Assembly (NCBI GenBank): GCA_016188295.1
Contig: JACPIA010000009.1
Span: 1,509 to 65,508 of the forward strand
Length of the DNA: 64,000 nucleotides
Direction of reading: 5' to 3'
Source: Candidatus Vogelbacteria bacterium
GTDB taxonomy: Bacteria; Patescibacteriota; Minisyncoccia; Phycocordibacterales; XYD1-FULL-46-19
Within the stretch, counting starts at the first letter, position 1; each line of letters opens with the position of its first letter. Position numbers and translations under genes: made by a program. This document shows, one piece after another, positions 1-64,000 of this stretch. The notes beneath the pieces were generated by a model. It did not search any database and had not been told where the DNA came from. It saw only the letters and a list, made by a program, of their open reading frames with translations.

Positions 1-318
1 TCGACATTATTACGATCATAAATAATTCCCCGCTCAGGGTAAATGTCGGTGTGGCGCAAGTGATTATTTTTACTCCGCTCGGCATAAGCCACTCCTTTAA
101 TAATTTGGAGATAACCTAATTGGCCGATAAATAACCCTCCGATCAGTATGAACAAACCAAACAACAGATATAAAGTCGTCTTAGGAATAGCTTGTTCAAT
201 CCGTCCTTCAAATTGTTGATTATTAAATGAAGGTAAATTACTGGAATCGAGCATCACTTCGTCCGGATCCAGCGGCTCATAGTGGCGTTTACGACGCCGC
301 CAAGAATCGAATATGCTC
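1..318 (-). CDS. mrdA: Penicillin-binding protein 2 (MrdA), N-terminal part. Partial: it runs off the window start.
   Basis: Own translation of minus strand from ATG at 318: MSIFDSWRRRKRHYEPLD...TM helix...ERGIIYDRNNV, the typical PBP2 N-terminus (RG-I-DRNG). No stop before window edge. Follows mreB-mreC-mreD order. Confidence 0.55.
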
Positions 319-558
319 ATACAATTTATTGATTATAACCACCAACGCTAAAGTAGCAATGGCTGGCCACGGCCAAGTAAGTGTTTCGCCGGCCGGTACC
401 GTGTGATACCACCATTCAAAGATCAAGACCAATCCCGCTGATTCATAATAATGAGACAAAGTAACCATGGCCGCCCCAAGTAATGAGGCTGATAGCCACC
501 ACGGCAAAAAGATGAATGACAAAAAAATAATAATAGTAATACTATGACGCCAAATCAT
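289..558 (-). CDS. Small hydrophobic protein in the MreD position (MreD-like, short)
   Basis: 89-aa ORF with 2-3 hydrophobic helices, directly between mreC and the PBP2 start. Call rests on position only. Confidence 0.3.
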   Translation of the reverse strand: MIWRHSITIIIFLSFIFLPWWLSASLLGAAMVTLSHYYESAGLVLIFEWWYHTVPAGETLTWPWPAIATLALVVIINKLYEHIRFLAAS

Positions 559-1354
559 AAATAATCACCGCAGGTAATTCAAAAATATTTAACGGCGAAC
601 GAAACAAAATAGTTTGAAAAGGATTATTAGGATTATTATCGATTACTCCAACCACTCCCACCAATGACGGTGTAGTAGTGGGTACTACAATGGTATCACC
701 AACAATCACTCCAACTGCTCGTGGTAAAGAAATAGCAAAGCTACCGCCCCCACGACCAATCGCTTGTGCGGGCACTCGCCGCTGACCAACCAAAACATTT
801 AATTGTTCGCCCGGAGCCGAAAATAGACGTACTTGGCTAGTGTCGGAGCCGACAGCAGTTACTCGACCAAGTAAGACCCCGTCACTAGCCACCATCATCC
901 CGGTACTGATCGGCCGACTACTATTTTTAGATCCAACATCAACAATTAAAGTATCATAGGGTGAGCGATTAGGCTGACTAATTACCAAAGCGGGAATCCC
1001 TTGAAGGTAAACCCCACCACGGCCCCAAGCCGATTCTAGAGCTTGCCATTTGATTTGCTCGGTTTGGTGAACTATCGCTTGAACTTTTAATTTTTCATTC
1101 TCGGTAATTAAGGTCCGGTTCTCACTGACTAAAGTACGGCGAGTTTTACCGGTCTCAGCTAGAACATTTAGACTAGTATCGGCGACCGCCCCGGCCAACC
1201 ATAAAGGCCGCGACCACCATGATATTACGCCAAACAAACGTAAACCAGCCCAACCCAAAATCATTATTAAAACAAATAAACTCAAAACAACGGCCATTTG
1301 TCGCACTCGCTGTTTAAGAAAAAATTTAGCTAAACTATCGCGTTGGTAATTCAT
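542..1354 (-). CDS. mreC: Rod shape-determining protein MreC
   Basis: N-terminal basic stretch plus TM, coiled-coil (ENRTLITENEKLKVQ), C-terminal beta domain (PYDTLIVDVGS...GMMVASDGVLLGRV). Immediately downstream of mreB. Start chosen at MNYQRD; the ORF is open to 1444. Confidence 0.7.
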   Translation of the reverse strand: MNYQRDSLAKFFLKQRVRQMAVVLSLFVLIMILGWAGLRLFGVISWWSRPLWLAGAVADTSLNVLAETGKTRRTLVSENRTLITENEKLKVQAIVHQTEQIKWQALESAWGRGGVYLQGIPALVISQPNRSPYDTLIVDVGSKNSSRPISTGMMVASDGVLLGRVTAVGSDTSQVRLFSAPGEQLNVLVGQRRVPAQAIGRGGGSFAISLPRAVGVIVGDTIVVPTTTPSLVGVVGVIDNNPNNPFQTILFRSPLNIFELPAVIIYDLAS

Positions 1355-2369
1355 CTTCATCATCCAGTAGAATATCACGATATGCGGCAATGTCCTCAAG
1401 AATAACTCCCGTACCACGGACCACCGCCGTAGTTGGTTCATCAACTAAAATAATTGGAATTTGTAACTCCTTTTCGAGCAGTGCCGGCAAACCGTCAATC
1501 ATCGCACCGCCACCGACTAAAATCAAGCCCCGATGCATAATATCAGCAATCACTTCCGGCGGAGTAGTCTCCAGCACCTCTTTAATCGCTTCGACCAACA
1601 AGGTAATTGACGAAGACATAGCCTCGCGGATGTCGCCGTCAGTCACAATCACCTCCCGCGGCAAACCAGTAACTAAGTCACGACCTCGGATTGAGGCTTC
1701 ATGTGGTTCTTTGCCTTTAATCACCGAGCCAATAGCCATCTTAACATCCTCAGCTGTACGTTCACCCAGTAAAATTTTAAATTCATCTCGGATATAAGAG
1801 ATAATATCTTGATTAAGCCGATCGCCAGCCACATGTAAATTGCGTGATTTTACGATTCCGCCTAACGAAAGCACAGCAATGTCCACCGTACCACCACCGA
1901 TGTCCACCAACATTGTCCCCACTGGATCATGCACCGGCAAACGGATACCAAAAGCGGCAGCCATCGGCTTCTCGATAATATGGACTTGTCTGGCGCCGGC
2001 ATTTCTAGCAGCGTCGCGCACAGCGCGACGCTCTACATTAGTAATCCCCGACGGTACACTGATCACTACGCGTGGCCGAAAAAAGATTCGCCCTGGGATT
2101 TGGGCGACCGCCTTTTTCATAAAATAAGCAAGCATCTCCTCAGCCACCTCAAAGTTGGAAATAACACCATTAGCTAGTGGTTTAACGGCGGCAATATGGG
2201 CCGGTGTCCGACCGATCATCTTGTTAGCATCTACGCCCACCGCTACCACTCTGCTTGTTTTTTGATTCAAGGCTACAATCGACGGCTCATTTAATACAAT
2301 ACCGTGCCCCTTAACGTAAATTAAAGTAGTGGCCGTACCCAAATCGATCCCGAGATCGTGGGAAAACAT
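1335..2369 (-). CDS. mreB: Rod shape-determining actin homolog MreB
   Basis: MFSHDLGIDLGTATTLIYVKGHGIVLNEPSIVAL..., actin-fold phosphate motifs DIGGGTVD and VGGGA. Start moved to the conserved MFS; the ORF is open to 2390. Confidence 0.9.
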   Translation of the reverse strand: MFSHDLGIDLGTATTLIYVKGHGIVLNEPSIVALNQKTSRVVAVGVDANKMIGRTPAHIAAVKPLANGVISNFEVAEEMLAYFMKKAVAQIPGRIFFRPRVVISVPSGITNVERRAVRDAARNAGARQVHIIEKPMAAAFGIRLPVHDPVGTMLVDIGGGTVDIAVLSLGGIVKSRNLHVAGDRLNQDIISYIRDEFKILLGERTAEDVKMAIGSVIKGKEPHEASIRGRDLVTGLPREVIVTDGDIREAMSSSITLLVEAIKEVLETTPPEVIADIMHRGLILVGGGAMIDGLPALLEKELQIPIILVDEPTTAVVRGTGVILEDIAAYRDILLDDEDELPTR

Positions 2370-2386
2370 TTCATACCAACGTTTAA

Positions 2387-3640
2387 TCATATATTAACAG
2401 CGCGATTTAACACTTCATCTAAAGCCACCAATTCCGTTTTACCGACACCACGATTGAACCATTCCACCGAATTATTAGCTAACGTTTTGACACTGATTAC
2501 TAAACGATGAGGAATACCAATCAGATCCGCATCACCAAACTTTTCTCCCGCACCTGCTACGCGATCATCAAACAATACTTCAATATTTTTAGCTGACAAT
2601 TCTTCATAAATAGTCTTGGCTTTAGTTGTCACTACCTCATCATTACCGAGCATAATTAAATGAATAGCAAATGGAGCTACATTGTCCGGCCAATTAATAC
2701 CGGTGTCCGTACCGCATAATTCGGCAATTGTACCAAACAAACGCGTTACCCCCAAACCATAACTACCCATCACTACCGACACTCGTTCGCCAGCTTCATT
2801 GACGTAAGTAAGCCCCAAAGCCTCGGCGTATTTAGTACCCAATTTAAAAATATTGCCCACTTCAATCGCCGTCTCTTTAGATAACTCTTTTTCGTCCAAA
2901 CCCAATTCCGCTAACACTTCCGGTCTATAAACCTCATCATTAATCGCGATTTCTTTGTCCCGCGACAAATAAATAATATCCTCACCAGCCGAGCAGATCG
3001 CTTGGAATTCGTGACTGTATTTACTAAAAGTACCACCCGAAGCGAAAGTTAAAAAAGTTTGAGCCCCAATCCCTACTCGATCAAACACTCGCCGATAGGC
3101 CACTTTAGCTTTTTCATAAAAAGTATCCAGTCCAGCTTGATCCACATTAAAGGAGTATAAGTCCTTCATCAAAAACTCACGTCCGCGTAAAATACCGCTT
3201 TTGGCTCGGACCTCATTGCGGAATTTGGTTTGGATTTGGTAAACATACACCGGCAAATCACGATAAGATTGAATGTGATCAATCATCAATTTAGCGAGTG
3301 GCTCCTCGTGAGTAAAACCTAAACCAAGTTCAGTGTCATTTTTTAATTTAGTTTTAAACCAATTGTCCACCACCTCATCACTCCAACGACCAGAGGCCTG
3401 CCAGACCGCTGGATCTTGGAGTGTCGCCAATCGTAATTCTTGACCCCCGATTTTATTCATTTCCTCACGGATAATTTGACTGATTTTATCCAACACGCGC
3501 AAACCTAATGGTAACAAGACATAGACCCCCGCCAATGACTTAGCAATAAAACCACCGCGAATCAATAACTTGGCATTTTTAGCCACCTCATCTTTAGGAT
3601 CCTCCCGCCGCGTCTTGGTAAACAGCTGTGATTGCAACAT
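2387..3640 (-). CDS. proS: Prolyl-tRNA synthetase, short bacterial form without the editing insertion
   Basis: N-terminus LFTKTRREDPKDEVAKNAKLLIRGGFI, class II core motifs, C-terminal anticodon-binding domain. 417 aa. Confidence 0.85.
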   Translation of the reverse strand: MLQSQLFTKTRREDPKDEVAKNAKLLIRGGFIAKSLAGVYVLLPLGLRVLDKISQIIREEMNKIGGQELRLATLQDPAVWQASGRWSDEVVDNWFKTKLKNDTELGLGFTHEEPLAKLMIDHIQSYRDLPVYVYQIQTKFRNEVRAKSGILRGREFLMKDLYSFNVDQAGLDTFYEKAKVAYRRVFDRVGIGAQTFLTFASGGTFSKYSHEFQAICSAGEDIIYLSRDKEIAINDEVYRPEVLAELGLDEKELSKETAIEVGNIFKLGTKYAEALGLTYVNEAGERVSVVMGSYGLGVTRLFGTIAELCGTDTGINWPDNVAPFAIHLIMLGNDEVVTTKAKTIYEELSAKNIEVLFDDRVAGAGEKFGDADLIGIPHRLVISVKTLANNSVEWFNRGVGKTELVALDEVLNRAVNI

Positions 3641-3684
3641 ATTCTCCTATCTTACTGCAGAACCAAATAAAAAGAAAATATTGG

Positions 3685-4788
3685 TTAAAGTAATCGACTG
3701 ATGTCGTGCCAGGTAACTACAAACATTAGACTAAGTAGTAAAACAAAACCGATTAAATTTAAAATATTGGCAATTCGCGGTTTAATCGGTGAACCCTTAA
3801 TGGACTCAATTAAGACAAAAAGTAGACGTCCTCCATCTAGAGCCGGGAATGGGATTAAATTAAGGACCGCCAAGTTGATGGAAATAAAAGCCACAAATGA
3901 GAGTAAGTAAGCCAAACCAAGAGTCCGGGCATCACCGACTAAACCAGCCAAACCGACCGGTCCAGTCACCGAGTCAAGTGTGGCCAGACCTTGGACCGCT
4001 TGTACCGCCAAATGCCCTAAACCCTGGACTGTTAACTTAGTTAGAGAGATCGTCATCTTAAACGCTTGCCAAGGTGCTTGCCACCACGCAAAAGCAACTG
4101 TACCCACTTGTCCCAGTATCACCCCAAGAGCGGGTTGATTTGGCGCTCCGGCAATCAAGCCCATTTCGGGTTTTACTCGATAATCAACTGTCTCTCCTTT
4201 TGAGGTAACCACTTTTATACTCAGACCATCGCCACTAGTGCTAATAAAATTAATTGCTTGTTTAGCACTAGTGGGCACTAACTCTTCGCCAGCTCGGGTT
4301 AGTAAGAGGACTTGATCGCCGGTTTTAAGACCCACTTTAGCGGCTGGCGTACCTGGCACTATCGTTAAAATAGTTAAGTGGATGTCTTCAACAATGGCAC
4401 TAGCCGGCACACCTTCGACACTCATCGGCACACCGACCCCTAGAGCGATACTCAAAAACAACCAAGCTAAAATAATATTGGCGGTCACTCCTGCTATTAA
4501 TACTAGTGCTTGAGTCCATTTAGATTTAGCGATCAAACTGTCGGGAGTCGAAGTTACCCCCGACACTAGCTCCTCCGGTGTCTCGCCAAAAATACGAACA
4601 AAACCGCCAAATGGGATTAAATTAAGCGAGTAGAGTGTTTCCCCATAACGGATACCAAAAACTTTAGGGGGAAAGCCTAGTCCAAACTCATCCACTCTAA
4701 TACCCGACCACTTAGCTACCACAAAGTGACCCAGCTCGTGGAAAAAGACAAGTACCGCCAAAATAATCAAAAAAATAATGACGGTCAT
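3685..4788 (-). CDS. rseP: Site-2 zinc metalloprotease RseP/RasP with PDZ domain
   Basis: HELGHFVVAK (HExxH) in first TM, central PDZ-like segment, C-terminal LDGG motif (ALDGGRLLF). Confidence 0.85.
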   Translation of the reverse strand: MTVIIFLIILAVLVFFHELGHFVVAKWSGIRVDEFGLGFPPKVFGIRYGETLYSLNLIPFGGFVRIFGETPEELVSGVTSTPDSLIAKSKWTQALVLIAGVTANIILAWLFLSIALGVGVPMSVEGVPASAIVEDIHLTILTIVPGTPAAKVGLKTGDQVLLLTRAGEELVPTSAKQAINFISTSGDGLSIKVVTSKGETVDYRVKPEMGLIAGAPNQPALGVILGQVGTVAFAWWQAPWQAFKMTISLTKLTVQGLGHLAVQAVQGLATLDSVTGPVGLAGLVGDARTLGLAYLLSFVAFISINLAVLNLIPFPALDGGRLLFVLIESIKGSPIKPRIANILNLIGFVLLLSLMFVVTWHDISRLL

Positions 4789-5339
4789 TCGTTTAATATC
4801 TCAATTTCACGCTTGTCAGCACTAACTTCCAATTTACTATTACCATCGTCAACCAACTTTTGTAACTCGGTTTTATAACGTCGCTCATCATCCTCACTTA
4901 ACTCACCCGCCTTACGTCTGGTTGATAAATCAGAGAGTATCTTCTCTCGCTCTTGGCGTAATGAAATTTTAGCCTCTTCTAATTTAGCTTTTAAGGTTTT
5001 AACCAACATCTTGCGTCGCTCTTCAGTTAACGGCGGAAAATTGAGCCGCAATCCCGATCCATCAGCTACCGCATTAACACCCAAATTAGAGGCCGCTACC
5101 GCTGACTCAATCGTTTTAATTTGACTGTGATCCCAAGGATTAATCCGTAAGGTCCGAGCATCCTCGATTGAAATCACTGCTATATGTTTAAGTGGTGTCA
5201 GAATACCATAAGATTCGACCATAACGTGGTCCAGCAACCCCGGTGTGGCTCGACCAGTGCGTAACGAAGCCGATTCGTTAGTAAACCACCCTAAGACGGA
5301 CGCAACGCGTTGTTGGAAAGGAGAAAAAGAATAATTCAT
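4785..5339 (-). CDS. frr: Ribosome recycling factor
   Basis: RTGRATPGLLDHVMVESYG...LNFPPLTEERRKMLVK, 184 aa. Confidence 0.9.
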   Translation of the reverse strand: MNYSFSPFQQRVASVLGWFTNESASLRTGRATPGLLDHVMVESYGILTPLKHIAVISIEDARTLRINPWDHSQIKTIESAVAASNLGVNAVADGSGLRLNFPPLTEERRKMLVKTLKAKLEEAKISLRQEREKILSDLSTRRKAGELSEDDERRYKTELQKLVDDGNSKLEVSADKREIEILNE

Positions 5340-5350
5340 GACTATTTTAA

Positions 5351-6061
5351 CTATTTACTCTGATTGTAAGATACTGGTAATACGAGCGCAAGTTCTTCTA
5401 ATAATAATTTAGGGATACTACCCGGAATTGAGAGCCAGTGCCTAGCTTCAGCAATCACTTCGCTACCATGATTGGTTAAATTTTGAGCAAATTCCCGCTC
5501 TAGTAACGCTAACCAAACTCCTAATTTAGCCTTGCGCTCAGCGCCTTCATCCTCAGCGAGCAAATTCTCGATAATTACTAAACGTTTACTCACTGGCGAG
5601 ATCAGAAAATCAGTGACTGATTTAAGTAAAACATGAGCCAATGGATTAACCCAAAGACCAGTGTCCACTACGCGCACTCGCGAGAGTAAAGTAGGCAATA
5701 ATGAAGCATTACCCTCGATAATAAAAAAGAAATGAGTATCAGTAGTAGGTTCCTCGAGGGTTTTGAGTAATACGTTTTGCGCTTCACGAGTAAGTGTTAG
5801 ACAACTAATTACAAAAAATTTTTTACCATCGGCATAGGCTCGGCGTGACTGCAACACCGTCAACTCGCGAGCCTCCTCAATCCCTAGACTGTCATACTCG
5901 CGCAAGTAAAAATCAGGATAACTGACTAAAGAGGCACCGGCTAATAACTGCTGGCTGATAAATTGATCTAAAACCTCACGCACTAAAACCCGATCTCCTT
6001 TTAAGATGTAAGCGGAATATAAACTGCCATTATTTCCAATTAACTTTGATGAAACGTCCAT
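5351..6061 (-). CDS. holB: DNA polymerase III delta-prime-like clamp-loader subunit
   Basis: AQNVLLKTLEEPTTDTHFFFIIEGNASLLPTLLSRVRVV matches the delta-prime sensor region (NALLKTLEEP...LPTIxSRC). No P-loop, as is usual for delta-prime. Confidence 0.55.
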   Translation of the reverse strand: MDVSSKLIGNNGSLYSAYILKGDRVLVREVLDQFISQQLLAGASLVSYPDFYLREYDSLGIEEARELTVLQSRRAYADGKKFFVISCLTLTREAQNVLLKTLEEPTTDTHFFFIIEGNASLLPTLLSRVRVVDTGLWVNPLAHVLLKSVTDFLISPVSKRLVIIENLLAEDEGAERKAKLGVWLALLEREFAQNLTNHGSEVIAEARHWLSIPGSIPKLLLEELALVLPVSYNQSK

Positions 6062-7095
6062 TATTTTGAGATAATACTTTTTTTGTAAGTATCTAAATGC
6101 TCAAGGGCCACTCCAGTACCTTTAACCACGCAATAAAGCGGATCATCAGCGAGTATCGCTTTAACCCCCGTGCGCCGATACACTAACTCTGGTAAGTGAC
6201 GTAATTGCGACGAGCCGCCGGTCATGGTGATACCTCGATCAATAATGTCGGAGGAGAGCTCTGGTGGCGTGTCATGAAAAACGGTTTTAATCGCTTTAAT
6301 CATTTCTCGTAGTTCATTGTCGATCGCACGACAAATCTCATTGGTTTTAACTTCCACCGAACGCGGTAAACCAGTCATAAAATCTCGACCCTTAATGGTG
6401 TAAATCAGCTCTTCTTCCACTGGTACAGCACTGCCAATAGCAATTTTTACTTCCTCAGCTGTCTTGTCACCAATCGCCAAATTAAACGTCTTTTTGATGT
6501 AATCAGCAATTGCTTGATCAATTTTATTACCAGCATATTTGACAGAGGTAGAGGCAACAATACCACCTAAAGAGATAACAGCGACATCGGTAGTACCACC
6601 ACCAATGTCTACAATCATATGACCATGAGCCTCGTAAATAGGAATACCGGCACCGATGGCGGCCAAAATCGGTTCTTTAACTACATAGGCATTTTTGGCG
6701 CCAGCTTTGACTGTAGCCTCAATAACCGCTCGCCGCTCGGTCGAGGTCACACCAGCTGGCACCGAAACTAAAACATCGGGTTTAAAGATGTTCCACCGAC
6801 CTAGTGCTTTGCTGATATAATATTTAAGCATCACCTCAGTAACACGGTAATCAGCAATGACACCATCTTTCATTGGCCGATAAGCCACAATATTGTCGGG
6901 CGTCTTGCCAACCATCTCTTTAGCCTCTGCACCAACCGCAACAACCTTGTTATCAATTTCAGAAATAGCCACTACTGATGGCTCATTTAACACAATCCCC
7001 TGTCCGGGCAAAAAAACCAAGGTATTAGCCGTCCCTAAATCAATTCCTAATTTAGGTTTAAAGTTTATAGACATTTCCCCGTCATTATGTCCCAT
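6061..7095 (-). CDS. Second MreB/Mbl-type actin homolog
   Basis: MSINFKPKLGIDLGTANTLVFLPGQGIVLNEPSVVAI..., DIGGGTTD, MTGGSS. Likely true start at MSINF (7074). Confidence 0.85.
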   Translation of the reverse strand: MGHNDGEMSINFKPKLGIDLGTANTLVFLPGQGIVLNEPSVVAISEIDNKVVAVGAEAKEMVGKTPDNIVAYRPMKDGVIADYRVTEVMLKYYISKALGRWNIFKPDVLVSVPAGVTSTERRAVIEATVKAGAKNAYVVKEPILAAIGAGIPIYEAHGHMIVDIGGGTTDVAVISLGGIVASTSVKYAGNKIDQAIADYIKKTFNLAIGDKTAEEVKIAIGSAVPVEEELIYTIKGRDFMTGLPRSVEVKTNEICRAIDNELREMIKAIKTVFHDTPPELSSDIIDRGITMTGGSSQLRHLPELVYRRTGVKAILADDPLYCVVKGTGVALEHLDTYKKSIISK

Positions 7096-7148
7096 TCTCG
7101 CCCTCGGAGCAACTTGACTAAAATTGGAGAAAAAGAAAAGCCACTTAA

Positions 7149-7162
7149 TATGTCATGACATA
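7149..7162. promoter_or_regulatory. Perfect 14-bp palindrome TATGTCATGACATA in the promoter region of the second mreB
   Basis: Read directly. Lies about 55 nt upstream of the mreB2 start codon in a 200-nt intergenic region. Candidate operator. Confidence 0.2.
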
Positions 7163-7239
7163 AATCACGTCATATCATTTTTCTAAATATCCTTATTTTT
7201 GACGACCGTCTAATATAAGGATGAAATATTGAATTACAA

Positions 7240-7262
7240 CCACAGAGGACCGTCCTATGTGG
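7240..7262. repeat. Solo REP-like palindromic hairpin (CCACAGAGGA-CCG-TCCTATGTGG)
   Basis: Matches, with one mismatch, the hairpins that flank the Y1 transposase gene at 35668-35696 and 36361-36383. Confidence 0.55.
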
Positions 7263-7299
7263 TAAAGGATGTGGTGTAATAAAAACAACAAACCCGCCT

Positions 7300-9342
7300 C
7301 TATTGTGTCAAATTGGGAACTGAGGTGGGAACCACTGGCTCGGGTGGCAAAATATTATGGTCAACAGTGATATCGCTGTCCCAAGTGCCACGAGAGAGAG
7401 TGGTGGGTGGCGATTGGTACACTTTTTTGTAAGAACCATCGGATCGTTTTTCTTCAATCGAAAGCGAGTAGACACCGGGACGAACGAGAACATAAAAACG
7501 GCCAAGACCATCAGCCACCACATGTTTTACTTCTTGATTTAAATCCGGGATCGAGAGTCGAATAATCGCAAACGGAATTGGTAATTTAGTCTCACGCCAA
7601 GTAATAGCGCGAACATGTCGTTTAATCCCCCACAGACGTTCCAACACTGCCAATAAAACGTAAGCCGCTAATAGGCCAAAGGAGAGCCAACTTGGCGCGT
7701 AAGTGGCACTACCTACTGCCGTTAATAAGCCAATAGCATAAATACTCTTTTGGATTCGCGCTCTAATTAATTCTTTTTTAGCATTAGCCACTAGAGTGGT
7801 AGACTGACTTTTAGTAAACTCGTTCCAGTCAAAACCAATCGGATCAAGTGGTACATTGCGGTCAATCACTTCATCAGGACCAGTAACGAAAGATTCTCCA
7901 AAATATAAGTTGCCATAAAGCTCATCAGCACTACGTCCAGCCAAAGTAGTCGAAGGAAATTGGTAATGGGTCTTTCCGGCCTTAAGAGTATAGGTACCAG
8001 GTGGAAGAAAAAAGCCATAGCGTCCATCAATATCGGTAATAGCACTCGACATTTCTTTACCCTCCTGTTCGATGGTGACATAGGCCGGGTCAATTGGTTG
8101 TTTAGTCACCGCATCATAGACAGTACCCCATGGTTTATGCTTTTTTCTGAAGCCTAAATAACCAGATAGAGCTCCCAAGGCGCGCAAAATAATCAAATAT
8201 AGATCGTACCAAGAACCAATCGCACTGAGGGGCACTAAAATTTGGGCCGAACCAACCAGTAAACCAGCGCCGACCACTAAAGGAGCTACCACTTGTTCCA
8301 CGATGGTAACCGGTATTAAGGCGACAGCTCCCTCAACTTGTAAGTGACCAGTGATCCGTTTTAGACTTTGATTGTTATAATTGATAATGTAAATAGCGAC
8401 CGGATATTTACCCCCGGCACCTAGTGGAGCAATTGTCGCCGAATAGCCTTTACCATCAGCGGTCAATTTAAGTAAAAAAGAAAAACTACTTTTAGGATTT
8501 AACGGATTAGAAATAGTGACCCCAATCGTTTTTAACACTTCCGGCACTTGCTCGTAGGATAAGTAAATGGTAGTCTCCTTATCCGCTCGCAATAAAATCG
8601 TCTCTCCAGCTTTAAGATATTGTGGTGGTTGTCCCGATTGATAAAAGACAAACCCCTCAATCTCAAAGTCGCTACGACCAGCACTTGGTAAATCAGCAAA
8701 TGGATCAATTGGTGACTCAGTAATTGGCGGGCAATCATCGCTGACACATTCTTCTGGTGGTTCTTCACAATCATCACCAATACATGGCTCATCAGGATTG
8801 GTTAGGGGGACAGTCGCTTGGGCGACCGCACCCGAGGAATAAGCATCAGTGTTCGAACGAACAAAAGCGGTGTAATAATAAGTGATACCAGGGTCAACTA
8901 AAATGTCGATCACTGCCTCGCTTGTGCCATCGTAAATTAAAGTACCTTGATCTGGAGCGGTAATAAATGAGTCGGTAGAGCGGACAATACGTACGGCGGT
9001 AAAATCGGTAAAACTGGGATTATGCCAAGTTAAATCAATGTTTTGACTATCGCTGTTATAAACTGCCTGAAAATTGGTAACGTTTGGAATGGTAGTAGCA
9101 TAAATACAACTACCATCATCTTCATCAGCATTGGCATCATAATTTAGAGCCGTTGGATCGATACAACCGGGTGTCGATCCTCCCCCTCCACCACAATCTT
9201 CAGTACACCCCCCTCCACTAGTCACGGTCCCACTAACATTTATCGCATCGGAGGCGGTCTGGGCATAAGCACTGATATTAAAAATATTGAAGAATAACAC
9301 CAAACTAGCTAATAAGTAAAAATTAAAAAAGTGGCATCGCAT
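7300..9342 (-). CDS. Large secreted/membrane surface protein
   Basis: Signal peptide. Gly/Cys-rich segment (CIDPTALNYDANADEDDGSC). Fn3-like segment (NIDLTWHNPSFTDFTAVRIVRS). Internal TM helices. Two CarboxypepD_reg/Cna-B-like beta-sandwich segments (DIDGRYGFFLPPGTYTL; DGLGRFYVLVRPGVYSL). Translationally coupled to the upstream genes. Confidence 0.6.
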   Translation of the reverse strand: MRCHFFNFYLLASLVLFFNIFNISAYAQTASDAINVSGTVTSGGGCTEDCGGGGGSTPGCIDPTALNYDANADEDDGSCIYATTIPNVTNFQAVYNSDSQNIDLTWHNPSFTDFTAVRIVRSTDSFITAPDQGTLIYDGTSEAVIDILVDPGITYYYTAFVRSNTDAYSSGAVAQATVPLTNPDEPCIGDDCEEPPEECVSDDCPPITESPIDPFADLPSAGRSDFEIEGFVFYQSGQPPQYLKAGETILLRADKETTIYLSYEQVPEVLKTIGVTISNPLNPKSSFSFLLKLTADGKGYSATIAPLGAGGKYPVAIYIINYNNQSLKRITGHLQVEGAVALIPVTIVEQVVAPLVVGAGLLVGSAQILVPLSAIGSWYDLYLIILRALGALSGYLGFRKKHKPWGTVYDAVTKQPIDPAYVTIEQEGKEMSSAITDIDGRYGFFLPPGTYTLKAGKTHYQFPSTTLAGRSADELYGNLYFGESFVTGPDEVIDRNVPLDPIGFDWNEFTKSQSTTLVANAKKELIRARIQKSIYAIGLLTAVGSATYAPSWLSFGLLAAYVLLAVLERLWGIKRHVRAITWRETKLPIPFAIIRLSIPDLNQEVKHVVADGLGRFYVLVRPGVYSLSIEEKRSDGSYKKVYQSPPTTLSRGTWDSDITVDHNILPPEPVVPTSVPNLTQ

Positions 9343-9347
9343 AATTT

Positions 9348-10085
9348 TTAGAGAGCCGTAGCGGTGACGGTAATAGCGGCCGAGTAAACACCGGTGGCCG
9401 GCGTGGCACTAGCTCCCGCCTCGGCTCTAAAGCGAACTAAGGTGTCAGTACCACTGGTCGCTGATGTTTTTCGACTAATTGTTTGATCAGTAGTGGTTAA
9501 AGCGGTCCAACAACTACTAGCAGTGTCACTGCTACCAGCATTGCAACTGGTTCCATTATCTTTAAAAGCGGCCACAATATCAGTCCCCTCCGGAGTAAAA
9601 CCAAATTCTTTAGCCGTGGCCGCTACGGTCCAAGTAAAATCAGGATCAACACCGGTCGGCCCATAATTGGCGAAATTATTACCACTAGAGGTAAAGGCCG
9701 GGCTGGCCCCCGCTTTGATTGCTAAGGTATAACCAGCGGCATTATCAGTTGATACTGTCCAAGTGGCACTACCGTTAGCTTGGCCACCGTCAGTGTCAGT
9801 GATCGTCCCACTCAAGGTAACATCCGCCGGTGCTGTGATCGACAAAGTTCCGCCTTGCATCGCTTGGTAACCAGCATGGAGATTATAGCTAGCACTGGTA
9901 GAAGTGCCAGTACCAAGTTCCCCGACGGTGTCCTCCATTACAAAGTTAGCCGAATTTGAACGCACTCCAGCAAAATTAATACTGTCACTTTGTAACCGAT
10001 AATTAGAACTGGCCGCCACATAAGCTAAGGCCATTGAAGAAGTCAGACTAAACAAGCAAATAATCGCCAAAAGATACCGGATCAT
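9348..10085 (-). CDS. Secreted Thr/Ser/Gly-rich surface protein
   Basis: Signal peptide MIRYLLAIICLFSLTSSMALA, then a low-complexity beta-rich sequence. Third gene of a coupled 4-gene operon. Confidence 0.5.
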   Translation of the reverse strand: MIRYLLAIICLFSLTSSMALAYVAASSNYRLQSDSINFAGVRSNSANFVMEDTVGELGTGTSTSASYNLHAGYQAMQGGTLSITAPADVTLSGTITDTDGGQANGSATWTVSTDNAAGYTLAIKAGASPAFTSSGNNFANYGPTGVDPDFTWTVAATAKEFGFTPEGTDIVAAFKDNGTSCNAGSSDTASSCWTALTTTDQTISRKTSATSGTDTLVRFRAEAGASATPATGVYSAAITVTATAL

Positions 10086-10921
10086 ACTTTAATTATACGA
10101 TAACCAAAAATAAGCACTATTAAACCGCTCAAGCCAAATAAAATATAACGCCACCACCACGGACAAACTAAAAACCAAATTCGTTTAACATCAATCAGAT
10201 CACCGTAACCACGATTAAGTTCTAGACTCGCTTGATATAACCCGGTCGGCAAAATTAAATCATTAATATCCCGAATCCGAGTACTATTCGGCAACACATA
10301 CCAGGGGTCAATCACCGCGTGTCCCAATTCCTGTCCGCGCCAATTAGTAATTTTAATTAAACCATAGGGATTCAAATAAGCATTGCCATCATTAGTAAAG
10401 GCGATATAGAAACCAATATTTTGAGTGGGAATATTAATTAAACCGTTTAACAAACCAAATCTAGTCACTCGCCCAGACTCTTTAACTTGACCCGGGATCT
10501 TAATAAATAGCAAGGAATTTAATTGGGTAGTGATCGTCGCTTTATTACCGACTGCTTCTGTGCCTTTAATCACTATGGCGATTTGACCATGACGCGTGCC
10601 TGGATAAGCACCGGTCGGCACACTGACTTTAATTGGTACAGCAATCGTTTGATCAGGATTGAGAGTCAAAGTGGTAGTAGGCACGGTTACATTCTCGATC
10701 AAAGAATTTTGCTCAACCACCAGATCTTCTACAGCTAATCTAAAATCCACTGACTGAGTTAAACTATTAATCACTGTCAGATTAATCCATTTAGTTTCAC
10801 CCGGATTAATTATCACTTCTTGTTTAGCGGGAGTAATTGAAATGACGGCTGGTGGTGCCGCCTCGACCAGATCAAATAAACCAAAACTGATTCCGATCAA
10901 TCCTAAAAATAACCATTTCAT
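10082..10921 (-). CDS. Surface protein with N-terminal signal peptide and C-terminal TM anchor
   Basis: MKWLFLGLIGISFGLFDLVEA at the N-terminus and a C-terminal hydrophobic WFLVCPWWWRYILFGLSGLIVLIFGY. Start and stop overlap the neighbouring genes by 4 nt. Confidence 0.5.
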   Translation of the reverse strand: MKWLFLGLIGISFGLFDLVEAAPPAVISITPAKQEVIINPGETKWINLTVINSLTQSVDFRLAVEDLVVEQNSLIENVTVPTTTLTLNPDQTIAVPIKVSVPTGAYPGTRHGQIAIVIKGTEAVGNKATITTQLNSLLFIKIPGQVKESGRVTRFGLLNGLINIPTQNIGFYIAFTNDGNAYLNPYGLIKITNWRGQELGHAVIDPWYVLPNSTRIRDINDLILPTGLYQASLELNRGYGDLIDVKRIWFLVCPWWWRYILFGLSGLIVLIFGYRIIKV

Positions 10922-12012
10922 TGTTTTACCGGGGTTAAGACAAAGATATAATCCTCACCAGTATGATCACGGAAAATCGGCGTAACCACTCCGGCCTTAC
11001 CTGATGGATCAACATTTACATTAACTTTGTCGGAAAACATTTCCGCCACTTTATCCTTTAGACTTTGAGGAGTGGAACTGGTGGCCGGTACCACCACTAC
11101 TCCTTGAGCCGGTAAAGTACTAGGCTTGACACTACTGCCACCAACTGGTAAACGACGCAAAATCTCGCTGATACCGGATTTAATGTCTTTAATATCAGCT
11201 TGAATTTGCGACAAACCCGGATCAACCACTGCTGGTGTCGACACTGATTTTCCGTTAAAAAAGCGTGTCCAATTAGTCATCATATTGGTCCAAAGATTAC
11301 CTAAACTAATTATGGTTTTAGCGGCGAGTGAAAAGACTTGGTCAATAACCTCGGTAATCCACTCCAAAATAGCGACACCACTAAAATTAAGACGGGCGGT
11401 AGCCGCGGTTAGTAATTGCTCTTTACTCGACATCACTGAGAATGGGAGGGAGGTCGTTTGAACGATAAACCACATTGATCCCTGATCAGCCCAAGTTAAA
11501 AGCTCGTCAGTTCTAAGTGCTAATTTGTCAACCAAAATACCGGCTGTCAAATCAAACGTTAGGGCAGTAGAAAAATAGACTTGATCCGCTCCCCAACTTA
11601 AAGTTGTAGCGGTAGTATCTAGTAACGAGACCGATCGCTCTAAAGCAAAATTAGCGGAGGCCAATGCGGAAGTGGGAACCACTATTGATTGAGTCAAGAA
11701 ACCATGAGGGACAATTGTGATTAAAGTAAAGTAGACCAGCACGCCAATTAAGCCGGTCAAAGCCCCACTCATTTTTGTTAAAGTGACTAAACTTGATTGG
11801 AACAAAACCGGATGTAAATGATTAGTAAGCAGTGGCAATTTAGACAAAGCCGATTCGAGAATAAACCACTGATCCTCGATACGCTCGGCCTCTAATTTTT
11901 TTTGGTAACACTGTCTATCTAACTCCGTCTTAGACAATCCTAAACGCTCGCTGGCATTAGCTAGTTTGATATACTTTCTCCCATTATAAAAAAACTCATC
12001 AGCGATGTTCAT
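10918..12012 (-). CDS. Membrane protein, first gene of the surface-protein operon
   Basis: Cytoplasmic N-terminus (ERLGLSKTELDRQ), one TM (LTGLIGVLVYFTLITIV), long extracytoplasmic part. Confidence 0.45.
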   Translation of the reverse strand: MNIADEFFYNGRKYIKLANASERLGLSKTELDRQCYQKKLEAERIEDQWFILESALSKLPLLTNHLHPVLFQSSLVTLTKMSGALTGLIGVLVYFTLITIVPHGFLTQSIVVPTSALASANFALERSVSLLDTTATTLSWGADQVYFSTALTFDLTAGILVDKLALRTDELLTWADQGSMWFIVQTTSLPFSVMSSKEQLLTAATARLNFSGVAILEWITEVIDQVFSLAAKTIISLGNLWTNMMTNWTRFFNGKSVSTPAVVDPGLSQIQADIKDIKSGISEILRRLPVGGSSVKPSTLPAQGVVVVPATSSTPQSLKDKVAEMFSDKVNVNVDPSGKAGVVTPIFRDHTGEDYIFVLTPVKQ

Positions 12013-12066
12013 TCACCTAATAATAACACTTGTGATTTAAGCTTATTTTGCTACTTAAATTGCTTG

Positions 12067-12095
12067 TGGATAAGTAGTAAACTAATCGCTATAAT
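12067..12095 (+). promoter_or_regulatory. Candidate sigma70-like promoter for priA (TGGATA-17-TATAAT) ending 6 nt before the ATG (leaderless or near-leaderless)
   Basis: Hexamers read directly with 17-nt spacing. No Shine-Dalgarno between -10 and ATG. Confidence 0.3.
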
Positions 12096-12101
12096 GACGA
12101 G

Positions 12102-13970
12102 ATGAAAGTACTCACTGTCGCTCCAATCACTAATCGTTTACCATTGTCCGAACTGACTTATTTTACTAAGGAGCAAGTCACCCCTGGTGCGTTAGTAGAA
12201 GTTACTATTAACAAACGGGTCTTTCCGGCTTTAGTATTGGCGGTTAATGAGGCGGGAACAATTAAACAATCATTGCGTACCAGCACATATGCTCTTAAAA
12301 AAATCAAACGGGTAATTAGTCTTGATTTATTTTTACCACCATTTATGAGTGGTGTAAAAGCAATCAGTGATTGGTATCAGATCTCGCCCGGAGTCGTACT
12401 TAAGACGCTCATTCCGGCAGCCATTTTAGACAATCCAATACTTAATATAAAAATTAAAAAAATAATTAATCAAGATGTTAACTTAAAAAATGAAATTAAA
12501 GCCTTGCAACAACCATGGTCGGAACGCCTCGCCTCCTATAAAGGTTTGATCCGCGAAATGCTGGCTAAAAATCAGTCGGTAATGATTATTTTCCCCGGTA
12601 CCGCTGATATCGCTCAAGCGGCTCCCATTTTGGGTCGTGGCTTGGAGGATTATATTAAAATATTTTCCGGCCGAGAAACTAAAATAAAAATCAAAAAAAC
12701 GTGGAAAGAAAGTTTGGCCCAAGCTAAGCCCGTAATAATAATTGGAACTCCACTCATTCTCTCCCTACCAAGACCAGATATCGGTCTAGTTATTTTGGAT
12801 CAAGAAAACAACACCGCTTATAAACAATTTATAGCCCCTTATTTTGATCTCCGACACTTAGTCAAAGAAATCACCACCCATTTAAATTGGCCTCTCCTTT
12901 TAGGTGATACAGTTTTATCTTTAGATACTTTATACAAGCTCGAACAGAAAGAGTATACCCCAGCTGGCTCTTTGCGCTACCGTCTGATCTCCGAGGCAAA
13001 AACTACTTTAATTGACGGCCGTAGTCAAACAGATATCCATGGTAAAAAAATCTTCTCCGTTATTACTGATGAAGTCAAAGAAAAGATCAATCGAATAGGT
13101 CAAAATAACGGCAGTGTTTTTATTTTTAGCGCTCGCAAGGGTTTAGCTCCTACCACTATTTGTAATGATTGCGGTACCACCGTCGTTTGTCCTACTTGCC
13201 AAACACCATTGGTGGTCCATCGCCATCCGCCGGCTGGCGGACACCCCAAAAATGTCTTTTATTGCCATCACTGCGGTACCCGAAAAGAGATTGATGATAA
13301 ATGTGTAATTTGCGGCAGTTGGCGCTTGGCCAGCTTGGGGATTGGCACCGAACGGGTAGCCGAAACTTTAGCCAGCCTCTTACCCAACCGAATAATTACG
13401 ATTGTTGACGCTGATCATACCCCTACCCCGATCAAAATTAAATCAGCTTTAGAGACTCTCAATCAACCAGGCGGAATAGTAGTCGGTACCGAACTAGCTC
13501 TCAATTATCTACCAACTACGATTTCTTTGGTCATTGTTGCGGGTATTGATTCGTTATTTATGGTCCCAGATTATCAAATGAATGAGCGGATTTTTAATAT
13601 TTTAATCGATTTAAAAAGCCGGGCCACGCGCCAATTTTTAATCCAAACCAGACATCCGGAAACCGCTCTCTTTCATCAAGCGCTTGAGGGCAATATTGCC
13701 GAGTTTTACCGTGAAGAATTAACTTTGCGCCAGAAACTTGATTATCCGCCCTTTAAATTATTAATCAAAGGTAGTCTGACTAATCCCAAGATAAAAGTTA
13801 ATCAAGACCGATTAGAAAATCTCCTAAAACCGTGGCAACCGCTATTTTATGAACATCATTTCTTATTAAAATTAAAAGCTGATGAGTGGCCAAGTGAGGA
13901 ACTCGCCCAAGTTTTTAGTCAGCTACAACCTAATTGGCAAATTGACATTAACCCAACTAGTCTGATGTAA
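12102..13970 (+). CDS. priA: Primosomal protein N' (PriA)-like with degenerate ATPase motifs
   Basis: N-terminal 3'-DNA-binding-like domain. Cys4-Cys4 zinc ribbon (CNDCGTTVVCPTCQ...YCHHCGTRKEIDDKCVICGS). Helicase core recognisable (IIIGTPLILSLPRPDIGLVILDQENN). Walker A (GxTGSGKT) absent and DEEH replaced by DQEN. Confidence 0.65.
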   Translation: MKVLTVAPITNRLPLSELTYFTKEQVTPGALVEVTINKRVFPALVLAVNEAGTIKQSLRTSTYALKKIKRVISLDLFLPPFMSGVKAISDWYQISPGVVLKTLIPAAILDNPILNIKIKKIINQDVNLKNEIKALQQPWSERLASYKGLIREMLAKNQSVMIIFPGTADIAQAAPILGRGLEDYIKIFSGRETKIKIKKTWKESLAQAKPVIIIGTPLILSLPRPDIGLVILDQENNTAYKQFIAPYFDLRHLVKEITTHLNWPLLLGDTVLSLDTLYKLEQKEYTPAGSLRYRLISEAKTTLIDGRSQTDIHGKKIFSVITDEVKEKINRIGQNNGSVFIFSARKGLAPTTICNDCGTTVVCPTCQTPLVVHRHPPAGGHPKNVFYCHHCGTRKEIDDKCVICGSWRLASLGIGTERVAETLASLLPNRIITIVDADHTPTPIKIKSALETLNQPGGIVVGTELALNYLPTTISLVIVAGIDSLFMVPDYQMNERIFNILIDLKSRATRQFLIQTRHPETALFHQALEGNIAEFYREELTLRQKLDYPPFKLLIKGSLTNPKIKVNQDRLENLLKPWQPLFYEHHFLLKLKADEWPSEELAQVFSQLQPNWQIDINPTSLM

Positions 13971-13981
13971 TATAGATAATT

Positions 13982-14500
13982 ATGATCATTACCCCCATTC
14001 TCCAAAACAAGCACCCAATCTTACGGCTTAAAACCAAACCCTTGGATGTGACCGAGATTAGCTCGACTAAAATCCAAAAAGTTATCAGTCAGATGATTAA
14101 AACTCTAGAATCTTGCCCCGATGGAGTCGCGATTGCCGCTCCGCAAATTGGCGCCTCTTTACCTATTTTCATAGTCTCGATGCAAATGATCGAGGCTAAT
14201 CCGAAGGTCAACCCCCGGCACTTAGTATTTATTAATCCCAAAATTACCAAACTTTCCAAAAAGAAAATAATTTTAGATGAGGGTTGTCTCTCGGTGCGTA
14301 ATATTTACGGCAAAACCAGACGAGCGGTAACCGCTACAGTTGAGGCTTGTGACCAGACCGGTAAAAAATTTACCTGGACCGGACGCGATTTAATGGCCCA
14401 GGTGTTTCAACATGAAGTTGACCATTTAAATGGTATTTTATTTACCGACCACGCCACTGATTTAGAAACTATTGTAGAGACATCAAAAACTAATGATTAA
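13982..14500 (+). CDS. def: Peptide deformylase
   Basis: GVAIAAPQIG, EGCLS, HEVDHLNG motifs. Confidence 0.9.
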   Translation: MIITPILQNKHPILRLKTKPLDVTEISSTKIQKVISQMIKTLESCPDGVAIAAPQIGASLPIFIVSMQMIEANPKVNPRHLVFINPKITKLSKKKIILDEGCLSVRNIYGKTRRAVTATVEACDQTGKKFTWTGRDLMAQVFQHEVDHLNGILFTDHATDLETIVETSKTND

Positions 14501-15323
14501 ACTGGCTTTTTTAGGTACTGATGATTACGCCGTCAAAGCGTTAGATACTTTGATTAGTCGAGGTCTAGTGTTTCAATTAGTTGTCAGCACTCCAAATAAG
14601 CCGGCTGGCCGAGGTTTAAAGTTGACCCCCCCGCCGATTGTAAAATATGCCCAGGAACATCATTTAACTGTCATCCAACCCGATAATTTAAAAACAGTTT
14701 CAATAGAATTGGCCGCCGGAGACTGGGATGTATTTATCGTTGCCTCATATGGCAAAATTATCCCCACCGCTATTTTAAGTTTGCCTACACATGGTACTCT
14801 TAATATCCATCCATCACTACTACCTAAGTATCGTGGCCCCTCGCCACTCGAGTCAGTCATTTTAGCTGGTGAAGTAGAAACGGGCATTACCATCCTCCAA
14901 GTGGATGCTGAATTAGACCATGGACCAATTATTGCTCAAGACAGAATGGTTTTAACGACTGAGACAGCCGGTGAACTTGGTTACATCTTATTTAAACGCG
15001 GAGCCGAAATAATAGCCGACATTTTACCAGATTATTTAGCGGATAAAATTATCCCGCAAAATCAAGATCATACTCAAGCCACTTTTACTAAGAAATTTGA
15101 AAAGAACGAGGCCGAAATTAATTTAGCTGATAATCCGATGACTAATTACCAAAAAATCCGAGCCTTTACTCCCCGCCCGGGCGCTTTTACCTTTGTCTCC
15201 AAGAATGGTAAGACTATCCGTCTTAAAATAATAAAAGCTCACCTCTTGCCAGGTGAGCTCGTTCTCGATCGCGTCATCCCGGAGGGAAAACGCGAAACGA
15301 GCTGGCAAGAATTCAATCAATAA
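14493..15323 (+). CDS. fmt: Methionyl-tRNA formyltransferase
   Basis: FLGTDDYAV...VVSTPNKPAGRGLKL..., formyltransferase N and C domains. Overlaps the def stop. def-fmt synteny. Confidence 0.9.
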   Translation: MIKLAFLGTDDYAVKALDTLISRGLVFQLVVSTPNKPAGRGLKLTPPPIVKYAQEHHLTVIQPDNLKTVSIELAAGDWDVFIVASYGKIIPTAILSLPTHGTLNIHPSLLPKYRGPSPLESVILAGEVETGITILQVDAELDHGPIIAQDRMVLTTETAGELGYILFKRGAEIIADILPDYLADKIIPQNQDHTQATFTKKFEKNEAEINLADNPMTNYQKIRAFTPRPGAFTFVSKNGKTIRLKIIKAHLLPGELVLDRVIPEGKRETSWQEFNQ

Positions 15324-15371
15324 CCTTATGTAAAATAGATCAACGACCGTTAAAGTATTTTACAGGGTGAT

Positions 15372-15731
15372 TCACCCTCGTAACATTTTCTTGACCTCAC
15401 GGCCGCCACGTTTTTTGAGATCAGTTTGTTTGGTGCGGCGTTTTTTAACCACTTCTAAAATTTCATCGCGAAGATCATCAATGGCGGCATACAAATCATC
15501 AGCCGTGGCCTCGGCATGGTAACTGGCTCCACTACCCTTAATCGTCACATCAGCTCTAAACATTTCTCCGTCTTGTTTATGATGCCGGGTAGTTTTGGCA
15601 ATTTCCATCATAGCAAACGCTTCATTTTTAACCACATCCACAAAACGCCCCACTGGAATGAGGCGTTTGTTAACATACCCCTCTATCGCGGAGGTTAGGA
15701 CGAGGCCGGTGGCCTTAAGAGAGAGCTTCAT
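15372..15731 (-). CDS. hpf: Ribosome hibernation promoting factor / RaiA (S30EA family)
   Basis: MKLSLKATGLVLTSAIEGYVNKRL...FRADVTIKG. Start moved to MKLS; the ORF is open to 15773. Confidence 0.75.
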   Translation of the reverse strand: MKLSLKATGLVLTSAIEGYVNKRLIPVGRFVDVVKNEAFAMMEIAKTTRHHKQDGEMFRADVTIKGSGASYHAEATADDLYAAIDDLRDEILEVVKKRRTKQTDLKKRGGREVKKMLRG

Positions 15732-15772
15732 GCCTCTATGATACCCCCCGCCAAGACTATGGTCAATCGACA

Positions 15773-17182
15773 TTAAATTTCCTCTACCAAGAGCATGTTG
15801 GTATCAATCGAGTGACCAAATGGCATCCCGGCGACGACCACCACCTTGTCCCCTTTGTTGGCCAATTTATTAGTTAGAACTAATGAGCGAATCAATGACA
15901 ATACTTCATTTAAAGTCTTGAATTTTTTAATATTCATTGGATAACAGCCATACGAGAGCATCATTCTCCCCACCGCTACCTGATTGGGGGTTAAAGCGAT
16001 CACCGACTCTTTAGGCCGATAACGTGAGATCATCCGCGCAGTGTGACCGGTATTAGTTAAGGCGACAATCACTTTAGCTCCCACCTCACTAGCCGCCTGC
16101 ACTACCGCCCGACTCACCACTCCCGCCACACTGTGATTGAACTCTTTAAACTGATTAGCCCGATGCAATAACTCTCGCTCTACTCGACAAGCAATAGCAT
16201 TCATCATTTTAACCGACTCCACCGGATAGTCACCTAAAGTTGTTTCCTCCGAGAGCATAATTGCATCAGTACCATCCAAAATCGCATTAGCCACATCGGA
16301 CACCTCGGCTCGTGTCGGTACTGGCGACTTAATCATTGATTCTAGCATTTGAGTAGCGGTGATCACTGGTTTACCTGCCCGATTACATTTTTTAATCAAT
16401 TCCTTTTGGACTAGTGGCACTTCTTCGGCCGGAATCTCGATCGCTAAGTCACCGCGGGCCACCATAATCCCATCAGCTAGATTGATAATCTCATCAATAT
16501 TCTCCAACGCCTCGGGTGTCTCGATCTTAGCAATAATTCCAGCAGTTGATTTATTTTTCTGTAAAATAGAGCGTAATTCGATAATGTCACTCGGTCGACG
16601 AACGAATGAGAGTGCAATATAATCAACTTTATGTTTAAGGCCAAACTCCAAATCTTTGCGGTCTTTGTCGGTAATTGAGCTGATCGAGAGATAAGCCCCC
16701 GGCAAATTAACTCCGCGCCGCGATTTGATCTCACCGCCCACAATTACCTTACAAATCACTGCTTTACCTTTAATATCAATGATCTCCAATTTCTTTTTAC
16801 CGTCATGTAGTAAAATCTGCCCGCCGATCTTAACTTCTTTAGGTAAGAGCGGATAGTTAATGCTGACGTGCTGATCATCCCCCACTACCTTTTCCGTGGT
16901 TAAAGTAAAGATAGCACCCGGTTTTAGTATTACTGACTCAACACCAAAGTCACCGATTCGGATCTTAGGCCCACCTAAGTCTTGGAGGATAGCAATCGGT
17001 TTATTTAATTTCTGACTAATCTTACGTGCTAAATGGACTTTAGGTTCATGCTCAGCAAAGTCTCCGTGGGAGAAGTTGATCCGAACCACATTCATCCCGG
17101 CTTTGACCAACTCAGTCATGGTCTTTTCATTGGCAGTCACCGGTCCGACCGTGGCCACTATTTTGGTCTTTTTACGATACAT
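15773..17182 (-). CDS. pyk: Pyruvate kinase
   Basis: KTKIVATVGPVTANEKTMTELVKAGMNVVRINFSHGD..., MVARGDLAIEIP. Confidence 0.9.
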   Translation of the reverse strand: MYRKKTKIVATVGPVTANEKTMTELVKAGMNVVRINFSHGDFAEHEPKVHLARKISQKLNKPIAILQDLGGPKIRIGDFGVESVILKPGAIFTLTTEKVVGDDQHVSINYPLLPKEVKIGGQILLHDGKKKLEIIDIKGKAVICKVIVGGEIKSRRGVNLPGAYLSISSITDKDRKDLEFGLKHKVDYIALSFVRRPSDIIELRSILQKNKSTAGIIAKIETPEALENIDEIINLADGIMVARGDLAIEIPAEEVPLVQKELIKKCNRAGKPVITATQMLESMIKSPVPTRAEVSDVANAILDGTDAIMLSEETTLGDYPVESVKMMNAIACRVERELLHRANQFKEFNHSVAGVVSRAVVQAASEVGAKVIVALTNTGHTARMISRYRPKESVIALTPNQVAVGRMMLSYGCYPMNIKKFKTLNEVLSLIRSLVLTNKLANKGDKVVVVAGMPFGHSIDTNMLLVEEI

Positions 17183-17209
17183 TTATTTAATTGTCTTAAA
17201 TTTGATAAG

Positions 17210-17998
17210 TTACTTGATTTCGTAGCGAAGAACGATATTAACCACCACTTCCTGACTGCCTGGCTCAATCGCTGGAGTCACTGGGGCCATTGAGGCTTTA
17301 ATCATATCGCCACCCATTTCAAGACCGTAATATGGCATCGGTTGATTGTTGTAAGCTTCCTCAATCGAGAGTAATTGACCAAGACGGAAGCCACCTGCTT
17401 TAGCAATCGAATTGGCTTGTTCGCGTGCTTTAATAATCGCTAAAGCGCGCGCCTCATTTCTCACTTTACTTGGATCATCAATCTTGAAAGAGAGCTGGGA
17501 GACATTATTGGCACCAGCCACTACGACACCAGCTAGGATTTCACTTACTTGCTTAAAGTCACGAACTTTAATCGAGACACTTTGGGTGATAGTGTAACCC
17601 ACAATATCAGCTGGCGGACAGGCGCCACCATCACGCGGACAACCATAATACTGGTAACGCGGCTCGACGGAATAATTCTCGGTCTTGATATCTTTATCAG
17701 CGACACTTTTGGATTTAAGAAAATCATTAATCTTCTGTGTTTTGACCGAGTTTTGCTCTTGGAGTGCAGCTAAGTCCTTGCCACCCTGATTGATCACACT
17801 GTAACTAAACTCCGCTACATCCGGTACCGATATTACTTTACCCTCACCAGTGGCCGAAAAACTGCGGAAGGAGCCCGGCTGAATTGACTGACTATAAGTC
17901 TCGGCATAGCGCACTACCGAGTAACCGATAGCAATCAAAACCAATAAAATGATCACTAGTACGCCTTTGCGAATATTGGGAGTCAAATCATTAAACAT
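17210..17998 (-). CDS. SIMPL-domain (YggE/DUF541-like) periplasmic protein
   Basis: N-terminal TM anchor, then VISVPDVAEFSYSVINQGGKDLAALQEQNSVKTQKINDFLKS, typical of the SIMPL family. Confidence 0.6.
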   Translation of the reverse strand: MFNDLTPNIRKGVLVIILLVLIAIGYSVVRYAETYSQSIQPGSFRSFSATGEGKVISVPDVAEFSYSVINQGGKDLAALQEQNSVKTQKINDFLKSKSVADKDIKTENYSVEPRYQYYGCPRDGGACPPADIVGYTITQSVSIKVRDFKQVSEILAGVVVAGANNVSQLSFKIDDPSKVRNEARALAIIKAREQANSIAKAGGFRLGQLLSIEEAYNNQPMPYYGLEMGGDMIKASMAPVTPAIEPGSQEVVVNIVLRYEIK

Positions 17999-18052
17999 AT
18001 ATTTATTTTAATTAAACTAATAAACTACTATAGCACTGCTTTTTACTAAAAT

Positions 18053-18595
18053 CTAGTGCAATAAAACATACACCCCTAAGACGACACCAGCCAACAATAC
18101 TTGTAAACTGGCTCCTAAAATCGGCCGGCCATCCAAGCGAATTGTAGTATGAACCCATTGATGAAAGCGTTGTAATGAGACTAATGGTTCCCGACGCCAC
18201 TTAAAGTAAACAAATTGGAGCGCATCAGGTAGGGCGCCACCAATCGCTCCCATTATTACCCAAGTCCACACCGTCCAATCATAAAAACTAGCCAAAATAA
18301 TCAAAGCGCCAAGCAAACCAAGAGCAAAGTCCGTACCAATTTTAGCTAAATCGTAAATAAAAGCTTGACCCACTATAATATCATCATTAAGAGCATCCAC
18401 TTCATCGCGCGCAGCCGATGCCAATTGATAGTCCCAATGTGGGATCATATCAAGAACAAAGTGACTGGTAAACGCCAAACCGAGACCGAGCACCGGATTA
18501 GTTGGTACCAGACCAGCTACTACCGCTCCGACTGCCGCATGTGTCCCTAAAGTCATTATCAGAAATAATAACATAAAAATACCCCAAGTCATCAC
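18053..18595 (-). CDS. YdjM/DUF457-like membrane-bound metal-dependent hydrolase
   Basis: Multi-TM protein. SHFVLDMIPH resembles the YdjM SHILADMLTP motif. Confidence 0.4.
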   Translation of the reverse strand: MMTWGIFMLLFLIMTLGTHAAVGAVVAGLVPTNPVLGLGLAFTSHFVLDMIPHWDYQLASAARDEVDALNDDIIVGQAFIYDLAKIGTDFALGLLGALIILASFYDWTVWTWVIMGAIGGALPDALQFVYFKWRREPLVSLQRFHQWVHTTIRLDGRPILGASLQVLLAGVVLGVYVLLH

Positions 18596-18633
18596 TGGAC
18601 TCGGGGTAGACTGATCAGGTCACTGACGAAACT

Positions 18634-18975
18634 TCAATTGAGTATGATTTTGTTGGGATCTAAAAAATGCTTTCGAAGAGTCCTCATATTCCATAGCCGT
18701 CGGTGAAACACATCAGAAGCACTAGAATTTTTTTCCCGACGACGTCTATTGAGAAAATCTATCGTGGCATTACAATGCCTGATTCGAGCGGCCACTTTTG
18801 GAGTCATTGTGGTTATTCCGTGCCTAATCAGAAAACCAAGATCTGACTCGATCCGATCATCAAGATCGTTGAGATAACCCGCCGCCTTCTCCAAATCAAA
18901 ATCGCCATTACCAAAATAGACTCCACGCTGTTTTAATTCCTCTCCGATCTTTTCGGTAAGATCTCTTCTTTGCAT
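18634..18975 (-). CDS. Hypothetical protein
   Basis: ORF with start taken at MQRRDLTEK. No recognisable domain. Confidence 0.35.
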   Translation of the reverse strand: MQRRDLTEKIGEELKQRGVYFGNGDFDLEKAAGYLNDLDDRIESDLGFLIRHGITTMTPKVAARIRHCNATIDFLNRRRREKNSSASDVFHRRLWNMRTLRKHFLDPNKIILN

Positions 18976-19091
18976 AGTAGTGATCTCCTCCGCTATTGTT
19001 AGTGAAAGACCAATATTGTTTACGACGATACAATATCGTATCATTAATGTACCGTCAAGGGTCGTAGTGGATATCCACTTGATAGTATTGG

Positions 19092-19100
19092 TGGTATAAT
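19092..19100 (+). promoter_or_regulatory. Extended -10 element TGgTATAAT 7 nt upstream of the repeat-protein ATG. Predicts a leaderless transcript.
   Basis: Sequence gtgGTATAATaattattATG read directly. No Shine-Dalgarno. Confidence 0.3.
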
Positions 19101-19107
19101 AATTATT

Positions 19108-19683
19108 ATGGCTTTACAATCAAGTACCAACAAAAGCCAACTTAATACTAAAAACATTACCAATCTTCATCCAAATGTCTGGGGTGACTTTGTCAATTTA
19201 CGTGGTAGTGTCCATGCAATTTACGGCGATGTTTCGCTCCACAAAATTACCGGCGATAGTAGTGCCATCCGTGGCAACATTACCGGTATTTTCGGCGACG
19301 TGTCTAAAATCCAAGGTGATGTTAGTAATATTAAAGGTGACGTGTCGAACATTAAGGGTGATGTCAGTAATATTTCCGGCGACCTCTCTGGTGTTTTAGG
19401 TAACGTTGGTTCTATTCGCGGTTCGATCACCAATATCCGCGGTGATGTAAGTAGATTAAAAGGCAATATTAGCGACTTGGTGGGCAACGTTGATGATCTC
19501 TCAGGTGATGTTACCAACATCTCCGGTACCGTCACTAATATCAGAGGTGATGTCAGTCGTCTCGCCGGTATTGTGACCAACCTGACCGGCGACGTCTCAG
19601 GTCTGTCTGGCAATGTTTCGGGTTTAGAAGGTGATGCCACCGGCCTCTCTGGTGACATCCAATCAATTGTCAGTAAAAAATAA
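19108..19683 (+). CDS. Heptad-repeat protein, about 22 tandem 7-residue repeats with consensus GDVSNIx
   Basis: Translation: ...IRGNITGIFGDVSKIQGDVSNIKGDVSNIKGDVSNISGDLSGVLGNVGSIRGSITNIRGDVSRLKGNISDLVGNVDDLSGDVTNISGTVTNIRGDVSRLAGIVTNLTGDVSGLSGNVSGLEGDATGLSGDIQSIV. No signal peptide. Hydrophobic V/I at fixed repeat positions. Confidence 0.7.
   Translation: MALQSSTNKSQLNTKNITNLHPNVWGDFVNLRGSVHAIYGDVSLHKITGDSSAIRGNITGIFGDVSKIQGDVSNIKGDVSNIKGDVSNISGDLSGVLGNVGSIRGSITNIRGDVSRLKGNISDLVGNVDDLSGDVTNISGTVTNIRGDVSRLAGIVTNLTGDVSGLSGNVSGLEGDATGLSGDIQSIVSKK
19225..19668 (+). repeat. Tandem 21-nt coding repeats, synonymously diversified
   Basis: Example units: ggtgatgttagtaatattaaa / ggtgacgtgtcgaacattaag / ggtgatgtcagtaatatttcc. 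Protein repeats are near-identical while DNA units differ at wobble positions. Confidence 0.7.
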
Positions 19684-19693
19684 AATCAGATCG

Positions 19694-20953
19694 TCAGTGA
19701 TTATAATCCGTTAAAAAAGCTCTTTTAAACTCATTAAAATAATCGTCTAAAATAGATTGGCGGATACGAGCGACCAAATTGACCAAAAAGTAAATATTAT
19801 GGATTGAGCCTAAGGTGGCCCCCAACATCTCTTTAGCGTGAAAAAGGTAAGCTAAATAAGCTCTAGTATATTTTTGGCAAGTGTAGCATCGGCAATCGTT
19901 TTCAATCGGTCTAAAATCCTCACGATATTGTTGATTCAAAATATGGAGCCGGCCGTGATGAGTTAAAAACGTCCCCGTGCGGGCAAAGCGGGTCGGGATT
20001 ACACAGTCAAAAGTATCAGCTCCATTTTCCACTCCATCAAAAAAATCTTCCGGTTCACCGATGCCGAGCAAATGGCGTGGCTTATTTTTAGGCAAAATGG
20101 CATTGACCCATCCCACCGCGGTACCCAAATCATCTTTATTAAATGAGCCGCCAATCCCAAAACCAGCAAAATCCATACTGCTAATTATTTTTGCCGACCG
20201 CTCCCGCAAATCTTGATGACGTCCTCCTTGGACAATCCCAAATAAACCCTGTTTATTGGCCGCCTCATTATTAATCAAATGAGTATCTAAACTACGCTTA
20301 GCCCAAGCATGCGTACGCGTCAGTGCCTCTTGTTGATACTCATAACTGGCTTGAGGCGAAGTACATTCATCAAACGCAAAAATAATATCCGCCCCTAATT
20401 TGTGTTGAATAGCCATTGAGCTCTCGGGGGTCAACCGATGTTCACTACCATCTAAATGCGATCTAAACGTAACACCATCATTGTCTATTTTTGCTAATTG
20501 ACTAACTGAATCAGGTAAATTTTGATCAGTGTAAGGATCCTCTGAGATAAAGTTGTCAAAATTTACCGGTTCAGTTTTTTTAGCCACCTTACTTACTCCC
20601 CCTTTACCAAACGCCTCACCGAGCGAAAAGACTTGAAAGCCGCCTGAATCGGTCATGATTGGCCCACTCCACTGCATAAACTGATGTAGTCCTCCGGCTT
20701 TAGCTACCAAGTCAGCCCCGGGTTGTAAATACAAATGATAGGTATTAGAGAGCACTACTTGGGCACCCGTGCTTTTTACTTGCTCCGGCGTTAGCGCTTT
20801 AACTGTCGCTTTAGTACCTACCGTCACAAAGGCCGGTGTCTCGATCTCGCCGTGAGGCGTGCTGATTACTCCGACGCGACCTAAAGTATTATTTAATTCT
20901 TTAGTGATTTTAAATTTTATAGGTTGACTCATCGATAGATTAAAGAGAACCAC
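19694..20953 (-). CDS. tgt: Queuine tRNA-ribosyltransferase
   Basis: TPHGEIETPAFVTVGTKATVK, zinc site CRCYTCQKYTRAYLAYLFH. Confidence 0.9.
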   Translation of the reverse strand: MVLFNLSMSQPIKFKITKELNNTLGRVGVISTPHGEIETPAFVTVGTKATVKALTPEQVKSTGAQVVLSNTYHLYLQPGADLVAKAGGLHQFMQWSGPIMTDSGGFQVFSLGEAFGKGGVSKVAKKTEPVNFDNFISEDPYTDQNLPDSVSQLAKIDNDGVTFRSHLDGSEHRLTPESSMAIQHKLGADIIFAFDECTSPQASYEYQQEALTRTHAWAKRSLDTHLINNEAANKQGLFGIVQGGRHQDLRERSAKIISSMDFAGFGIGGSFNKDDLGTAVGWVNAILPKNKPRHLLGIGEPEDFFDGVENGADTFDCVIPTRFARTGTFLTHHGRLHILNQQYREDFRPIENDCRCYTCQKYTRAYLAYLFHAKEMLGATLGSIHNIYFLVNLVARIRQSILDDYFNEFKRAFLTDYNH

Positions 20954-21783
20954 AATAAAATGGCGATAGCGAGTGAGATTAATTTGATAGACAGATTATT
21001 AACCACCAAATATTGCCACGGACTCGTGGTTTGAGTGTCAGCTAATTCATCAGCAAAAAATTGGTGCACCACCAATTCCACCGCCTCGCGATTATCAAGC
21101 GACGTTAGTACCCCACTCTCGGATTTAGAAATAGTGCCGCGTTCTTCGGATACTACCAGAGCTAAAGCATCAGACTTTTCGGTTACGCCAGCGGCAGCGC
21201 GATGACGCGTACCAACTCTAGCAAAGTCAGCAAAATGCTCGGCCAATGGTAAATGGACACCAAAACGCTTAATTCGATTATCATCAATAATTACTGCTCC
21301 ATCGTGTCCCGGTGATGACGGATCAAAGATACTTAATAAAAGTGCGGAAGAAATCCGCCCATCCAAAGCAAAACCACCCTCCAATAAAGAGTCGAGTGGA
21401 TAGTCGCGAGGGAAGACAATAATTGCTCCCCGCTTACCACTAGCTAACACCATCACCGCCTCGACAATCATATTGGCGGCATTACGTGAAAGGAGACGAG
21501 TACGCTCCCGAGCCAAGTTACGACCCTTAACCGTAAACCATTCGAGGAAGCGTCTAATCTCTCGTTGAAAGACCACTACAAAAATAATTAAAAAGAAGGT
21601 CACTAACGGTTGAAAAATCTTTTCAGTCAAACCTAGATCCAGAGTTTTAGCCACTAAATTAATCAAGACTAAAGAAACCAAAGCGGTCAACATAAAATAA
21701 GACCGGGTTTGACGGATAAAAATCAAGGCCAAATAAATAATCGAGGTCACAATTAAAATATCAAAAATCGCTCGGATAATCAT
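20929..21783 (-). CDS. cdaA: Diadenylate cyclase (c-di-AMP synthase) CdaA/DacA
   Basis: Three N-terminal TM helices. DAC domain motifs GAIIV, DGAVIIDD, GTRHRAAAG. Confidence 0.85.
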   Translation of the reverse strand: MIIRAIFDILIVTSIIYLALIFIRQTRSYFMLTALVSLVLINLVAKTLDLGLTEKIFQPLVTFFLIIFVVVFQREIRRFLEWFTVKGRNLARERTRLLSRNAANMIVEAVMVLASGKRGAIIVFPRDYPLDSLLEGGFALDGRISSALLLSIFDPSSPGHDGAVIIDDNRIKRFGVHLPLAEHFADFARVGTRHRAAAGVTEKSDALALVVSEERGTISKSESGVLTSLDNREAVELVVHQFFADELADTQTTSPWQYLVVNNLSIKLISLAIAILLWFSLIYR

Positions 21784-21793
21784 ATTTTTAAAA

Positions 21794-22054
21794 CTAAGCG
21801 GCCCAAGCTTTTAGTTCATCATAACCAACCGAACCACACAACCACTTATTAGTGTGAGTATTGATAAAAAAAGGCACCCCGCCACACTTATCACCATCAT
21901 CATAAGTAGTCAATAATTTAGCATTAGTCTCATTATGCCAAGTTTCTATACGATCAATCTTTACCCCAACCTCGACTTCCAAACGATCTAGGAGCGAGAT
22001 CATGACGTGACAATGGGGACACTCCGTACCATAAAACATTAATAAGTGAGACAT
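21794..22054 (-). CDS. Small thioredoxin-fold redox protein (CPHC motif)
   Basis: MFYGTECPHCHVM..., 86 aa, glutaredoxin/thioredoxin-like. Confidence 0.55.
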   Translation of the reverse strand: MSHLLMFYGTECPHCHVMISLLDRLEVEVGVKIDRIETWHNETNAKLLTTYDDGDKCGGVPFFINTHTNKWLCGSVGYDELKAWAA

Positions 22055-22066
22055 AGTTTTGCTACT

Positions 22067-22903
22067 CTACCACGTTACTTGAGGAAAGTCACTAGTAAGC
22101 TCGGTGGAGTAGTAAAACTCATAAGCTAGCCGGCCAAAAGTGTATCCCTCCCCACCTACTTTAATCAAAGCGCCCCCCACGGCCGGATTAGCCTTAGGTT
22201 GGGAATTAGCAAAGCCAATATTAAATAAAGTGCTCATAATCTCTGGTCGATTATGGATATGATAACCAGCTCGCTCCCATTCGGCTCTAATCTCGCGGAT
22301 AAACAAAGCAACATATAAATACGTGTAGTAATGATCATGTTGATCGGTCAAGCGTTCAAAACGCAAGGTGTCTACATTGCCATCACCAAAATCAAGCAAG
22401 TGTTCGTAACTAGTCCCGGGATAACGTAACGACTCTCGATCAATTAAATTAGCTTCGATCTCGCGGGCCGTATCCTCTTTTAGACCAGCTACCCCCCAAG
22501 AAAACTTGGTTTGGACTCCAAACAGAGCCAGTGGTTCAAAAATTTGCTTGTATATTTCTCGTTCCGAGGTAAAAAGACGTAATTGTTCCGGTACGATTGG
22601 CGCCACAATTAAGCGCGCCGGCACACCGGTCTCTTGACTGACCCGCTGGATCACGGCGACATCACGCTTAAGTGCCCCTTGTAAAGTTTGCCACTCTGGC
22701 GATTCCCGCCAAGCTAATTTAGCATCGGGACCAAAAGTAGTGAGTGCCCAAATATGATTCGGGTCCAAGGCCCCCGAGACATTGGTCCAGCCAAAATAAT
22801 TAGCGACTAAAACTGACCCGCTTACTAAAATCGCCAAGCCAATAACTAGCCCAATACCTAAAAATATTTTAGACCACAATGATTTAAGGACAACAAGTTG
22901 CAT
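22067..22903 (-). CDS. Membrane-anchored hypothetical protein
   Basis: N-terminal TM (IFLGIGLVIGLAILVSGSVLVA), then a 250-aa extracytoplasmic domain with no motif I recognise. Confidence 0.45.
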   Translation of the reverse strand: MQLVVLKSLWSKIFLGIGLVIGLAILVSGSVLVANYFGWTNVSGALDPNHIWALTTFGPDAKLAWRESPEWQTLQGALKRDVAVIQRVSQETGVPARLIVAPIVPEQLRLFTSEREIYKQIFEPLALFGVQTKFSWGVAGLKEDTAREIEANLIDRESLRYPGTSYEHLLDFGDGNVDTLRFERLTDQHDHYYTYLYVALFIREIRAEWERAGYHIHNRPEIMSTLFNIGFANSQPKANPAVGGALIKVGGEGYTFGRLAYEFYYSTELTSDFPQVTW

Positions 22904-22935
22904 TTAGTTTTAGACAGAATATCATAAATGTACAT

Positions 22936-23106
22936 GATGATCGAACAACCACAATCAATCGAGCACAGAAGTGTTGCTTCAGATATTGCATTGTTAGAAG
23001 AAATGAAAGCAAAATGTCCTGATCCACATAAAAAATTAACCACTATACTTTGTGAAGAGATTTTAAGACATCATGTGTTAGTCGACAACATGGAAGAAAA
23101 GCATTA
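22936..23106 (+). CDS. Candidate small ORF (56 aa)
   Basis: Own translation: MMIEQPQSIEHRSVASDIALLEEMKAKCPDPHKKLTTILCEEILRHHVLVDNMEEKH. Stop 1 nt before the next ORF's ATG. AT-rich. Confidence 0.2.
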
Positions 23107-23107
23107 A

Positions 23108-23407
23108 ATGACTGTTATTGATAATGACCAAGTAAGAGAGCAGATTGTGCGTGGCTTAGATTTAGCCGCTTATTCGGTATCCGAACAGAATCAGATTATT
23201 GAGCTCCTGCGCGAAGCCATCTCCTCTCGCGTCAATGTGGCTATTTTTGAGCAATTGACCACCGAAGAACAGCGCGATTTACTTGAATTAGCCGATCAAC
23301 ATAATAGTCAAAACGTGATTGAGTATGTTAACAATAAAATCCCCGACTTTGAACAGTTAATTAACCGTGTCGCCTCTACTACGATCGCCGAATTCCGTAA
23401 TCGCTAA
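23108..23407 (+). CDS. Small acidic hypothetical protein
   Basis: 99-aa ORF, E/D/Q-rich, helical. Confidence 0.4.
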   Translation: MTVIDNDQVREQIVRGLDLAAYSVSEQNQIIELLREAISSRVNVAIFEQLTTEEQRDLLELADQHNSQNVIEYVNNKIPDFEQLINRVASTTIAEFRNR

Positions 23408-23408
23408 G

Positions 23409-23843
23409 TTATTTAAATAATATTGGTATTTCCACCGCCGCATCGTTTTGCGACAAACCGGAGGGATTATCTCGCTGTAAAATCAAAGTTCCATGAGGAT
23501 TGCCATTATTGGGTTTAGTAAAATTTAACGCCGCTTGGAATGGTACAAACTCCTCCGTCATCCACTCACTTTGAGCTTGGGCCACTCCTTGAGCGATAAT
23601 CAAACCGTCCCAATCGGTGAGCACGACCGGGAAAGAAGCTTCAAAAAACCAAGTGCCGCGCGCCTCACCAGTAATTGACAACGGTGAACTGATTGAATCA
23701 CCAGCCCTAGGAGTAGTAACCCTAATTCTAGAGTCAGTAGTAGCTTGGAGTAAGTCATCAGATTGACTCTTGAACCAAAAAGCACCACCACCCAACATAA
23801 TCATTAGAATTAAGAATCCAATTATAATAATTGATCGTCTCAT
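23409..23843 (-). CDS. Gmad2 (GerM-associated immunoglobulin-like) domain protein, membrane-anchored
   Basis: N-terminal TM, then PLSITGEARGTWFFEASFPVVLTDWDGLIIAQGVAQAQSEWMTEEFVPFQAALNF, matching the Gmad2 signature. Confidence 0.5.
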   Translation of the reverse strand: MRRSIIIIGFLILMIMLGGGAFWFKSQSDDLLQATTDSRIRVTTPRAGDSISSPLSITGEARGTWFFEASFPVVLTDWDGLIIAQGVAQAQSEWMTEEFVPFQAALNFTKPNNGNPHGTLILQRDNPSGLSQNDAAVEIPILFK

Positions 23844-24703
23844 TGGAAATAATCGATCAATGCTTTAACCCCCGCTAAGTTTTGCGACCATTCAATCGTC
23901 TCGTGGTTTTTGAGTTCGACCGTAATAGCGGGGATATTGATTGAGGCTAACCAGCCCTCGGCATCACCGGTAATCGGATAAGCGTCAAAAGATTGTATCG
24001 CCGGGTAACCGGACGCCGTGGCGTAGACAGTCATAATATCAAGAGTCACTGGCAAAATCCCATTTTGACACTCCGAAGCATAAACGGCGTTGGCTTGGCT
24101 ATGCCAAAACACTACTGCTTGCGGTCTATTAGCAAGCACGAAATCACGCAAAGCCATCGCTTCAGGCTCCGAAAAAGCGGCCGTACCAGCACTCACCGGC
24201 CTAGCTTGCCAAGTACTTCGAGCTTGCCATTTGCAATCAAAATTGCGGTTAAGATCCACTTGGTGGGCATTAAATCGGCTAGTAGCTAAAACCGTTTTAC
24301 TAGTTGTCGCTTGGTTCGCCTCAAATAATCCTTCTTGACCCACCACTTTGTACATCCCGTCCGGATTAAGATTAGGGATCACGGTTACGGTTATATTTTT
24401 AGGTACCGACTCGGGATGAGCTTTAAAGTAATCAACAAAAGTGTAAGCCAACAGCACGCTATTCCACTCATAGCCACCATGGATACCGCCAATAAACACT
24501 AATTCAGTCGGGCCGGTACCAAAGTGATAGGCCATAATATTGCGCCCTTCTACGGATTGACCGATAATTTGATACTCAATGGTTGGCTCCGTTACCACCG
24601 GCGGTGAAGCTAATTGACTTCGCTTGTAGACGTAAACTCCCAATCCAATTAGCACTAGTAGTAAAACCGCCCCGACTACTTGTTTACTAAACAACCAAGA
24701 CAT
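23840..24703 (-). CDS. M14-family zinc carboxypeptidase (MpaA/gamma-D-Glu-DAP peptidase-like), membrane-anchored
   Basis: IGQSVEGRNIMAYHFG...GGIHGGYEWN...VIPNLNPDG...DLNRNFDC. Paralog of the next gene. Confidence 0.7.
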   Translation of the reverse strand: MSWLFSKQVVGAVLLLVLIGLGVYVYKRSQLASPPVVTEPTIEYQIIGQSVEGRNIMAYHFGTGPTELVFIGGIHGGYEWNSVLLAYTFVDYFKAHPESVPKNITVTVIPNLNPDGMYKVVGQEGLFEANQATTSKTVLATSRFNAHQVDLNRNFDCKWQARSTWQARPVSAGTAAFSEPEAMALRDFVLANRPQAVVFWHSQANAVYASECQNGILPVTLDIMTVYATASGYPAIQSFDAYPITGDAEGWLASINIPAITVELKNHETIEWSQNLAGVKALIDYFQ

Positions 24704-25587
24704 TATTTAGTATAGTATTTAAGGATCGCTTGAACCCCGGCTTGATTTTTATTCCACTCGGTAGAGGTGTGATTAGTGAGAAGGACACTAATAGCTGGTA
24801 TTTCTTTTTTAGCTAACCAATTAACCAGATCACCAGTAATAGCGTAAAAATCAAAACGCTCATGAGCCGGATAACCTGAAGCCTTGGCATAAGTATTAGT
24901 TAAAATTAAAGTCTCAGGTAAGATGCCATCGTGACAATTAGAGGCAAAGACACCCCCGGCCGAACTGTACCACACTACCACTGCTTTAGGATTTTGATTC
25001 TCAACATAATTTTTGATCGCCAAACTCTCCGGCTCGGAAAAGACAGTACTCCCCGCTTTGACCGGTGTATTTTGCCATACACCGGTGGCTTGCCAATCAC
25101 AATCAAAATTACGATTTAAATCTATTTTATTAGCATTAAAACGACCAGCCACTTGAGCAGTTGATGAAGAAATGACGTCAGCAACCGCAAATTTAGCGGT
25201 CGTGGTACTAATCACTTTAATTAAACCGTCAGGATTTAACACCGGTATCACTGTTACGGTTATATTAGCGGGCACCGCATCAGAATTAGTTTTTAAGTAA
25301 TCCATTAATTCGTAAGCCACTAATGAGGTGTTCCACTCATAGCCACCATGGATACCGCCAATAAACACTAATTCAGTCGGGCCGGTACCAAAGTGATAGG
25401 CCATAATATTGCGCCCTTCCACTGACTGACCAATAATGGTTTTAGTTTTATCTTCTATTACTGGAGTGGTGGTGGCGGTGATTATTGGTGGCAGAGTAGT
25501 AATTACTGTTTCCTGACTGGACCAGAACCAGTAAGCTCCGCCAGCAATGACTAAAATAATAATAATAAAAATTAGGGCGTTTTTCAT
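24703..25587 (-). CDS. M14-family zinc carboxypeptidase, tandem paralog
   Basis: Same motifs. Shares an 89-nt identical DNA tract with the downstream paralog (24462-24550 = 25331-25419). Confidence 0.7.
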   Translation of the reverse strand: MKNALIFIIIILVIAGGAYWFWSSQETVITTLPPIITATTTPVIEDKTKTIIGQSVEGRNIMAYHFGTGPTELVFIGGIHGGYEWNTSLVAYELMDYLKTNSDAVPANITVTVIPVLNPDGLIKVISTTTAKFAVADVISSSTAQVAGRFNANKIDLNRNFDCDWQATGVWQNTPVKAGSTVFSEPESLAIKNYVENQNPKAVVVWYSSAGGVFASNCHDGILPETLILTNTYAKASGYPAHERFDFYAITGDLVNWLAKKEIPAISVLLTNHTSTEWNKNQAGVQAILKYYTK

Positions 25588-25661
25588 ATATAACCATTAT
25601 AAACCGCTTTGGTCTAAAAACCAGCCCGACTCTACTGATTGTATGCTATAATCACTGATAA

Positions 25662-26537
25662 ATGACTGGTTTGGGGGTGATAATTGGTGGAGGTGAGATT
25701 GGACAAGCGGTGGCCAATTTATGCCAACCGAGTAAGTTGGTGGGTATTTGGGATAACGAGCCTAGTCGCTCCACCCTTGCTTCACCAACTGATTTGAGCC
25801 AAGCGGACGTGGTGTTTATCTCTGTGCCAAGTCAATTTATCCGCCAAGCCCTGATGGAGAACACTCCTCACCTTAAACCAAGCGCCACCATTGTGGCTTT
25901 AACCAAGGGATTAGAAGAAGAGAGTAATAAATTAATCCCCGAGATTTTAGTTGAATTGCTCCCCACTCACAATTGGGCTTTGCTCTCCGGCCCGATGATC
26001 GCCGAGGAGATTTTGGCGGGTAAACCAACCCAAGCCGTTATTGCTACCGAGCAAGTGGCGACTAATGAGCTAATCAAAACTATTTTAGACGAGACTAAAA
26101 TCGTGACCCGCTATACCAGCGAGGTTAAAGCAGTGGCCCTACTGGCTGCCCTCAAAAATATTTATGCCATCGGTTCAGGTATTTTAAGTAGTTTAAACAT
26201 GGGCCAAAATATACAAGCTACTTTTATAACTAAAGCTCTCGCTGAAATGGTAGCAATACTTAAAATCGAGCAAGCCGCCAGTCCTCTCGTTTACGATTTA
26301 CCGGGTTTGGGCGATTTACTGGCCACCAGTTTAAGTGCCGACTCGCTTAATTGCCAAGTGGGTCAAGCTCTCGTCCGTGGCGAGATACCAATCATCTCCG
26401 AGGGTGTCCATGCAATAAGGTGTTTAAACACGCGTCTGGCCGGCCAACTGACTAACTTCCCTCTCTTTACCACACTGTATGATATTATCGAAAACAAAGC
26501 GAAACCCAATTTATTAATTAGAGCGATTTATGGCTAA
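25662..26537 (+). CDS. gpsA: NAD(P)H-dependent glycerol-3-phosphate dehydrogenase-like
   Basis: N-terminal GxGxxG-like stretch IIGGGEIGQAVA. WALLSGPMIAEEI (GpsA GPSFAxEV region). KNIYAIGSGI. Confidence 0.6.
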   Translation: MTGLGVIIGGGEIGQAVANLCQPSKLVGIWDNEPSRSTLASPTDLSQADVVFISVPSQFIRQALMENTPHLKPSATIVALTKGLEEESNKLIPEILVELLPTHNWALLSGPMIAEEILAGKPTQAVIATEQVATNELIKTILDETKIVTRYTSEVKAVALLAALKNIYAIGSGILSSLNMGQNIQATFITKALAEMVAILKIEQAASPLVYDLPGLGDLLATSLSADSLNCQVGQALVRGEIPIISEGVHAIRCLNTRLAGQLTNFPLFTTLYDIIENKAKPNLLIRAIYG

Positions 26538-27687
26538 AGATCTGGCTTTAGTGCTTGATGTGGGCACCACCAGTATTAAAGCGTTAGTATTCGACCCTGA
26601 ACGACAAGTAGTGGCCAAGAGTTATCGGACAATCAGTAAACACATTTCCCTAGGCGGTGGGATAGTGGAGCAGGACCCTAAAGAAATTTTAAACACCGCA
26701 CAAACAGTATTACGCGAGACGGTACGCGATACCGGCCTCTCAATTGATAATTATCTAGGTCTTGGCCTTACTAACCAGCGTGAGACGACAGTGGTGTGGG
26801 ACGGACACACCGGCAAACCGGTATATCCGGCAATTGTCTGGGAGGACCGTCGCACCAAAAGCCGGTGTGAGACATTAGCTAAAACTCACGGCCAATTGGT
26901 ACGCGAGCACACCGGCTTGCCGATTGACAGCTATTTTTCGGCTTCCAAAATTAATTGGATTTTAAATCATATCCGCACCGACAATACTAATTGGCTAGCG
27001 GGCACGGTAGACACTTGGCTAATGTGGAATCTGCTCGATAGTCAACCACATCTCACCGATTTTACTAATGCTTCACGCACCCTCCTGTTTAATATTAAAA
27101 CTAAAACTTGGGATGAGATTTTACTAGAGCTATGGCAAGTGCCAGCGCGTTTACTACCTAAAGTCCAACACTCACTTTCTCTCTTTGGTCATTTGCGCCC
27201 GGAAGTGTTGGGCAGTACTTTGCCGGTAGTGGCGGTATGTGGCGATCAGCAAGCCAGTATGTACGCCGCTAAACAAGCCGGCGCTAGTACTAAAGTTACT
27301 TATGGCACTGGCACCTTTGTGATGGCCGAACTTGGCGAAGAGTTTAAATTACAAGACGGCTTTTTTACCACTCTCACACCAACTAAAACTGGATTTATCT
27401 ACGCCCATGAGGCTAAAATAGGCGCTTATGCTCAACGCATCGATGAGCTCTTGATCCGAGGTAAATCTCTGGATCAAGTCGTACGCGAGATGACCCAGGC
27501 CACTGGCCAGAAACTGGAACAACTTTCACCTACTCCTAATAAAATCATCTTAGATGGCGGTATTACCCAAGCTCTAACACTCCTTTCGGCTCAACAAGCC
27601 GCCAATCCTAATATCCAATTTGTGCTTCAGCAACCTTTTGATGGTACTGCTTTGGGTATTGCTGAAATGATTTTTAATCAGAAATAG
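26530..27687 (+). CDS. glpK: FGGY-family kinase, glycerol kinase-like (C-terminally short)
   Basis: LVLDVGTTSIKALVFD...QDPKEI...GLTNQRETTVVWD...PAIVWEDRRT. 385 aa, against about 500 aa for canonical GlpK. Confidence 0.65.
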   Translation: MAKDLALVLDVGTTSIKALVFDPERQVVAKSYRTISKHISLGGGIVEQDPKEILNTAQTVLRETVRDTGLSIDNYLGLGLTNQRETTVVWDGHTGKPVYPAIVWEDRRTKSRCETLAKTHGQLVREHTGLPIDSYFSASKINWILNHIRTDNTNWLAGTVDTWLMWNLLDSQPHLTDFTNASRTLLFNIKTKTWDEILLELWQVPARLLPKVQHSLSLFGHLRPEVLGSTLPVVAVCGDQQASMYAAKQAGASTKVTYGTGTFVMAELGEEFKLQDGFFTTLTPTKTGFIYAHEAKIGAYAQRIDELLIRGKSLDQVVREMTQATGQKLEQLSPTPNKIILDGGITQALTLLSAQQAANPNIQFVLQQPFDGTALGIAEMIFNQK

Positions 27688-27768
27688 AGGGGCTTTTCTT
27701 AATCAGCTAATTGTTTTAAGATAAAGTCAGAATAGACTTTTCAAATATAAGCAAAAGGAGGTGAAGAC

Positions 27769-27933
27769 ATGTCCCGCCCCAGCCCTAGACCCACAGTCTT
27801 AGGAAGAACCGATTCGGCAAGTTGGAGCAGAGAGGCTCGTCGCAAAATGTTAGAAGCGATTGAAGCTGGACAACGCGATCCTGGTAGGCGAGTCGGTCCG
27901 AGCAAACCGTTCTGGCTTAAAAGGAGAGGTTAG
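27769..27933 (+). CDS. Candidate small basic protein (54 aa)
   Basis: Near-perfect SD AAGGAGGTG 6 nt before the ATG. Own translation: MSRPSPRPTVLGRTDSASWSREARRKMLEAIEAGQRDPGRRVGPSKPFWLKRRG. Followed by a perfect 12-bp hairpin (27951-27982). Too short for the supplied ORF track. Confidence 0.3.
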   Translation: MSRPSPRPTVLGRTDSASWSREARRKMLEAIEAGQRDPGRRVGPSKPFWLKRRG

Positions 27934-28187
27934 ATTTTCCTTTTTCTCCAAACAGGCCCAATTATTCGTAATTGGGCCTGTGTTATGTCTAAACCCATTG
28001 TCAACCTCACCGGCCTAAAGGCCGGAGCTTGCACTGTTCCGTTCTGCTTCCCATTGCTTGTCGATATATTCACGTACCGTGGCTTCTTTTGGATTTCAAA
28101 AACCCTTGGCGAATTCTGGCGGAAACCCCTGTCGCGTCGCTTTGCGACGGTCCGAATTTTGGCGAAAACGGCGATTCTATTTTTTTG

Positions 28188-28258
28188 CTGCCAGACTTGG
28201 ATTCGAACCAAGATACTCGCCTCCAAAGGGCGAAGTCCTACCATTAGACGATCTGGCA
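28188..28258 (-). tRNA. tRNA-Gln (anticodon TTG)
   Basis: Manual fold of the minus strand: acceptor TGCCAGA/TCTGGCA (U1:A72 as in bacterial tRNA-Gln), anticodon stem TCGCC/GGCGA, loop CTTTGGA, T-arm CTTGG-TTCGAAT-CCAAG. No encoded CCA. Confidence 0.8.
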
Positions 28259-28309
28259 ATACCTACAGACTATGCCATATTTTAATTCAATTTCCAAACA
28301 GCACTGGAG

Positions 28310-29344
28310 TTACTTTTCGGTTAATAATTTAACTAGCGCCAGTTCGAGAGGTAGTTGAGGTACATACGGATTCTCTAGGCGGAGAGAGGCAACCAAGAGC
28401 TCACGGAGGAGATCCGGAAGCATTGTGCTAGTCGGTTTGATCACCACTTCGGTCAAAAATTTTTCCTCATCCTTATCAGTCTCATTAAAAATATCAGTTT
28501 TTAAATCGGGTGAGTATTTAAGAAGCATCGCTAATCGCACCTCCCGAAGCAATAGTCTAATAAATAAATTAATGTCTTTGTTCTCTGCTACTGCTTGCGC
28601 CACCACACTTAAAGCTCCAGCTAAATCATGATTAAGGGTGGTTAGGATTAAATTATAGACCAACCATGAACTTGGCGCACCAGTGATCGCTTCCACTTCT
28701 TTAGTGGTAATTTTTTTATCTTTACTACTGCTAATTACTTTTTGGACAAGACCTAAAGTATCGCGGAAAGAACCGTCACCTAAAAAAGCTAGCACACTGG
28801 CTGCCCCTTCATCAAAAATATAACCCTCTTCTTTACCTACCGTGACCACTAATTTTTTAAGTATCTCGTTGGTCGGACGTTTGAAAACGAATGTTTGACA
28901 GCGTGAGATAATAGTGTCCGGTACTTTCGCTAAATCAGTAGTGGCTAAAATAAAGATCACGTGTGCCGGCGGTTCTTCCACTGTTTTAAGGAGAGCATTC
29001 CAGGCCTCTTTGGTGAGCATGTGAACCTCATCGATAATATACACTTTAACTTTAGATTCGAAGGGTAAAGTGTTGACCGCTTCACGAAGTTCGCGAATCT
29101 CATCAATGCCGCGATTGGATGCGGCATCGATCTCATATAAATCATGACCTTTACAACCAAGTTCTCTGGCTAAAATTCGCGCAACACTGGTTTTACCCGT
29201 CCCCCGTGAACCGGAAAAGAGATAGGCATGAGTGGTGGTCTCATTTTTAAGCGAGCCCTTAAGTACTGAGACAATGTGATCTTGACCGATCACTCTAGCA
29301 AAACTGTCCGGCCGATATTTACGATAAAGAGTTTGAAGCGACAT
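28310..29344 (-). CDS. dnaX: DNA polymerase III gamma/tau subunit (short form)
   Basis: YRPDSFARVIGQDHIV...LFSGSRGTGKTSVARILA (Walker A), DEVHML, SRC sensor. Confidence 0.85.
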   Translation of the reverse strand: MSLQTLYRKYRPDSFARVIGQDHIVSVLKGSLKNETTTHAYLFSGSRGTGKTSVARILARELGCKGHDLYEIDAASNRGIDEIRELREAVNTLPFESKVKVYIIDEVHMLTKEAWNALLKTVEEPPAHVIFILATTDLAKVPDTIISRCQTFVFKRPTNEILKKLVVTVGKEEGYIFDEGAASVLAFLGDGSFRDTLGLVQKVISSSKDKKITTKEVEAITGAPSSWLVYNLILTTLNHDLAGALSVVAQAVAENKDINLFIRLLLREVRLAMLLKYSPDLKTDIFNETDKDEEKFLTEVVIKPTSTMLPDLLRELLVASLRLENPYVPQLPLELALVKLLTEK

Positions 29345-30347
29345 AGCTATTATTTAGTATAACAGACACCCCTTGAGCCGTCTCGGCTGACATTAACTCT
29401 TCTCTGATTTTGGCAGTATTAGGCCAATCTTTAACGTAAGCACCAAAAAATTTACGCATGACCGCAAAATTTTTAGTATGACCGCCAAACAGCGCATTAT
29501 TAGTTGGACCCGGACGATATAGCTGTTCAAACAATCTCGCATGTTCTTGTAATTTAAGTAACCGATCTGTAATGGTAATATTTGTTTGATCGCTAAAAAG
29601 CCAAGGGTGGCCATAAATTGCTCGGCCAAGCATTATCCCGTCTAAATTATAGTCAGCGGCTTTTTGTTTAGCCTCGGCCACCGTTTTAACATCGCCGTTA
29701 GCTAAAGTTAAAACGCCGGTACCGGTAGCTAATCTGACTAACTCCCCCGCGAGTTTCCAATGAGCGGCCACTTTAGACATTTCTTTGCGGGTGCGCAAAT
29801 GCCATGTAATTGCCGCTGGTTTTGCCTCGATTAATTTAGGGCCCCAGGTTTCAAATTCCATAGTGTTGTAACCTAAACGAGTTTTAACCGAAACCGGCAA
29901 ACCCGATCCCTCTTTAGCAGCTAAGATAATTTCTTGAGCTAATAAGGAACTTTTAATCAGCGCCGCCCCGGCTCCCTGCTTCTCGATTGTTTTATCCGGA
30001 CAGCCCATATTGATGTCGATACCGACAAAACCGAGACTGGCGACCAGTTTGGCCGCCTCAAACATTTTGTCGGGTTTAGAGCCAAATAGTTGAGCGATTA
30101 TCGGCTGTTCAATCGGGGTAAAATAAAGCTCGCGCAATAATTTAACTCGCCCCTTGTCCGAGCATAGACCATCAGCCGAAACAAATTCGGTAAAAAATAA
30201 ATCTGGTTGCCCACACCCGGCAATAATTTGTCTAAAAGCCGAGTCAGTCACATCGGCCATCGGGGCTAAGACAATGATCGGTCGATTTAAACTCTGCCAA
30301 ATATTAGTCATTAAATTTGTAAAATACTTTATTGCCAAAGCGCACAT
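29319..30347 (-). CDS. dus: tRNA-dihydrouridine synthase
   Basis: IVLAPMADVTDSAFRQII..., TIM-barrel Dus motifs, catalytic Cys in GIDINMGCP. Confidence 0.85.
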   Translation of the reverse strand: MCALAIKYFTNLMTNIWQSLNRPIIVLAPMADVTDSAFRQIIAGCGQPDLFFTEFVSADGLCSDKGRVKLLRELYFTPIEQPIIAQLFGSKPDKMFEAAKLVASLGFVGIDINMGCPDKTIEKQGAGAALIKSSLLAQEIILAAKEGSGLPVSVKTRLGYNTMEFETWGPKLIEAKPAAITWHLRTRKEMSKVAAHWKLAGELVRLATGTGVLTLANGDVKTVAEAKQKAADYNLDGIMLGRAIYGHPWLFSDQTNITITDRLLKLQEHARLFEQLYRPGPTNNALFGGHTKNFAVMRKFFGAYVKDWPNTAKIREELMSAETAQGVSVILNNSYVASNSLS

Positions 30348-31167
30348 CTAGATAATCAAGCAAGATGTGTTTAGTTTTAAACTCTTGCTGGAAGGTGTTG
30401 GAGTGCCATACTGACGATAAATTACGCCCAGTTACTTCTAAATCTTGATCAAGATCAATTCGCAGTTGCCAAGTCAAGATCGGACCAAGATTATAATTTC
30501 TGACGGTAAATACCGCATCCCCCGCCGGCCAAAGTTCCGCCGACTCAAACCGGATTACATCGCTCGAGGTCGTAGCTAGTAGTGATGGGCCAGCGGCCGC
30601 GAATTGGACCAGTTTGAGTAAATAAAAAGCCGGTACTGGCTCGGCCGGCAGAGTGACCGGTGAGGTTGTTCCAATGATCTCAAAAAAGAGGGCTCTAGAA
30701 AACCACGGTGCCGGCGCGTACACTAAACCAGTCTGATCAATAAAAAAACATCGATCATGACCTACCCCCACACACCAAAGGGCCAATGGCGAGCGTTCGA
30801 CTATCTTAATCTCCACTTCATTAAAATTACGGCGATAAATCTCAACTCTTTGTAATCGTGGTAAAGTAGTTGATAATTGCTGTTTAATTTTAGCTATCGG
30901 GTACCAGACAATATGATTTTTAGGAATTACATAAAAATAACGACCAACACTCAATGATTCGACCACTAGCATGATCTCACTGTCAGTGACGACCTTATTA
31001 CCGACGACCGTTACAGTTTTGATTTGCAACCACGGTGTCTCAATCATAAAAACTAAACTAGCTAAAATCAAAATAGCGAGTGCCAACCACCAATAATAGC
31101 GCCGTGAGCGTTCACGACGGCGCAACTTATTAGAGCGCTCTAAAACCTCGCGATGAGATAAAGTCAT
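30304..31167 (-). CDS. ftsQ: Cell division protein FtsQ/DivIB-like (POTRA domain)
   Basis: Basic cytoplasmic N-terminus, one TM, then IKTVTVVGNKVVTDSEI...RVEIYRRNFNEVEIKIVERSPLALW. Confidence 0.55.
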   Translation of the reverse strand: MTLSHREVLERSNKLRRRERSRRYYWWLALAILILASLVFMIETPWLQIKTVTVVGNKVVTDSEIMLVVESLSVGRYFYVIPKNHIVWYPIAKIKQQLSTTLPRLQRVEIYRRNFNEVEIKIVERSPLALWCVGVGHDRCFFIDQTGLVYAPAPWFSRALFFEIIGTTSPVTLPAEPVPAFYLLKLVQFAAAGPSLLATTSSDVIRFESAELWPAGDAVFTVRNYNLGPILTWQLRIDLDQDLEVTGRNLSSVWHSNTFQQEFKTKHILLDYLDVRFGNKVFYKFND

Positions 31168-31173
31168 ACTGAT

Positions 31174-32433
31174 TTAGACTAAATACTCGCCGTCAAAATA
31201 CGGTCGCAAAGCAGTCGGTATCTTTACCCGACCATCTTTGGTCTGATAATTCTCTATCACCGACACCAATAAACGAGGAGTCGCCGCTAAGGTCCCATTT
31301 AAAGAGTGAGCAAAACGGAGCTTACCTTCGACATCTTTGTATTTAGTATTAAGACGACGAGTCTGAAAATCGTGGAAGTAAGAGATCGAATGAGTTTCAC
31401 GATACTTACCTTCGGCTGGTACCCAAGCTTCAATATCATATTTTTTGACCTGGCCTAAACCTAAATCACCACTACAATTAACAACCACCCGATAGGGCAA
31501 CCCTAAAACTTGCATTAATTTTTCTGCCGTCTCTAGCAACGCCTCATGCCAGCGGACACTCTCCTCGTGATTAGCCTCGCATAAAATTACTTGCTCCACT
31601 TTATAAAACTCGTGGACTCGGATTAAACCCTTAGTATCTTTACCGTGACTCCCGGCCTCGCGACGGAAACAAGGTGAAAAGGCAGCGATTTTTTTAGGCA
31701 ACTCGGTGACGGGAATGACCTCATCTAAAAAGTAGCCCATGGTCGCCACCTCGGCCGTGCCAGCTAAAAAGTCACCATCTTGGGTTTGATACAAATCATC
31801 AATTCCTTGCGGTAAATAACCCGTCCCTAAAAAAGCCTCCGGTCGGACAAGTGACGGCACAATCATCTGCTCAAAACCATCTTTAGAGAGTAGTTCCCGT
31901 GCTAATTGCCATAAAACAAATGAGAGTGTAACCGCCCCACCCGTAAGGAAGTAACCCCGAAAACCGGCTACTTTAGCACCACGTTCAAAATCAACTAAAT
32001 GATGCTGTCCCAACAACACCGTGTGATCTCGTGGTTGAAAATCAAAATTAGGCTTGTCACCCCACACCTTAAGCTCTACATTATCCGCCTCAGTGTCACC
32101 CTCTGACACCGACATGTCCGGAATATTGGGCACCTCCAGCATCAGTTTTTGCCACTCTCTGGTAGTTTCGCGCAATCGCTCCTCGCCTAAAGTAAGTGCT
32201 TCTTTGACTTTCTTCATCTCACTAATTAAAGTTTGCTTGTCATCGTTGTTTACTTTAGCAATAGCGTCACTAGCCTCATTTTGTTTGGCTCGTAAAGCTT
32301 CGACTTCTCGGAGCACTACCAAACGTGAATCATCTAAAGTAATTAACTGATCAAGATTAACGGTTAAGCGTTTTTTGCGTACCGCCTCTTTAACCAAATC
32401 TAGATTCTCGCGGATAAATTTAATATCAAGCAT
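31174..32433 (-). CDS. serS: Seryl-tRNA synthetase
   Basis: N-terminal coiled-coil arm, class II motifs (FRREAGSHGKDTKGLIRVHEF; GYFLTG). Confidence 0.9.
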   Translation of the reverse strand: MLDIKFIRENLDLVKEAVRKKRLTVNLDQLITLDDSRLVVLREVEALRAKQNEASDAIAKVNNDDKQTLISEMKKVKEALTLGEERLRETTREWQKLMLEVPNIPDMSVSEGDTEADNVELKVWGDKPNFDFQPRDHTVLLGQHHLVDFERGAKVAGFRGYFLTGGAVTLSFVLWQLARELLSKDGFEQMIVPSLVRPEAFLGTGYLPQGIDDLYQTQDGDFLAGTAEVATMGYFLDEVIPVTELPKKIAAFSPCFRREAGSHGKDTKGLIRVHEFYKVEQVILCEANHEESVRWHEALLETAEKLMQVLGLPYRVVVNCSGDLGLGQVKKYDIEAWVPAEGKYRETHSISYFHDFQTRRLNTKYKDVEGKLRFAHSLNGTLAATPRLLVSVIENYQTKDGRVKIPTALRPYFDGEYLV

Positions 32434-32474
32434 TTATCTCCTACAATACCAAAATTTGTTACAATACACCATAT

Positions 32475-33338
32475 ATGGCACAGATTGAGATCCTTTTGCC
32501 GTCCGATTACCCACCCTATTTAGCTGAGATTCCCGAGCCGCCAACCAAACTATTTATTGAGGGCAATTTGCCGGGCCCGGATTACCATTTACTCACCGTG
32601 GTAGGTTCGCGTAAATTCTCGCAGTATGGTCGCGAAGCGTGCGAAAAATTGATTACTGGTCTGCGTGGTTACCCGGTGGCAATCGTGTCCGGACTCGCTT
32701 TAGGGATAGATACTATTGCTCATCAAGCAGCCTTAAAAGCAAAGCTACCCACCATCGCCTTCCCCGGCTCTGGTTTAGATCGTAAAGTATTGCATCCCCA
32801 CTCCAACCGGCGCTTAGCCGATGAGATCGTGGCCGCCGGTGGAGCACTAGTGGCCGAGTTTCCACCGACTATGCCAGCCGGTTTACATACCTTTCCTAAA
32901 CGTAACCGTTTAATGGCTGGCTTAGCTGAAGCAACTTTAGTGATTGAGGCTGGCGAAAAATCGGGGACTTTAATTACCGCGCGACTGGCCCTAGATTATA
33001 ATCGGGAGGTGCTAGCCATACCAGGCTCAATCTTTAGCCCTAGTACTTTAGGAACTAATGAATTAATTAGAAGAGGCGCAACAGTGGTCACCAAGTCCGA
33101 ACATATTTTAGATGTGTTTGATTTAGTCCAAGTCGGCGTTGTTAGCCAACCAACTTTATTCGAAAAAGTATCTGATAAAGAAAAAATCATTTTAGAGTTA
33201 TTAGCGATCGAGCCTTTGCCCCGCGACGAAGTGATCGCTCGCTCCCTACTTACCATCAGTGAAGCCAATACCACTTTAGCGATGTTAGAAATCAAAGGCG
33301 TGATTATGGAGAGTTTAGGTGAGATTAGATTAATGTAA
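32475..33338 (+). CDS. dprA: DNA processing protein DprA/Smf
   Basis: VVGSRKFSQYGREA...IVSGLALGIDTIAHQAAL...RNRLMAGLAEATLVIEAGEKSGTLITA. Confidence 0.85.
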   Translation: MAQIEILLPSDYPPYLAEIPEPPTKLFIEGNLPGPDYHLLTVVGSRKFSQYGREACEKLITGLRGYPVAIVSGLALGIDTIAHQAALKAKLPTIAFPGSGLDRKVLHPHSNRRLADEIVAAGGALVAEFPPTMPAGLHTFPKRNRLMAGLAEATLVIEAGEKSGTLITARLALDYNREVLAIPGSIFSPSTLGTNELIRRGATVVTKSEHILDVFDLVQVGVVSQPTLFEKVSDKEKIILELLAIEPLPRDEVIARSLLTISEANTTLAMLEIKGVIMESLGEIRLM

Positions 33339-33453
33339 ATAAAAACCAAGTATACCAAATCTCCGTATATACGTGGAAGTGGTATACTTAAATAAAAGAC
33401 TTAAATTCAATTAAATTGCGGTAAAATGTTTTTTGTAGTATTACTTAAGGGAC

Positions 33454-35664
33454 ATGAAATTGTTAATTGTCGAATCGCCGGCGAAAGCGAAAACTATTTC
33501 TAAATATTTAAATGATGAGTACACCGTCCGCGCGTCGGTGGGTCATATTCGAGATCTCCCTAAATCTAATAAAGATGCGATTGACATCAAAGCCGGCTTT
33601 ATCCCCCACTACGAGATTAGTAAAGGTAAAGAGAAGGTCGTGGCCGATTTAAAAGCGTTAGCTAAAAAATCAAGTGAGATCTTACTCGCGACCGACCCCG
33701 ACCGCGAAGGTGAGGCCATTGCTTGGCACGTCGCCGAGATTTTGAATCTCGGAAATAAAAAATCCGAAATAACAAATAACAAAATTAAACGTGTCGTCTT
33801 TCATGAGATTACTAAAGAGGCGGTGCAAGAAGCAATTAAACAACCACGCGATATTGATGATGATTTGCGGCGCGCGCAAGAAGCGCGCCGCGTTCTCGAT
33901 CGCCTCTTTGGTTATGATCTCTCCGGTCTTATTTGGCAAAAAGTCCGCTATGGCCTCTCGGCTGGCCGGGTACAATCTCCAGCCCTCCGGATTTTAGTCG
34001 AGCGTGAACGCGAGATTAAAACCTTTATCCCTGAGGCCTTTTGGGTCTTAACCGGTTTATTTAAACTAAAAAACGGTACCGAAATGCCCGCCACTTGTGT
34101 GGTCGAGCCTAAGACCGAAGCTGAGGCTAATGACATTGTATCTCGAGGCCAAAAAGCTACTTGGCAAATTAATGACGTTGAGGAGAGTGAGACTAAACGC
34201 CAACCGCGCGCGCCCTTTACCACCTCAACTTTACAACAAACCGCCTCCTCGCGTTTAGGCTACTCGCCAAGCATGACTATGCGCCTAGCTCAAAAGTTAT
34301 ATGAGGCCGGACACATTACTTACATGCGTACCGACAGTACTAATTTAAGCCAAGTAGCAATTAAAGAGATTGAGCAAGTCGTTAATAAACAATATGGCGC
34401 GGGCTTATTTGAGTATCACGCTTACACTACTAAAAGTAAAAATGCCCAAGAGGCTCACGAGGCGGTCCGCCCCACTCACGCCTCCATTAAAAGTGCCGGC
34501 GCCAGTGGACCAGAAAAAAAGTTATATGAATTAATTTGGCAACGGGCCGTGGCCAGTCAAATGCAGACGGCTTTAATTAAGCGGACTAAAATTACACTCA
34601 AAGCTAGCGACGCTAAAGTACCCCTTTATGCCACTAACGGCTCGCGCACCATCTCCCCCGGCTGGTTATTAGCCGATCCGGACGCTCGCGGGGAGGAGGT
34701 GGAGTTGCCTGAGGTCAATATGGACGACTCCGTGACTGTTATTAAATTAGAATCGGAAGGTAAAGAAACCCTCCCACCTAATCGCTACACCGAAGCTGGT
34801 TTAGTTAAGGAATTGGAAAAACGTGGTATTGGCCGCCCGAGTACCTACGCCAGTATTATTAAAACGGTCATTGATCGCGGTTATGTCAATAAAGAGGGTC
34901 GGGCGTTAAAACCAACCGAAATCGGTGAGGTGGTCAGCACTTTTTTAGAGAATCATTTTGGTAATTATATTAGTGATTCCTTTACTGCCGAGATGGAGGA
35001 TGAGCTCGATGAGATCGCCACCGGCAAACGAGAGTACACTAAAACGCTTGAAGATTTTTACACTCCCTTTACTAAAAGTGTCAGGGAGAAAAAGGACATC
35101 ACTAAAATTACCGACCTTGGCCCGGCTCCGGCGGAGATGAAATGCCCGGAGTGTAACGGCCAAATGATTATTAAATTAAGCCGGACGGGTAAGTTTTACA
35201 GTTGTGCTCGCTTTCCCGACTGTACTGGCGCCCGGACGATGGAGGGCAATGTTTTAGAAGGTCCAAAAGAGACGGGCGAAAAATGCCCTGATTGTGTCAA
35301 GGGCAAATTAGTCTCACGCGAGGGCCGCTTTGGGATGTTTGTGGCTTGTAACCGTTACCCTAAATGTAAATTTATTAAAAAAGATGATACTGCCGAGCAA
35401 CCGGGCGACACTGGGGTAACGTGCCCCATTTGTAAAACGGGTACTATGGTAGAGAAGCGCGGTCGCTTTGGCTTATTTTATGGCTGCTCCAACTACCCTA
35501 AATGTAAACATATTATTAAAAGTAAGCCGACGGGCCAAATCTGTAATTACCATCGTGAAATTGGCCCCTGCACCCAATTAATGATGGAAGGGACCAAAAC
35601 CATCCCCGAGCGTTGTAGCGACAAAGCATGTCCCAACCACAATCCTCATAAACTCCCAAAATAG
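33454..35664 (+). CDS. topA: DNA topoisomerase I with C-terminal zinc ribbons
   Basis: MKLLIVESPAKAKTISKYL (Toprim), active-site region with Tyr (GHITYMRTDS), four C4 zinc-ribbon motifs at the C-terminus. Confidence 0.9.
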   Translation: MKLLIVESPAKAKTISKYLNDEYTVRASVGHIRDLPKSNKDAIDIKAGFIPHYEISKGKEKVVADLKALAKKSSEILLATDPDREGEAIAWHVAEILNLGNKKSEITNNKIKRVVFHEITKEAVQEAIKQPRDIDDDLRRAQEARRVLDRLFGYDLSGLIWQKVRYGLSAGRVQSPALRILVEREREIKTFIPEAFWVLTGLFKLKNGTEMPATCVVEPKTEAEANDIVSRGQKATWQINDVEESETKRQPRAPFTTSTLQQTASSRLGYSPSMTMRLAQKLYEAGHITYMRTDSTNLSQVAIKEIEQVVNKQYGAGLFEYHAYTTKSKNAQEAHEAVRPTHASIKSAGASGPEKKLYELIWQRAVASQMQTALIKRTKITLKASDAKVPLYATNGSRTISPGWLLADPDARGEEVELPEVNMDDSVTVIKLESEGKETLPPNRYTEAGLVKELEKRGIGRPSTYASIIKTVIDRGYVNKEGRALKPTEIGEVVSTFLENHFGNYISDSFTAEMEDELDEIATGKREYTKTLEDFYTPFTKSVREKKDITKITDLGPAPAEMKCPECNGQMIIKLSRTGKFYSCARFPDCTGARTMEGNVLEGPKETGEKCPDCVKGKLVSREGRFGMFVACNRYPKCKFIKKDDTAEQPGDTGVTCPICKTGTMVEKRGRFGLFYGCSNYPKCKHIIKSKPTGQICNYHREIGPCTQLMMEGTKTIPERCSDKACPNHNPHKLPK

Positions 35665-35667
35665 AAT

Positions 35668-36348
35668 CTACCACAGAGGACCGTCCTCTGTGGTAGTAAG
35701 TGTGTTATAATTTAGCCAATCTTCTAAAAATTGTTCAAAATCCAAATTGGACTCAAAATAGGTTGGGAAAGATTTTTGGTCTAAAATCCTAGATTCTTGG
35801 CGACTATCACCAATATAATCTTGATAGCTAGAATATCGGTAATCAGACAAATATTTCTTGGTTTTAATTATATTTTTTATACCATCTTCCCGCCAATTTG
35901 GTTCAATTAATTTAACTGGGTTTAAATGAATATAAGAAAACAAGTATTTAAGGTAGCGATCAGCATCAATATATTGGGCTTGAAAACGACTCTCAAATAG
36001 AGAACCACGTCTTTTCTTGGTCAAATTAAAATACATCGAATAAGCCGTCAGCAATTTCTTCATAAACAAACTAGTCCCGCCCTCTCGATGCTCTCGAATC
36101 AATAAATGGAAATGGTTAGGCATTAGACAATAAGAACCAATACTGACTAATGTTTTTTGTCGATCAAAGTCAAAAATTTTATTTGGTGGTATATCTCGTA
36201 CTGTGATACTCCTAGTAGAATTACAAAGGTAGAGTAGTTTAATAAAACGATTATAATCAGAGTGATTTAGAAAAATATTTCTTTTGTCATTGCCACGGCT
36301 GTAAATATGATAATATTCATCAATGGCAAATTCGATCTTACGTTCCAT
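35668..36348 (-). CDS. Y1 HuH tyrosine transposase (IS200-like / REP-associated RAYT-like)
   Basis: HuH motif CLMPNHFHLLI. Downstream catalytic-Tyr motif YIHLNPVKL, as in RAYTs (YIxxNPV). 226 aa. Confidence 0.65.
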   Translation of the reverse strand: MERKIEFAIDEYYHIYSRGNDKRNIFLNHSDYNRFIKLLYLCNSTRSITVRDIPPNKIFDFDRQKTLVSIGSYCLMPNHFHLLIREHREGGTSLFMKKLLTAYSMYFNLTKKRRGSLFESRFQAQYIDADRYLKYLFSYIHLNPVKLIEPNWREDGIKNIIKTKKYLSDYRYSSYQDYIGDSRQESRILDQKSFPTYFESNLDFEQFLEDWLNYNTLTTTEDGPLW

Positions 36349-36383
36349 TACTACATCTTACCACAGAGGACGGTCCTCTGTGG
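35668..36383 (-). mobile_element. IS200/RAYT-like minimal element: Y1 (HuH) transposase gene bracketed by inverted REP-like hairpins
   Basis: Hairpins CTACCACAGAGGA-CCG-TCCTCTGTGGTAG (35668-35696) and CCACAGAGGA-CGG-TCCTCTGTGG (36361-36383) flank the ORF exactly. The interior is visibly more AT-rich than topA and rel on either side. Confidence 0.65.
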
Positions 36384-36407
36384 TGGTGGACATGGTATAA
36401 TTTTAAA

Positions 36408-37847
36408 ATGGCAGAAATATCTGGATTAAAAGAGTTAATTGATCTATTACCGGCTGATACCCAAATTGGTTTAATTGAGCGAGCGTACACGTTTGCGACC
36501 CAAGCCCATGCTGGTCAAAAAAGATTTTCCGGCGAGGACTATATTACTCACCCGGTGGAGGTAGCTAAAATTTTAGCCACCATGCGAGCCGATATCGAGA
36601 CCATTGTCGCCGGCCTTCTTCATGATGTTTTAGAAGACACTACAGTAACTCGCCCAGAATTGGTTAAAGAATTTGGTGAGACGGTCACTTTTTTAGTCGA
36701 CGGCGTTACTAAACTCGGTCAACTTAAATACCAAGGAGTAGAGCGCCACGTTGAGAGCCTACGCAAATTATTTGTGGCAATGGCTAAAGATTTGCGGGTA
36801 ATTATGATCCGCTTAGCTGACCGCCTGCATAATATCCGGACTTTAAATCATATCCCTAAGAATAAACAAAAACGAATCGCCATCGAGACGCTGGAAATTT
36901 ACGCTCCGCTCGCTAATCGTCTCGGAATGTGGAAAATCAAAGGCAGTTTAGAAGATAGTGCCTTTCCTTACGCTTACCCTAAAGAGTATGCGCTGGTAGT
37001 GACTTTGCGTAAGACTAAAGGCCGGGAGAGTGTTAAGCGATTAGAAAAGTTGTATCGCACTCTTTCACGTGAAGCTATCACTCAAGGGATTAAAGATATT
37101 AAAATTGAATATCGGATCAAATATTTATACAGCTTGTATGAAAAGTTAAAGAAACATGATATGAATATTGATCAAATTTACGATCTCTCGGCCTTACGCG
37201 TGATTGTGCCAACAGTAGCTGACTGTTACCAAATACTCGGTTTAATCCATACTTTGTGGAAACCGGTCTCTGGCCGTCTTAAGGATTATGTAGCCAATCC
37301 TAAACCTAATGGCTATCAAAGTATTCACACCACTATTTTTGTGGGAGATAACAGTATGGCTGAAGTTCAGATTCGCACCGAGCTTATGCATGAGAAAGCG
37401 GAGTATGGTGTAGCCTCGCATTTAATTTACGACGAGCACGGCAAAACTAAAAAGACCCGCTTGACTGATCCTAAATTGGCCTGGCTTAATAAATTACTCG
37501 AGTGGCAAAAACATCCTCATCAATCGGAGGATTATCTGGCCATCCTTAAAACTGACTTTTTTGAGGATCGGATTTTTGTCTTTACGCCCAAAGGCGATGT
37601 TATTGAGCTACCGGTGGGAGCAACGCCCCTTGATTTTGCATATGCTATCCACTCCGAGATTGGTGATCATGCTAATGGTGCCACGGTAAATGGTAAATTT
37701 GTGGCTTTGATGACCCCACTAAAAACTGATGACATAGTCCTGATTGAAACTAAAAAATCAAGTAAACCTTCCGTTAAGTGGCTGGAACATGTTAAAACCG
37801 GCATGGCCCGCAAACACATTAAGTCGTATATTCAAAAATTGAATTAA
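36408..37847 (+). CDS. rel: Short RelA/SpoT-homolog (HD hydrolase, synthetase and TGS domains; no ACT domain)
   Basis: HPVEVAKILA...HDVLEDT (HD). RVIV...GRLKDYVANPKPNGYQSIHT (synthetase). IFVFTPKGDVIELPVGATPLDFAYAIHSEIG (TGS). Confidence 0.85.
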   Translation: MAEISGLKELIDLLPADTQIGLIERAYTFATQAHAGQKRFSGEDYITHPVEVAKILATMRADIETIVAGLLHDVLEDTTVTRPELVKEFGETVTFLVDGVTKLGQLKYQGVERHVESLRKLFVAMAKDLRVIMIRLADRLHNIRTLNHIPKNKQKRIAIETLEIYAPLANRLGMWKIKGSLEDSAFPYAYPKEYALVVTLRKTKGRESVKRLEKLYRTLSREAITQGIKDIKIEYRIKYLYSLYEKLKKHDMNIDQIYDLSALRVIVPTVADCYQILGLIHTLWKPVSGRLKDYVANPKPNGYQSIHTTIFVGDNSMAEVQIRTELMHEKAEYGVASHLIYDEHGKTKKTRLTDPKLAWLNKLLEWQKHPHQSEDYLAILKTDFFEDRIFVFTPKGDVIELPVGATPLDFAYAIHSEIGDHANGATVNGKFVALMTPLKTDDIVLIETKKSSKPSVKWLEHVKTGMARKHIKSYIQKLN

Positions 37848-38791
37848 AGCGAGAAGTGGCGTACGGAGTATAAGTCATCATCAGGGTCAGTCTCTATCGA
37901 TACCTCGGTTACGGGTAACTTTTCCCCACTTATTACCTCATCTACTGCCGGAGTATTCGCTCCACTTTGAGCCATTAAGGCCAAAATATGACGTAAATCT
38001 ACATCGGAAAAAAAATCAATGGTCACTCGCCCACCCTTATCCTTACGGTCAACTTTAACCCGGGTGCCGAATTTTTCCGTTAATTGCTCCTCGAGCTCAA
38101 TGATTTCCGGTGGAATAAAAGTATCCTTTTTACGGACTTTATCATAAGCAATGCGTCGGGCAATTTGCTCTGATTCACGAACATTAAGCCGTTTAGTCAC
38201 AATTTCATGGAATAAGGCGATTTGCTCCTCTGGTCGATCAATTAGCATTAAAATCGGTCGCGTATGGCCTTCGGTAATTTGACCAGCCATTAAGGCATCA
38301 AGAGCTACTTGCGGTAAAGCAAGCATACGCAGACTATTAGAGACATACTCCCGACTGCGACCAACCCGCTTGGCCACCTCGGTATGTTTGAGTCCAAACT
38401 CATTAACTAATTGATGAAAGGCTTGCGCTCGATCGAGCGGATTGAGATCTTCGCGTTGCAAGTTCTCAATTATTGCCAACTCCAACTTCATCTTATCGGT
38501 TTGTTCGCCAGTCTTAATTACTGCGGGCACCTGATTGATACCGGCAATTTTAGAAGCCCGTAAACGACGCTCCCCAGCAATTAATTCATACTCCACCGAG
38601 AGACCGCCGTCTTCACGCTCAATCTCTTTGCGTGTTACTACTAATGGTTGTAAGACACCGTATTGACGGATCGAGTCGGCCAAGTCACGCAGGCGATCCT
38701 CGTTAAACTCGTGTCGCGGCTGAAAAGGATTGGCTTTAATTTTATCGACTTCGATCCAGAAGATCGAGTCACCACGGTCAATTGGTTCCAT
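37844..38791 (-). CDS. parB: ParB/Spo0J-family protein (no adjacent parA)
   Basis: VLQPLVV...YELIAGERRLRASKIAG (CTP-binding GERRxRA box), HTH segment, C-terminal dimerisation region. Confidence 0.8.
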   Translation of the reverse strand: MEPIDRGDSIFWIEVDKIKANPFQPRHEFNEDRLRDLADSIRQYGVLQPLVVTRKEIEREDGGLSVEYELIAGERRLRASKIAGINQVPAVIKTGEQTDKMKLELAIIENLQREDLNPLDRAQAFHQLVNEFGLKHTEVAKRVGRSREYVSNSLRMLALPQVALDALMAGQITEGHTRPILMLIDRPEEQIALFHEIVTKRLNVRESEQIARRIAYDKVRKKDTFIPPEIIELEEQLTEKFGTRVKVDRKDKGGRVTIDFFSDVDLRHILALMAQSGANTPAVDEVISGEKLPVTEVSIETDPDDDLYSVRHFSL

Positions 38792-38848
38792 TAGCTACAT
38801 TGTAACATGTTTGATTTTAGGCTAAAAATTGTTAAGATAGCAAATATT

Positions 38849-38932
38849 GCCGTGGTGGCGGAATTGGTAGACGCGATGGACTCAAAATCCATTGATCGCA
38901 AGATTGTGAGAGTTCGAGTCTCTCCCGCGGCA
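38849..38932 (+). tRNA. tRNA-Leu (anticodon CAA)
   Basis: Manual fold: acceptor GCCGTGG/CCGCGGC, anticodon loop CTCAAAA, long variable arm, T-arm GAGAG-TTCGAGT-CTCTC. Confidence 0.8.
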
Positions 38933-38940
38933 CTAATAAG

Positions 38941-39789
38941 GTGGAAACTAAACCTAAAATCATCGTAATTGTCGGACCGACCACTACCGGCAAAAGCGCC
39001 TTGGCCATCAAATTGGCCAAGGCTTTAAATAGTGAGATTGTCTCTGCCGACTCACGCCAAGTGTATCAAGGCTTAAATATTGGTAGTGGTAAGGTGACCA
39101 AAAAAGAAATGTCCGGTATCGTCCACCATTTATTGGACATTGCTTCGCCTAAACAACGCTTTACCGTCAGCCGATTTAAACAAGCCGGTAGTAAGGCAAT
39201 TACCCAAATTTTACAGAGTGGTAAAATACCGATCGTTGTGGGCGGCACCGGCTTTTACCTTGACACGTTAGTTAACGGTTTGGTGTTGCCAATAGTTAAA
39301 CCGAATTTAGAGTTGCGTCAATTTTTAAGTAAAAAAACCGTTACTGATTTATACCAACAATTAAAACAACTGGATCCAACTAGAGCGAAGACGATTGACC
39401 AACATAATCCCCAGCGTCTCATCCGGGCAATTGAGATTGCCACCACCTTAGGTAAAGTACCTAAGATCAAAGTGAATCTTAATTATGATCCTCTATTTAT
39501 TGGCCTAGATTATCCGGACGATATTCTAAAACAAAAAATAAATAAGCGTCTCAGAGAGCGCTTAAAACAAGGATTGGTAGCTGAGGTTAAAAAACTCCAC
39601 CAACAAGGTCTGAGTTGGAAACGGCTTGAGGAATTAGGTCTGGAGTATCGTTCGGTAGCCCGTTATCTGCAAGGCAAAATAAATAAGTTAGAATTGGTGA
39701 CTGAATTAGAGTCCGCTATTTGGCATTTTGCTAAGCGCCAACGCACTTGGTTTAAACGAAACAAAGATATTAATTGGCTAATTAGTTAG
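38941..39789 (+). CDS. miaA: tRNA dimethylallyltransferase
   Basis: IIVIVGPTTTGKSALAIKLAKALNSEIVSADSRQVYQGLNIGSGK (P-loop). Confidence 0.9.
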   Translation: METKPKIIVIVGPTTTGKSALAIKLAKALNSEIVSADSRQVYQGLNIGSGKVTKKEMSGIVHHLLDIASPKQRFTVSRFKQAGSKAITQILQSGKIPIVVGGTGFYLDTLVNGLVLPIVKPNLELRQFLSKKTVTDLYQQLKQLDPTRAKTIDQHNPQRLIRAIEIATTLGKVPKIKVNLNYDPLFIGLDYPDDILKQKINKRLRERLKQGLVAEVKKLHQQGLSWKRLEELGLEYRSVARYLQGKINKLELVTELESAIWHFAKRQRTWFKRNKDINWLIS

Positions 39790-40113
39790 CTTATCGAGTG
39801 AGCCACGCAAATCGCTTTTAGCAATCTCCTGCTCCAACTCTCGTACATGCTTAGCTACTACATCGTCAACAGCTTCTTTTTGCTTTTCTTCCAAATCACG
39901 CCAATATTCCTTTTGATGTGTAATAAATCTCTCTAACTCTAACGCTAAATTACCAATCAATTGGTGTTCATTAGTTAAAGCGGTTAGCAAGTGATCAAGA
40001 GTACGCTCCGACATCTCGGCTAAATTATCTAAGATAGCCACCTTAAGCCCTTCAGTTAAAGGCGATACTGCTAATAGTTCCCCAATTTTTTCTGCTTTTT
40101 GTTCGATAGTCAT
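39778..40113 (-). CDS. Small helical hypothetical protein
   Basis: 111-aa ORF, E/K-rich, overlaps the miaA stop. Distal gene behind the 563-aa protein. Confidence 0.35.
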   Translation of the reverse strand: MTIEQKAEKIGELLAVSPLTEGLKVAILDNLAEMSERTLDHLLTALTNEHQLIGNLALELERFITHQKEYWRDLEEKQKEAVDDVVAKHVRELEQEIAKSDLRGSLDKLTN

Positions 40114-40122
40114 AATTTTATT

Positions 40123-41814
40123 TTACATTGTCTCCCAGCCATATTTGACAACATTTTTAACTGCTTTTTTAGTTGTCCAAATACCAGCTTTAATCGCTAC
40201 CTTTTTAAGGGAAATAACTGTCCCGGGCGATAATTGTCGATCTGAGATTTTACCACTGATACCCCACTCTTTAACCCCGATACCATTCTCTTTAGCCGCT
40301 TCTTTAGCTGCTTCTAAAATTTGAGCATCGGTTGGATTGTTCACCCCATGATGAACTAAATAATTTTTAGTGATATTCCAGAGATTGCCATCTGTTAGTA
40401 AGACTTCTTCCTCGATCGATAATTCGGGCAACGATAAAGATTCTGGATCGGCGCGCTTACCGCCCAAAAAGTTACTGACCCAATCTTTGACTTTACCACC
40501 ACTGGGAATATTAGAACTATCAGAAATCGCCGGAACTTCACTGGTACCAACCGCCTGCTTTATGACATGTTTAGCCCCTTGACCAATTGCTGTCTTAACT
40601 TGTCTACCGCCCCACCAAGCGCCAACCTTAACACTACCGACATAAGTTACCACACCGATGGCCACACTGGCCAAAGCGGCCTCAATGCCCGCCGCGACAT
40701 AACGCTTATACCACTCCTGATCTAAATTTTTACGGAAAAGTTGTTGGTGATTGATTAAATCACGAGTCATCTGACTGTGTCGTAAACTCTTAATCGAACC
40801 TCTGATTTCATCCTCGATTTGAATCAAACGTTCAGGCGTCAAAATCAACTGGCCACGAAAATTGGTCTTGCCTAAGAATTTAGTCTGAACTTCATTTAAC
40901 GATTGAGATACAATCCGGTCTTCAAACGCCTGATTAGTTTGAATCTTTTCGCTCGAGACTAATTGCGATGTCGCTTCGTATTGGTCGGCAGTAATGAAAT
41001 CACCTTCGTTCAAAGTTTTTAGAATACTATTCATTCGCTCGGCTTCGTGCTGGGCCTCATCATGGGATAATCGTCCCGATTCTTGGCGAATAGAGGCAGA
41101 TTGATTACTAAGATCCTGAGCCAACTCGCTCGTCTTAGTCCTAAAACCTTCAGCCTGATGCACCTCCCAAAAACCAAAAGTGCTTAAGCCCTTGATCCGC
41201 TCCCGAGCAAAACGCCAAGCATTAACCGCTTTCTCGGTAATGAGGATTTTGCCTAAATCTACACCAGCCTCCTTAAAACGTCGCCAAGCTAATTGTTGGG
41301 CTGTTTCGCCAGCAAGTTTAGGGGGTTTCGATTCGTCTTCCGGCGTCCAGCCAAGTTCTAACCCAGTTTCATTGTCTTTCGCTTCCTCACTTATTGATAA
41401 TTCACTATCTCCAGACTCGTCTTCTAATCTAGGACCTAAGATTAGACCGCTATCCTCCGCCTCGTCTGATATCGATTCCGCGACCGATTCTCCGGTTGGC
41501 AAATTCTCCGGTGGTGGACTTTGTCTAGCCATCTCAGCCAATTGTTGTTGCCAAGCTAATTCTTCTGCTTTTGCTTTTTCTCCTGCTTCTGCTTTCGCTT
41601 TCGCTAATTTTCTTTGTTGGGCCTGCTCTTTTTGAGTTAATACTTCGGTCTCACGATAAATTAGACCTGCCTTATTTTTAGAACTACCAGTAAAACCAAA
41701 TCTTCTAGCCTTATCTTGGTCACCTTGATCAAATCGAGGTGGTCCAGCTTTTGTTTTTCCCACAAACCTTGATTTTGGTTTTGGTCCTAACCTTGGCTTT
41801 TCAAACTTACGCAT
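40123..41814 (-). CDS. Large hypothetical protein with basic K/A-rich N-terminal region and one TM helix
   Basis: Start moved to MRKFEKPRLG (41814). The longer ORF to 41976 would overlap tRNA-Trp. KAKAEAGEKAKAEE repeats, TM VAAGIEAALASVAIGVVTYVGSV. Confidence 0.45.
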   Translation of the reverse strand: MRKFEKPRLGPKPKSRFVGKTKAGPPRFDQGDQDKARRFGFTGSSKNKAGLIYRETEVLTQKEQAQQRKLAKAKAEAGEKAKAEELAWQQQLAEMARQSPPPENLPTGESVAESISDEAEDSGLILGPRLEDESGDSELSISEEAKDNETGLELGWTPEDESKPPKLAGETAQQLAWRRFKEAGVDLGKILITEKAVNAWRFARERIKGLSTFGFWEVHQAEGFRTKTSELAQDLSNQSASIRQESGRLSHDEAQHEAERMNSILKTLNEGDFITADQYEATSQLVSSEKIQTNQAFEDRIVSQSLNEVQTKFLGKTNFRGQLILTPERLIQIEDEIRGSIKSLRHSQMTRDLINHQQLFRKNLDQEWYKRYVAAGIEAALASVAIGVVTYVGSVKVGAWWGGRQVKTAIGQGAKHVIKQAVGTSEVPAISDSSNIPSGGKVKDWVSNFLGGKRADPESLSLPELSIEEEVLLTDGNLWNITKNYLVHHGVNNPTDAQILEAAKEAAKENGIGVKEWGISGKISDRQLSPGTVISLKKVAIKAGIWTTKKAVKNVVKYGWETM

Positions 41815-41846
41815 ATTTTTGCTTTTTATTATACCACAATAATAAG

Positions 41847-41918
41847 CGGGCCCACCCCGACTCGAACGGGGAACGACGGTTTTGGAGACCGCTGTTTTAC
41901 CATTGAAACTATGGACCC
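41847..41918 (-). tRNA. tRNA-Trp (anticodon CCA)
   Basis: Manual fold: acceptor GGGTCCA/TGGGCCC, anticodon stem GCGGT/ACCGT, loop CTCCAAA, T-arm CCCCG-TTCGAGT-CGGGG. Confidence 0.75.
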
Positions 41919-41938
41919 AGACAAAGTTAGTATGACAC

Positions 41939-41968
41939 AAAAATAGGCTGTCCTCCAGCCTATTTTTT
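41939..41968. terminator. Bidirectional intrinsic terminator (A5-TAGGCTG-tcctc-CAGCCTA-T6)
   Basis: Hairpin flanked by an A-run and a T-run. Overlaps the rpmG stop codon. Confidence 0.45.
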
Positions 41969-42118
41969 CGACTCATTATGGGTAGTTTGCTTGCGACACC
42001 ATCTGCAGTATTTTTTAAGCTCGATTTTACGCTCCACCCCTTTGCGATTTTTACGGCTCCAGTAATTGGTCCGCTTACAGGTTTTGCAGACTAGCTTGAT
42101 TAGATTATCTTGCGACAT
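41960..42118 (-). CDS. rpmG: 50S ribosomal protein L33 (C4 zinc-ribbon type)
   Basis: Own translation: MSQDNLIKLVCKTCKRTNYWSRKNRKGVERKIELKKYCRWCRKQTTHNESKK. Matches L33 (C-x2-C...KYC-x2-C). Too short for the ORF track. Confidence 0.8.
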   Translation of the reverse strand: MSQDNLIKLVCKTCKRTNYWSRKNRKGVERKIELKKYCRWCRKQTTHNESKK

Positions 42119-42238
42119 ATATAGTTATTTATTAGATACTCGACTACTATACCTTATCACTTCTAAAAAAACAATATTCAAAATAAAAAGTCCCGACCAC
42201 CTCAACTTTAGGCGACCGGGACCAAGATTAACTAAAAA

Positions 42239-43276
42239 TTAATAGCGACTAGCCCAGAGATTAAATTCCTGAAGCTCGTCACCTAAGACAGTGATAACCA
42301 CTTTGTCGTGGCCGGCTGGCAAGGAAACCCAACTTTGCCCCGACGAGACATTGGTCGCAACAAGCGGCCCATCACCTGTCTCGGTCCATAACCGAATCTC
42401 TAATTGCAGATATGGCTCGGTTGAGAGGAATAAATTTCTCCCCCCTAGTCGAGCCCAATAGACCTTAGCTGGCAATAGGACGCCATTCCGTTCCACCATT
42501 CCGGTGACTTCCTGATGATAGTAAGAAACATTATCAGTAGTTGGTTCAGGAAACAAATCACTGACTTGACCAACTAAAGATATACTGATCAGTGACTCTG
42601 TGGCTGGCGCAGGATTAGTGATCATGCCCACTTGGTACCGTTCGCCAGTACGAGCATTACTGATCTCATACCGTTGGTTTGGCGTCAATGGATCATACCA
42701 GACATCAAAACCGTGTTGGTAGTCATCATAGAAGTAAGTCCCGCCATTAAAACGGAGCACTATTTCGGACCCAGACACATCAACAGGTGGCTCGTAAGCC
42801 ACAAATTGATTTTGCCATGCAGGCTGTAACTGAATGATCAACGGATCGCCCGGTGCCAGTACTTCTACCTCTGGCATCTGGCCGTAGGCGACGAAATCCC
42901 AACCTTTATCATAAGCATAGAGATTGAGATTAAACTTAGTGGCTATCCCCAGACTATTGGTCGGCAGACCCGATAACGGCTCGTCTTTAAGATCAACCAC
43001 GATAACCGGCGGTTGCTTATCGACTGTCACCTCAAGGTAAGACACTTCGAGATTGTTGTTGAGTTGGAAGTAGCCGTGAACATATTGCCTGTTTCCGTTG
43101 TCGAACAATCGGCCGAAAGAAAAATCACCGGCATATTGAGTGATAACGCCATGCGTCAGAAAGGCGTTAGCCGCTCGCTCACTGTTAACCATAGATACCG
43201 ACTCTTGAGTAGATGCTTGAGCCGAAATGATCAACATCATTACCATCGTTACCATCATTTTCAATAGCTTCATCAC
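42239..43276 (-). CDS. Secreted hypothetical protein
   Basis: Signal peptide MMKLLKMMVTMVMMLIISAQA, then 320 aa of beta-rich sequence with no motif I recognise. Confidence 0.5.
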   Translation of the reverse strand: MMKLLKMMVTMVMMLIISAQASTQESVSMVNSERAANAFLTHGVITQYAGDFSFGRLFDNGNRQYVHGYFQLNNNLEVSYLEVTVDKQPPVIVVDLKDEPLSGLPTNSLGIATKFNLNLYAYDKGWDFVAYGQMPEVEVLAPGDPLIIQLQPAWQNQFVAYEPPVDVSGSEIVLRFNGGTYFYDDYQHGFDVWYDPLTPNQRYEISNARTGERYQVGMITNPAPATESLISISLVGQVSDLFPEPTTDNVSYYHQEVTGMVERNGVLLPAKVYWARLGGRNLFLSTEPYLQLEIRLWTETGDGPLVATNVSSGQSWVSLPAGHDKVVITVLGDELQEFNLWASRY

Positions 43277-43479
43277 TATTCTCCTGTGGTCACCAAACGA
43301 TGAGTCGTGGTAAGGCTAAAACCAACAGCCGCCAATTTACTGACCCGTTCTGGCACGACTGGCGCCGGAACGGTTAAAACATTGATCGTCGCGGTCGGTG
43401 TCAAATCGGGCTGAAAAAATCGGCCCCAAACAAATACCATCAAAAACATCGTTAAACCACCAACCAGCCACCATTTCAT
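43276..43479 (-). CDS. Small membrane protein
   Basis: 67 aa, one TM. Stop overlaps the downstream gene's start (ATGA). Confidence 0.35.
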   Translation of the reverse strand: MKWWLVGGLTMFLMVFVWGRFFQPDLTPTATINVLTVPAPVVPERVSKLAAVGFSLTTTHRLVTTGE

Positions 43480-43591
43480 AATTTCATTCTCCTTAATTTA
43501 CAAGGCACTAACTGAAAATAGGCCCCATGACCTATTAACCGTACTGTCTTAGAGTATAGCAAATAGTTGACGATATGTCAAGGTATAAGGT

Positions 43592-43643
43592 GCTACATTA
43601 CCAGCTTCGGAGGCCGGCGTTCTATCCATTGAACTACAAGAGC
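43592..43643 (-). pseudogene. Truncated tRNA-like fragment: 5' two-thirds of a tRNA with a CCG (Arg-type) anticodon, no T-arm
   Basis: Minus-strand read GCTCTTG-TA-GTTC-AATGGATA-GAAC-G-CCGGC-CTCCGAA-GCTGG folds as acceptor-5', D-arm and anticodon arm. No T-stem or acceptor-3' complement follows. Confidence 0.3.
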
Positions 43644-43700
43644 AAATTAAACACGTCCTTGATCATCTTGACCAGGGACGTGCGTTATAGCATTAAATCT

Positions 43701-44369
43701 CTATGCGACTAGACGGCCAAAACAAAGCCCAGAGGCTTGTCGTTGCCTTGCTTTACAAAAAGCTTGTCGGGCCGGCTCATTAAGATGACTTAACTTCTCC
43801 GGCAAAGGATGGTCATATGGACCGCAGAATTCCGTACGAGAGTTCCAATACACTCGATTAGCCTCAATTACCAAATAATGTTGCGTAATAGCGATATTTG
43901 ATCGTGAGGTGATTGCTGATCGTCTAGCACCAAGTCGAGGAGCAATCGCTACTCGGACATACGGAACTCTGGCATTGAGATAAAAATGTCCGCTGATCGG
44001 CAACTCCTCGATATCAACTGACGGGATCAGGGGTTTAGACAAGGCATCCAATGGGTGACCAGTGGTGTCACAAACTACCACCGCCTCACCTAACATAAAT
44101 TGTCCACCGCCATATTCCATCTCCCAAACAAAAAAATCGACCTCATGACGAATGATTGGCGGGATGTTAAAAATACACCCACCGCTACTAGGTTTTAACA
44201 ACACCACGGCAAATCTTTTTCCGGCTCCAACCGAATAACCTCCCGCTATTAAAGCTCCGATGATTGATTTTTTTTTGGGAAATCTGGCTAGTACCACTGT
44301 CCGACCCTCCAGCTTAAAGACCAAAATTAACCAACTTCTATCATAACACCAGACTAATTGATTCCACAA
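43701..44369 (-). CDS. Hypothetical 222-aa protein between tRNA-Tyr and the tRNA-like fragment
   Basis: ORF with no motif I can assign. Gly-rich P-loop-like segment GALIAGGYSVGAGKRF. Followed by a 10-bp hairpin (43655-43686). Confidence 0.45.
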   Translation of the reverse strand: MWNQLVWCYDRSWLILVFKLEGRTVVLARFPKKKSIIGALIAGGYSVGAGKRFAVVLLKPSSGGCIFNIPPIIRHEVDFFVWEMEYGGGQFMLGEAVVVCDTTGHPLDALSKPLIPSVDIEELPISGHFYLNARVPYVRVAIAPRLGARRSAITSRSNIAITQHYLVIEANRVYWNSRTEFCGPYDHPLPEKLSHLNEPARQAFCKARQRQASGLCFGRLVA

Positions 44370-44411
44370 GGGATTTGATTGTGCCTACCCTATCAAGTTC
44401 GATTTCCTTAC

Positions 44412-44497
44412 TGGTGCGCCGGGTTGGATTCGAACCAACGTAGCCCGAAGGCGACAGATTTACAGTCTGTTGTAATTGACCACTCTACCACCGACGC
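44412..44497 (-). tRNA. tRNA-Tyr (anticodon GTA), CCA encoded
   Basis: Manual fold: acceptor GCGTCGG/CCGGCGC, anticodon stem ACAGA/TCTGT, loop CTGTAAA, long variable arm, T-arm GTTGG-TTCGAAT-CCAAC, 3' CCA. Confidence 0.8.
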
Positions 44498-44507
44498 ATG
44501 TCCACGA

Positions 44508-47183
44508 TTATGCCACAGCGTGCGTGGTTTTGCCACGACGCTTAGGTTTAAAGCTTTTTTGGAGCTCTAGGTGAGGTACGCCATCTTTAATCGTCACCAA
44601 CACTTCCCCACCCCCTTCTACCTTGCGGGCAATAATAAACTCGGCAATCGGATTAAGTAGTTTGGTCTGAATTAGACGTTTAAGCGGCCGAGCGCCATAC
44701 TCCGGCGTATAGCCCTCGCGAGTCAAGTAAGGTAACACCTCTGGTGCAATTTTAAGCGCGATCCCTTTTTTAACCAAACGTTCACCAACCAGTGACAACT
44801 GGAGCGAAACAATCTCTTGAATTATCTCTGATGATAACGGATTAAAAATAATGATGTCATCTAAACGATTTAAGAACTCGGGACGGAAATAATTTTTAAG
44901 TGAATCACTGATCCGCTCTTTAACTTCGTCAAAGTTGGTCGTCTTTTCATCACCGACTCCAAAGCCCATTTTTTGGAATTTGGTAATAAATTCACTGCCA
45001 ATATTGGAGGTCAAGATAATAATCGTATTTTTAAAGTTAACCACTCGACCCTTAGAGTCGGTTAAACGCCCATTATCTAGCACTTGTAAGAGCAAGTTAA
45101 AAATCTCAGGATGGGCCTTCTCGATCTCGTCGAACAAGAGCACCGAGTATGGCCGATGTCTCACTAACTCCGTAAGTGAACCGCCCTCCTCATAGCCCAC
45201 ATAACCCGGCGGAGAGCCGATTAATTTAGACACCGAATGGCGTTCCATATACTCGGACATATCCACCCGGATGAGTGACTTTTCATCATTAAAAATAAAT
45301 TGAGCTAAAGTTTTAGCCAACTCTGTTTTACCAACTCCGGTAGGGCCGAGAAAAATAAATGAGCCAATTGGTCGATTAGGATCGGCAATCCCGGCGCGCG
45401 AGCGGCGTACAGCATCACTGATTTTTTTAATCGCCTCATCTTGGCCGCGGACCCTCTGATGCAACTCACTTTCTAGTACCAACAATTTTTTAGACTCCTC
45501 CTCTAGCATTTTAGTCACCGGGATACCGGTCCAGCGCGCCACCACTTTAGCGATCTCTTCATCCGTTACCTCCTCTTTTAAAATTTTGCGGGCACTTTGC
45601 AACTTTTTAAGCCTAGCGTCTTTAGCCCGCAACTGCTTTTCTAAATCAGGAATCCGACCATAACGGATCTCGGCCGCTCGCGAAAGATCAGCTTTAGCCT
45701 CCGCTTGAGTCGCCTCTAAACGAGCAATCTCTAAGCCAGCTTTGACTGCTCGGATCTCGGTAATAATCTGTTTTTCATTCTTCCATTTGAGCTCTAGCTC
45801 ACTGGTCTTCTCTTTCAAATCACCAATTTCTTTTTCGATTTTTTTAATTCTAGACTTACTACTTTTATCGTCATTTAAATCAACTTCTTTTTTAAGGGCT
45901 TCCCGCTCCACCTCTAAGCGCATAATTTTACGCTCGGATTCCTCAAGCAGACTCGGTTTATTCTCTAATTGTAGACGGAGCGCCGAGGCGGCTTCATCAA
46001 TCAGATCAATCGCTTTGTCCGGCAAGAAGCGATCGGTAATGTAACGGCTCGAGAGGTTAACCGCCGCAATAATCGCATCATCAGTAATATGTACCCCATG
46101 ATGAAGTTCATATTTTTCTTTTAAGCCGCGCAAAATAGTGACGGCATCATCTACTGTCGGCTCCTCCACAATTACTGGCTGAAAGCGTCGCGTTAACGCC
46201 TGATCACGCTCGATGTATTTTTGATACTCTTTAATAGTAGTGGCACCAATGGCCCGCAAAGTGCCTCGCGCCAAAGCTGGCTTAAGCATATTAGAGGCAT
46301 CAATCGCTCCCTCGGCTGCCCCAGCTCCCACAATAGTGTGGAGTTCATCGATAAATAAAATTACTTTATCCTCCGATTTTTCAATCTCCTTCATAATATT
46401 TTTGAGCCGTTCCTCAAACTCACCACGATACTTGGTGCCAGCCAACAACATCCCCAAATCAAGTGAGACTAATTCTTTATCTCGAAGCGATTCAGGCACA
46501 TCACCCTTAGCAATGCGAATAGCAAGCCCCTCAACTATGGCCGTTTTACCAGTACCAGCCTCACCAATTAACACTGGATTATTCTTAGTCCGGCGCGATA
46601 AAATTTCCATCACTCGACGAATTTCATTCTCGCGACCAATTACCGGATCAAGCTTATCATTTCGCGCCAAAGTAGTTAAACTGCGAGTATATTTTTCTAA
46701 AGCTCTAAATTTAGGTGAGTCATCAATAGTACCTTGACCGGAACGGAGATCCTCCAACACTCGCAAGACATTAGTTTGATCAACTCGAAAACGAGTCAAG
46801 ATCTCCTTAGCGCCACTTGGTGTATCGAGTAAAGCCAACAATAAATGCTCGGTCGAAACAAACTCGTCCGCTAAATTGCCGGCCATTTTAGCGGAGCTAT
46901 CAAAAATTTTGACTAACTCGGGGGTTAAATAAATTTGGTACGACGGCGCCACCACTTGACCACTATCACCACTATCAATGTGCTCCAGTAAATGATCAGT
47001 CAGCATTGTCGTGTCAATCTCTAGTCTATCTAAAATAGAAATAACCATACTCTCTTCTTGTAAGAGCAGAGCGGCCAAAAGATGTAGCGGATTAACCTGA
47101 TTTTGGCCACGTTCTAGCGCCAACTCATGAGCTTTGCGGATGGCCTCACGGGCCTTCGTGGTGAAGTTTTGAAAAGGTAACAT
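44508..47183 (-). CDS. clpB: ClpB-type AAA+ disaggregase (Clp_N repeats, two AAA modules, long M-domain)
   Basis: [15 protein letters not shown] and [15 protein letters not shown] Walker A boxes, coiled-coil middle domain, 891 aa. Confidence 0.9.
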
Positions 47184-47203
47184 ACTCTATTATTTTACAA
47201 CTT

Positions 47204-47995
47204 TTATTTTACAGAGTCAATTAGGATATTGAGATATTTGCCCGGGATAGCAGTACCGGTACCAGAGACCATCCCTACAATCTCACCTTTAAGATTAAGG
47301 AGTGGGCCACCAATAGTTTGAGTGGTGGCCGCGGTCGTTAACAATGAAGTTAAACTAGTGCTTGCCACCCCACTAGTAACGCCAGTAATATTACCGATAG
47401 CAACAATCGGATCCGTCGCCGCGGCCCCTAGGGCTACTACCATTTGACCGATAGTAGTATCTGCCCCCGAAACTGTAGGCCAAGTAGAGATATCACCCTT
47501 AACGGTGATCGGTTTGTCTAAACGGAGCACCACTAGACCGGTTTTAGTATCAACATTAACTAAAGTAGCACTAGTTGAGGAGCCTAATGAGGATGAAACT
47601 TCGTAATGGAAACCCCGATTAGGAACTACTAAATTGGTAGTAATCACTAAATTGTTTTTATTAAGAAACAGAAAGCCCGTGCCTTGTTTATTTTCATCTC
47701 GACTATAAGTAGACTTGGCCTCAATATGAACTACGCCACCCGAAGCTTGGTTGATCGCTTTGATCAGCAAATCCTCACCAGTTACTATTAATGGCACCTC
47801 TTTAACCGTTCCAACCGCCGCCGGGGCTTGGACTACCTTTTCGACTGTGCGCTCGATTACTTGATTGATGGTCTGAGTAACCCCCTGCGGACTTTGGTCC
47901 ATCAGCGACACAGTAACGATCCCAGTCGCAATTGAAGTGATAAAACTGACTAACAAAGCCAGCATGATAATTTGATTTTTATTAAGCTCTTCCAT
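47204..47995 (-). CDS. Membrane-anchored trypsin/HtrA-like protein lacking the catalytic His and Ser
   Basis: GTGFLFLNKNNLVITTNLVV aligns to HtrA GSGFII...TNxHVV with His replaced. QTIGGPLLNLKGEIVGM aligns to GNSGGPLxNxxGEVIGI with Ser replaced by Ile. Confidence 0.45.
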   Translation of the reverse strand: MEELNKNQIIMLALLVSFITSIATGIVTVSLMDQSPQGVTQTINQVIERTVEKVVQAPAAVGTVKEVPLIVTGEDLLIKAINQASGGVVHIEAKSTYSRDENKQGTGFLFLNKNNLVITTNLVVPNRGFHYEVSSSLGSSTSATLVNVDTKTGLVVLRLDKPITVKGDISTWPTVSGADTTIGQMVVALGAAATDPIVAIGNITGVTSGVASTSLTSLLTTAATTQTIGGPLLNLKGEIVGMVSGTGTAIPGKYLNILIDSVK

Positions 47996-48051
47996 GTCAC
48001 CTTACTATACTTTATTTATTCGGATTTTGTCCACTAAAGCCAATTTGGTAT

Positions 48052-49146
48052 TTATAATTTAGGCTGTTGGCGCAGTTTAGTCACGACAAGAGCAGACACC
48101 CGCGCCACTCGATCAATATCACTGGTACTCGTCTTAGTATCTAAAGTAATCCTAACCGTACTCTCGGCCTGCTCTCGATCTCCACCTAAAGCCAGTATAA
48201 CATGGCCCTCGAAGTGGCCGTGATTATTACAAGCACTGCCGGTGGAGATGGCGATCCCTTTTTGATCAAGCTCCACCACTAATTGCTCGCCTGAAACACC
48301 GGCTACCGACACATTAATATTATGCGGTAAGCGTTTAACCAGATCGCCATTTACCATGACTCCCGGAATGGCAATCAATGATTTAATTAATTTATCGCGT
48401 AATAATGTTAATTTTTTAGTCTCGATCTCGCGTTTGCTATTCCATTTGACTAAAGCCTCTACGCCGGCAACAATAGCCGAAACATTCTCGGTCCCCGAGC
48501 GTAAACCAAACTCTTGACCACCGCCAAGCAACAAGGGTTTAAGTGGCGTACCGTGGCGGACATATAAAACTCCCACCCCAGCCGGTCCACCAACCTTATG
48601 AGTGTTTAAAGTCATTAAATCAACGCCCAGATCATTTACTTTTAAATTTAAAAAGCGGCTCGCTTGACAAGCATCAGTGTGAAAATACGGCGTGCTAATT
48701 TTATATTTATTTCTATGCGCTTTAATAATTTTACTAATTTCTTTAAGCGGTTGAATGGTGCCCAACTCATTACTGGCGTAAATTACCGACACTAATTTAG
48801 TCTCGCGAGTTAATAACTTTTTAAATTGTTCTAAATCCAGCAAACCTTTTTTAGTGACCGGCACTATTACAGCCTGTCGCGCTAAACCGGGCTCACGGAT
48901 AGAAGCATGTTCAATCGCACTGATCAAAATACCGCCAGTAAAGCTATTGATTACTGTATTATTGCTCTCGGTGCCACCGCTGGTAAAAATAACCTCATCG
49001 GATTTAACACTAAGCAAGCGAGCCACTTGAGTACGCGCTTTATTTAAAGCCATGCGCGCCATCCCCCCTTCCTGATGAATACTCGAGGGGTTAGACGCAC
49101 CAGCGGCGATATCCAGATATAGACGCTTCATCTTGGGACTTATCAT
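48052..49146 (-). CDS. Cysteine desulfurase (class V aminotransferase, IscS/NifS family)
   Basis: FTSGGTESNN, PLP-lysine region NTHKVGGPAGVGVLYV, active-site Cys in STGSACNNHG. Confidence 0.85.
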   Translation of the reverse strand: MISPKMKRLYLDIAAGASNPSSIHQEGGMARMALNKARTQVARLLSVKSDEVIFTSGGTESNNTVINSFTGGILISAIEHASIREPGLARQAVIVPVTKKGLLDLEQFKKLLTRETKLVSVIYASNELGTIQPLKEISKIIKAHRNKYKISTPYFHTDACQASRFLNLKVNDLGVDLMTLNTHKVGGPAGVGVLYVRHGTPLKPLLLGGGQEFGLRSGTENVSAIVAGVEALVKWNSKREIETKKLTLLRDKLIKSLIAIPGVMVNGDLVKRLPHNINVSVAGVSGEQLVVELDQKGIAISTGSACNNHGHFEGHVILALGGDREQAESTVRITLDTKTSTSDIDRVARVSALVVTKLRQQPKL

Positions 49147-49152
49147 AGTATA

Positions 49153-49620
49153 ATGAGAGATATGTTGCCACTCGAAGGCCCCTACATTTTAATTTACGCT
49201 TTAATTTTAATCGTGGTGATTTTAATTAGTTGGATTGTTTATTTAGAGCATCGACTCAATCGCTGGTGGCGTGGTAAAAAAGCCAGTGATTTAGAGAGTG
49301 TGATGATTGCCATTGGCGGAGCGATTGATGATTTTGAGACCCGGCATGGCGTGATTAATGAGCAATTAATCGACATTAACCGTCGTCTAAAAAAGAGTGT
49401 CCAAAAAGTTCAGACCTTACGCTACAACCCTTTTCGTGATCAAGGTGGTAATCAAAGTTTTACTACCGCTCTCATCAATGAAGAAGGTGACGGCGTGATA
49501 ATCTCCAGTATTTACTCTCGCGATAAAGTCAGTGTCTACAGCAAACCAATCCGAGGACTCTCCTCGGAATATGAATTAACTGATGAAGAGCGTGAGGTTT
49601 TAGAACAGACGAAGAAGTAA
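49153..49620 (+). CDS. DUF4446-like membrane-anchored protein
   Basis: N-terminal TM. RYNPFRDQGGNQSFTTALINEEGDGVIISSIYSRDKVSVYSKP resembles DUF4446 proteins (recalled from memory). Confidence 0.4.
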   Translation: MRDMLPLEGPYILIYALILIVVILISWIVYLEHRLNRWWRGKKASDLESVMIAIGGAIDDFETRHGVINEQLIDINRRLKKSVQKVQTLRYNPFRDQGGNQSFTTALINEEGDGVIISSIYSRDKVSVYSKPIRGLSSEYELTDEEREVLEQTKK

Positions 49621-49667
49621 ATTAATCTTTACCTTTAGGGTGGAAAATGGTACTGTGGGAACGCTGT

Positions 49668-51191
49668 ATGACTAAATCCGCCCCTAAAACTGAAGTGGCA
49701 ACCAAGCGCCCACCGGTGGTAGTAATTATGGGTCACGTTGATCATGGTAAATCGACCTTACTTGATTACATCCGCAAAACCAATGTGGTCGCTAGTGAAT
49801 CTGGCGGAATCACTCAGCATATTAGTGCTTATGAGGTTAAACACCAAACAGCGGAAGGTAAGGAGGAATTGATTACTTTTTTAGATACACCCGGCCACGA
49901 AGCATTTGAGTTGATGCGTACCCGCGGTGCCTTTATCTCGGATATTGCAGTCTTGATTGTCTCGGCCGAAGAGGGAGTTAAAGCCCAAACCATGGAGGCA
50001 ATTAAATCAATTAAAGCAGCCAATATCCCTTATTTGGTGGCGATCAATAAAATTGATCGCCCCGGTGCTAATCCGGAGCACGTTAGACAAGAACTCGCCG
50101 AAAAAGAGGTTTATGTTGAGAGTTATGGTGGTCAAATACCGGCGGCCGAAATTTCAGCTAAAGTAGGCACTGGCGTTAATGAATTACTCGATTTAATTTT
50201 ACTCTCAGCCGATTTAACGGATTTAACCGGAAATAAAAACAGTAACGCGACCGGTTTTGTGTTAGAGACTCATATGGATCCAAAGAATGGCGGCACAGCG
50301 ACTTTGGTGATTAAAAACGGTACGTTAAATTTAGGCGACTTTGTCGTGGCTGGCAGTACTGTCACTAAACTCAAGAAAATAGAAAACTATAACGGAGTGA
50401 TGGGTAAAAACTTTACTTTCTCCGCTCCAGTTAAGGCCTTTGGCTTTAGTGAATTACCACCGGTTGGTGCAACCTTTGCTAGTTTTGGCGATAAAAAAGA
50501 AGCGGAAGTGGCGATGGTAGCCAATAAGCAAACACCAACCGTGCGCCAATTAGCCGACAATACTAACAGCGAAACAGCGACTATTATTCCGGTGATTTTA
50601 AAAGCGGATGTAACCGGCTCATTGGAGGCACTGGAGAAGGCAGTACGTGCTCAAGCCAGTGGCAACGTTGAGATTAAAATTTTAGCCACTGGTATTGGAG
50701 CGATTAATGATAATGATATTAAATCAGCCAGCGCTTCAGACCAATCACTGGTTTTAGGTTTTAGAGTCAAAATTGAAAAGGGGGCTAAAGATTTAGCTAA
50801 GCGCTTTAATTTAATTGTTGAGACCTTTGATATCATTTACAAATTAACCGAACGCCTAGCTGAATTGGTGGTCGCCCGCACTCCGCGAGTATTGGTGGAG
50901 GAGACGGTGGGGAAAGCCAAAATTTTAAAGCTCTTTGGTAAAACTAAGGATCGCCAAATTGCCGGTGGCCAAGTGTTGAGTGGTAAAATCTTGCGCGGTC
51001 GGGAAGTTAAAATTCTACGTCGTGATTTTGAGATTGGCCGAGGCCGGATTGTCGAATTGGAACAACAAAAAACCAAAACTGCCGAGGTGGCTGAGGGTAA
51101 TCAATTTGGCTCGATGATCGAGTCGCGTATCGCCTTGGCTATGGGCGACACTATCGAAGTATTTGATAATGTGGAAAAAGTGGCGGAATAA
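49668..51191 (+). CDS. infB: Translation initiation factor IF-2 (short form starting at the G domain)
   Basis: [31 protein letters not shown]. Start taken at MTKS; the ORF is open from 49647. Confidence 0.85.
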
Positions 51192-51197
51192 GGCATA

Positions 51198-51488
51198 ATG
51201 AATACGGCCAGCAACAAACGCAAACAAGCAATCATGGCTGCCAGTGCTGAATTTTTAACACGGGTCAGTGGTCGGCAATCGTTGATTACCGTGACCGATG
51301 CTGACGTCTCGCCTGATGGTCGTAATGCTACCATTTACATCTCGGTATTACCGGGAAGCGCGAACAAGCAAGCACTGGAGTTTTGTAACCGGCAATTGAG
51401 TGACTTGCGCGAGCACGTTGGTGAGCGGGTACGGTTGCGGACACTCCCCCACTTTGAAGTTGCACTTGATCCAAACATCCAATTATAA
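51198..51488 (+). CDS. rbfA: Ribosome-binding factor A
   Basis: 96 aa: ...LITVTDADVSPDGRNATIYISVL...LRTLPHFEVALD. infB-rbfA synteny. Confidence 0.65.
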   Translation: MNTASNKRKQAIMAASAEFLTRVSGRQSLITVTDADVSPDGRNATIYISVLPGSANKQALEFCNRQLSDLREHVGERVRLRTLPHFEVALDPNIQL

Positions 51489-51491
51489 TAA

Positions 51492-51566
51492 GGCACGGTG
51501 GTGAAATGGTAACACTGCGGTCTGCAAAACCGCCATGCGCGGGTTCGATTCCCGCCCGTGCCTCCA
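51492..51566 (+). tRNA. tRNA-Cys (anticodon GCA), CCA encoded
   Basis: Manual fold: acceptor GGCACGG/CCGTGCC, anticodon stem GCGGT/ACCGC, loop CTGCAAA, T-arm GCGGG-TTCGATT-CCCGC. Confidence 0.8.
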
Positions 51567-51571
51567 GAATT

Positions 51572-52060
51572 ATGAATCGCAAGCGAAGGTGGACCTTACC
51601 ACAACTAACTGATGTAGTAAAAAGTGTTTACAGTTTAAGACAAGTTTTAAGTAAGTTAAACCTAAAACCAACCGGCGGTAATTACAATCAAGTCAAAAAG
51701 TATATTTTAGAGTCAAAATTGGATACTAAACACTTTAAGGGTAAAGCTTGGAACAAAGGTTTGTGTGGAATTGGAAAACCAATATACTCACTGAAAGATA
51801 TCTTAACAGTCGATAGTAGCTATCAGAGCTATAAACTCAAAAATCGGTTGTTTAAAGCTGGACTTAAACAACCTAAATGTGAAATATGTGGTTGGTCTAA
51901 AAAATCAGTCGATGGACGTACCCCAGTTGAACTTGATCACATTAATGGTAATAATAGAGATAATCGGATAATTAATCTGAGAATATTGTGTCCTAACTGC
52001 CATAGCCTACAATCAACTCATCGTGGTAGAAATAGGACTATAAAAAAGCCGGGGTGGTGA
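51572..52060 (+). CDS. Free-standing HNH endonuclease (homing-endonuclease-like)
   Basis: Starts 6 nt after tRNA-Cys and ends 13 nt inside tRNA-Leu. CEICGW...VELDHINGNNRDNRIINLRILCPNCHSLQ (HNH, Cys4-type). Low-GC coding. Confidence 0.7.
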   Translation: MNRKRRWTLPQLTDVVKSVYSLRQVLSKLNLKPTGGNYNQVKKYILESKLDTKHFKGKAWNKGLCGIGKPIYSLKDILTVDSSYQSYKLKNRLFKAGLKQPKCEICGWSKKSVDGRTPVELDHINGNNRDNRIINLRILCPNCHSLQSTHRGRNRTIKKPGW

Positions 52061-52134
52061 AATTGGTAGACACGCAACACTTAAAATGTTGTGAGCGTAA
52101 GCTCTTGCGGGTTCGATTCCCGCCCTCGGCACCA
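52048..52134 (+). tRNA. tRNA-Leu (anticodon TAA), CCA encoded
   Basis: Manual fold: acceptor GCCGGGG/CCTCGGC, anticodon stem CAACA/TGTTG, loop CTTAAAA, long variable arm, T-arm GCGGG-TTCGATT-CCCGC. Confidence 0.8.
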
Positions 52135-52425
52135 CGTAGGAAAAGTCAATGCCTCGCGGCGCGGAACGCGCCGCTCGGCGACCAAATCGTACGGATTTTT
52201 CGGGGCAAAAAGAAATTCCCGATTCCGTAAAATATGGTTCGCGCCGATGTTTTTCATAAATGTTGTCATTTCGGAAAGATTTTCTGATTCCAGTAAGTTA
52301 GTGGCTTGATTTAAGGATTTTACGAACTCACGAGCCGGTTCGAGCCAAGACAAACCTTTTTGTTCAAAGTCGACAATTTTCTCTTGCAAAGATACTTTCT
52401 GCAAGATGAGAACGTTCTTTTCCAA
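52081..52425 (-). pseudogene. Possible gene remnant (114-aa ORF whose 3' end runs antisense through tRNA-Leu)
   Basis: ORF with coding-like N-terminus (LSWLEPAREFVKSLNQATNLLESEN) and no stop before it overlaps the tRNA by 54 nt. Could be a disrupted gene or an artefact. Confidence 0.15.
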
Positions 52426-52530
52426 GAAGCGGCACTTGCCGCTTCTTGACTTTTATGGTCTGATATGCTATCCTTGGATGAAATCCAAGCATGGTGCTTA
52501 GATAAGTTGAACCTTGAAAAGGAGGCAAAT

Positions 52531-52800
52531 ATGAACCGCGGAAAGTGGTACTTCGTTTACACCTACCGAGACACATTTGGAGGAGGCCTTGCCGGTACGA
52601 CCGAGCATGAAGAAATTCCTCTGAAGGCGACTACCGAAGAGGGAGCGATCGTGGAGGCGAAAGTAATCTGGGAGAAGAAAGTCGCCGAAACTCGCACCTA
52701 CTGGGAGAAGCAAAAGAAGGAATGGGCGACTCCGCCGGCAAGTTCGTTCAAGGACGGACCCCACACACCTCGTGTCATCTACAAAATCTCGCTACAATGA
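52531..52800 (+). CDS. Hypothetical protein in high-GC insert
   Basis: SD AAGGAGG 7 nt upstream. MNRGKWYFVYTYRDTFGGGL..., 89 aa. Stop overlaps the next start (ATGA). Confidence 0.45.
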   Translation: MNRGKWYFVYTYRDTFGGGLAGTTEHEEIPLKATTEEGAIVEAKVIWEKKVAETRTYWEKQKKEWATPPASSFKDGPHTPRVIYKISLQ

Positions 52801-52811
52801 GGAGGATGACG

Positions 52812-53286
52812 ATGACACAAGAACAACGCTGGACGGCTCTGTGGCAACGTCTTGGTGCGAGAGGAGACGCAAGCGTGGTCTACAACGACCTCGCTATGCG
52901 ATACTCCGAACCGCACCGAGCGTACCACACTCACGGTAGAAGTGGCGAGAAATGCTTCGTTGCCCGACAACCTCGGACAATCAGTAGCAAATTTCATCAC
53001 AGCAACGAAGCACACTTCGGCTCCCACCAATCCTGATGTTCAGCTTCTCGTTGATGTCGATCTCTCGATTCTCGGTCAATCCGAGGACAAGTTCGATGAA
53101 TACGAGCGGCAGGTTCGTAAGGAATACGAGTGGGTCGCCGAGAATGCGTTCGTCGCCGGACGGTCGGCAATCCTCAAGTCGTTTCTCGACCGACCGACTA
53201 TCTACTCGACGCAGTTCTTCCGCAACAAGTACGAAGCGCAAACTCGGCGAAACATCGCCAGATCACTTGCCCGCCTTCGGACGTAA
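52812..53286 (+). pseudogene. Frameshifted, internally shortened remnant of an HD-superfamily phosphohydrolase (the family with RWxxLWxRLG...EPHRxYHT at the N-terminus and DLSILG...EY.WV C-terminal block)
   Basis: Frame 0 gives MTQEQRWTALWQRLGARGDASVVYNDLAMRYSEPHRAYHT, then diverges to a stop at 53036. Frame +1 from about 52930 gives ...ATKHTSAPTNPDVQLLVDVDLSILGQSEDKFDEYERQVRKEYEWVAENAFVAGRSAILKSFLDRPTIYSTQFFRNKYEAQTRRNIARSLARL. The family match is from memory. Confidence 0.4.
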
Positions 53287-53287
53287 C

Positions 53288-53323
53288 ATGGGCATTCTCG
53301 CAAGAGGGTGCCCATTCTTTTTT
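53288..53323 (+). terminator. Intrinsic terminator (ATGGGCATTCTC-gcaa-GAGGGTGCCCAT + TCTTTTTT)
   Basis: Hairpin plus T-run 2 nt after the stop of the HD remnant. Confidence 0.55.
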
Positions 53324-53570
53324 GAAAGAACAAAGAATTTGCCGCCGAGACTGAAATTCGTTAGAATTTCAGTAATCCGAACTCCGCCAAAGAAAAACTT
53401 GAAAGGGAAGAAATTTTTTAATCATACAAATTTAGAAACGGGAGATGCTAGATATGGCGTTTTTGTTTAGCTTGACGTAAGAGTGATATTATGCTTTGCT
53501 CTACTCGGCGCAATAATCGGGTCATAATGACTCGATCGCACATTTCAAAACTCAAAACTGGAGGTAAATA

Positions 53571-53834
53571 ATGAGGAGTTTAATGAGGAGTTTCTTTCTT
53601 GTTCTCGAGGACGCAGTGACTGTTCTGTGGTTCGGGATTCAGATTATCCTGTTGTTTGTTTTCATGTTCATGATAGTCTCGAACATCCCCTGGACGTCGG
53701 AAGATTTGTTGATGGTATTCTCGCTGGTTATGATCTGGACCGCGATCAGCTATTACCTGATCAGTATCTTCATGACGGAGCTGACGATGCCAGGCTCGAA
53801 GTGGATTCGTTTCAACAAATTGAAATTCTCATAA
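53571..53834 (+). CDS. Candidate small 2-TM membrane protein
   Basis: SD GGAGGT 8 nt upstream. MRSLMRSFFLVLEDAVTVLWFGIQIILLFVFMFMIVSN... Start region contains a 12-nt direct duplication (atgaggagttta/atgaggagtttc). Confidence 0.35.
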   Translation: MRSLMRSFFLVLEDAVTVLWFGIQIILLFVFMFMIVSNIPWTSEDLLMVFSLVMIWTAISYYLISIFMTELTMPGSKWIRFNKLKFS

Positions 53835-53881
53835 AAATGTTTTATCCTTACTAAGTAATAATGTAATGGATTTGAAACAAA

Positions 53882-53954
53882 GCCCTGTTAGCTCAGTTGG
53901 TAGAGCAGTCGCCTCTTAAGCGAACGGTCGTTGGTTCGAATCCAACACGGGGCA
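53882..53954 (+). tRNA. tRNA-Lys (anticodon CTT)
   Basis: Manual fold: acceptor GCCCTGT/ACGGGGC, D-arm GCTC-AGTTGGTA-GAGC, anticodon loop CTCTTAA, T-arm GTTGG-TTCGAAT-CCAAC. No CCA. Confidence 0.8.
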
Positions 53955-53971
53955 CTCGGAAAAATAAATAT

Positions 53972-54053
53972 GCTGGGGTGGCGAAATTGGCAGACGCACT
54001 TGCCTTAGGAGCAAGCGGGGTAACCCATGGAGGTTCAAGTCCTCTCCCCAGCA
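53972..54053 (+). tRNA. tRNA-Leu (anticodon TAG)
   Basis: Manual fold: acceptor GCTGGGG/CCCCAGC, anticodon stem CTTGC/GCAAG, loop CTTAGGA, long variable arm, T-loop TTCAAGT. Confidence 0.8.
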
Positions 54054-54067
54054 CTAGAATAGAACTT

Positions 54068-55030
54068 ATGTCTAATCCCAAAAAAATTTTAGTAACCGGT
54101 TGTGCGGGCTTTATTGGCAGTAATTTTATAAAACAGTTTAAGAAAAAATGGCCAAAAACTAAGATTATCGGTCTTGATAATTTCTCGACCGGCAGACAAG
54201 ATGCGCTGGACCCGTCAATTATTTTTTACGAGGGATCAATTTTAGACGAAACGCTTTTGGAAAAAATTTTTTCTAAACACAAACCGGAATATGTTTTTCA
54301 TTTCGCCGCACTACCCCGAGTTTCTTACTCGATTGAGCATCCACGACACACCAGCGAAGTTAATATTATTGGAACTATTGCGCTGTTAGAAGCGGCAAAA
54401 AATCATAACGTAAAAAGATTGATCTATTCATCATCTTCATCTGTCTACGGTGGTGCAAAAAAACTGCCGACCAAAGAATCAGAAAATTTCCCCGACCCCA
54501 AATCTCCTTATGCTGTTCAAAAATACATCGGCGAGCCGTTTTGTAAAATTTTTAGCGAGCTATTTGGACTAGATACTGTCTGTCTCCGTTATTTTAATGT
54601 TTTTGGTCCCGGCCAATATGGCAATTCACCATACTCCACAGTCATATCGGCCTGGCTGGAGTCATCATATTTTCCGAACCAGAAAAAAGCATTTATAGAG
54701 GGGGCTGGCAACCAATCAAGGGATTTTTGTTATATCGATAATGTCGTCCGAGCCAATATTTTAGCTATGCAATCAAAAAATAATTTTAAAGGGGAAGTAT
54801 TTAATATCGCACATGGAAACCAGATAACGATTAACGAGGTAAAAAAACTAATAGAGAAATATACCAATAAGAAACTAATGTTAGAAAAACGTCCATCGAG
54901 ATTGGGGGATGTAACGCGTACTTGCGCTGACATTTCCAAAGCTAAAAAGTTTTTAGGCTACCAGCCAGTTGTAGATTTTGATGAGGGATTAAGACGGACA
55001 GTCGTCTGGTTTGAATCCCGCAAAAGATAA
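54068..55030 (+). CDS. NAD-dependent nucleotide-sugar epimerase/dehydratase (SDR extended family)
   Basis: ILVTGCAGFIGSNF (GxxGxxG), catalytic YAVQK (YxxxK). Start at MSNPKK; the upstream part of the reported ORF covers two tRNAs. Confidence 0.8.
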   Translation: MSNPKKILVTGCAGFIGSNFIKQFKKKWPKTKIIGLDNFSTGRQDALDPSIIFYEGSILDETLLEKIFSKHKPEYVFHFAALPRVSYSIEHPRHTSEVNIIGTIALLEAAKNHNVKRLIYSSSSSVYGGAKKLPTKESENFPDPKSPYAVQKYIGEPFCKIFSELFGLDTVCLRYFNVFGPGQYGNSPYSTVISAWLESSYFPNQKKAFIEGAGNQSRDFCYIDNVVRANILAMQSKNNFKGEVFNIAHGNQITINEVKKLIEKYTNKKLMLEKRPSRLGDVTRTCADISKAKKFLGYQPVVDFDEGLRRTVVWFESRKR

Positions 55031-55179
55031 TAATTTCTTAATTTACATTGACAAAGTAAGGTCTATTATGCTATAATAAAAAGCAGAAGAGACGGCCTAA
55101 AACCTATCGTTTTGGAGCCCCAAAATAAGGTCATTGACATTCAATTGACTACAAATCCCCTATCGGGGGGAAGGAGGTT

Positions 55180-56340
55180 GTGATGATCGCATTGCGCAAA
55201 TACCACGGTGTTGGCCTGGCATTGTACGGGGTGTTGTTCTTGATTACCTACGTACTACTGTCTCTGCCAAATCCGGAGGACATGTGGTTGGCAAAGGATT
55301 TTAACATCTTCGTCGCCCTTCTCGTCTTGTTCTTACTCTACGGCACAATACCGAGCATTAAATCGGTTGCTGGAGATGAGATTGCTATTTTGTACTTTTA
55401 CGGAATAGCTCTCGCTGAAGCTCTTCCTGGTCCAGTGTGGGTGCCCTATGGCATCATTCAGTTGGTTAAAGGATCAACCAGGACAAATCAACGAGAGTTG
55501 CCTGACGGCAGAGTGTTTGAGGGCGACACCAAAGACACTGGCGGTGTAGTACCAGCCGGTCTGGTCGCACCAATTAGGATCCCCTTCGGACTGTATGACC
55601 AAAAGGATGAATTAAAGAGAAGGAAGATTGGGAAGAAACACCAGTACATAATCCCAGAGACTAAGGCTTCAGAAAAAGACCCCTTGGCAAAGCGCCGAAT
55701 AGTCGCAACAGTAACTATCTTTTACACCTGGGTCATCAATCCAACGGCGGGCGAATTCCTCAAATTCCTCCAAGTTATCGGTATACGTTCTCTGGAGGAG
55801 CAAATCCAAGAAGTAAACAAACAAATTGAGGATACGATCATCGGCACGTTGAGCGGCAACTTAGCATTGATGACTGCCGCGACAGCCAGACTCAACTTCG
55901 ACGCCATTAAAGAGGAGATTGATGTTGAAGTTCAAGGGTTAGTTAGTGGCTGGGGAATAACAGTAAAAACCATCCAGCTTAAGAGTATAGATTTCAACCA
56001 TACTCTCAACAAAAGTCTGACTGATTTGGCCGAGGCAGACAATAAAGCCCAGACCAAAATCGTCGATGCCGAAGCGGAAAGAGTCACAAGAGTGAAAGAA
56101 GGTGCGGGTACAGCACAGGCTCGATACTCTTTCATGGCCGCCGAAGCAAAGGGTAACACAGCCTTAGCCAACGCTGCTCGTGATCCAGTCGCCAGAGAAA
56201 TGGCCCATCTCCAAGCCGCTGTAGCAGTAGCCAAAGAAACAAAGCCAATCATCAACTCTGGTAATGACAGTGCGTTAGGCGCATTGATTAACTTGACCAA
56301 CATCAACGCGGCTAGAAAAACAACCGAGGAGAAATCATAA
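55180..56340 (+). CDS. SPFH/band-7 (stomatin/HflK-like) membrane protein
   Basis: Two N-terminal TM helices. SPFH core (TVTIFYTWVINPTAGEFLKF...WGITVKTIQLKSIDFN...KAQTKIVDAEAERVTRVKEGAGTAQA) and Ala-rich coiled-coil tail. Confidence 0.65.
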   Translation: MMIALRKYHGVGLALYGVLFLITYVLLSLPNPEDMWLAKDFNIFVALLVLFLLYGTIPSIKSVAGDEIAILYFYGIALAEALPGPVWVPYGIIQLVKGSTRTNQRELPDGRVFEGDTKDTGGVVPAGLVAPIRIPFGLYDQKDELKRRKIGKKHQYIIPETKASEKDPLAKRRIVATVTIFYTWVINPTAGEFLKFLQVIGIRSLEEQIQEVNKQIEDTIIGTLSGNLALMTAATARLNFDAIKEEIDVEVQGLVSGWGITVKTIQLKSIDFNHTLNKSLTDLAEADNKAQTKIVDAEAERVTRVKEGAGTAQARYSFMAAEAKGNTALANAARDPVAREMAHLQAAVAVAKETKPIINSGNDSALGALINLTNINAARKTTEEKS

Positions 56341-57083
56341 TGACCACTGGTCAAGTAGTTATGTTGCTGTTGGTTATTGCCGCGATTATGGTGGTAAACA
56401 ACAAGAGCAACCCACTCAATAGAGTATCCGGCCTTTTCAAAAAAGGAATCGGTGGCAATTTTGACTGGTGCAAGCAAACGCTTAAGAACGAATACTTCCA
56501 AATCCTTGGGGCTGGAGCCATCTTTATAACAATGCTCTATCTCCTCGCTCCGGCGGTGTGGGGATGGTTCTGGGGTACCGAGGCTGATCCGGTCAAAGGT
56601 GTAAACGCTTTTGAGGGTCATCGGATACTGATTTTCGGTATCATCTTGTGGCTCATGATTCGATTCCTACTATTTAAAGAGGAGTCGAGTAAGGCCACCA
56701 AAACCGCTCTCTCTCGCCTTGCCACTTTAGTCTTGATTGGGGCAATCGCTTTTGAGTTTTACCAAGACTTCGGCCAAAAAGCCACTACGGCAGTGGCAAG
56801 TATTAAGTTACCATGGTCGGCGAACTCGGAAGCGAAAGTGCTACACCTTGGTGGAGGTCATTATGATAAAAACCCGATTAAGGTGCCGGTTGGAGCGAAG
56901 CAGAAAATTCTGCCGTTACCGGCCAAGACAATAATCAGGGAGACCCTCCCTCCAGATGCCCGTGGCTGGAACGTCAAAGACACTCTCATGAGTGACGGCG
57001 TTACCGCCTGGCGCGAAGGACGAGAGATCGTGATCTCATCAAGCATTGATGTACCAGATGAGATCATCTTCAACTGGTGGTAG
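56340..57083 (+). CDS. Membrane protein translationally coupled to the SPFH gene (possible NfeD-like partner)
   Basis: TAATG overlap. Three to four TM helices followed by a soluble C-terminal domain. Partner role inferred from operon position only. Confidence 0.4.
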   Translation: MTTGQVVMLLLVIAAIMVVNNKSNPLNRVSGLFKKGIGGNFDWCKQTLKNEYFQILGAGAIFITMLYLLAPAVWGWFWGTEADPVKGVNAFEGHRILIFGIILWLMIRFLLFKEESSKATKTALSRLATLVLIGAIAFEFYQDFGQKATTAVASIKLPWSANSEAKVLHLGGGHYDKNPIKVPVGAKQKILPLPAKTIIRETLPPDARGWNVKDTLMSDGVTAWREGREIVISSSIDVPDEIIFNWW

Positions 57084-57111
57084 TTAATGGTAGTTAATTG
57101 AATAAAGCATA

Positions 57112-57150
57112 GGGGCGGGAGACAATCGTATTGTCCTCCCGCCCTTTTTT
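57112..57150 (+). terminator. Strong intrinsic terminator (GGGGCGGGAGACAAT-cgt-ATTGTCCTCCCGCCC + TTTTTT)
   Basis: GC-rich 14-bp stem plus T6 run after the SPFH operon. Confidence 0.6.
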
Positions 57151-57166
57151 AGTGCTTTGATTTAAA

Positions 57167-57418
57167 TTAATTGCAACCAATCGTATTGCAGATAATCTGC
57201 AAGATTCCATACACTGCCACCATAATAAAGAGTCCGGTTACTCCCCAGATCATATGCCGGCGGCCAACGATTCGAGCCTCATCACTGTCCTCCCCGCTAA
57301 ACAGTTGGAAGACGCCCCACAAAAAGTACAACAGCGCCGCGGCAAACAGTAAAGTAATGACTGGATTAAGGATATTAATTTTAATACTTTCCAGTAGTGG
57401 GATAGAAGTATAGACCAT
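57167..57418 (-). CDS. Pilin-like two-helix membrane protein (array member A)
   Basis: ILNPVITLLFAAALLYFLWGVFQLFSGEDSDEARIVGRRHMIWGVTGLFIMVAVYGIL is the same unit as members B-D. Start moved to MVYTS to avoid overlap with member B. Confidence 0.45.
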   Translation of the reverse strand: MVYTSIPLLESIKINILNPVITLLFAAALLYFLWGVFQLFSGEDSDEARIVGRRHMIWGVTGLFIMVAVYGILQIICNTIGCN

Positions 57419-57434
57419 TATTGAATTAACTATT

Positions 57435-57788
57435 CTAGTTTGGAATTTCCGGGGCACTTGGAACTGCAAATTCAGATCCACCTAGAAATACAGTCTGGAC
57501 TAAACCAACCAAGCCCCAAATTGAGACCATTACCGCGATGACGATAACACCATAAACCATAATACTACGAGCGGCTTTTTTATCATCATCTTCCGATGAG
57601 GTAACATATTTAACCAAACCGTAGATAAAGTATAATACGGCAATACCGATTAAAATTGGAATAGCTGTAGCAACTAAACTATCAATACCCCCGAGTAAAC
57701 CTCCGAAATAATCAACATTAACTTCTTGAGCTAAAACAATGAATGGCAACAGTGCCACCGATCCGCTTGTTAAAACTTTTTTAAACAT
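57435..57788 (-). CDS. Pilin-like secreted two-helix protein (array member B; VirB2/TrbC-like topology)
   Basis: Signal peptide MFKKVLTSGSVALLPFIVLAQE, helix 1, polar loop TSSEDDDKKAARSIMVYG, helix 2. Confidence 0.5.
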   Translation of the reverse strand: MFKKVLTSGSVALLPFIVLAQEVNVDYFGGLLGGIDSLVATAIPILIGIAVLYFIYGLVKYVTSSEDDDKKAARSIMVYGVIVIAVMVSIWGLVGLVQTVFLGGSEFAVPSAPEIPN

Positions 57789-57866
57789 AAACCTTTAAAA
57801 CTAATTAATAATTTTTGATAATAATCTAAGCAAAGCCCGACCGTTTGCTATGACTTTATTATACTA

Positions 57867-58586
57867 CTACCGAAATTTAGGTAAAGAGACAGTTGTGGGT
57901 AGCGTGCCGTTAAAAAAGGTTTGGGTCAAAATCCCCACCAACCCCCAGACCGAGACCATTACAAATAGAGCAATTACGCCCCAAATCATCATTTGTTTAG
58001 CTTCCTCACGAGCCTTTTCATCACCAGTATTACGAATTAAATTAGCCAAACCCCAAATAAAGTAAATCAAGGCTAAACCAATAATCAAGCCGATTAAGGG
58101 GTTTAGAATTCCACCAACCACTTTAGTGACTAAACTAGCAAAAGTATCGCCGACAACTCCTCCTCCGCCACCATCAATAGGTAACCCCCCCGTGCCAAGC
58201 GCGTAAGCTATTGGCACTAAACTGGTCGGCGCTATTTGATTAACGGTATTTTGAATTACACTGGAAATCACAAAAGCACCAAGGACGATCGCCGCGCCGA
58301 TAATCGTCCAAAAAAAGGCTTCTTTAGCCTCGCTTAATTTACTTTCATTGCCTTGAGCTTGGACAAAGAGGAAGCCGACGTAAATAATCGCGATGACTAA
58401 AATCGGCACGCCAATTTGGATCACTAGGTTCAGTAAAGTTTTAAGCAAGTCTTGAACATTATCAATATTGGTCGGATTATCGATTTGAAATCGAACTGAT
58501 ATATTTTCTCCAACATTTGCAGCGTAAGCTACTCCCCCGACTGACAATAAAGTGATGATAATTAGAATTAGGGCTAAATATCTCAT
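57867..58586 (-). CDS. Pilin-like protein with internal tandem duplication of the two-helix unit (array member C)
   Basis: Signal peptide, then unit 1 (...FVQAQGNESKLSEAKEAFFWTIIGAAIVL...), Gly-rich linker, and unit 2 (...IRNTGDEKAREEAKQMMIWGVIALFVMV...). Confidence 0.5.
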   Translation of the reverse strand: MRYLALILIIITLLSVGGVAYAANVGENISVRFQIDNPTNIDNVQDLLKTLLNLVIQIGVPILVIAIIYVGFLFVQAQGNESKLSEAKEAFFWTIIGAAIVLGAFVISSVIQNTVNQIAPTSLVPIAYALGTGGLPIDGGGGGVVGDTFASLVTKVVGGILNPLIGLIIGLALIYFIWGLANLIRNTGDEKAREEAKQMMIWGVIALFVMVSVWGLVGILTQTFFNGTLPTTVSLPKFR

Positions 58587-58594
58587 AAAATCAA

Positions 58595-58972
58595 TTATAA
58601 ATTAACGACGCTTGTTTTAATAAAGACCACCGCAATTGCTTTAACGATGGCATAAGCACCCAAGGCCAGTGCAAAACCAATTAAAGTGTTGGTGAATATC
58701 GCTTTAGCCTCTTTACGAGCCCCGTCGTTGCCGGGATTAAGCACGATCTTAATCCCCGCCCAAGCAAAACCCACTACCGCCAAAGGGGTAGCAATATCAA
58801 CGATCAAAAACTTCATCAAAGTATTAGCTAATTTCATTAAATCACCAAAGTGACAACTCTCAATTCCCTCGCAAGGAATCAACCCATTCCAATCCGGATC
58901 AGTTTGACCCAAGACTGATACCGGCAGAGCCATTAAAACAAATAGGATCGTAAAAATTAGATAAGCGCGCAT
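58595..58972 (-). CDS. Pilin-like secreted two-helix protein (array member D)
   Basis: Signal peptide MRAYLIFTILFVLMALPVSVLGQ. Cys-containing mature N-terminus. Unit ...IVLNPGNDGARKEAKAIFTNTLIGFALALGAY... Confidence 0.5.
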   Translation of the reverse strand: MRAYLIFTILFVLMALPVSVLGQTDPDWNGLIPCEGIESCHFGDLMKLANTLMKFLIVDIATPLAVVGFAWAGIKIVLNPGNDGARKEAKAIFTNTLIGFALALGAYAIVKAIAVVFIKTSVVNL

Positions 58973-58975
58973 AAA

Positions 58976-60274
58976 TTATTTCATTAAAGCGTTTAATTCA
59001 TCATCCGCCCGTCGCACCGCTTGTGCCGAGAGCACTCGACCAGTCCCCACCGCATCAATTAGCAAGTTAAAAATCCGATTACTTTGAGTCGGATCCGGAT
59101 CAAGCCAAGTACGAGCCAATAATGCTGATTGATACACTACCGTGCCAAAAGCGCTCTCTACGCCCGCCGCGAGCAAGTCGCGGCGGGCCGGCGCTACGCC
59201 TAATTGATCCGCCATTAACGCCACACTCTCCGGCGCGGCTAAAAGCTTGGCCGCCGCTTGAGCGGCGGCCAGTTGTTTGGTCGAGCGGACAACCGCCACT
59301 CCTTGAAAACGTCCGATAGTCTGCTTACGACTAGTTTGGTCGCGTTGAGGTATTATCGCGGCATCAAAGTTTAAATTAGGATTCTTGACCACTAGGCGCG
59401 GACGCTCGCTGGCATAACCCAAATACAACGCTAAAGAACCGATAGTAAAAAAATCTTGAGCATTAGGTAACGCTCGACTCCAAGTGTAAGTGGTCTTAGT
59501 TGGTGCGGCAAACTGAGTGTAAAAATCAATAGCGGCCTCAGCTGGTGCTGGTACAAAACCATAAGCATCAGCCAAGTTACTGACTGGTATCCCCCGTTCA
59601 TAGGCGGTAATGGGTGTCCCGGCCTGCATTGAGAGTAAAGCAACAATATCTTTAGCGTGAGGGACATTAGTACTCTCACCTAAAGCAATCGCACTTTGTT
59701 TAATGATTTTATTGTCACCAAACACTGTTAGATTATTGACAATATTTAAGACCTCACTCCAGCGCTCGGGCACTCGGACAATTCCGGCATTAGTCACCAA
59801 GTCACGATTGTAATAAAGCATCAGTGGATCAATAGTCAATGGTAGAGCCAGCACTCCTTCCGGCGCGATAAAAATCTGAGCCCCCTCCACAAAATTATTT
59901 TTAAAAGTGGCTAACGGATACGTTTTAGCATCAAACGGAGTCAATTTATTACGTTGACGGATAATCATCGTATCATTAAATAGTAATAAGTCAGGTCCGG
60001 CACCTTGAGTCAGAGCTTCCACTAAATCACTCTCAAGCTGCTCCGGCGCTTTATAAACATAATTAATACTAAATTGTTTTTTGGCCGCTTTATTGACCTC
60101 ATTGATTACCGGCTCCATTACTGGAAGTGAATTAGTCCCCCACAAAGTGAGCCTGATACTATTATTGGCTAATCCACCACTGTAGCCCGGTATTATTCCT
60201 GAAAACACTAACACCCCGATAATCAAAGCCGCCCCAAAAACGATCAGTAAAATAATTTGAAACCAGTCTTTCAT
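58976..60274 (-). CDS. Membrane-anchored extracellular solute-binding protein (family-1 SBP fold-like)
   Basis: N-terminal TM anchor, then LTLWGTNSLPVMEPVINEVNKAAKK...GAGPDLLLFNDTM... resembling sugar-type SBPs. No permease or ATPase genes nearby. Confidence 0.5.
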   Translation of the reverse strand: MKDWFQIILLIVFGAALIIGVLVFSGIIPGYSGGLANNSIRLTLWGTNSLPVMEPVINEVNKAAKKQFSINYVYKAPEQLESDLVEALTQGAGPDLLLFNDTMIIRQRNKLTPFDAKTYPLATFKNNFVEGAQIFIAPEGVLALPLTIDPLMLYYNRDLVTNAGIVRVPERWSEVLNIVNNLTVFGDNKIIKQSAIALGESTNVPHAKDIVALLSMQAGTPITAYERGIPVSNLADAYGFVPAPAEAAIDFYTQFAAPTKTTYTWSRALPNAQDFFTIGSLALYLGYASERPRLVVKNPNLNFDAAIIPQRDQTSRKQTIGRFQGVAVVRSTKQLAAAQAAAKLLAAPESVALMADQLGVAPARRDLLAAGVESAFGTVVYQSALLARTWLDPDPTQSNRIFNLLIDAVGTGRVLSAQAVRRADDELNALMK

Positions 60275-60765
60275 ATTGTTTTAGTTAAAATAAGACCAAA
60301 GTGATGCGAGCCGGCCGTAACCTCACCCACTAGTCTAAAACCACCTTGCGTTAAAACCTCTTTGACCGCACTAACTGATTTTTGCCAGTCAATTACCACC
60401 ACTCTACCGCTCGGTTTTAAAATCCGCGCCACTTCTTTGACTAATATATAACTGTGAGTGCTTAATGAGAGCACATTGGCCACCAATACCCAATCAGCCA
60501 CCTCATCGGGTAAAGTGGTACCACCTAAAACCTCAGCATCCGCCCACAAAGGCTTGACCATCTTTAAATTAAACTGCTGGACTGTCGCGCCTATTTTAGT
60601 CACCAACTCTTTTTGAATCTCAATGGCGTAAATAATACCATTACCGCCCACCCGCTCGGCTAAAGCTTCAAGATAAGCGCCGCTACCGGCGCCGATATCC
60701 ACTACGGTTTGACCATTTTCGATACCAAGTGATTTAACAATCGAACCAGGATTAGCAAAGGCCAT
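60271..60765 (-). CDS. Class I SAM-dependent methyltransferase
   Basis: VVDIGAGSGAYLEAL (motif I), IIYAIEI (motif II). 164 aa. Confidence 0.7.
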   Translation of the reverse strand: MAFANPGSIVKSLGIENGQTVVDIGAGSGAYLEALAERVGGNGIIYAIEIQKELVTKIGATVQQFNLKMVKPLWADAEVLGGTTLPDEVADWVLVANVLSLSTHSYILVKEVARILKPSGRVVVIDWQKSVSAVKEVLTQGGFRLVGEVTAGSHHFGLILTKTI

Positions 60766-60796
60766 ACCCTATTATACTATAATATTGTAAAACATT

Positions 60797-63232
60797 TTAT
60801 AAACAAGTGAGCGAGGCTAAAGTATCATCTGGACGCAACTTCATAATCCGGACTCCTTGAGTTTGGCGACCGAGTGTGGAGATTTCGTCAAGTTTAGTAC
60901 GAATTACTTGCCCTTGGCGCGAGATCGCCACAATCTCGGAAACATCCTCAGTGATGACTCGTGCGGCCATTAAACCACCAGTTTTGCCGGTAATTTGAGC
61001 TGTCTTAATCCCCGAGCCACCACGTTTTTGGACTTTGTACTCGCTCAATTTGGTCTTTTTGCCTAGACCATTTTCTCCCATCACTAAATAACTGCCGATT
61101 TTAGCCACCGGCGTAATGGCATCAGCGCCAATTATGAGATCACCTTTAGTGAGGCGCATCGCTCTAACACCGGCGGCAGTACGACCCATCGCCCGAATAT
61201 CTGACTCTTTAAATCTAATTGATTGGCCGCGCTTAGTAGCCAAAATTACTTCATCACCTTTATCGACCGTAACCACCGAAAGTAATTGATCGCCCGCCGT
61301 CAATTTAATAGCAATAATCCCACTACGCCGGACATCACTAAAACTTTGTCCGGCTACTTTTTTAGCCACTCCTTGTTTGGTAACCATTATCAAAGCCTGT
61401 GGCGCCTCGCTTTTAGATTTGGGAATCGCCAACACCGAGGTGATTTTTTCCTCATCGGAGAGTGCTAAAAAGTTCATCACCGATTTACCCCGCGTGGCAC
61501 GCTTACCCTCCGGCACATCATACATTTTAATTTGATAGGCTTTGCCTTTGTCGGTAAAAAAGAGTAGATCATCGTGAGTATTGGCGGTTAAAAAGAGGGT
61601 CACAAAATCTTCTTCTTTAACATTTAGATCAATGACACCCACCCCACCGCGCTTTTGGGATTTATACTCACTAGGATCAGTGCGCTTAATGTAACCACCG
61701 GCGGTAAGCACCAAAACATTATCGGTCTCCGGTACCAAATCCTCCACCGTAATTTCTTTAGCGCCACTTTTAACCACTTTAGTCCGACGAGCATCGGCAT
61801 ATTTGTCTTTAATGGTCACAAATTCGTCGCGGACAATTTTAAGCACTTTTTTGGCATCGGCCAAAATACTTTTGAGTTCTTTGATGAGCACCTGCTTCTC
61901 CGCTAACTCATCCTCTACTTTTTGGCGTTCGAGACCGGCCAACTTTTGCAAACGCATTTCCAAAATCGCTTGCGCTTGAATCGGTGAAAATTTAAACTCT
62001 TTGACTAAATTCTGGTGAGCCTCTTCGGTATCTTTGGAGGCCCGAATGAGTTTAATAATTTTATCAATATGATCAAGCGCAATTTTTAGACCCAATAAGA
62101 TATGCTCGCGCTCCAAAGCACGATCTAAATCAAACTTAGTCCGGCGAGTGACAATTACTTGGCGATGAGAAAGAAACTCCTCCAGCATCACTTTTAGTGA
62201 CAGTAATTTAGGAACACCATCAACTAAAGCCAACATATTGTAGTGGAACATCGTCTCCAAATCGGTGTGTTTATACAATGCATTTAACACTTTTTGCGGG
62301 TGCATCCCCGCTTTAAGATCAATCACCACTCGGATATCTTTAGTGGACTCATCGCGAATATCTTTAATGCCCTCCACTTTTTTATCATGGACCAAGTCAG
62401 CAATCCGAACAATTAACTCCGATTTATTGACTTGATATGGGATCGAACTAATAATAATTTGAAAATTGCCCACTTTATTCTCCACAATCTCGGCCTCGCC
62501 GCGGACCAGTACTCCGCCGCGGCCGGTGCCATAAGCATGGTGAATATCTTTTTGATTGAATACCAGACCGCCGGTTGGGAAGTCAGGACCTTTAACAAAC
62601 TCGAGCAAATCTTCGGTTGTCGCCTCCTCATTGTCGGTTAAATAAATCAGCGCCTCTATTAATTCGCCCAAATTATGGGGCGGAATTTTAGTGGCCATAC
62701 CCACCGCGATACCAACTGTGCCGTTTAAGAGTAAATTAGGGATGACTGATGGCAATACCGTCGGCTCTTGATGAACGCCATCGTAGTTGGGAACAAAATT
62801 AACAGTCTCCTTTTCAATATCAGCGAGCAGTTCAGCTGCCAGTTTAGACATCCGGACCTCGGTATAACGCATAGCCGCCGCGCTATCGCCATCAATTGAG
62901 CCAAAATTACCTTGACCGGCCACTAAGGGGTAACGCATGGCGAAATCTTGGGCCAAGCGGACCATCGCATCATAACAAGCGGTGTCACCATGAGGATGAT
63001 ATTTACCGAGCACATCGCCGACCACAGTGGCCGACTTACGAAACTTAGCATTAGCCGTCAAACCAAGCTCATGCATCGAGTACAAAATGCGACGATGCAC
63101 CGGTTTTAAACCATCACGGACATCAGGTAAGGCGCGAGCGACAATAACCGACATCGCATAGTCCAAATATGAGTCCTTCATCTCCTCGACAATATTGATC
63201 GGGATAATTCCTTTATCTTTAGGTTTGTCCAT
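60797..63232 (-). CDS. gyrA: DNA gyrase subunit A
   Basis: [20 protein letters not shown] with active-site Tyr, C-terminal beta-pinwheel repeats. Confidence 0.9.
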
Positions 63233-63238
63233 AAGTAA

Positions 63239-63511
63239 TTACTTTAAATAAGATTTGACCACTTGCCAACCGGCTACTACTCGCTCCCATTGAATGATGA
63301 CTACTGACGGTACTTCTGGTATTGGCGGTGTTATCGCTTCACGCACCGGTTTAAATAAAGTGACCAGCCAAATTAAGGCGATAATAACGGTAATAATTAG
63401 GGCTACGGTAAAAGCGATAACTTGACGCTCATGATGTGGTCGGGCTTGTAACTTTTGTAAGCGATCGAAGTTAAACATAAAATTATTCGGCCAAGAGGAG
63501 TACCACCTCAC
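63239..63511 (-). CDS. Small membrane protein
   Basis: 90 aa, one TM (VIAFTVALIITVIIALIWLVTLF). Confidence 0.3.
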   Translation of the reverse strand: MRWYSSWPNNFMFNFDRLQKLQARPHHERQVIAFTVALIITVIIALIWLVTLFKPVREAITPPIPEVPSVVIIQWERVVAGWQVVKSYLK

Positions 63512-64000
63512 CCTCTTTGGTTTCTAAGTCGCGACGTTTAATCGCTAATTTATCAACCGCTTTGATCCCCTCCTCACCAATCTCCTTTAAAAAAATTTTA
63601 AGTTCTGGATCAGACTCGCCACTATAAAGTACCGGGATTACAATTTTAGGCTCAAGGGAAGCGGCGATTTTAGCGGCCTCTTTGGCGGAGAGCCGATCAC
63701 CGCCACCAATCGGCACAAATAAAATATCGACAGCGCCAATACTCTCGAGAGCCTCGGGGTCAATGGCTAAGGTCGCCAAAACGCCTAAATGGCACACTCG
63801 CATCCCGTCGAGATTTAGAGCGTAAATAGTGTTGATGTAATCATTAGCCCCAGGTGAAGCTAATCCTTCAATAAAAATGCCACCGACCTCATAAGCACCG
63901 GGGCCGTCAATAATGAATGGTTCTTTACCACCACCGGTCAGATTCTCACCACCTTTAAAACGCTGGTCGGACAAACTAACTAATACCACATCCGCCCCAA
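63483..64000 (-). CDS. MBL-fold metallo-hydrolase (UPF0173-like), C-terminal part. Likely continues beyond the window.
   Basis: MRVCHLGVLATLAIDPEALESIGAVDILFVPIGGGDRLSAKEAAKIAASLEPKIVIPVLY matches the C-terminal half of UPF0173/MBL hydrolases. The N-terminal His-motif region is not in the window. Confidence 0.5.
   Translation of the reverse strand, partial: GADVVLVSLSDQRFKGGENLTGGGKEPFIIDGPGAYEVGGIFIEGLASPGANDYINTIYALNLDGMRVCHLGVLATLAIDPEALESIGAVDILFVPIGGGDRLSAKEAAKIAASLEPKIVIPVLYSGESDPELKIFLKEIGEEGIKAVDKLAIKRRDLETKEGEVVLLLAE

Follow-up and report, generated by a model that had tools for sequence, protein, structure and literature searches.

The window, by which we mean the whole 64,000-nucleotide stretch of DNA analysed here, carries on its forward strand a coding sequence (positions 19108–19683, from the ORF list) that begins with ATG and encodes 191 amino acids followed by a stop codon. 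Residues 1–25 (19108–19182, forward strand) form a non-repeated segment in which the motif Q-x-N-T-x-N-[VI]-T-x-L-H-P-x-[VI]-[WF] is conserved and which leads into the first G-D unit, residues 26–188 (19183–19671, forward strand) form an array of 23 units of the type G-[DN]-[VI]-[ST]-x-[IL]-x, defined by register and periodicity, and the protein ends with a basic SKK tail (19672–19683 including the stop codon, forward strand) recognised in the ortholog alignment, where a conserved ELLKKK ending spans the last unit and this tail. Upstream, an extended -10 element, TGGTATAAT, was read from the sequence at 19092–19100 on the same strand; only the 7 nt aattatt separate it from the start codon at 19108, a leaderless-type arrangement. 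Position 19092, given as the start coordinate in an earlier interpretation of this DNA (hereafter, the sequence-only reading), is the first base of this element, and the ORF itself begins at 19108.

The extended -10 box that had been described directly upstream of the ATG proved to be conserved in the related loci: in each of the 12 orthologous loci, a -10 box ends 6–9 nt before the start codon, and their upstream sequences show no visible Shine-Dalgarno motif. Within the window, TGNTATAAT was matched 8 times (3.4 expected), and the same arrangement of -10 box and ATG was found at 15 long ORFs. The leaderless-type promoter is common in the window and is no special trait of this gene, which in the explanation favoured below would be transcribed constitutively.

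The repeats run in a single register from end to end, with 22 heptads plus one 9-residue unit and Gly opening 23 of the 23 units. Residue identity at lag 7 was 0.386, compared to 0.089 ± 0.021 in 2000 shuffled sequences (maximum 0.163), which is about 14 standard deviations above the shuffles. At lags of 14, 21, and 28 residues, the identities were 0.33, 0.30, and 0.30, so that autocorrelation of the window protein revealed no superperiod of any of these lengths, with lag 14 below lag 7 and no alternation. Across the orthologs, unit position 1 is the most conserved (Gly in 99%, entropy 0.07 bit), position 3 is V/I in 81% and V/I/A in 90%, and position 6 is I/L/V in 98%, leaving the hydrophobic residues spaced 3 and 4 apart. 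Gly also occurs at position 5, in 20–34% of units. The sequence-only reading had counted about 22 heptads starting near residue 40; the repeats are there, whereas their number is 23, their start is residue 26, and one of them has nine residues. Its description of a genuine heptad-repeat protein lacking a signal peptide holds, by register and periodicity on one side and by the lack of any hydrophobic segment on the other.

The irregular unit, GDVSLHKIT (residues 40–48, 19225–19251, forward strand), is a conserved "+2" irregularity; every long-form ortholog has it at the same site, in the form GDVS[IL]HKI[TK]. A "nonad" is described to form a beta-layer in trimeric coiled coils (PMC4786415), and this identification was rejected for the 9-residue unit, which has the right length but departs from the published consensus in its residues H-K-I. 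Other departures from the plain heptad are a Pro within a unit, conserved in several orthologs (GLISPIAGD), and 8-residue H-P units in relatives, the commonest irregularity across the family being +1.

This is a genuine, single-copy, chromosomal, and conserved gene, assigned here to a Candidatus Saccharibacteria (TM7) genome. The alignment of 12 orthologs is gap-free except for one in-phase block of 51 residues (7 units), and contains 45 invariant columns, with Q11, N13, L20, and H21 invariant in the N-terminal segment, the motif of which is also common to the homologs P0149, P0172, P0173, P0146, and P0129. Compared to a syntenic ortholog of 84% identity from a Saccharibacteria MAG (L006), the gene differs at 23, 15, and 92 first, second, and third codon positions, respectively, with a dN/dS of 0.06, and dS against the closest ortholog is 1.6, a value that represents saturation. 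The product is tightly conserved and probably well expressed in Saccharibacteria, organisms about whose cell biology and attachment to hosts little is understood.

The protein contains 15% Gly, 14% Ser, 9% Asn, and no Cys, and has a pI of 5.8 and a net charge of -2; the latter two values ruled out the idea of a DNA mimic based on its periodic Asp residues. Its hydrophobic stretches are all of three residues or fewer, from which it follows that there is neither a signal peptide nor a transmembrane segment, and the protein would thus be cytoplasmic or exported by another route. A recent horizontal acquisition was also ruled out, as the GC content of the gene (44.4%) is close to that of the window (43.7%). 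Likewise, synteny with the YdjM gene found beside the homolog P0172 was discarded, since the neighbouring membrane protein in the window is dissimilar (E = 0.88).

Homology searches recovered 103 matches at E ≤ 1e-3 among 5.8 billion clusters, and 4045 among 1.84 billion representatives, 551 of the latter at E ≤ 1e-10; at least six strict anchors were present in 165 of 244 retrieved proteins. We defined the family by at least six consecutive G-[DN]-[VIALC]-[ST]-x-[ILVM]-x units entered through the motif H-P-x-[VIL]-x-G-D, and the window protein has 23 such units and the entry LHPNVWGD. Judged by its sequence, it is a member of a large, unnamed, and unannotated "Gly-anchored heptad" family. A name would serve hundreds to thousands of proteins, none of which is described by any Pfam, NCBIfam, PHROG-function, or PADLOC model. 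The family spans Patescibacteria, at least one protein named by its source as Candidatus Micrarchaeaceae, and many uncultured phages, and it also holds N-terminal arrays fused to other domains. No relevant literature was found on the motif, on heptapeptide-repeat beta-helices, or on heptad proteins of Saccharibacteria.

A phage subfamily of proteins of about 110 amino acids accounts for 33 of the 103 matches. It shares with the window protein the Gly-anchored units and the H-P-x-[VIL]-x-G-D entry motif, but has in addition an N-terminal M-K-K-x-L-x-K-I...Y-H-Y-x-x-G hairpin, and the C-terminus D-D-C-E-I-T-x-E-E-R-x-x-G-V-x-I-x-D-L (scored as D-x-C-x-[IL]-[TS]-x-x-[ED]-R-x-x-G-[VI]-x-[IV]-x-x-L), both absent from the window protein, which ends in GDIQSIVSKK. 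The genes of this subfamily sit in phage early or recombination regions; early regions of phages usually house host-takeover and anti-defence genes. A tblastn search with phage-type members against 50,697 deposited phage genomes returned only one uncultured podovirus (MW202691) and weak matches to fibres, and PADLOC models matched neither the window protein nor four phage-type members.

Scans with Pfam, NCBIfam, and PADLOC yielded no family that explains the window protein. The Pfam and NCBIfam matches were either coiled-coil families (LPP, Baculo_PEP_C, DUF1664, SlaB) or spurious. Among the latter, KOW2_Spt5 (PF23284; 35.2 vs 28.9 bits) was rejected, as its score was assembled from four repeat stretches at a lenient threshold, none of them reaching E ≤ 0.001 alone; an NGN domain was absent from the Pfam matches of the protein. 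Neither Pentapeptide, Hexapep, Bactofilin, nor YadA_head appeared among the 24 Pfam matches at E ≤ 10, in agreement with the earlier statement that this is not a hexapeptide or pentapeptide repeat. Every sequence or profile match in the PDB (22, 4, and 30 in the respective searches) was an alpha-helical coiled coil, mostly trimeric, including SlaB (8qox), gp26 (4lin), cavin, SadA (2wpr), sigma-1, and fibritin (1avy), and no beta-solenoid was found among them. These alignments are ungapped and in phase over 100–119 residues, with E-values down to 2e-7, and are to be read as matches of heptad composition, not as proof of homology.

Tentatively, and at somewhat less than an even chance, we favour a scaffold role for the protein as a rod that resembles a trimeric coiled coil. 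The alpha-helices of this rod would run in parallel, probably as a trimer, with Val/Ile at position 3 (a) and Ile/Leu at position 6 (d) packed in the core; Asp/Asn would take g and Arg/Lys/Ser e, and the invariant Gly would fall on f. Such a rod would be about 24 nm long (163 residues × 0.15 nm) and would work as a spacer or scaffold and not as an enzyme; its putative functional ends, for capping or for partner binding, would be the conserved motif at the N-terminus and the basic tail at the C-terminus. We infer this helical trimeric fold and scaffold role from the 3/4 spacing of the hydrophobic positions, from the coiled-coil nature of the PDB, Pfam, and NCBIfam matches, from homologs that occupy stalk positions, and from residue propensities like those of SlaB. 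Regarding the stalk positions, near-identical heptad arrays fill the stalk of a trimeric autotransporter (P0108, with ten YadA_stalk motifs and an anchor), and such arrays also separate a TM anchor from a Trypsin_2 (HtrA-like) domain, where they carry on in phase from an ordinary helix-type segment, EAQAEISAL. If this reading is right, the protein would be an extreme natural case of a trimeric coiled coil, with Gly at every f and almost no strong helix formers, informative about what a minimal heptad code tolerates. Of the two folds put forward in the sequence-only reading, the "unusual Gly-containing coiled coil" is the one favoured by the PDB matches.

This arrangement is found in phage fibres. 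The heptads of T4 fibritin (1avy/1aa0) and of the core of the P22 tail needle gp26 (4lin, 3c9i), such as G-N-I-S-S-L-Q and G-D-V-Q-A-L, follow the pattern G-[DN]-[VI]-x-x-L-x, with beta-branched residues at a and Leu/Ile at d, as proposed here (for example, KGNISSLQGDVQAL in fibritin and GEIASLQTNVSALDGRV in gp26), and profile alignments of this type were in phase for up to 119 residues (E = 2.4e-7, gp26). The heptad segments of fibritin and gp26 are helical trimers. However, in these fibres Gly appears about once per two or three heptads and f is variable, whereas the window protein has Gly in every unit. In addition, the fibres are virion parts whose N- and C-termini carry domains for folding or attachment (foldon, gp10-binding tip); the window protein has neither of these and is encoded on a cellular chromosome.

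Stalks of trimeric autotransporters (P0108; the SadA fragments 2wpr/2wpq) are heptad arrays too, in which GNVTTLQ, GDVTTLQ, and GDVSNIA units come after a DAVNGSQLY neck motif, and P0108 matches the window protein with E = 1.2e-50. However, P0108 has a signal peptide, YadA_stalk and neck motifs, and a C-terminal YadA_anchor, whereas the window protein lacks signal peptide, head, neck, and beta-barrel anchor. An outer membrane is not expected in Saccharibacteria. The similarity to autotransporters may come from convergence on a like heptad composition rather than from shared ancestry.

The archaeal S-layer stalk SlaB (8qox; NF040788), a Ser/Thr/Asn-rich trimeric coiled coil, gave the strongest match both in the PDB (E = 2e-7) and in NCBIfam (E = 6e-9). 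In its Chou-Fasman/Pace helix, strand, and turn propensities, the window protein resembles SlaB, a coiled coil of solved structure, as well as the autotransporter stalk; these propensities do not separate helix from strand. The score, though, is 35 bits against a family cut-off of 700, Gly is not periodic in SlaB, and the window protein has neither its TM anchor nor its beta-sandwich domains. Finally, the match to Braun lipoprotein Lpp, another short heptad protein, which is trimeric and has Lys at its C-terminus, exceeded the gathering score (PF04728; 32.9 vs 29.1 bits), but the N-terminus of the window protein, MALQSSTNKSQLNTKN, lacks a hydrophobic segment, signal peptide, or lipobox Cys. 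The Lpp match consists of three short repeat stretches, none of them at E ≤ 0.001 alone, and thus it is a match of periodicity only.

Several features argue against a helix. Gly is almost invariant at unit position 1, which would correspond to f, an exposed position and normally the least constrained of a coiled coil; the Gly residues at position 5, the conserved Pro within units, and the 8-residue H-P units of relatives would likewise be ill-suited to one. The same applies to the +1 irregularity that prevails in the family, as those typical of coiled coils are +3/+4. We ran the monomer structure prediction that had been suggested as a check with AlphaFold2, on the window protein (69-sequence alignment) and on the phage-type homolog P0031 (33-sequence alignment). 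The repeats of both models were free of helix, with only isolated beta bridges, which also speaks against a coiled coil, but the low pLDDT values (56.7 and 63.7, respectively) mean that neither model is usable. A Foldseek search of the PDB with a weak model gave 27 neighbours, mostly beta-helical or beta-solenoid proteins, none significant (E ≥ 0.56), among them the SV2 luminal pentapeptide helix, tailspikes, pectate lyase, MinC, and a YadA-like head; these neighbours, too, would point away from a helix. Hydrophobic-moment power was equal at 103 and 154 degrees and does not separate helix from strand.

These observations lead to the main alternative, a non-helical repeat fold, which we regard as possible though on balance unlikely: a beta-solenoid in which each turn takes 2–4 units, or else a triple beta-helix formed by a trimer. 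The invariant G-[DN] would then be the turn, and ladders of S/T and N/G would line the coil, like in pentapeptide and hexapeptide repeat proteins. Such a fold would suit the invariant Gly with its adjoining conserved D/N and S/T, the additional Gly at position 5, seen in between a fifth and a third of the units, the tolerance of Pro, a main irregularity that is a +1 bulge, the beta bridges of the models and the beta-helical bias of the Foldseek neighbours; moreover, phage members have Cys at core position 3, as in Cys-ladder solenoids. Pentapeptide-repeat proteins (A-[DN]-L-[ST]-G; quadrilateral beta-helix) offer a direct comparison, as x-[DN]-[aliphatic]-[ST]-[G/x] is present in each unit and the SV2 pentapeptide helix was the top, non-significant neighbour of the weak model. 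However, the period is 7 and not 5, there is an extra conserved aliphatic at position 6, and the corresponding Pfam models (Pentapeptide as well as Hexapep, Bactofilin, and YadA_head) stayed unmatched. The 3/4 spacing gives no alternating in/out pattern of strands, a superperiod of two to four units is missing, the PDB sequence matches lack solenoids, both models are of low confidence, and the Foldseek neighbours are non-significant. AlphaFold2 is documented to yield unrealistic beta-solenoids for repeat sequences (PMC11795689). If the array were not helical, it would represent a new short-period solenoid, and a warning that profile searches assign such proteins to coiled-coil families by periodicity alone.

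A related and less probable proposal, to which we would give roughly one chance in several, is that the strictly Gly-anchored heptad is a new repeat fold altogether, which could be a solenoid of heptapeptides, or a fibre whose helix is interrupted and capped anew at every Gly-Asp/Asn junction. The large family, common to Patescibacteria, which are ultra-small and episymbiotic, and to early genes of uncultured phages, would then have a dedicated role, for example, in host takeover or in cell-cell attachment.

That the array is instead disordered alone, or folds only on binding a partner, being a flexible Gly/Ser/Asn-rich spacer and no rigid rod, appears improbable. Its content of Gly, Ser, and Asn, the low AlphaFold2 confidence along the repeats, and a turn propensity higher than those for helix and strand would fit such a spacer, but the conservation unit by unit (orthologs at 50% identity, with the invariant columns and low dN/dS given above) is far tighter than usual for linkers, and the aliphatics at positions 3 and 6 are strictly retained.

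At the DNA level, the sequence-only reading had seen in the synonymous differences between units a selection to suppress recombinational collapse of the repeats. Different codons do indeed specify near-identical peptides, and no exact direct repeat within the ORF is longer than 12 nt, the length of the longest; Tandem Repeats Finder detected only 3.0 copies of period 21 (19313–19374, forward strand, 72% matches), corresponding to the three most alike units, GDVSNIK, GDVSNIK, and GDVSNIS. However, identical residues across all unit pairs used the same codon with a frequency of 0.41, which equals the random expectation (0.36 ± 0.03 with the codon usage of the window and 0.43 ± 0.03 with that of the gene) and indicates an old, synonymously saturated array, as does the saturated dS. 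Adjacent units shared slightly fewer codons than predicted by the usage of the gene itself (0.31 vs 0.42, P about 0.03–0.04), a deficit that disappeared under the usage of the window (P = 0.29). Comparison of repeat number among relatives, another check that had been suggested, gave 23 units throughout orthologs of 50–84% identity, except for a single ancient, in-phase indel of 7 units that produces a 16-unit form, and identity unit by unit is retained in orthologs at 50% identity. Both selection against collapse and a fast-evolving, contingency-type array are, in consequence, very improbable.

Least credible of all is the kinship to the left-handed parallel beta-roll of YadA heads (Hep_Hag) that had also been put forward, with the heptad as half of the 14-residue head repeat, since beyond a Gly-containing heptad period and one non-significant Foldseek neighbour (3s6l, E = 9.5) it faces an unmatched PF05658 at E ≤ 10, the lack of a 14-residue superperiod, a window protein without signal peptide or anchor domain, and the location of the matching heptads of P0108 in its stalk, between YadA_stalk motifs, with its single YadA_head match elsewhere (residues 967–993).

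The opposite strand contains an ORF of 145 amino acids (19221–19658, reverse strand, from the ORF list), which had been taken as an artefact and is in fact a by-product of the codon content of the repeats and no gene. A stop in that frame requires a sense Tyr codon, or a His or Gln codon after a codon ending in T, and the array has almost none of these; the antisense ORF ends exactly at one such site, ATT-TAC (Ile-Tyr39). The same ORF recurs in two of the orthologous loci (L006 and L008), and dN/dS in the antisense frame was 0.127, compared to 0.06 in the sense frame.

The 191-aa product of the ORF at 19108–19683 (+), which starts with ATG, consists from residue 26 to residue 188 of 23 uninterrupted units in a single register, all of them beginning with Gly and 22 of them heptads, the sole exception being the nine-residue GDVSLHKIT at residues 40–48. 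Residue identity at lag 7 was 0.386, against 0.089 ± 0.021 in 2000 shuffles (around 14 standard deviations), which confirmed the heptad repeats noticed in the sequence-only reading, although the array starts earlier than the residue 40 or so proposed there. Identity at lags 14, 21, and 28 was lower than at lag 7; thus, the array has no superperiod. At the DNA level, the repeats have diverged: Tandem Repeats Finder detected only three 21-nt copies (19313–19374), and the longest exact direct repeat within the ORF was 12 nt. The protein lacks Cys and any hydrophobic segment; its pI is 5.8 and its net charge −2.

When one genome of each prokaryotic species was scanned, a 191-aa ortholog (84% identity) turned up at locus L006 of a Candidatus Saccharibacteria MAG, where the upstream neighbours (pyruvate kinase, SIMPL protein, membrane protein, and small divergent ORF) match those in the window. 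A second Saccharibacteria MAG has a 140-aa ortholog (53%) flanked by a different neighbour pair (L007), and L008, from a Patescibacteria MAG, encodes a 131-aa relative. A metagenome scan provided 26 further loci. Against L006, the sense frame showed a dN of 0.095 and a dS of 1.6 (dN/dS 0.06), with 23, 15, and 92 differences at codon positions 1, 2, and 3. The alignment of 12 orthologs (49–84% identity) contained 45 invariant columns, and its single gap within the array, an in-phase one of 51 residues (seven units), sets apart a short form of 140–142 aa that lacks this block and is the only difference in unit count among orthologs; single units, including the nine-residue one, retain their own identity. 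In GC content, the gene does not stand out from the window. The gene is old, static, single-copy, and chromosomal, and is under strong purifying selection. The 145-aa antisense ORF (19221–19658, −), with equivalents in L006 and L008, is a by-product of repeat coding, as had been suspected: a stop in its frame requires a sense Tyr codon, or a His or Gln codon after a T-ending one, and such codons hardly occur in the array. It terminates at Ile38-Tyr39 (ATT TAC), and its dN/dS (0.127) exceeds that of the sense frame.

The varied codons of the units had been attributed to selection against recombinational collapse, a reading that is essentially excluded, since codon sharing at same-amino-acid positions of two units (41%) falls in the range of random synonymous choice, 36 ± 3% from window usage and 43 ± 3% from the gene's own usage. 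Adjacent units shared 31% of codons versus 42% expected from the gene's own usage (P about 0.03–0.04), a deficit that is lost against window usage (P = 0.29). The in-phase seven-unit indel shows that unit-block recombination occurred at least once. Such a codon pattern is what results when selection maintains the protein of an ancient array while its synonymous sites saturate, and dS to the closest ortholog has already reached 1.6.

Regarding the fold, we tentatively read the protein as forming a rod some 24 nm long, a parallel and probably trimeric coiled-coil-like assembly; this reading has somewhat less than an even chance of being right. The conserved aliphatic positions of the units lie 3 and 4 apart, matching a/d spacing, and all PDB matches of the protein, the phage-subfamily profile, and the ortholog profile were alpha-helical coiled coils, mostly trimeric, including SlaB 8qox (2e-7), P22 gp26 4lin (2.4e-7), cavin, SadA, reovirus sigma-1, viral fusion cores, and T4 fibritin, in ungapped, in-phase alignments of up to 119 residues. 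The T4 fibritin match takes in its GNISSLQGDVQAL segment. Likewise, the true trimeric autotransporter P0108 carries GNVTTLQ arrays between YadA_stalk motifs, with the same heptads filling the stalk position, and in an HtrA-like protein, an ordinary helical segment passes into the heptads without a break of phase (EAQAEISAL-GGDVSALE...); HtrA proteases are trimers. Against a coiled coil stand the Gly, the most conserved position (99% in orthologs, 0.07 bit) though it would lie at the exposed f site, the Gly at position 5 in 20–34% of units, the intra-unit Pro conserved in several orthologs, and the 8-residue H-P units of relatives.

A non-helical solenoid is unlikely, if still worth weighing: for two family members, AlphaFold2 modelled the repeats without any helix (pLDDT 57 and 64), and the Foldseek neighbours of this weak model were mostly beta-solenoids, none significant. 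AlphaFold2 has, however, been documented as inventing beta-solenoids when given repeats (PMC11795689), so this result has little weight. Propensities and hydrophobic moments did not discriminate between the two folds. In trimeric coiled coils, a beta-layer can be formed by a "nonad" (PMC4786415), whose length the conserved nine-residue unit shares but whose consensus residues it does not. That the repeats would be a conditionally folded spacer seems improbable, and a relation to the 14-residue YadA-head repeat is essentially excluded by the missing superperiod at lag 14 and the stalk location of the P0108 heptads.

No model for the protein was found in Pfam, NCBIfam, or PADLOC, the Pfam/NCBIfam matches being to the coiled-coil families LPP, Baculo_PEP_C, DUF1664, NPV_P10, and SlaB; membership of KOW2_Spt5 and LPP was rejected, as thresholds were passed only through summed repeat stretches. 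Among 5.8 billion protein clusters, a word-seeded search yielded 103 matches (E ≤ 1e-3), those with a named source being all "hypothetical" except for one generic JGI label and coming from metagenomes, Parcubacteria, and a Micrarchaeaceae archaeon, and exhaustive HMMER on 1.84 billion representatives yielded 4045 matches at E ≤ 1e-3 and 551 at E ≤ 1e-10. Of the 244 sequences retrieved, 165 had six or more strict units; the family has the consensus G - D72/N28 - V74 - S67/T33 - G34/N20 - L50/I43 - x and anchor-to-anchor spacings overwhelmingly multiples of 7. An N-terminal entry motif, Q-x-N-T-x-N-V-T-x-L-H-P-x-V-W-G-D-F, is common to the window protein and its homologs P0149, P0172, P0173, P0146, and P0129. 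This motif, the conserved rod, and the basic tail, with neither enzyme-like domain nor operon partners found for the window protein, point to a role in structure or scaffolding rather than catalysis. No description of a Gly-anchored heptad family was found in the libraries and literature searched; barring a non-helical fold, the family is best seen as a new variety of heptad fibre protein, not as a new category of system.

A distinct subfamily of ~110 aa (33 of the 103 first matches) bears an MKKxLxKI...YHYxxG hairpin at its N-terminus and a DDCEITxEERxxGVxIxDL motif at its C-terminus, both absent from the window protein. Its contigs are phage-like, with the genes in early/recombination regions (RecT/YqaJ/HNH next to an integrase; DUF2800/ParB_N) and, in podovirus MW202691, near an SSB gene, and it hardly occurs in 50,697 deposited phage genomes. 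Cys replaces Val at core position 3 (GDCSSLRGDCSSLYGDCTGLSG...) in L013 (5929–6330, MW202691), P0006, P0107, and L033 (1674–2249), giving a regular Cys array in phage/virus-like members. P0006 and the L033 protein are both encoded on a 177.9 kb contig (L005, QMCE01000841.1) that also carries dozens of small ORFs without Pfam match and several IS605/Cas12f-like TnpB genes, and resembles a large virus or mobile element. Among other architectures, L034 (1978–3042) and L035 (796–1872) encode a TM anchor, a stalk of about 17 G-[GDN]-V-S-[AT]-L-E heptads, each with Gly first, and a Trypsin_2 (HtrA-like) domain. P0173 (550 aa, from the representative search) joins in one ORF an N-terminal array, a signal-peptide-like segment, and Secretin_N plus Secretin, being either a fusion or two genes joined by the gene caller. 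The proteins of L023 (1875–3596), L025 (2131–3870), L022, and L027 (437–579 aa) are nearly all Gly-anchored heptads (about 55–75, reaching about 75 in L023 and L025), with a Lys-rich N-terminus and a conserved short C-terminal end, ELFVDY(I/V)(E/D)(A/V)KEL(R/K)YGT.

Upstream of the gene, the extended −10 element TGGTATAAT (19092–19100, +) is separated from the ATG by 7 nt that contain no Shine–Dalgarno sequence. The sequence-only reading had described this arrangement rightly; its feature start, 19092, is the first base of the element and not the ORF start, the ATG being at 19108. The box is retained in 12 of 12 orthologous Saccharibacteria-type loci (TATAAT in eight, TAGAAT in three, TACAAT in one), ending 6–9 nt before the ATG and with the TGn extension in nine, and the more distant L008 has AGGAGG instead. 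Related loci show a pair of divergent genes some 35 nt apart, with an extended −10 box in front of each; the divergent neighbour's box lies about 35 nt away. Within the window, 15 long ORFs have TAnAAT ending 5–9 nt before their ATG; starts of the leaderless type seem to be general in this Saccharibacteria genome and are not specific to the repeat gene. Other TAnAAT-box starts are at 10085(−), 12102(+), 17998(−), 25587(−), 25662(+), 32475(+), 36408(+), 38791(−), 40113(−), 47183(−), 49162(+), 54068(+), 58586(−), and 60765(−); the majority of these ATGs are listed ORF starts, and several boxes carry the TGn extension.

Regarding the neighbourhood, the small divergent ORF at 18634–19044 (−), without Pfam match, likely starts at Met24 (18975), with GGAGGAG 9 nt upstream, and is conserved in L006 (5531–5980) with the motif IRxCNAxxxFxNR. 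Next to it, 18053–18595 (−) encodes a 180-aa multi-pass membrane protein, also without Pfam match and highly conserved in L006 (4897–5418), which proved unrelated to the YdjM neighbour of P0172. On the other side, a convergent tRNA-guanine transglycosylase gene (19694–20953, −) has its stop only 10 nt from that of the repeat gene, with no terminator-like hairpin found; the TGT model matched in two stretches, the best at residues 141–418, which suggests an insertion or divergent N-terminal part. Finally, the window contains eight tRNA genes within 38849–54053, five of them between 51492 and 54053.

Follow-up and report, generated by a model that had tools for sequence, protein, structure and literature searches.

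A probable REPtron/TIRtron-like cassette in a Candidatus Vogelbacteria genome: a class 2 Y1 nuclease gene bounded by its predicted recognition hairpins between topA and rel

Results and Discussion

The DNA located between the genes topA and rel of Candidatus Vogelbacteria most likely represents a compact cassette of the REPtron/TIRtron kind, in which a gene encoding a class 2 Y1 nuclease is bounded by the hairpins that the protein is predicted to recognize. We assign a probability of about 0.72 to this reading. The cassette is part of a DNA stretch of 64,000 nucleotides, which is referred to as the window. Comparison with two close relatives showed that it was inserted into this lineage in one piece, at a site where two housekeeping genes overlap, and that the 3' end of topA as well as the promoter and the start codon of rel are now part of it. 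The genomes of Patescibacteria are tiny, and few mobile elements have been described in them. The following features were assigned to the window:

35655..36424, no strand: whole inserted cassette, delimited by alignments of both junctions to the relatives' loci L124 and L126, by the gene order of the relatives and by a drop of the GC content to 33-35%
35655..35669, forward strand: outer left segment of the insert, giving the last two codons and the stop codon of topA according to the alignment to relatives
35668..35696, no strand: downstream (3') cognate hairpin, a perfect palindrome of 29 nt with its core at 35670-35694
35668..36348, reverse strand: HUH/Tyr (Y1) nuclease gene for 226 aa, assigned from the ORF, Pfam, the NCBI model, alignments and the AF2 model
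35695..35711, forward strand: inward flank of the 3' hairpin, an extension of the inverted repeat that includes TGtTATAAT at 35703-35711, antisense to the gene
36355..36363, reverse strand: extended -10-like box TGgTAAGAT, made in part of the hairpin foot and ending 6 nt before the ATG
36360..36384, no strand: upstream (5') cognate hairpin with a stem of 11 bp; the central base is G on the forward strand and C on the gene strand
36385..36424, forward strand: outer right segment of the insert, with TGgTATAAT at 36393-36401, 6 nt, and the start codon of rel at 36408
7239..7281, forward strand: solo hairpin, consisting of a hairpin at 7239-7263 with one mismatch and approximately 18 nt that resemble the promoter-side flank

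The Y1 protein and the hairpins of the window

The deduced protein of 226 aa contains the motifs PNHFHLLI and YIHLNPVK, with H79-F-H81 representing the HUH motif and Y139-IHLNP the tyrosine motif, and ends in a C-terminal tail with the motif YSSY. The Pfam model Y1_Tnp (PF01797) was matched with 29.8 bits (cut-off 23), the match covering only the profile positions 37-119, the C-terminal two thirds, whereas the partial match to the NCBIfam equivalog NF047646 (REP_Tyr_transpos) reached 42.8 bits and stayed below the cut-off of 80. Sequence searches of the PDB with the single sequence and with a profile yielded no usable match, and the fold search alone was successful. The AF2 model calculated from an alignment of 120 sequences (pLDDT 89.5, pTM 0.86) had its top PDB match in 4er8_A, the E. 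coli TnpA_REP protein with a REP hairpin (E 3e-6), followed by the TnpA proteins of IS608 and ISDra2. A weaker first structure model also gave 4ER8 as the closest fold. The residues N78, H79, H81, Y139, N143 and K146, which are invariant in the family according to alignments of 20 and 120 sequences, are all kept in the window protein, as are the nearly invariant P144 and the tail motifs SS and W; judged by these residues, the protein looks intact. The exact sequence of 226 aa is on record from a metagenome-assembled genome of Candidatus Vogelbacteria.

The gene is accompanied by a palindrome of 25 nt with the sequence ACCACAGAGGAC[C/G]GTCCTCTGTGGT, of which the window contains three copies, namely ACCACAGAGGACCGTCCTCTGTGGT at 35670-35694, ACCACAGAGGACGGTCCTCTGTGGT at 36360-36384 and a copy with one mismatch at 7239-7263. 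In 100 dinucleotide shuffles of the window, the expected number was 0. Folding of the three hairpins as single-stranded DNA resulted in free energies of -14.0, -11.7 and -8.8 kcal/mol, with z-scores of -7.7, -4.7 and -5.6, respectively. Each copy is a palindrome of the type 12+1+12 that by itself reveals its orientation only through the central base, which is either C or G. When the copies are read with a central C, all three are followed by a similar 3' flank, A..AAG.TGT.GT.TAAT. Since this flank is common to all copies and points inward at the gene, the two gene-flanking copies are truly inverted. Hairpin and flank together constitute inverted repeats of approximately 45 nt, and the motif GGGGWSAS is absent from the repeats of the window. 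The same extended inverted repeat was seen at one homologous locus (L064).

The 3' hairpin covers the last nine codons and the stop codon of the gene, the final three bases on the reverse strand being TAG, and is followed on that strand by ATTCTATTTT, which resembles a terminator. The solo copy is intergenic and is located 37 nt past the stop codon of a gene for 680 aa on the reverse strand and 144 nt upstream of mreB. In a relative with an MreB protein that is 95% identical, the orthologous intergenic DNA could not be aligned and contains a different hairpin that is rich in GC.

These results agree with much of a preliminary description of the region, which had placed a HuH protein of 226 aa with the motifs NHFHLLI and YIHLNPVK between two palindromes and had proposed a comparison with Pfam Y1_Tnp; the ORF at 35668-36348 on the reverse strand carries both motifs, and its score of 29.8 bits passes the cut-off of 23. 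Its claim of an inverted orientation is substantiated by the inward-pointing common flank, that of a left hairpin overlapping the stop codon by the palindrome of 29 nt including TAG, and that of an AT-rich interior by a GC content of 33-35% compared with 43-48%. The solo copy that it had mentioned was recovered at 7239-7263 with one mismatch, and the palindrome is accordingly not unique to the locus.

Insertion of the cassette between topA and rel

The cassette of the Candidatus Vogelbacteria window comprises approximately 770 bp (35655-36424) between topA and rel, its ends being known to within about 3 nt, and its interior has a GC content of 33-35% as compared with 43-48% in the two neighbouring genes. 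Two related loci, L124 and L126, display the gene order dus-POTRA-serS-dprA-topA-rel-parB, as does the window, and encode Rel proteins with 91% and 86% identity; for the Y1 protein, in contrast, the closest relative reaches only approximately 60%. At these two loci, topA and rel overlap by 37 nt with no gene between them, and they therefore represent empty sites. As the cassette is missing from the topA-rel region of two close relatives, the segment of approximately 770 bp is regarded as a real insertion. The insertion between topA and rel postulated in the preliminary description is thus confirmed by the two empty sites, and its impression of a genome with CPR/Patescibacteria-like features is in line with the annotation as Candidatus Vogelbacteria.

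Alignments of the junctions to L124 and L126 revealed that the inserted DNA extends beyond the hairpins by 15 nt on the left and by 40 nt on the right. No clear target duplication was detected at the junctions in these alignments, with an ambiguity of 3 nt (ACT/ATT); the cassette ends and the target are known from a single insertion event. The insert changed both neighbours. The TopA protein ends with ..KL-PK* in the window and with ..KL-KS* in the relatives, and the first nine codons of rel were swapped together with the promoter, by which the N-terminus MPQSQSPQI of the relatives became MAEISGL. Accordingly, the insertion rewired two core genes of the Vogelbacteria genome, at the end of topA and at the promoter and start of rel. 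Recombination rather than the activity of the Y1 protein itself could have brought the cassette to this site.

Approximately 34 kb from relatives without the cassette at topA-rel contained neither the palindrome nor a Y1 gene, a comparison that carries little weight. An ORF of 217 aa between dprA and topA of L126 was considered as a candidate and turned out not to encode a Y1 homologue. Additionally, no tnpB gene is associated with the cassette, the Y1 gene occurs only once in the 64-kb window, DnaA boxes are not enriched there, and an Rfam scan of the window detected tRNAs only.

A family of Y1 proteins with cognate hairpins in Patescibacteria

A word-indexed search of 5.8 billion proteins yielded 5,842 relatives of the Y1 protein. 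The best 120 of these 5,842 relatives share 53-62% identity with it, have a length of 214-253 aa and belong to Patescibacteria wherever they are labelled. With an exhaustive profile search, 942 clusters at 50% identity were obtained at E<=1e-30. Eighty homologous loci were fetched from metagenomes; the hairpin counts are given over 81 loci. Hairpins of the type AGG-N5-CCT were present upstream of the gene in 65 and at its 3' end in 64 of the 81 loci, with a sequence that is specific for the locus. The centre of the upstream hairpin has a median position of -39 relative to the ATG, and the 3' hairpin is located at or over the stop codon. Conservation is confined to the top of the stem, AGG-N5-CCT; its A and T occur in 97-100% of the copies, even though the search did not require them.

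Of 15 variable positions, a median of 1 differs between the upstream and downstream hairpins of a locus, compared with 10 for non-cognate hairpins. Moreover, where two paralogues are encoded on one contig (L072, L077 and L093), each gene possesses a different hairpin. These data show that protein and hairpin constitute cognate pairs across the family, the copies of a locus co-varying from locus to locus. The relative orientation of the upstream and downstream hairpins was inverted in 29 cases, direct in 17 and different in 7, a mixture that fits neither the rule known from IS608 nor that of a canonical REPtron. No foot motif of the GTAG type was apparent in the foot-aligned flanks of 59 upstream and 60 downstream hairpins, with <=0.3 bit per position.

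The family apparently represents a large, previously undescribed Patescibacteria branch of the REPtron/TIRtron kind; the literature that was searched contained no paper tying RAYT, REP or TIRYT to CPR/Patescibacteria. The REPtron/TIRtron lifestyle, in this reading, extends well outside Proteobacteria and Cyanobacteria, and Patescibacteria have a very large and conserved family of predicted single-strand DNA nucleases with matched hairpins, amounting to 942 clusters and thousands of sequences. The cognate pairs, including paralogues of the same genome with different hairpins, provide material for deducing the rules of DNA reading by HUH proteins and for developing orthogonal HUH tags.

The gene might alternatively represent a domesticated, immobile RAYT that maintains the hairpins as REPs serving the host as terminators, mRNA stabilizers or regulatory sites. 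Such a role would suit a gene with a single copy in 64 kb, a family of considerable size and good conservation (942 clusters at 50% identity), whose paralogues on related contigs are only 31-49% identical, and a 3' hairpin of terminator-like appearance. The family is also almost absent from plasmids and phages, the respective collections providing only distant matches with 24-32% identity, and most RAYT groups are regarded as housekeeping-like by Bertels et al. (PMC5581495). We nevertheless consider domestication unlikely. Exactly the same site is empty in two close relatives, the cassette is AT-rich, no shared synteny was found among the 80 loci, and the protein signature points to Group 1, which resembles insertion sequences more than any other RAYT group (PMC5581495). 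In addition, two loci with the same genetic context, L106 and L111, contain cassettes that are far closer to each other (91-95% identity) than their flanking genes (64-66%). One end of their block of high identity coincides exactly with the foot of this hairpin upstream of the gene, and on the other side the block extends into the neighbouring gene; due to this extension, recombination is as likely an explanation of the block as transposition.

Dispersal of the hairpins

The window contains one solo copy in its 64 kb, and 476 kb of related loci provided 15 cognate copies of the exact type apart from those at the gene, many at a distance of less than 1 kb. Hairpins of the type AGG-N5-CCT with any sequence were detected 41 times in 498 kb far from the gene, compared with 2.2 in shuffled sequences. 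Thirty-four percent of these 41 hairpins are intergenic, whereas intergenic DNA makes up 7% of the sequence, which corresponds to a 4.6-fold enrichment. In L109, two cognate hairpins separated by 326 nt bound a piece of non-coding DNA at a distance of 7 kb from the gene. Dispersal is thus real, but modest and well below the densities of classical REPs.

A scan of 185,579 species genomes, which did not include the source genome, with CCACAGAGGACSGTCCT resulted in 42 single matches, and all but one of them appeared to be due to chance. The exception, L017, is a homologue from Paceibacterota with the same core on its flanks. A recent spread of the element present in the window is not indicated, as far as this can be read from a nearest homologue of about 60% identity among 5.8 billion proteins.

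Hairpins as parts of the promoter and of the coding region

Across the family, the upstream hairpin was shown to be part of a predicted leaderless promoter. A TATAAT-like box is located 6-7 nt before the ATG in approximately 50 of 79 loci, and a -10 box that ends at this distance from the start codon implies a leaderless mRNA. The distance between the centre of the hairpin and the -10 box falls into three classes. In the class of 27-28 nt, the -35 box is provided by the hairpin through its 3' arm, with sequences such as CCTTGACA and CCTTGGAA, and a spacer of 16-17 nt follows. Many loci of the 23-25 nt class have an extended -10 box, and in the 8-12 nt class, to which the window belongs, the foot of the hairpin contributes the TG of an extended -10 box. 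On the outer side of the upstream hairpin of the window, the sequence TGgTATAAT is followed after 6 nt by the start codon of rel.

Additionally, 24 of the 81 loci contain a third cognate hairpin inside the gene and in frame, with its centre at +166 to +184, a constant phase and a position in the codons 53-60; only four other AGG-N5-CCT hairpins occur elsewhere in the coding sequences of the homologues. The in-frame copy differs from the flanking copies of its own locus by a median of 1-2 positions and from non-cognate hairpins by 9. It encodes peptides such as QGLPL, PIGEAYG, EGLTF and similar ones, and the peptide footprint x-G-x-[PSTA]-[LFYS] is kept in 55 of 120 homologues. In the AF2 model, the segment is located between helix A and strand 2, ahead of the HUH motif, and it lies within approximately 20 residues that are absent from a Legionella homologue, the sole homologue from outside the CPR that was compared. 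The gene of the window encodes PPNKIF at this site and has lost the in-frame hairpin.

The copies embedded in the promoter and in the reading frame suggest a self-regulation of the gene. It is possible, although we put this forward only tentatively, that the in-frame copy is functional rather than a tolerated insertion, acting either as a self-target for autoregulation or self-limitation or as a specificity determinant that is coupled to a loop of the protein. If this were true, the approximately 900 divergent clusters would represent a natural library of matched pairs of nuclease and hairpin, which could serve to read the recognition code of HUH proteins or to build orthogonal HUH tags.

The arrangement around the promoter also raises the view that the palindromes are expression signals only, i.e. 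an operator and a terminator to which a dimer may bind in the double-stranded state, with the solo copies as decayed remnants and without any role as cleavage substrates. The fixed distance of the upstream hairpin from the ATG, the frequent identity of its 3' arm with a -35 box (e.g. TTGACA) or of its foot with the TG of an extended -10 box, and the run of T residues following the 3' hairpin on the gene strand would all be expected in this case, and the perfect two-fold symmetry with its conserved AGG/CCT half-sites would also suit a dimer binding double-stranded DNA. An exclusive role of this type appears improbable, since it explains neither the in-frame cognate copy in 24 of 81 loci nor the cognate copies at distances of kilobases, and since the HUH/Tyr site is intact and the nearest structural relative is a hairpin-cleaving nuclease. 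The functions of the hairpins as expression signals and as nuclease substrates are mutually compatible.

Comparison with known Y1 systems

Quentin et al. (2018, PMC6006769) distinguish Y1 proteins of class 1 with the motif Y---Q, including IS200, from RAYT-like proteins of class 2 with the motif Y---NP. Within class 2, the signature of their subclass 2.1 combines NH[YF]H and Y[IV]HLNP with an SS motif in the tail and a median length of 238 aa, and no REP-like structures were reported for this subclass (PMC6006769). The same subclass corresponds to Group 1 of the RAYT proteins, which is the most IS-like (Bertels et al. 2017, PMC5581495), and to the TIRYT proteins of TIRtrons, whose genes lie between inverted repeats that are self-complementary in some cases (Di Nocera et al. 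2013, PMC3733652). The motif GGGGWSAS occurs in many, but not all, of the TIRs of TIRtrons (PMC3733652).

The protein of the window belongs to class 2 by its motifs, and subclass 2.1/TIRYT provides the best fit, an assignment drawn from the signature, the extended inverted repeats and one profile comparison and not from the HMMs or the tree of these authors. It shares NHFH, YIHLNP and YSSY and has a similar length with 226 aa; moreover, its cassette resembles a TIRtron in the low copy number and in the inverted repeats that surround the gene and overlap its 3' end. The comparison of the family profile with the Legionella plasmid protein WP_131739603, which consists of Y1_Tnp and a weak Bac_DnaA_C tail, gave an hhalign probability of 99.2 (E 2e-19), and the 26-nt TIR of the Legionella element has the same core, AGG-CCTTG-CCT. 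In contrast to TIRYT proteins, a C-terminal HTH domain (Bac_DnaA_C, HTH_23, HTH_28) was found in none of 20 Patescibacterial members scanned with Pfam at E<=1, all 20 of which matched Y1_Tnp. The Patescibacterial branch furthermore differs from the published subclass 2.1 by TIRs that are long, nearly perfect hairpins with neither GGGGWSAS nor a GTAG tag and by approximately 20 additional residues between helix A and strand 2, the loop in which the in-frame hairpin is located.

The E. coli protein TnpA_REP (RayT/YafM) and its REPtron (PDB 4ER8) were reportedly characterized by Ton-Hoang and by Messing in 2012. TnpA_REP is the best structural match of the window protein and has the tyrosine motif Y...NPV in common with it, and in both systems inverted cognate palindromes enclose the gene, with solo copies elsewhere. 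On the other hand, the window protein is only 14-16% identical to TnpA_REP and scores below the NCBIfam equivalog cut-off, the Patescibacterial hairpins are devoid of the 5' GT[AG]G tag of canonical REPs, the copy number in the Vogelbacteria window is far lower, and the Vogelbacteria cassette as a whole was inserted recently, whereas the E. coli locus is fixed in the chromosome. The pattern of REPs with a REP-associated transposase proposed in the preliminary description is therefore retained with respect to the cognate bracketing, but not with respect to the RAYT equivalog (42.8 bits against 80) or the GT[AG]G tag. Its designation as IS200/RAYT-type likewise holds in the second part, with a class 2 motif Y...NP and 4ER8 as best fold, and fails in the first, as Y...Q is missing.

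The RAYT proteins of subclass 2.4 (Quentin et al., PMC6006769) are comparable in having a hairpin in frame within their own gene, as observed in 24 of 81 loci of the present family. The Patescibacterial in-frame copy, however, occupies one site and phase before the HUH motif, whereas the inserts of subclass 2.4 are located between HUH and Tyr and are variable in length.

IS608 and ISDra2 resemble the cassette of the window in the HUH/Y1 fold of TnpA, in the subterminal position of the hairpins and in leaving no obvious duplication upon insertion. Their TnpA proteins have the motif Y...Q in place of Y...NP, whereas the window protein has an additional C-terminal domain and its locus displays inverted hairpins, no tnpB and no multiple identical copies. 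A classical IS200/IS605 insertion sequence, which would move by strict peel-and-paste with subterminal hairpins and one active strand, is accordingly very improbable: the Y1 fold, the simple insertion with no clear target duplication and the subterminal position of the hairpins, 15 nt and 40 nt from the ends of the insert, would be in accordance with it, but the tyrosine motif is Y...NP and not Y...Q, the protein has 226 aa and a conserved tail instead of about 150 aa (PMC6006769, Table 1), the hairpins are inverted and not direct, tnpB is absent, and no near-identical copies were found in the 64-kb window and on related contigs.

Proposed mechanism of the cassette

The IS608/ISDra2 TnpA family is the source of the single-strand mechanism envisaged for the REPtron/TIRtron-like cassette. 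By analogy with these proteins and with TnpA_REP, the Y1 protein would perform a hairpin-guided cleavage of single-stranded DNA. It would bind to the top of the AGG-N5-CCT hairpin on DNA that has become single-stranded during replication or repair. With H79 and H81 holding the metal ion, as in the relatives, Y139 would then cut nearby via a 5'-phosphotyrosine link, and the ends would be rejoined. Cutting and rejoining in this way would move either the whole cassette or single ends. The protein probably also represses the promoter of its own gene by binding to the upstream hairpin, which would serve as the operator. In the flanks of some homologues, inverted doublets of hairpins were observed that resemble REPINs.

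Possible exchange and genomic sites of Y1 cassettes

A 949-nt block with 91% identity is common to the syntenic contigs L106 (6554-7495) and L111 (587-1520), which belong to the Patescibacteria loci with Y1 homologues, and comprises the Y1 cassette together with the first ~170 nt of the next gene. The genes around this block are only 64-66% identical, and the difference in sequence conservation suggests a recent exchange between related populations. Additionally, a Paceibacterota homologue with ~60% identity to the window's Y1 protein (L017) is located between other neighbours, which are uvrD-like and rsmA. The respective gene is flanked by copies of CACAGAGGACCGTCCTCGAC at 3941-3966 and 4627-4655 that have the same hairpin core as the window's palindrome, a direct orientation and a broken lower stem. 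The close relative L126, which is devoid of the Y1 cassette, contains a different insertion of ~900 bp between dprA and topA with a GC-rich 217-aa ORF (2915-3568) that revealed neither a Pfam match nor similarity to the Y1 family.

The rel start and the solo hairpin

The start region of rel in the window is located wholly within the inserted DNA and displays the leaderless promoter geometry of the Y1 family's own genes, whereas rel starts 37 nt inside topA in the relatives. The solo copy of the cognate hairpin is positioned directly past the stop codon of the gene located upstream of mreB, and the same site of the close relative L127 is occupied by an unrelated GC-rich hairpin with a T-rich sequence, so that the solo copy may occupy a terminator position.

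Window 36393-36410: TGgTATAAT, 6 nt, then the ATG of rel
L127 3640-3675: unrelated GC-rich hairpin CAGGCCGTCCCGTAAGGACGGCCTG, then T-rich sequence

A DnaA-box-like motif outside the flanking hairpins

In 22 of the loci L044-L123, the DnaA-box-like motif (A/G)GTTATCCACAG was observed directly outside the flanking hairpins, in most cases on the gene strand at both ends, as exemplified by L050 (U-64, D+38), L093 (U-60, D+19) and L106 (U-49, D+9). The number of TTATCCAC sites amounted to 31 in 84 kb near Y1 genes versus 49 in the remaining 564 kb. The element in the window lacks the motif outside its hairpins. The motif could be a site that the elements prefer as a target, or it could belong to their termini. 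A DnaA-like HTH tail is frequent in the subclass 2.1 relatives, whereas the Patescibacterial Y1 family has none.

Other hairpins in the window and in related loci

The window contains further hairpins with sequences other than that of the cassette's palindrome:

49548-49570: second AGG-N5-CCT hairpin, AATCCGAGGACTCTCCTCGGAAT, -8.3 kcal/mol
27952-27981: long perfect hairpin, tRNA gene nearby
41939-41967: long perfect hairpin, tRNA gene nearby
52423-52448: long perfect hairpin
59162-59188: long perfect hairpin

The AATCCGAGGACTCTCCTCGGAAT hairpin lies inside ORF 49153-49620, ~60 nt ahead of its stop, and may be either the cognate hairpin of a paralogue in another part of the genome or a chance occurrence, with ~0.5 AGG-N5-CCT hairpins expected by chance per window. 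The four long hairpins have 11-13-bp stems and no relation to the palindrome, and they are probably terminators.

Dispersed hairpins were also detected in related loci. Two cognate hairpins CCAACCATCAAGGACGGTCCTTGATGGTTGG of L109 (17470-17830), with 14-bp stems, direct orientation and a distance of 326 nt, enclose non-coding DNA 7 kb away from the Y1 gene, and this segment may be a non-autonomous derivative. Moreover, the single contig of L072 encodes two Y1 paralogues, each with a different hairpin. Solo copies of either type are present as well, along with a hybrid ATCAAGGCGAAACCTTGAT and a third hairpin type that forms an inverted doublet with no gene close by (hairpin sites at 3176-3198, 9266, 9350 and 12720).

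What the first reader, a model, noticed from the sequence alone, without database searches (positions are those of the whole stretch)
51492..54053. tRNA-punctuated mosaic island: HNH endonuclease between two tRNAs, then a high-GC insert with an HD-hydrolase pseudogene and its own intact terminator
Four tRNAs (Cys, Leu-TAA, Lys, Leu-TAG) bracket two foreign-looking segments. (a) A 162-aa HNH endonuclease gene is fitted between tRNA-Cys and tRNA-Leu, with a 6-nt gap and a 13-nt overlap. It is low-GC, can only be co-transcribed with the tRNAs, and is arranged like phage free-standing homing endonucleases in tRNA clusters. (b) A 1.4-kb segment of markedly higher GC (52135 to about 53560) produces overlapping ORFs in several frames. 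It contains an SD-led 89-aa gene, then a gene whose N-terminus (MTQEQRWTALWQRLG...EPHRAYHT) and C-terminal block (DLSILG...EYEWV...IYST) belong to one HD-phosphohydrolase family but lie in different frames with a shortened middle. A perfect terminator follows 2 nt after the stop. An SD-led 2-TM mini-protein lies beyond. The intact regulatory elements suggest recent acquisition from a higher-GC donor followed by decay.
Basis: partly seen in the sequence, partly recalled or inferred. Interest (0 to 1): 0.7.

Follow-up and report, generated by a model that had tools for sequence, protein, structure and literature searches.

The report
HNH gene and decayed tRNA island
In a Saccharibacteria (CPR) genome, a compact four-tRNA operon has taken up an HNH endonuclease gene together with a foreign tRNA-Leu, plus the decayed remnant of a serine-recombinase mobile element carrying a dead HD-hydrolase cassette; the HNH gene belongs to a very large family that sits directly next to tRNA-Leu genes in CPR bacteria and phages.

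Summary
The four tRNAs, the 162-aa HNH gene (13-nt overlap with tRNA-Leu), the high-GC segment, the 89-aa gene, the broken HD gene, the terminator and the small membrane ORF are all present. The closest relatives (IF2 80-89% identical) have the same four tRNAs in about 520-550 nt with none of these inserts.

New points:
1. The window's tRNA-Leu(UAA) is itself foreign. It is 68-69% identical to the relatives' copy, whereas tRNA-Cys is 96% and the tRNA-Lys/Leu(UAG) block 98.8%.
2. The HNH belongs to a CPR-wide family. In 78 of 80 metagenomic loci it lies immediately upstream of tRNA-Leu(UAA). Phage homologues sit in tRNA clusters, often beside a tRNA-Leu.
3. Positions 52111-52422 (minus strand) are the 3' remnant of a large serine recombinase gene, abutting the tRNA 3' end.
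4. Positions 52421-53397 are a self-contained orf89-HD cassette, 79-92% nt-identical to copies beside other tRNAs in other CPR lineages.
5. The HD gene carries one 146-nt deletion that removes the HD motif. The deletion is reproduced in an independent assembly, so it is not a sequencing error.
6. The membrane-ORF module is a further cargo unit.

Verdict: a tRNA-locus hotspot combining a free-standing homing-type HNH/tRNA-Leu unit with a decayed integrative element. It is a new variant of known kinds, of moderate interest.

The parts
51492..51566 (+). tRNA-Cys(GCA), native. The left breakpoint of the replaced segment lies at its 3' end: the window reads ...GCCTCCA, the relatives ...GCCTCAC.
   Evidence: It is 96% identical to L001/L002. 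Synteny with L001 ends at 51564.
51572..52060 (+). HNH endonuclease gene, 162 aa. It has an N-terminal three-helix module and a C-terminal HNH with two CxxC pairs. It starts 5 nt after tRNA-Cys, and its last 13 nt lie inside tRNA-Leu(UAA).
52048..52134 (+). tRNA-Leu(UAA) with encoded CCA. It is xenologous, of the type linked to HNH genes in other CPR lineages.
   Evidence: It is 68-69% identical to L001/L002/L003, which are 93-96% identical to each other. It is 84-87% identical to the HNH-linked tRNA-Leu of L073, L069, L079 and L096.
52111..52422 (-). 3' remnant (about 100 codons) of a large serine recombinase gene, plus the element end that abuts the tRNA 3' CCA. The N-terminal catalytic part is missing.
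   Evidence: tblastn against the C-terminal ORF of the split recombinase in L180 gives 79% identity over 104 aa. Nucleotide identity is 87% to L180 and 83% to L181. In L180 this piece follows a Resolvase+Recombinase+Zn_ribbon gene. The same end sequence follows four different tRNAs.
52423..52448 (.). Perfect 12-bp hairpin at the junction between the recombinase remnant and the orf89-HD cassette. It is the first feature of the cassette in all copies.
52446..52474 (+). Promoter-like site of the cassette: TTGACT, 17 nt, TATCCT. L182 has TATACT at the -10 position.
   Evidence: This is a consensus match only.
52531..52800 (+). orf89, an SD-led conserved small gene of unknown function. It is the partner of the HD gene in L182 and L183.
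   Evidence: Against L182 it shows 16 synonymous and 5 non-synonymous codon differences.
52812..53286 (+). HD-family phosphohydrolase pseudogene. A single 146-nt deletion, with its junction at 52929/52930, removes residues about 40-88 including the HD motif and shifts the frame.
   Evidence: The junction is reproduced in the Logan contig SRR12113418_945410.
53288..53323 (+). Intrinsic-terminator-like hairpin plus T-run at the end of the HD gene. It is conserved in L182, L183 and L185.
52421..53397 (+). Core orf89-HD cassette as a unit: hairpin, promoter-like site, orf89, HD, terminator, and about 80 nt of tail. It has high GC.
   Evidence: Nucleotide identity is 88-92% to L182, 88% to L185 and 79-81% to L183, with the same boundaries. 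GC and tetranucleotide outlier.
53486..53834 (+). Second cargo module, carrying the SD-led 87-aa two-segment hydrophobic ORF (53571-53834).
   Evidence: It is 77% nt-identical to L186, where it follows tRNA-Ile(GAT) and the same recombinase-end sequence.
53882..54054 (+). tRNA-Lys(CUU) and tRNA-Leu(UAG), native. Synteny with the relatives resumes here.
   Evidence: 98.8% identical to L001..

Best explanation
The ancestral Saccharibacteria arrangement is infB-rbfA-tRNA-Cys-tRNA-Leu(UAA)-tRNA-Lys-tRNA-Leu(UAG). In this genome everything between the 3' end of tRNA-Cys and the 5' end of tRNA-Lys (51567-53881) has been replaced by foreign DNA. That DNA consists of two kinds of mobile element.

(1) An HNH endonuclease gene fused head-to-tail to its own tRNA-Leu(UAA). 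This pair is a fixed unit found throughout the CPR. I infer that it is a free-standing homing-type endonuclease whose target lies in or at the tRNA-Leu gene, and that it entered by recombination that also converted the neighbouring tRNA-Leu. The gene has no room for its own promoter. It must be transcribed with the tRNAs, and RNase P cleavage at the 5' end of tRNA-Leu would remove its last four codons and its stop codon. Expression should therefore be low and coupled to tRNA processing, as was proposed for T4 SegB.

(2) The decayed remnant of a large-serine-recombinase integrative element that inserts exactly at the 3' CCA end of tRNA genes. Only the last 100 or so codons of the recombinase survive. 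Its cargo is an autonomous orf89-HD cassette, now inactivated by a 146-nt deletion, and a small membrane-protein module.

Shown: the insertions, the xenologous tRNA, the family-wide HNH/tRNA-Leu linkage, the recombinase remnant and its junction, the cassette's spread among lineages, and the deletion.

Inferred: homing activity and its target, the route of entry, and the effect of tRNA processing on expression.
For: Empty versus filled site. L001, L002 and L003 have Cys-(4 to 167 nt)-Leu(UAA)-(about 22 nt)-Lys-(6 to 53 nt)-Leu(UAG), with no HNH gene or HNH remnant. Synteny with the window breaks at 51564 and resumes at 53882.

Foreign tRNA-Leu.

Family linkage. There are more than 5144 homologues at 60-70% identity across CPR phyla. 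In 78 of 80 metagenomic loci tRNA-Leu(UAA) lies on the same strand directly after the HNH. Measured in 82 HNH-linked loci (those 78 plus the window, L006, L012 and L014), the gap between the stop codon and the tRNA start ranges from -131 to +22 nt, and half of the ORFs overlap the tRNA. In 45 of the 80 metagenomic loci tRNA-Cys lies upstream.

Phage homologues. Phage-contig homologues lie in tRNA clusters. In 34 of 80 a tRNA-Leu(UAA) lies nearby: within 400 nt upstream in 31 (within about 105 nt where I read the coordinates) and within 150 nt downstream in 3. In cultured phages, the HNH of E. coli phage mistaenkt ends 1 nt before tRNA-Leu(UAG)-tRNA-Lys, and the HNH of cyanophage S-CRM01 follows tRNA-Leu(CAA). 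PADLOC's homing-endonuclease model matches at E 4.9e-19.

Precedent. T4 SegB, encoded in a tRNA cluster, recognises the TpsiC motif of tRNA genes, drives inheritance of the surrounding tRNA genes, and has an ORF end that is cut during tRNA maturation (PMC2330249).

Recombinase remnant.

Cassette mobility. There are copies beside tRNA-Leu(GAG), tRNA-Lys(UUU) and tRNA-Ile(GAT) in other CPR genomes, at 79-92% nt identity. In L185 the cassette is 51% GC in a 39% GC genome.

Deletion and independent assemblies.
Against: - No cleavage data exist, and the target site is not identified.
- The HNH genes are intact in all 80 loci and are more conserved than IF2 (63% against 38% for the IF2 C-terminal half). 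Their GC is ameliorated to each host. This fits long vertical residence under selection better than a short-lived selfish element.
- The nearest HNH to the window's is only about 68% identical, so no donor has been sampled.
- The right end of the island has no recognisable att site or repeat. The 25-bp terminal inverted repeats that bound the cassette in L182 are absent here.
- The junctions at 52157-52489 and 53391-53881 rest on one MAG contig only.
Confidence: 0.7

Rival explanations
1. The HNH is an ancient, vertically inherited and domesticated CPR host gene, for example a nuclease with a cellular or defensive role tied to the tRNA operon. Under this reading the relatives L001-L003 simply lost it, and it is not a mobile homing element.
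For: It is intact in 80 of 80 loci. There are 52 invariant positions among 16 sequences from different phyla. It is more conserved than IF2. Its GC and GC3 track host GC with a slope of about 0.94. It has a fixed position downstream of infB in very different phyla.
Against: - Within Saccharibacteria the gene is present in the window and in L012 but absent from L001, L002 and L003, with no remnant.
- The window's adjacent tRNA-Leu is xenologous, which loss cannot explain.
- HNH identity shows little or no correlation with divergence of IF2 or of the tRNAs (rho -0.01 to 0.21).
- Homologues in phages are typical free-standing endonuclease genes in tRNA clusters.
Confidence: 0.2
2. The island is an assembly chimera. 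Conserved tRNA genes and repeated element ends let the assembler stitch fragments of other CPR genomes into a Saccharibacteria contig.
For: - The modules are repeated in the metagenome.
- Independent Logan contigs break at 52157 and at 52489/53391, close to module boundaries.
- The cassette's best matches are Parcubacteria-type genomes.
- NCBI labels the contig 'Candidatus Vogelbacteria', although the core genes match Saccharibacteria.
Against: - An independent assembly from another run joins the core genes, infB, rbfA, tRNA-Cys, HNH, tRNA-Leu and the first 23 nt of the recombinase-element end in one 7048-nt contig at 100% identity. HNH, the foreign tRNA-Leu and the element end are therefore physically linked to this genome.
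- A chimera would need several joins and a return to the exact syntenic position at tRNA-Lys.
- The same kind of mosaic beside tRNAs is seen in unrelated assemblies.
Confidence: 0.07
3. The whole block (HNH, tRNA-Leu, recombinase, cargo) is the remnant of a single prophage that carried its own tRNA and homing endonuclease and integrated at tRNA-Cys.
For: - The left junction lies exactly at the 3' end of tRNA-Cys.
- Phages carry HNH plus tRNA-Leu pairs.
- Recombinase elements of this family insert at tRNA 3' ends.
- In L015 the recombinase is followed by phage-like small genes.
Against: - The native tRNA-Leu(UAA) that should then remain downstream is absent.
- HNH-tRNA-Leu occurs without any recombinase in most loci.
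- The window's HNH belongs to the cellular CPR subfamily (57-68% identical), not the phage one (30-52%).
- There are no phage structural genes, and no match in viral contigs to the element end.
Confidence: 0.05
4. The HD frameshift is a sequencing or assembly error, and the gene is really intact.
Against: The lesion is a 146-nt deletion, not a homopolymer slip. It removes 49 conserved residues. It is reproduced at 100% identity in a contig assembled from a different run, SRR12113418.
Confidence: 0.02

Closest known systems
Phage T4 SegB, a free-standing homing endonuclease in the T4 tRNA gene cluster (PMC2330249)
   Same: The gene lies between tRNA genes and is co-transcribed with them. The ORF end is cut by maturation of the downstream tRNA. 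The gene is absent from close relatives at the same locus, and its spread carries the neighbouring tRNA genes with it. SegB recognises a tRNA-gene motif.
   Different: SegB is GIY-YIG, not HNH, and is a phage gene. Here the gene is in a cellular chromosome, is tied to one tRNA species (Leu), and is conserved across a whole superphylum. Cleavage and homing were shown for SegB and are only inferred here.
Phage tRNA-cluster HNH endonucleases: phrog_10822; for example the HNH of E. coli phage mistaenkt (QHR68001.1) and Synechococcus phage S-CRM01 g201; T5 F-TflI/II/IV by annotation (Akulenko 2004, pmid 15456135)
   Same: They are homologous over the full length: phrog_10822 at E 4.5e-43 and 35-52% identity. 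They have the same position directly next to a tRNA-Leu gene.
   Different: The CPR subfamily is chromosomal, is always upstream of tRNA-Leu(UAA), and is usually downstream of infB and tRNA-Cys. The link to T5 F-TflIV rests only on a database name for P0074 and was not tested here.
Large-serine-recombinase integrative elements, and tRNA-gene integration hotspots (genomic islands)
   Same: The recombinase gene lies at the element end, next to the 3' end of a tRNA gene. The cargo is foreign in composition, and the element decays after insertion.
   Different: Integration at tRNA 3' ends is classically a trait of tyrosine integrases. Here a serine-recombinase family uses the CCA end of several different tRNAs (Leu-UAA, Arg-UCU, Ile-UAU), and its own 3' coding end overlaps the tRNA in antisense. 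In the window only a fragment remains.
HD-superfamily phosphohydrolases of the family that NCBI names 'NMDAR2C subunit' and JGI names 'predicted metal-dependent HD superfamily phosphohydrolase' (phrog_19425)
   Same: The N-terminal 39 residues and C-terminal 118 residues align at 85-90% identity to 206-aa members.
   Different: The catalytic H...HD region is deleted, so the window copy is a pseudogene. The family's link to Pfam HD is weak (E 0.011, below the cut-off).

Membership tests
HNH (His-Me finger) endonuclease | A beta-beta-alpha-metal motif with a catalytic His and Asn, plus two CxxC zinc-binding pairs | tested here: met
   Pfam PF01844 matches at E 1.3e-4 with 22.5 bits, against a cut-off of 21.4. 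C103, C106, C140, C143, D122-H123, N135 and H144 are invariant. The model shows strands at 120-123 and 136-139 followed by a helix. Fold matches to McrA, ScoMcrA and Cap5 are weak.
Free-standing homing endonuclease gene | The ORF lies in an intergenic position, not inside an intron or intein | tested here: met
   It lies between tRNA-Cys and tRNA-Leu. No intron family was found by Rfam.
Free-standing homing endonuclease gene | Presence/absence polymorphism at the same locus in close relatives | tested here: met
   L001, L002 and L003 lack it, with no remnant. The window and L012 have it.
Free-standing homing endonuclease gene | Co-conversion of flanking markers | tested here: inconclusive
   The adjacent tRNA-Leu(UAA) is replaced by a foreign type, while tRNA-Cys and tRNA-Lys stay native. 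This is consistent with co-conversion but not proof of it.
Free-standing homing endonuclease gene | Site-specific cleavage of the allele that lacks the gene | not testable with these tools
   This needs an enzyme assay on an L001-type allele.
Large serine recombinase integrative element | An intact recombinase with Resolvase, Recombinase and zinc-ribbon domains | tested here: not met
   Only the C-terminal 100 or so codons remain. The full domain set is seen in the relative L180.
Large serine recombinase integrative element | An element end joined to a defined attachment site | tested here: met
   The same end, CGTWGGAAAWGTCAA...CTCGGCGACCAAATCGTACGG, directly follows the CACCA 3' end of four different tRNA genes.
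Large serine recombinase integrative element | A second element end (the other att site) | tested here: not met
   There is no repeat or matching end near 53881. The L182/L180 terminal inverted repeat is absent from the window.
HD-domain phosphohydrolase | Conserved H...HD...D metal-binding residues | tested here: not met
   These residues are deleted in the window. They are present in the 206-aa homologues as HIGH...WYHDAIYD.
HD-domain phosphohydrolase | A match to the family model or fold | tested here: inconclusive
   phrog_19425 'phosphohydrolase' matches at E 2.4e-18. Pfam HD matches only at E 0.011, below its cut-off. There is no PDB sequence match. The structure model has pLDDT 52 and is unusable.
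Intrinsic terminator | A GC-rich hairpin followed by a T-run directly after a stop codon | tested here: met
   The hairpin is at 53288-53315 and is followed by TCTTTTTT. It is conserved in L182, L183 and L185. Termination itself was not tested.

The most novel reading that the evidence does not exclude
The CPR HNH/tRNA-Leu(UAA) pair may be a long-term resident, selected system rather than a transient parasite. In this reading it is an endonuclease whose synthesis is gated by tRNA processing (RNase P removes its stop codon) and which cuts tRNA-Leu-gene-like sequences in incoming DNA, such as rival alleles taken up by these naturally competent cells or phage tRNA clusters. It would thereby act as an allele-exclusion or defence device anchored to an essential tRNA gene. 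A second new class would accompany it: serine-recombinase elements that use the universal CCA end of many different tRNAs as their attachment site, with exchangeable cargo cassettes.
Probability: 0.15. Interest if true: 0.75.

Novelty: new variant of a known kind. Interest (0 to 1): 0.5.

Why it matters
Free-standing homing endonucleases in tRNA clusters are known mainly from a few phages such as T4 and T5. This analysis shows a homologous HNH family fixed directly beside tRNA-Leu genes in thousands of cellular CPR genomes and in many phages. The window provides a clean filled-site versus empty-site comparison in which the neighbouring tRNA was swapped as well.

This gives a concrete and testable hypothesis for the endonuclease's target, which is the tRNA-Leu gene. 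It also bears on how tRNA genes themselves are exchanged between very divergent CPR lineages.

The island further shows that CPR genomes, though tiny, share recently moving cassettes (79-92% nt identity across classes). These are delivered by serine recombinases to tRNA 3' ends. That is useful both for annotating CPR mobilomes and for judging MAG contamination or chimerism at tRNA loci.

The individual components (HNH gene, integrative island, pseudogene) are ordinary. The family-wide linkage is the part worth following up.

Tried and rejected
- Structured RNA hypothesis. I asked whether the high-GC block with ORFs in several frames is a large RNA. Rfam finds only the tRNAs, and the block shows coding-type substitution patterns against L182. 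Rejected.
- Direct repeats of the tRNA-Leu 3' end, or other att-like repeats, flanking the island: none found.
- The 25-bp terminal inverted repeat that bounds the cassette in L182 and L180 is absent from the window.
- Pfam, NCBIfam and PADLOC give no function for orf89, the 87-aa ORF or the recombinase fragment.
- PDB sequence searches with profiles of the HNH family and the HD family found nothing useful.
- The structure model of the HD family has pLDDT 52, too poor for a fold search.
- The fold search with the HNH model gave only weak generic HNH matches.
- An exact search for the recombinase-element end in viral contigs gave no match.
- A look-up of the window's HNH by exact sequence found no gene on record, although the protein is in the collection as P0001.
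- The GC-rich spacers of L001, L002 and L182 match no Rfam family.
- The test of HNH identity against IF2 identity had only 9 usable loci, so it is weak. The larger GC-amelioration test pointed towards long residence instead.

Full report
**What is at the coordinates**

ARAGORN and Rfam agree on four same-strand tRNA genes:
- tRNA-Cys(GCA) at 51492-51566
- tRNA-Leu(UAA) at 52048-52134
- tRNA-Lys(CUU) at 53882-53955
- tRNA-Leu(UAG) at 53972-54054

They follow infB (49647-51191) and rbfA (51198-51488). The window belongs to a Saccharibacteria genome. IF2 is 89% and 80% identical to two Saccharibacteria MAGs (L001, L002), and long stretches are syntenic at 72-81% nt identity. NCBI labels the 68,856-nt source contig 'Candidatus Vogelbacteria'.

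**The locus in relatives**

In L001, L002 and L003 the same four tRNAs lie together, separated by 4-167, about 22 and 6-53 nt. There is no protein gene among them. Nucleotide synteny between the window and L001 stops at 51564, resumes for 53882-54054 (98.8% identity), stops again, and resumes at 55047.

The window therefore carries 2.3 kb (51567-53881) where the relatives have about 270 nt. It also carries a further 1-kb insertion, an epimerase gene, after tRNA-Leu(UAG).

**The HNH gene**

The ORF 51572-52060 encodes 162 aa. It starts 5 nt after the encoded CCA of tRNA-Cys and ends 13 nt inside tRNA-Leu(UAA).
- Pfam HNH is just above its cut-off.
- PHROG phrog_10822 'HNH endonuclease' matches over the full length at E 4.5e-43.
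- PADLOC's homing-endonuclease model matches at E 4.9e-19.
- An AlphaFold model (pLDDT 80) shows an N-terminal three-helix module and a C-terminal HNH core. Fold matches are weak and generic.

**A family fixed beside tRNA-Leu**

The protein has more than 5144 homologues, which are 60-70% identical across CPR phyla such as Yanofsky-, Gottesman-, Peregrini- and Paceibacteria.

- In every context I looked up, the gene lies downstream of infB, between tRNA-Cys and tRNA-Leu(UAA). In L014 and L015 it has the same 13-nt overlap.
- In 80 metagenomic loci found with a family alignment, 78 have tRNA-Leu(UAA) on the same strand immediately after the HNH. The other two are a contig end and one exception.
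- In 82 HNH-linked loci (those 78 plus the window, L006, L012 and L014), the true stop-to-tRNA distance ranges from -131 to +22 nt. Half of the ORFs run into the tRNA.
- tRNA-Cys lies within 400 nt upstream in 45 of the 80 metagenomic loci. The invariant unit is therefore HNH plus tRNA-Leu(UAA).
- Phage-contig homologues (30-52% identity) lie in tRNA clusters. The commonest pattern is Ile(UAU)-Met-Leu(UAA), about 45 nt, then HNH. In 34 of 80 a tRNA-Leu(UAA) lies nearby: within 400 nt upstream in 31 (within about 105 nt in the loci I read), within 150 nt downstream in 3.
- In cultured phages, the homologue of E. coli phage mistaenkt ends 1 nt before tRNA-Leu(UAG)-tRNA-Lys(CUU). That of cyanophage S-CRM01 follows tRNA-Leu(CAA).

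**The tRNA-Leu(UAA) is foreign**

The window's tRNA-Cys is 96% identical to that of L001 and L002. Its tRNA-Leu(UAA) is only 68-69% identical to those of L001, L002 and L003, which are 93-96% identical to each other even though the IF2 of L003 is only 52% identical to the window's. The differences include compensatory changes in the stems and an encoded CCA. The window's tRNA-Leu is instead 84-87% identical to HNH-linked tRNA-Leu genes of other CPR contigs.

No HNH remnant exists in the relatives. The simplest reading is that HNH and tRNA-Leu(UAA) arrived together, with the left breakpoint at the very end of tRNA-Cys.

**Selfish or domesticated?**

Two observations argue against a short-lived parasite.
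- The HNH is more conserved than IF2: 63% against 38% for the IF2 C-terminal half in 9 loci. The window's HNH is 60-67% identical to those of L012, L014 and L006, against 40-48% for IF2.
- Its GC and GC3 follow the GC of the flanks across 72 loci (r 0.80 and 0.76, GC3 slope 0.94). It sits on average 5 points below the flanks.

Against that, the patchy distribution within Saccharibacteria, the swapped tRNA, and the weak or absent correlation with host divergence show that transfer does happen.

I favour a homing-type endonuclease that targets the tRNA-Leu gene region. The characterised model is T4 SegB. It is encoded between tRNA genes, recognises the TpsiC motif of tRNA genes, drives inheritance of the surrounding tRNA genes, and has an ORF that is cut at its end by maturation of the next tRNA (PMC2330249). 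The same paper notes that the T5 endonucleases F-TflI and F-TflII are also encoded in a tRNA cluster.

In the window, RNase P cleavage before G52048 would remove the last four codons and the stop codon. With 5 nt between tRNA-Cys and the ATG there is no room for a separate promoter. These two points are inference. A paper on group I introns in Patescibacteria tRNA genes does not describe this free-standing gene (PMC13011429).

**The 1.75-kb insert is a mosaic of three modules**

(i) *Recombinase remnant, 52111-52422, minus strand.* This encodes the last 100 or so residues of a large serine recombinase.
- It is 79% identical at the amino-acid level to the C-terminal ORF of the split recombinase in L180. 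That ORF follows a gene with Resolvase, Recombinase and zinc-ribbon domains.
- It is 83-87% nt-identical to L180 and L181.
- Longer recombinase ORFs occupy the same place after HNH-linked tRNA-Leu(UAA) in L015-L016, L050 and L069, with cut fragments in L017, L018 and L045.
- The same end sequence, CGTWGGAAAWGTCAA...CTCGGCGACCAAATCGTACGG, directly follows the CACCA end of tRNA-Leu(UAA) (window, L045), tRNA-Arg(UCU) (L181) and tRNA-Ile(UAU) (L180). The element family therefore inserts at the 3' end of different tRNAs.
- This segment has average GC.

(ii) *orf89-HD cassette, 52421-53397.* It contains a perfect 12-bp hairpin, a promoter-like site, SD-led orf89, the SD-led HD gene and a terminator.
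- It is 88-92% nt-identical to L182, where it lies after rplS and tRNA-Leu(GAG).
- It is 88% identical to L185 (Nealsonbacteria), where it lies directly after tRNA-Lys(UUU) and orf89 is deleted.
- It is 79-81% identical to L183 (Lloydbacteria), where it lies after tRNA-Ile(GAU). The boundaries are the same in all copies.
- It is the strongest compositional outlier in the window: 51.5% GC and tetranucleotide z +7.9. It is equally foreign in L185, at 51% GC in a 39% GC genome.
- In L182 it is bounded by perfect 25-bp terminal inverted repeats. These also bound a different cargo in L180, but they are absent from the window.

(iii) *Membrane-ORF module, 53486-53834.* It carries the SD-led 87-aa hydrophobic ORF. 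Its single homologue cluster (75% identity) lies in L186, directly after tRNA-Ile(GAU) and a copy of the same recombinase-end sequence.

**The HD pseudogene**

A global alignment with L182 shows one lesion only, a 146-nt deletion with its junction at 52929/52930. It removes residues about 40-88 of a 206-aa protein, including HIGH...WYHDAIYD, and shifts the frame. The remaining parts differ from L182 mostly at third codon positions: 31 synonymous against 16 non-synonymous codons in the C-terminal part, and 16 against 5 in orf89. The gene was therefore under selection until recently.

The family is called HD phosphohydrolase or 'NMDAR2C subunit' by its sources. It matches phrog_19425, but Pfam HD only weakly. 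The fold could not be checked.

**Is it an artefact?**

Two independent Logan assemblies address this.
- One, from run SRR12113422, is 100% identical to window 45110-52157. It links the core genes, tRNA-Cys, HNH, the foreign tRNA-Leu and the start of the recombinase element.
- The other, from run SRR12113418, is 100% identical to 52489-53391, including the deletion junction.

The frameshift is therefore not a sequencing error, and the left half of the island is physically linked to this genome. The joins at 52157-52489 and 53391-53881 rest on the MAG contig alone.

**Verdict**

The finding is real and its core reading is right: the DNA is foreign, it sits between tRNAs, and it is decaying. The anatomy differs from what was proposed. 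It consists of a conserved HNH/tRNA-Leu(UAA) unit of homing-endonuclease type, plus the remnant of a serine-recombinase element that targets tRNA 3' ends and carries two cargo modules, one of them a freshly inactivated HD gene.

Each component is of a known kind. The family-wide, cross-phylum coupling of this HNH to tRNA-Leu genes in cellular genomes is, as far as my literature searches show, not described. It is the part that merits follow-up.

Noticed in passing
window 54055-55046: This is a third insertion at the same tRNA cluster. A low-GC (38.2%, z -2.4) NAD-dependent epimerase/dehydratase gene (54068-55030, Pfam PF01370 at E 4e-59) follows tRNA-Leu(UAG), where L001 and L002 have only a short non-coding spacer (about 35-165 nt). 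Synteny resumes at 55047. A distantly related epimerase (33% identity) lies between tRNA-Cys and the HNH gene in Yanofskybacteria loci L006-L010.
   Followed up: partly
L001 4017-4180; L182 2111-2262; L001 3571-3737 and L002 11898-12058: GC-rich non-coding elements of about 150-165 nt sit directly after tRNA genes. L001 (after tRNA-Leu(UAG)) and L182 (after tRNA-Leu(GAG)) share the motif GYGAACGAGYAGGGAR about 10 nt after the tRNA end. In L182 the element is bracketed by a 19-nt direct repeat of the tRNA 3' end (2092-2110 and 2262-2280), as an insertion would be. There is no Rfam match, and the window has no copy.
   Followed up: partly
L182 2276-2300 / 3707-3731; L180 2685-2705 / 3790-3810: Perfect terminal inverted repeats of 21-25 bp (GCAGTATTCTTGAATTAGTCCGAAC) bound cassettes with different cargo. 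The cargo is orf89-HD in L182 and an unrelated 172-aa gene in L180. In L180 the cassette lies next to a serine recombinase gene; L182 retains only a 26-nt recombinase trace. This suggests a modular, exchangeable-cassette system.
   Followed up: partly
L180 3813-3912 and 5327-5426: The large serine recombinase gene of L180 is flanked by inverted copies, about 100 nt long, of the sequence that forms its own 3' coding end. Its last 66 nt or so overlap tRNA-Ile(UAU) in antisense, so the recombinase C-terminus is partly encoded opposite the tRNA.
   Followed up: no
window (whole) / NCBI proteins MBI2482409.1-MBI2482412.1: NCBI labels the source contig 'Candidatus Vogelbacteria'. However, IF2 (89%) and more than 15 kb of nucleotide synteny match Saccharibacteria MAGs, so the MAG's taxonomic label looks wrong. 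NCBI annotates the HD C-terminal piece as a 108-aa hypothetical protein, not as a pseudogene.
   Followed up: partly
L002 12238-12290 and 12376-12415: The same sequence of about 38 nt (CACGTAAAAACACTACGTGTTCACGTGGCGCAGCCAC) follows both tRNA-Lys and tRNA-Leu(UAG) in L002. Its start, CACCACGTA, resembles the start of the recombinase-element end seen in the window. It may be an integration scar or an attachment site.
   Followed up: no
L183 5348-5378: There is an orphan 3' half of a tRNA-Leu, 90% identical to the 3' part of the window's tRNA-Leu(UAA). It lies between tRNA-Leu(CAG) and tRNA-Arg(CCG), near the HD cassette of L183. It looks like a displaced tRNA end left by an integration.
   Followed up: no
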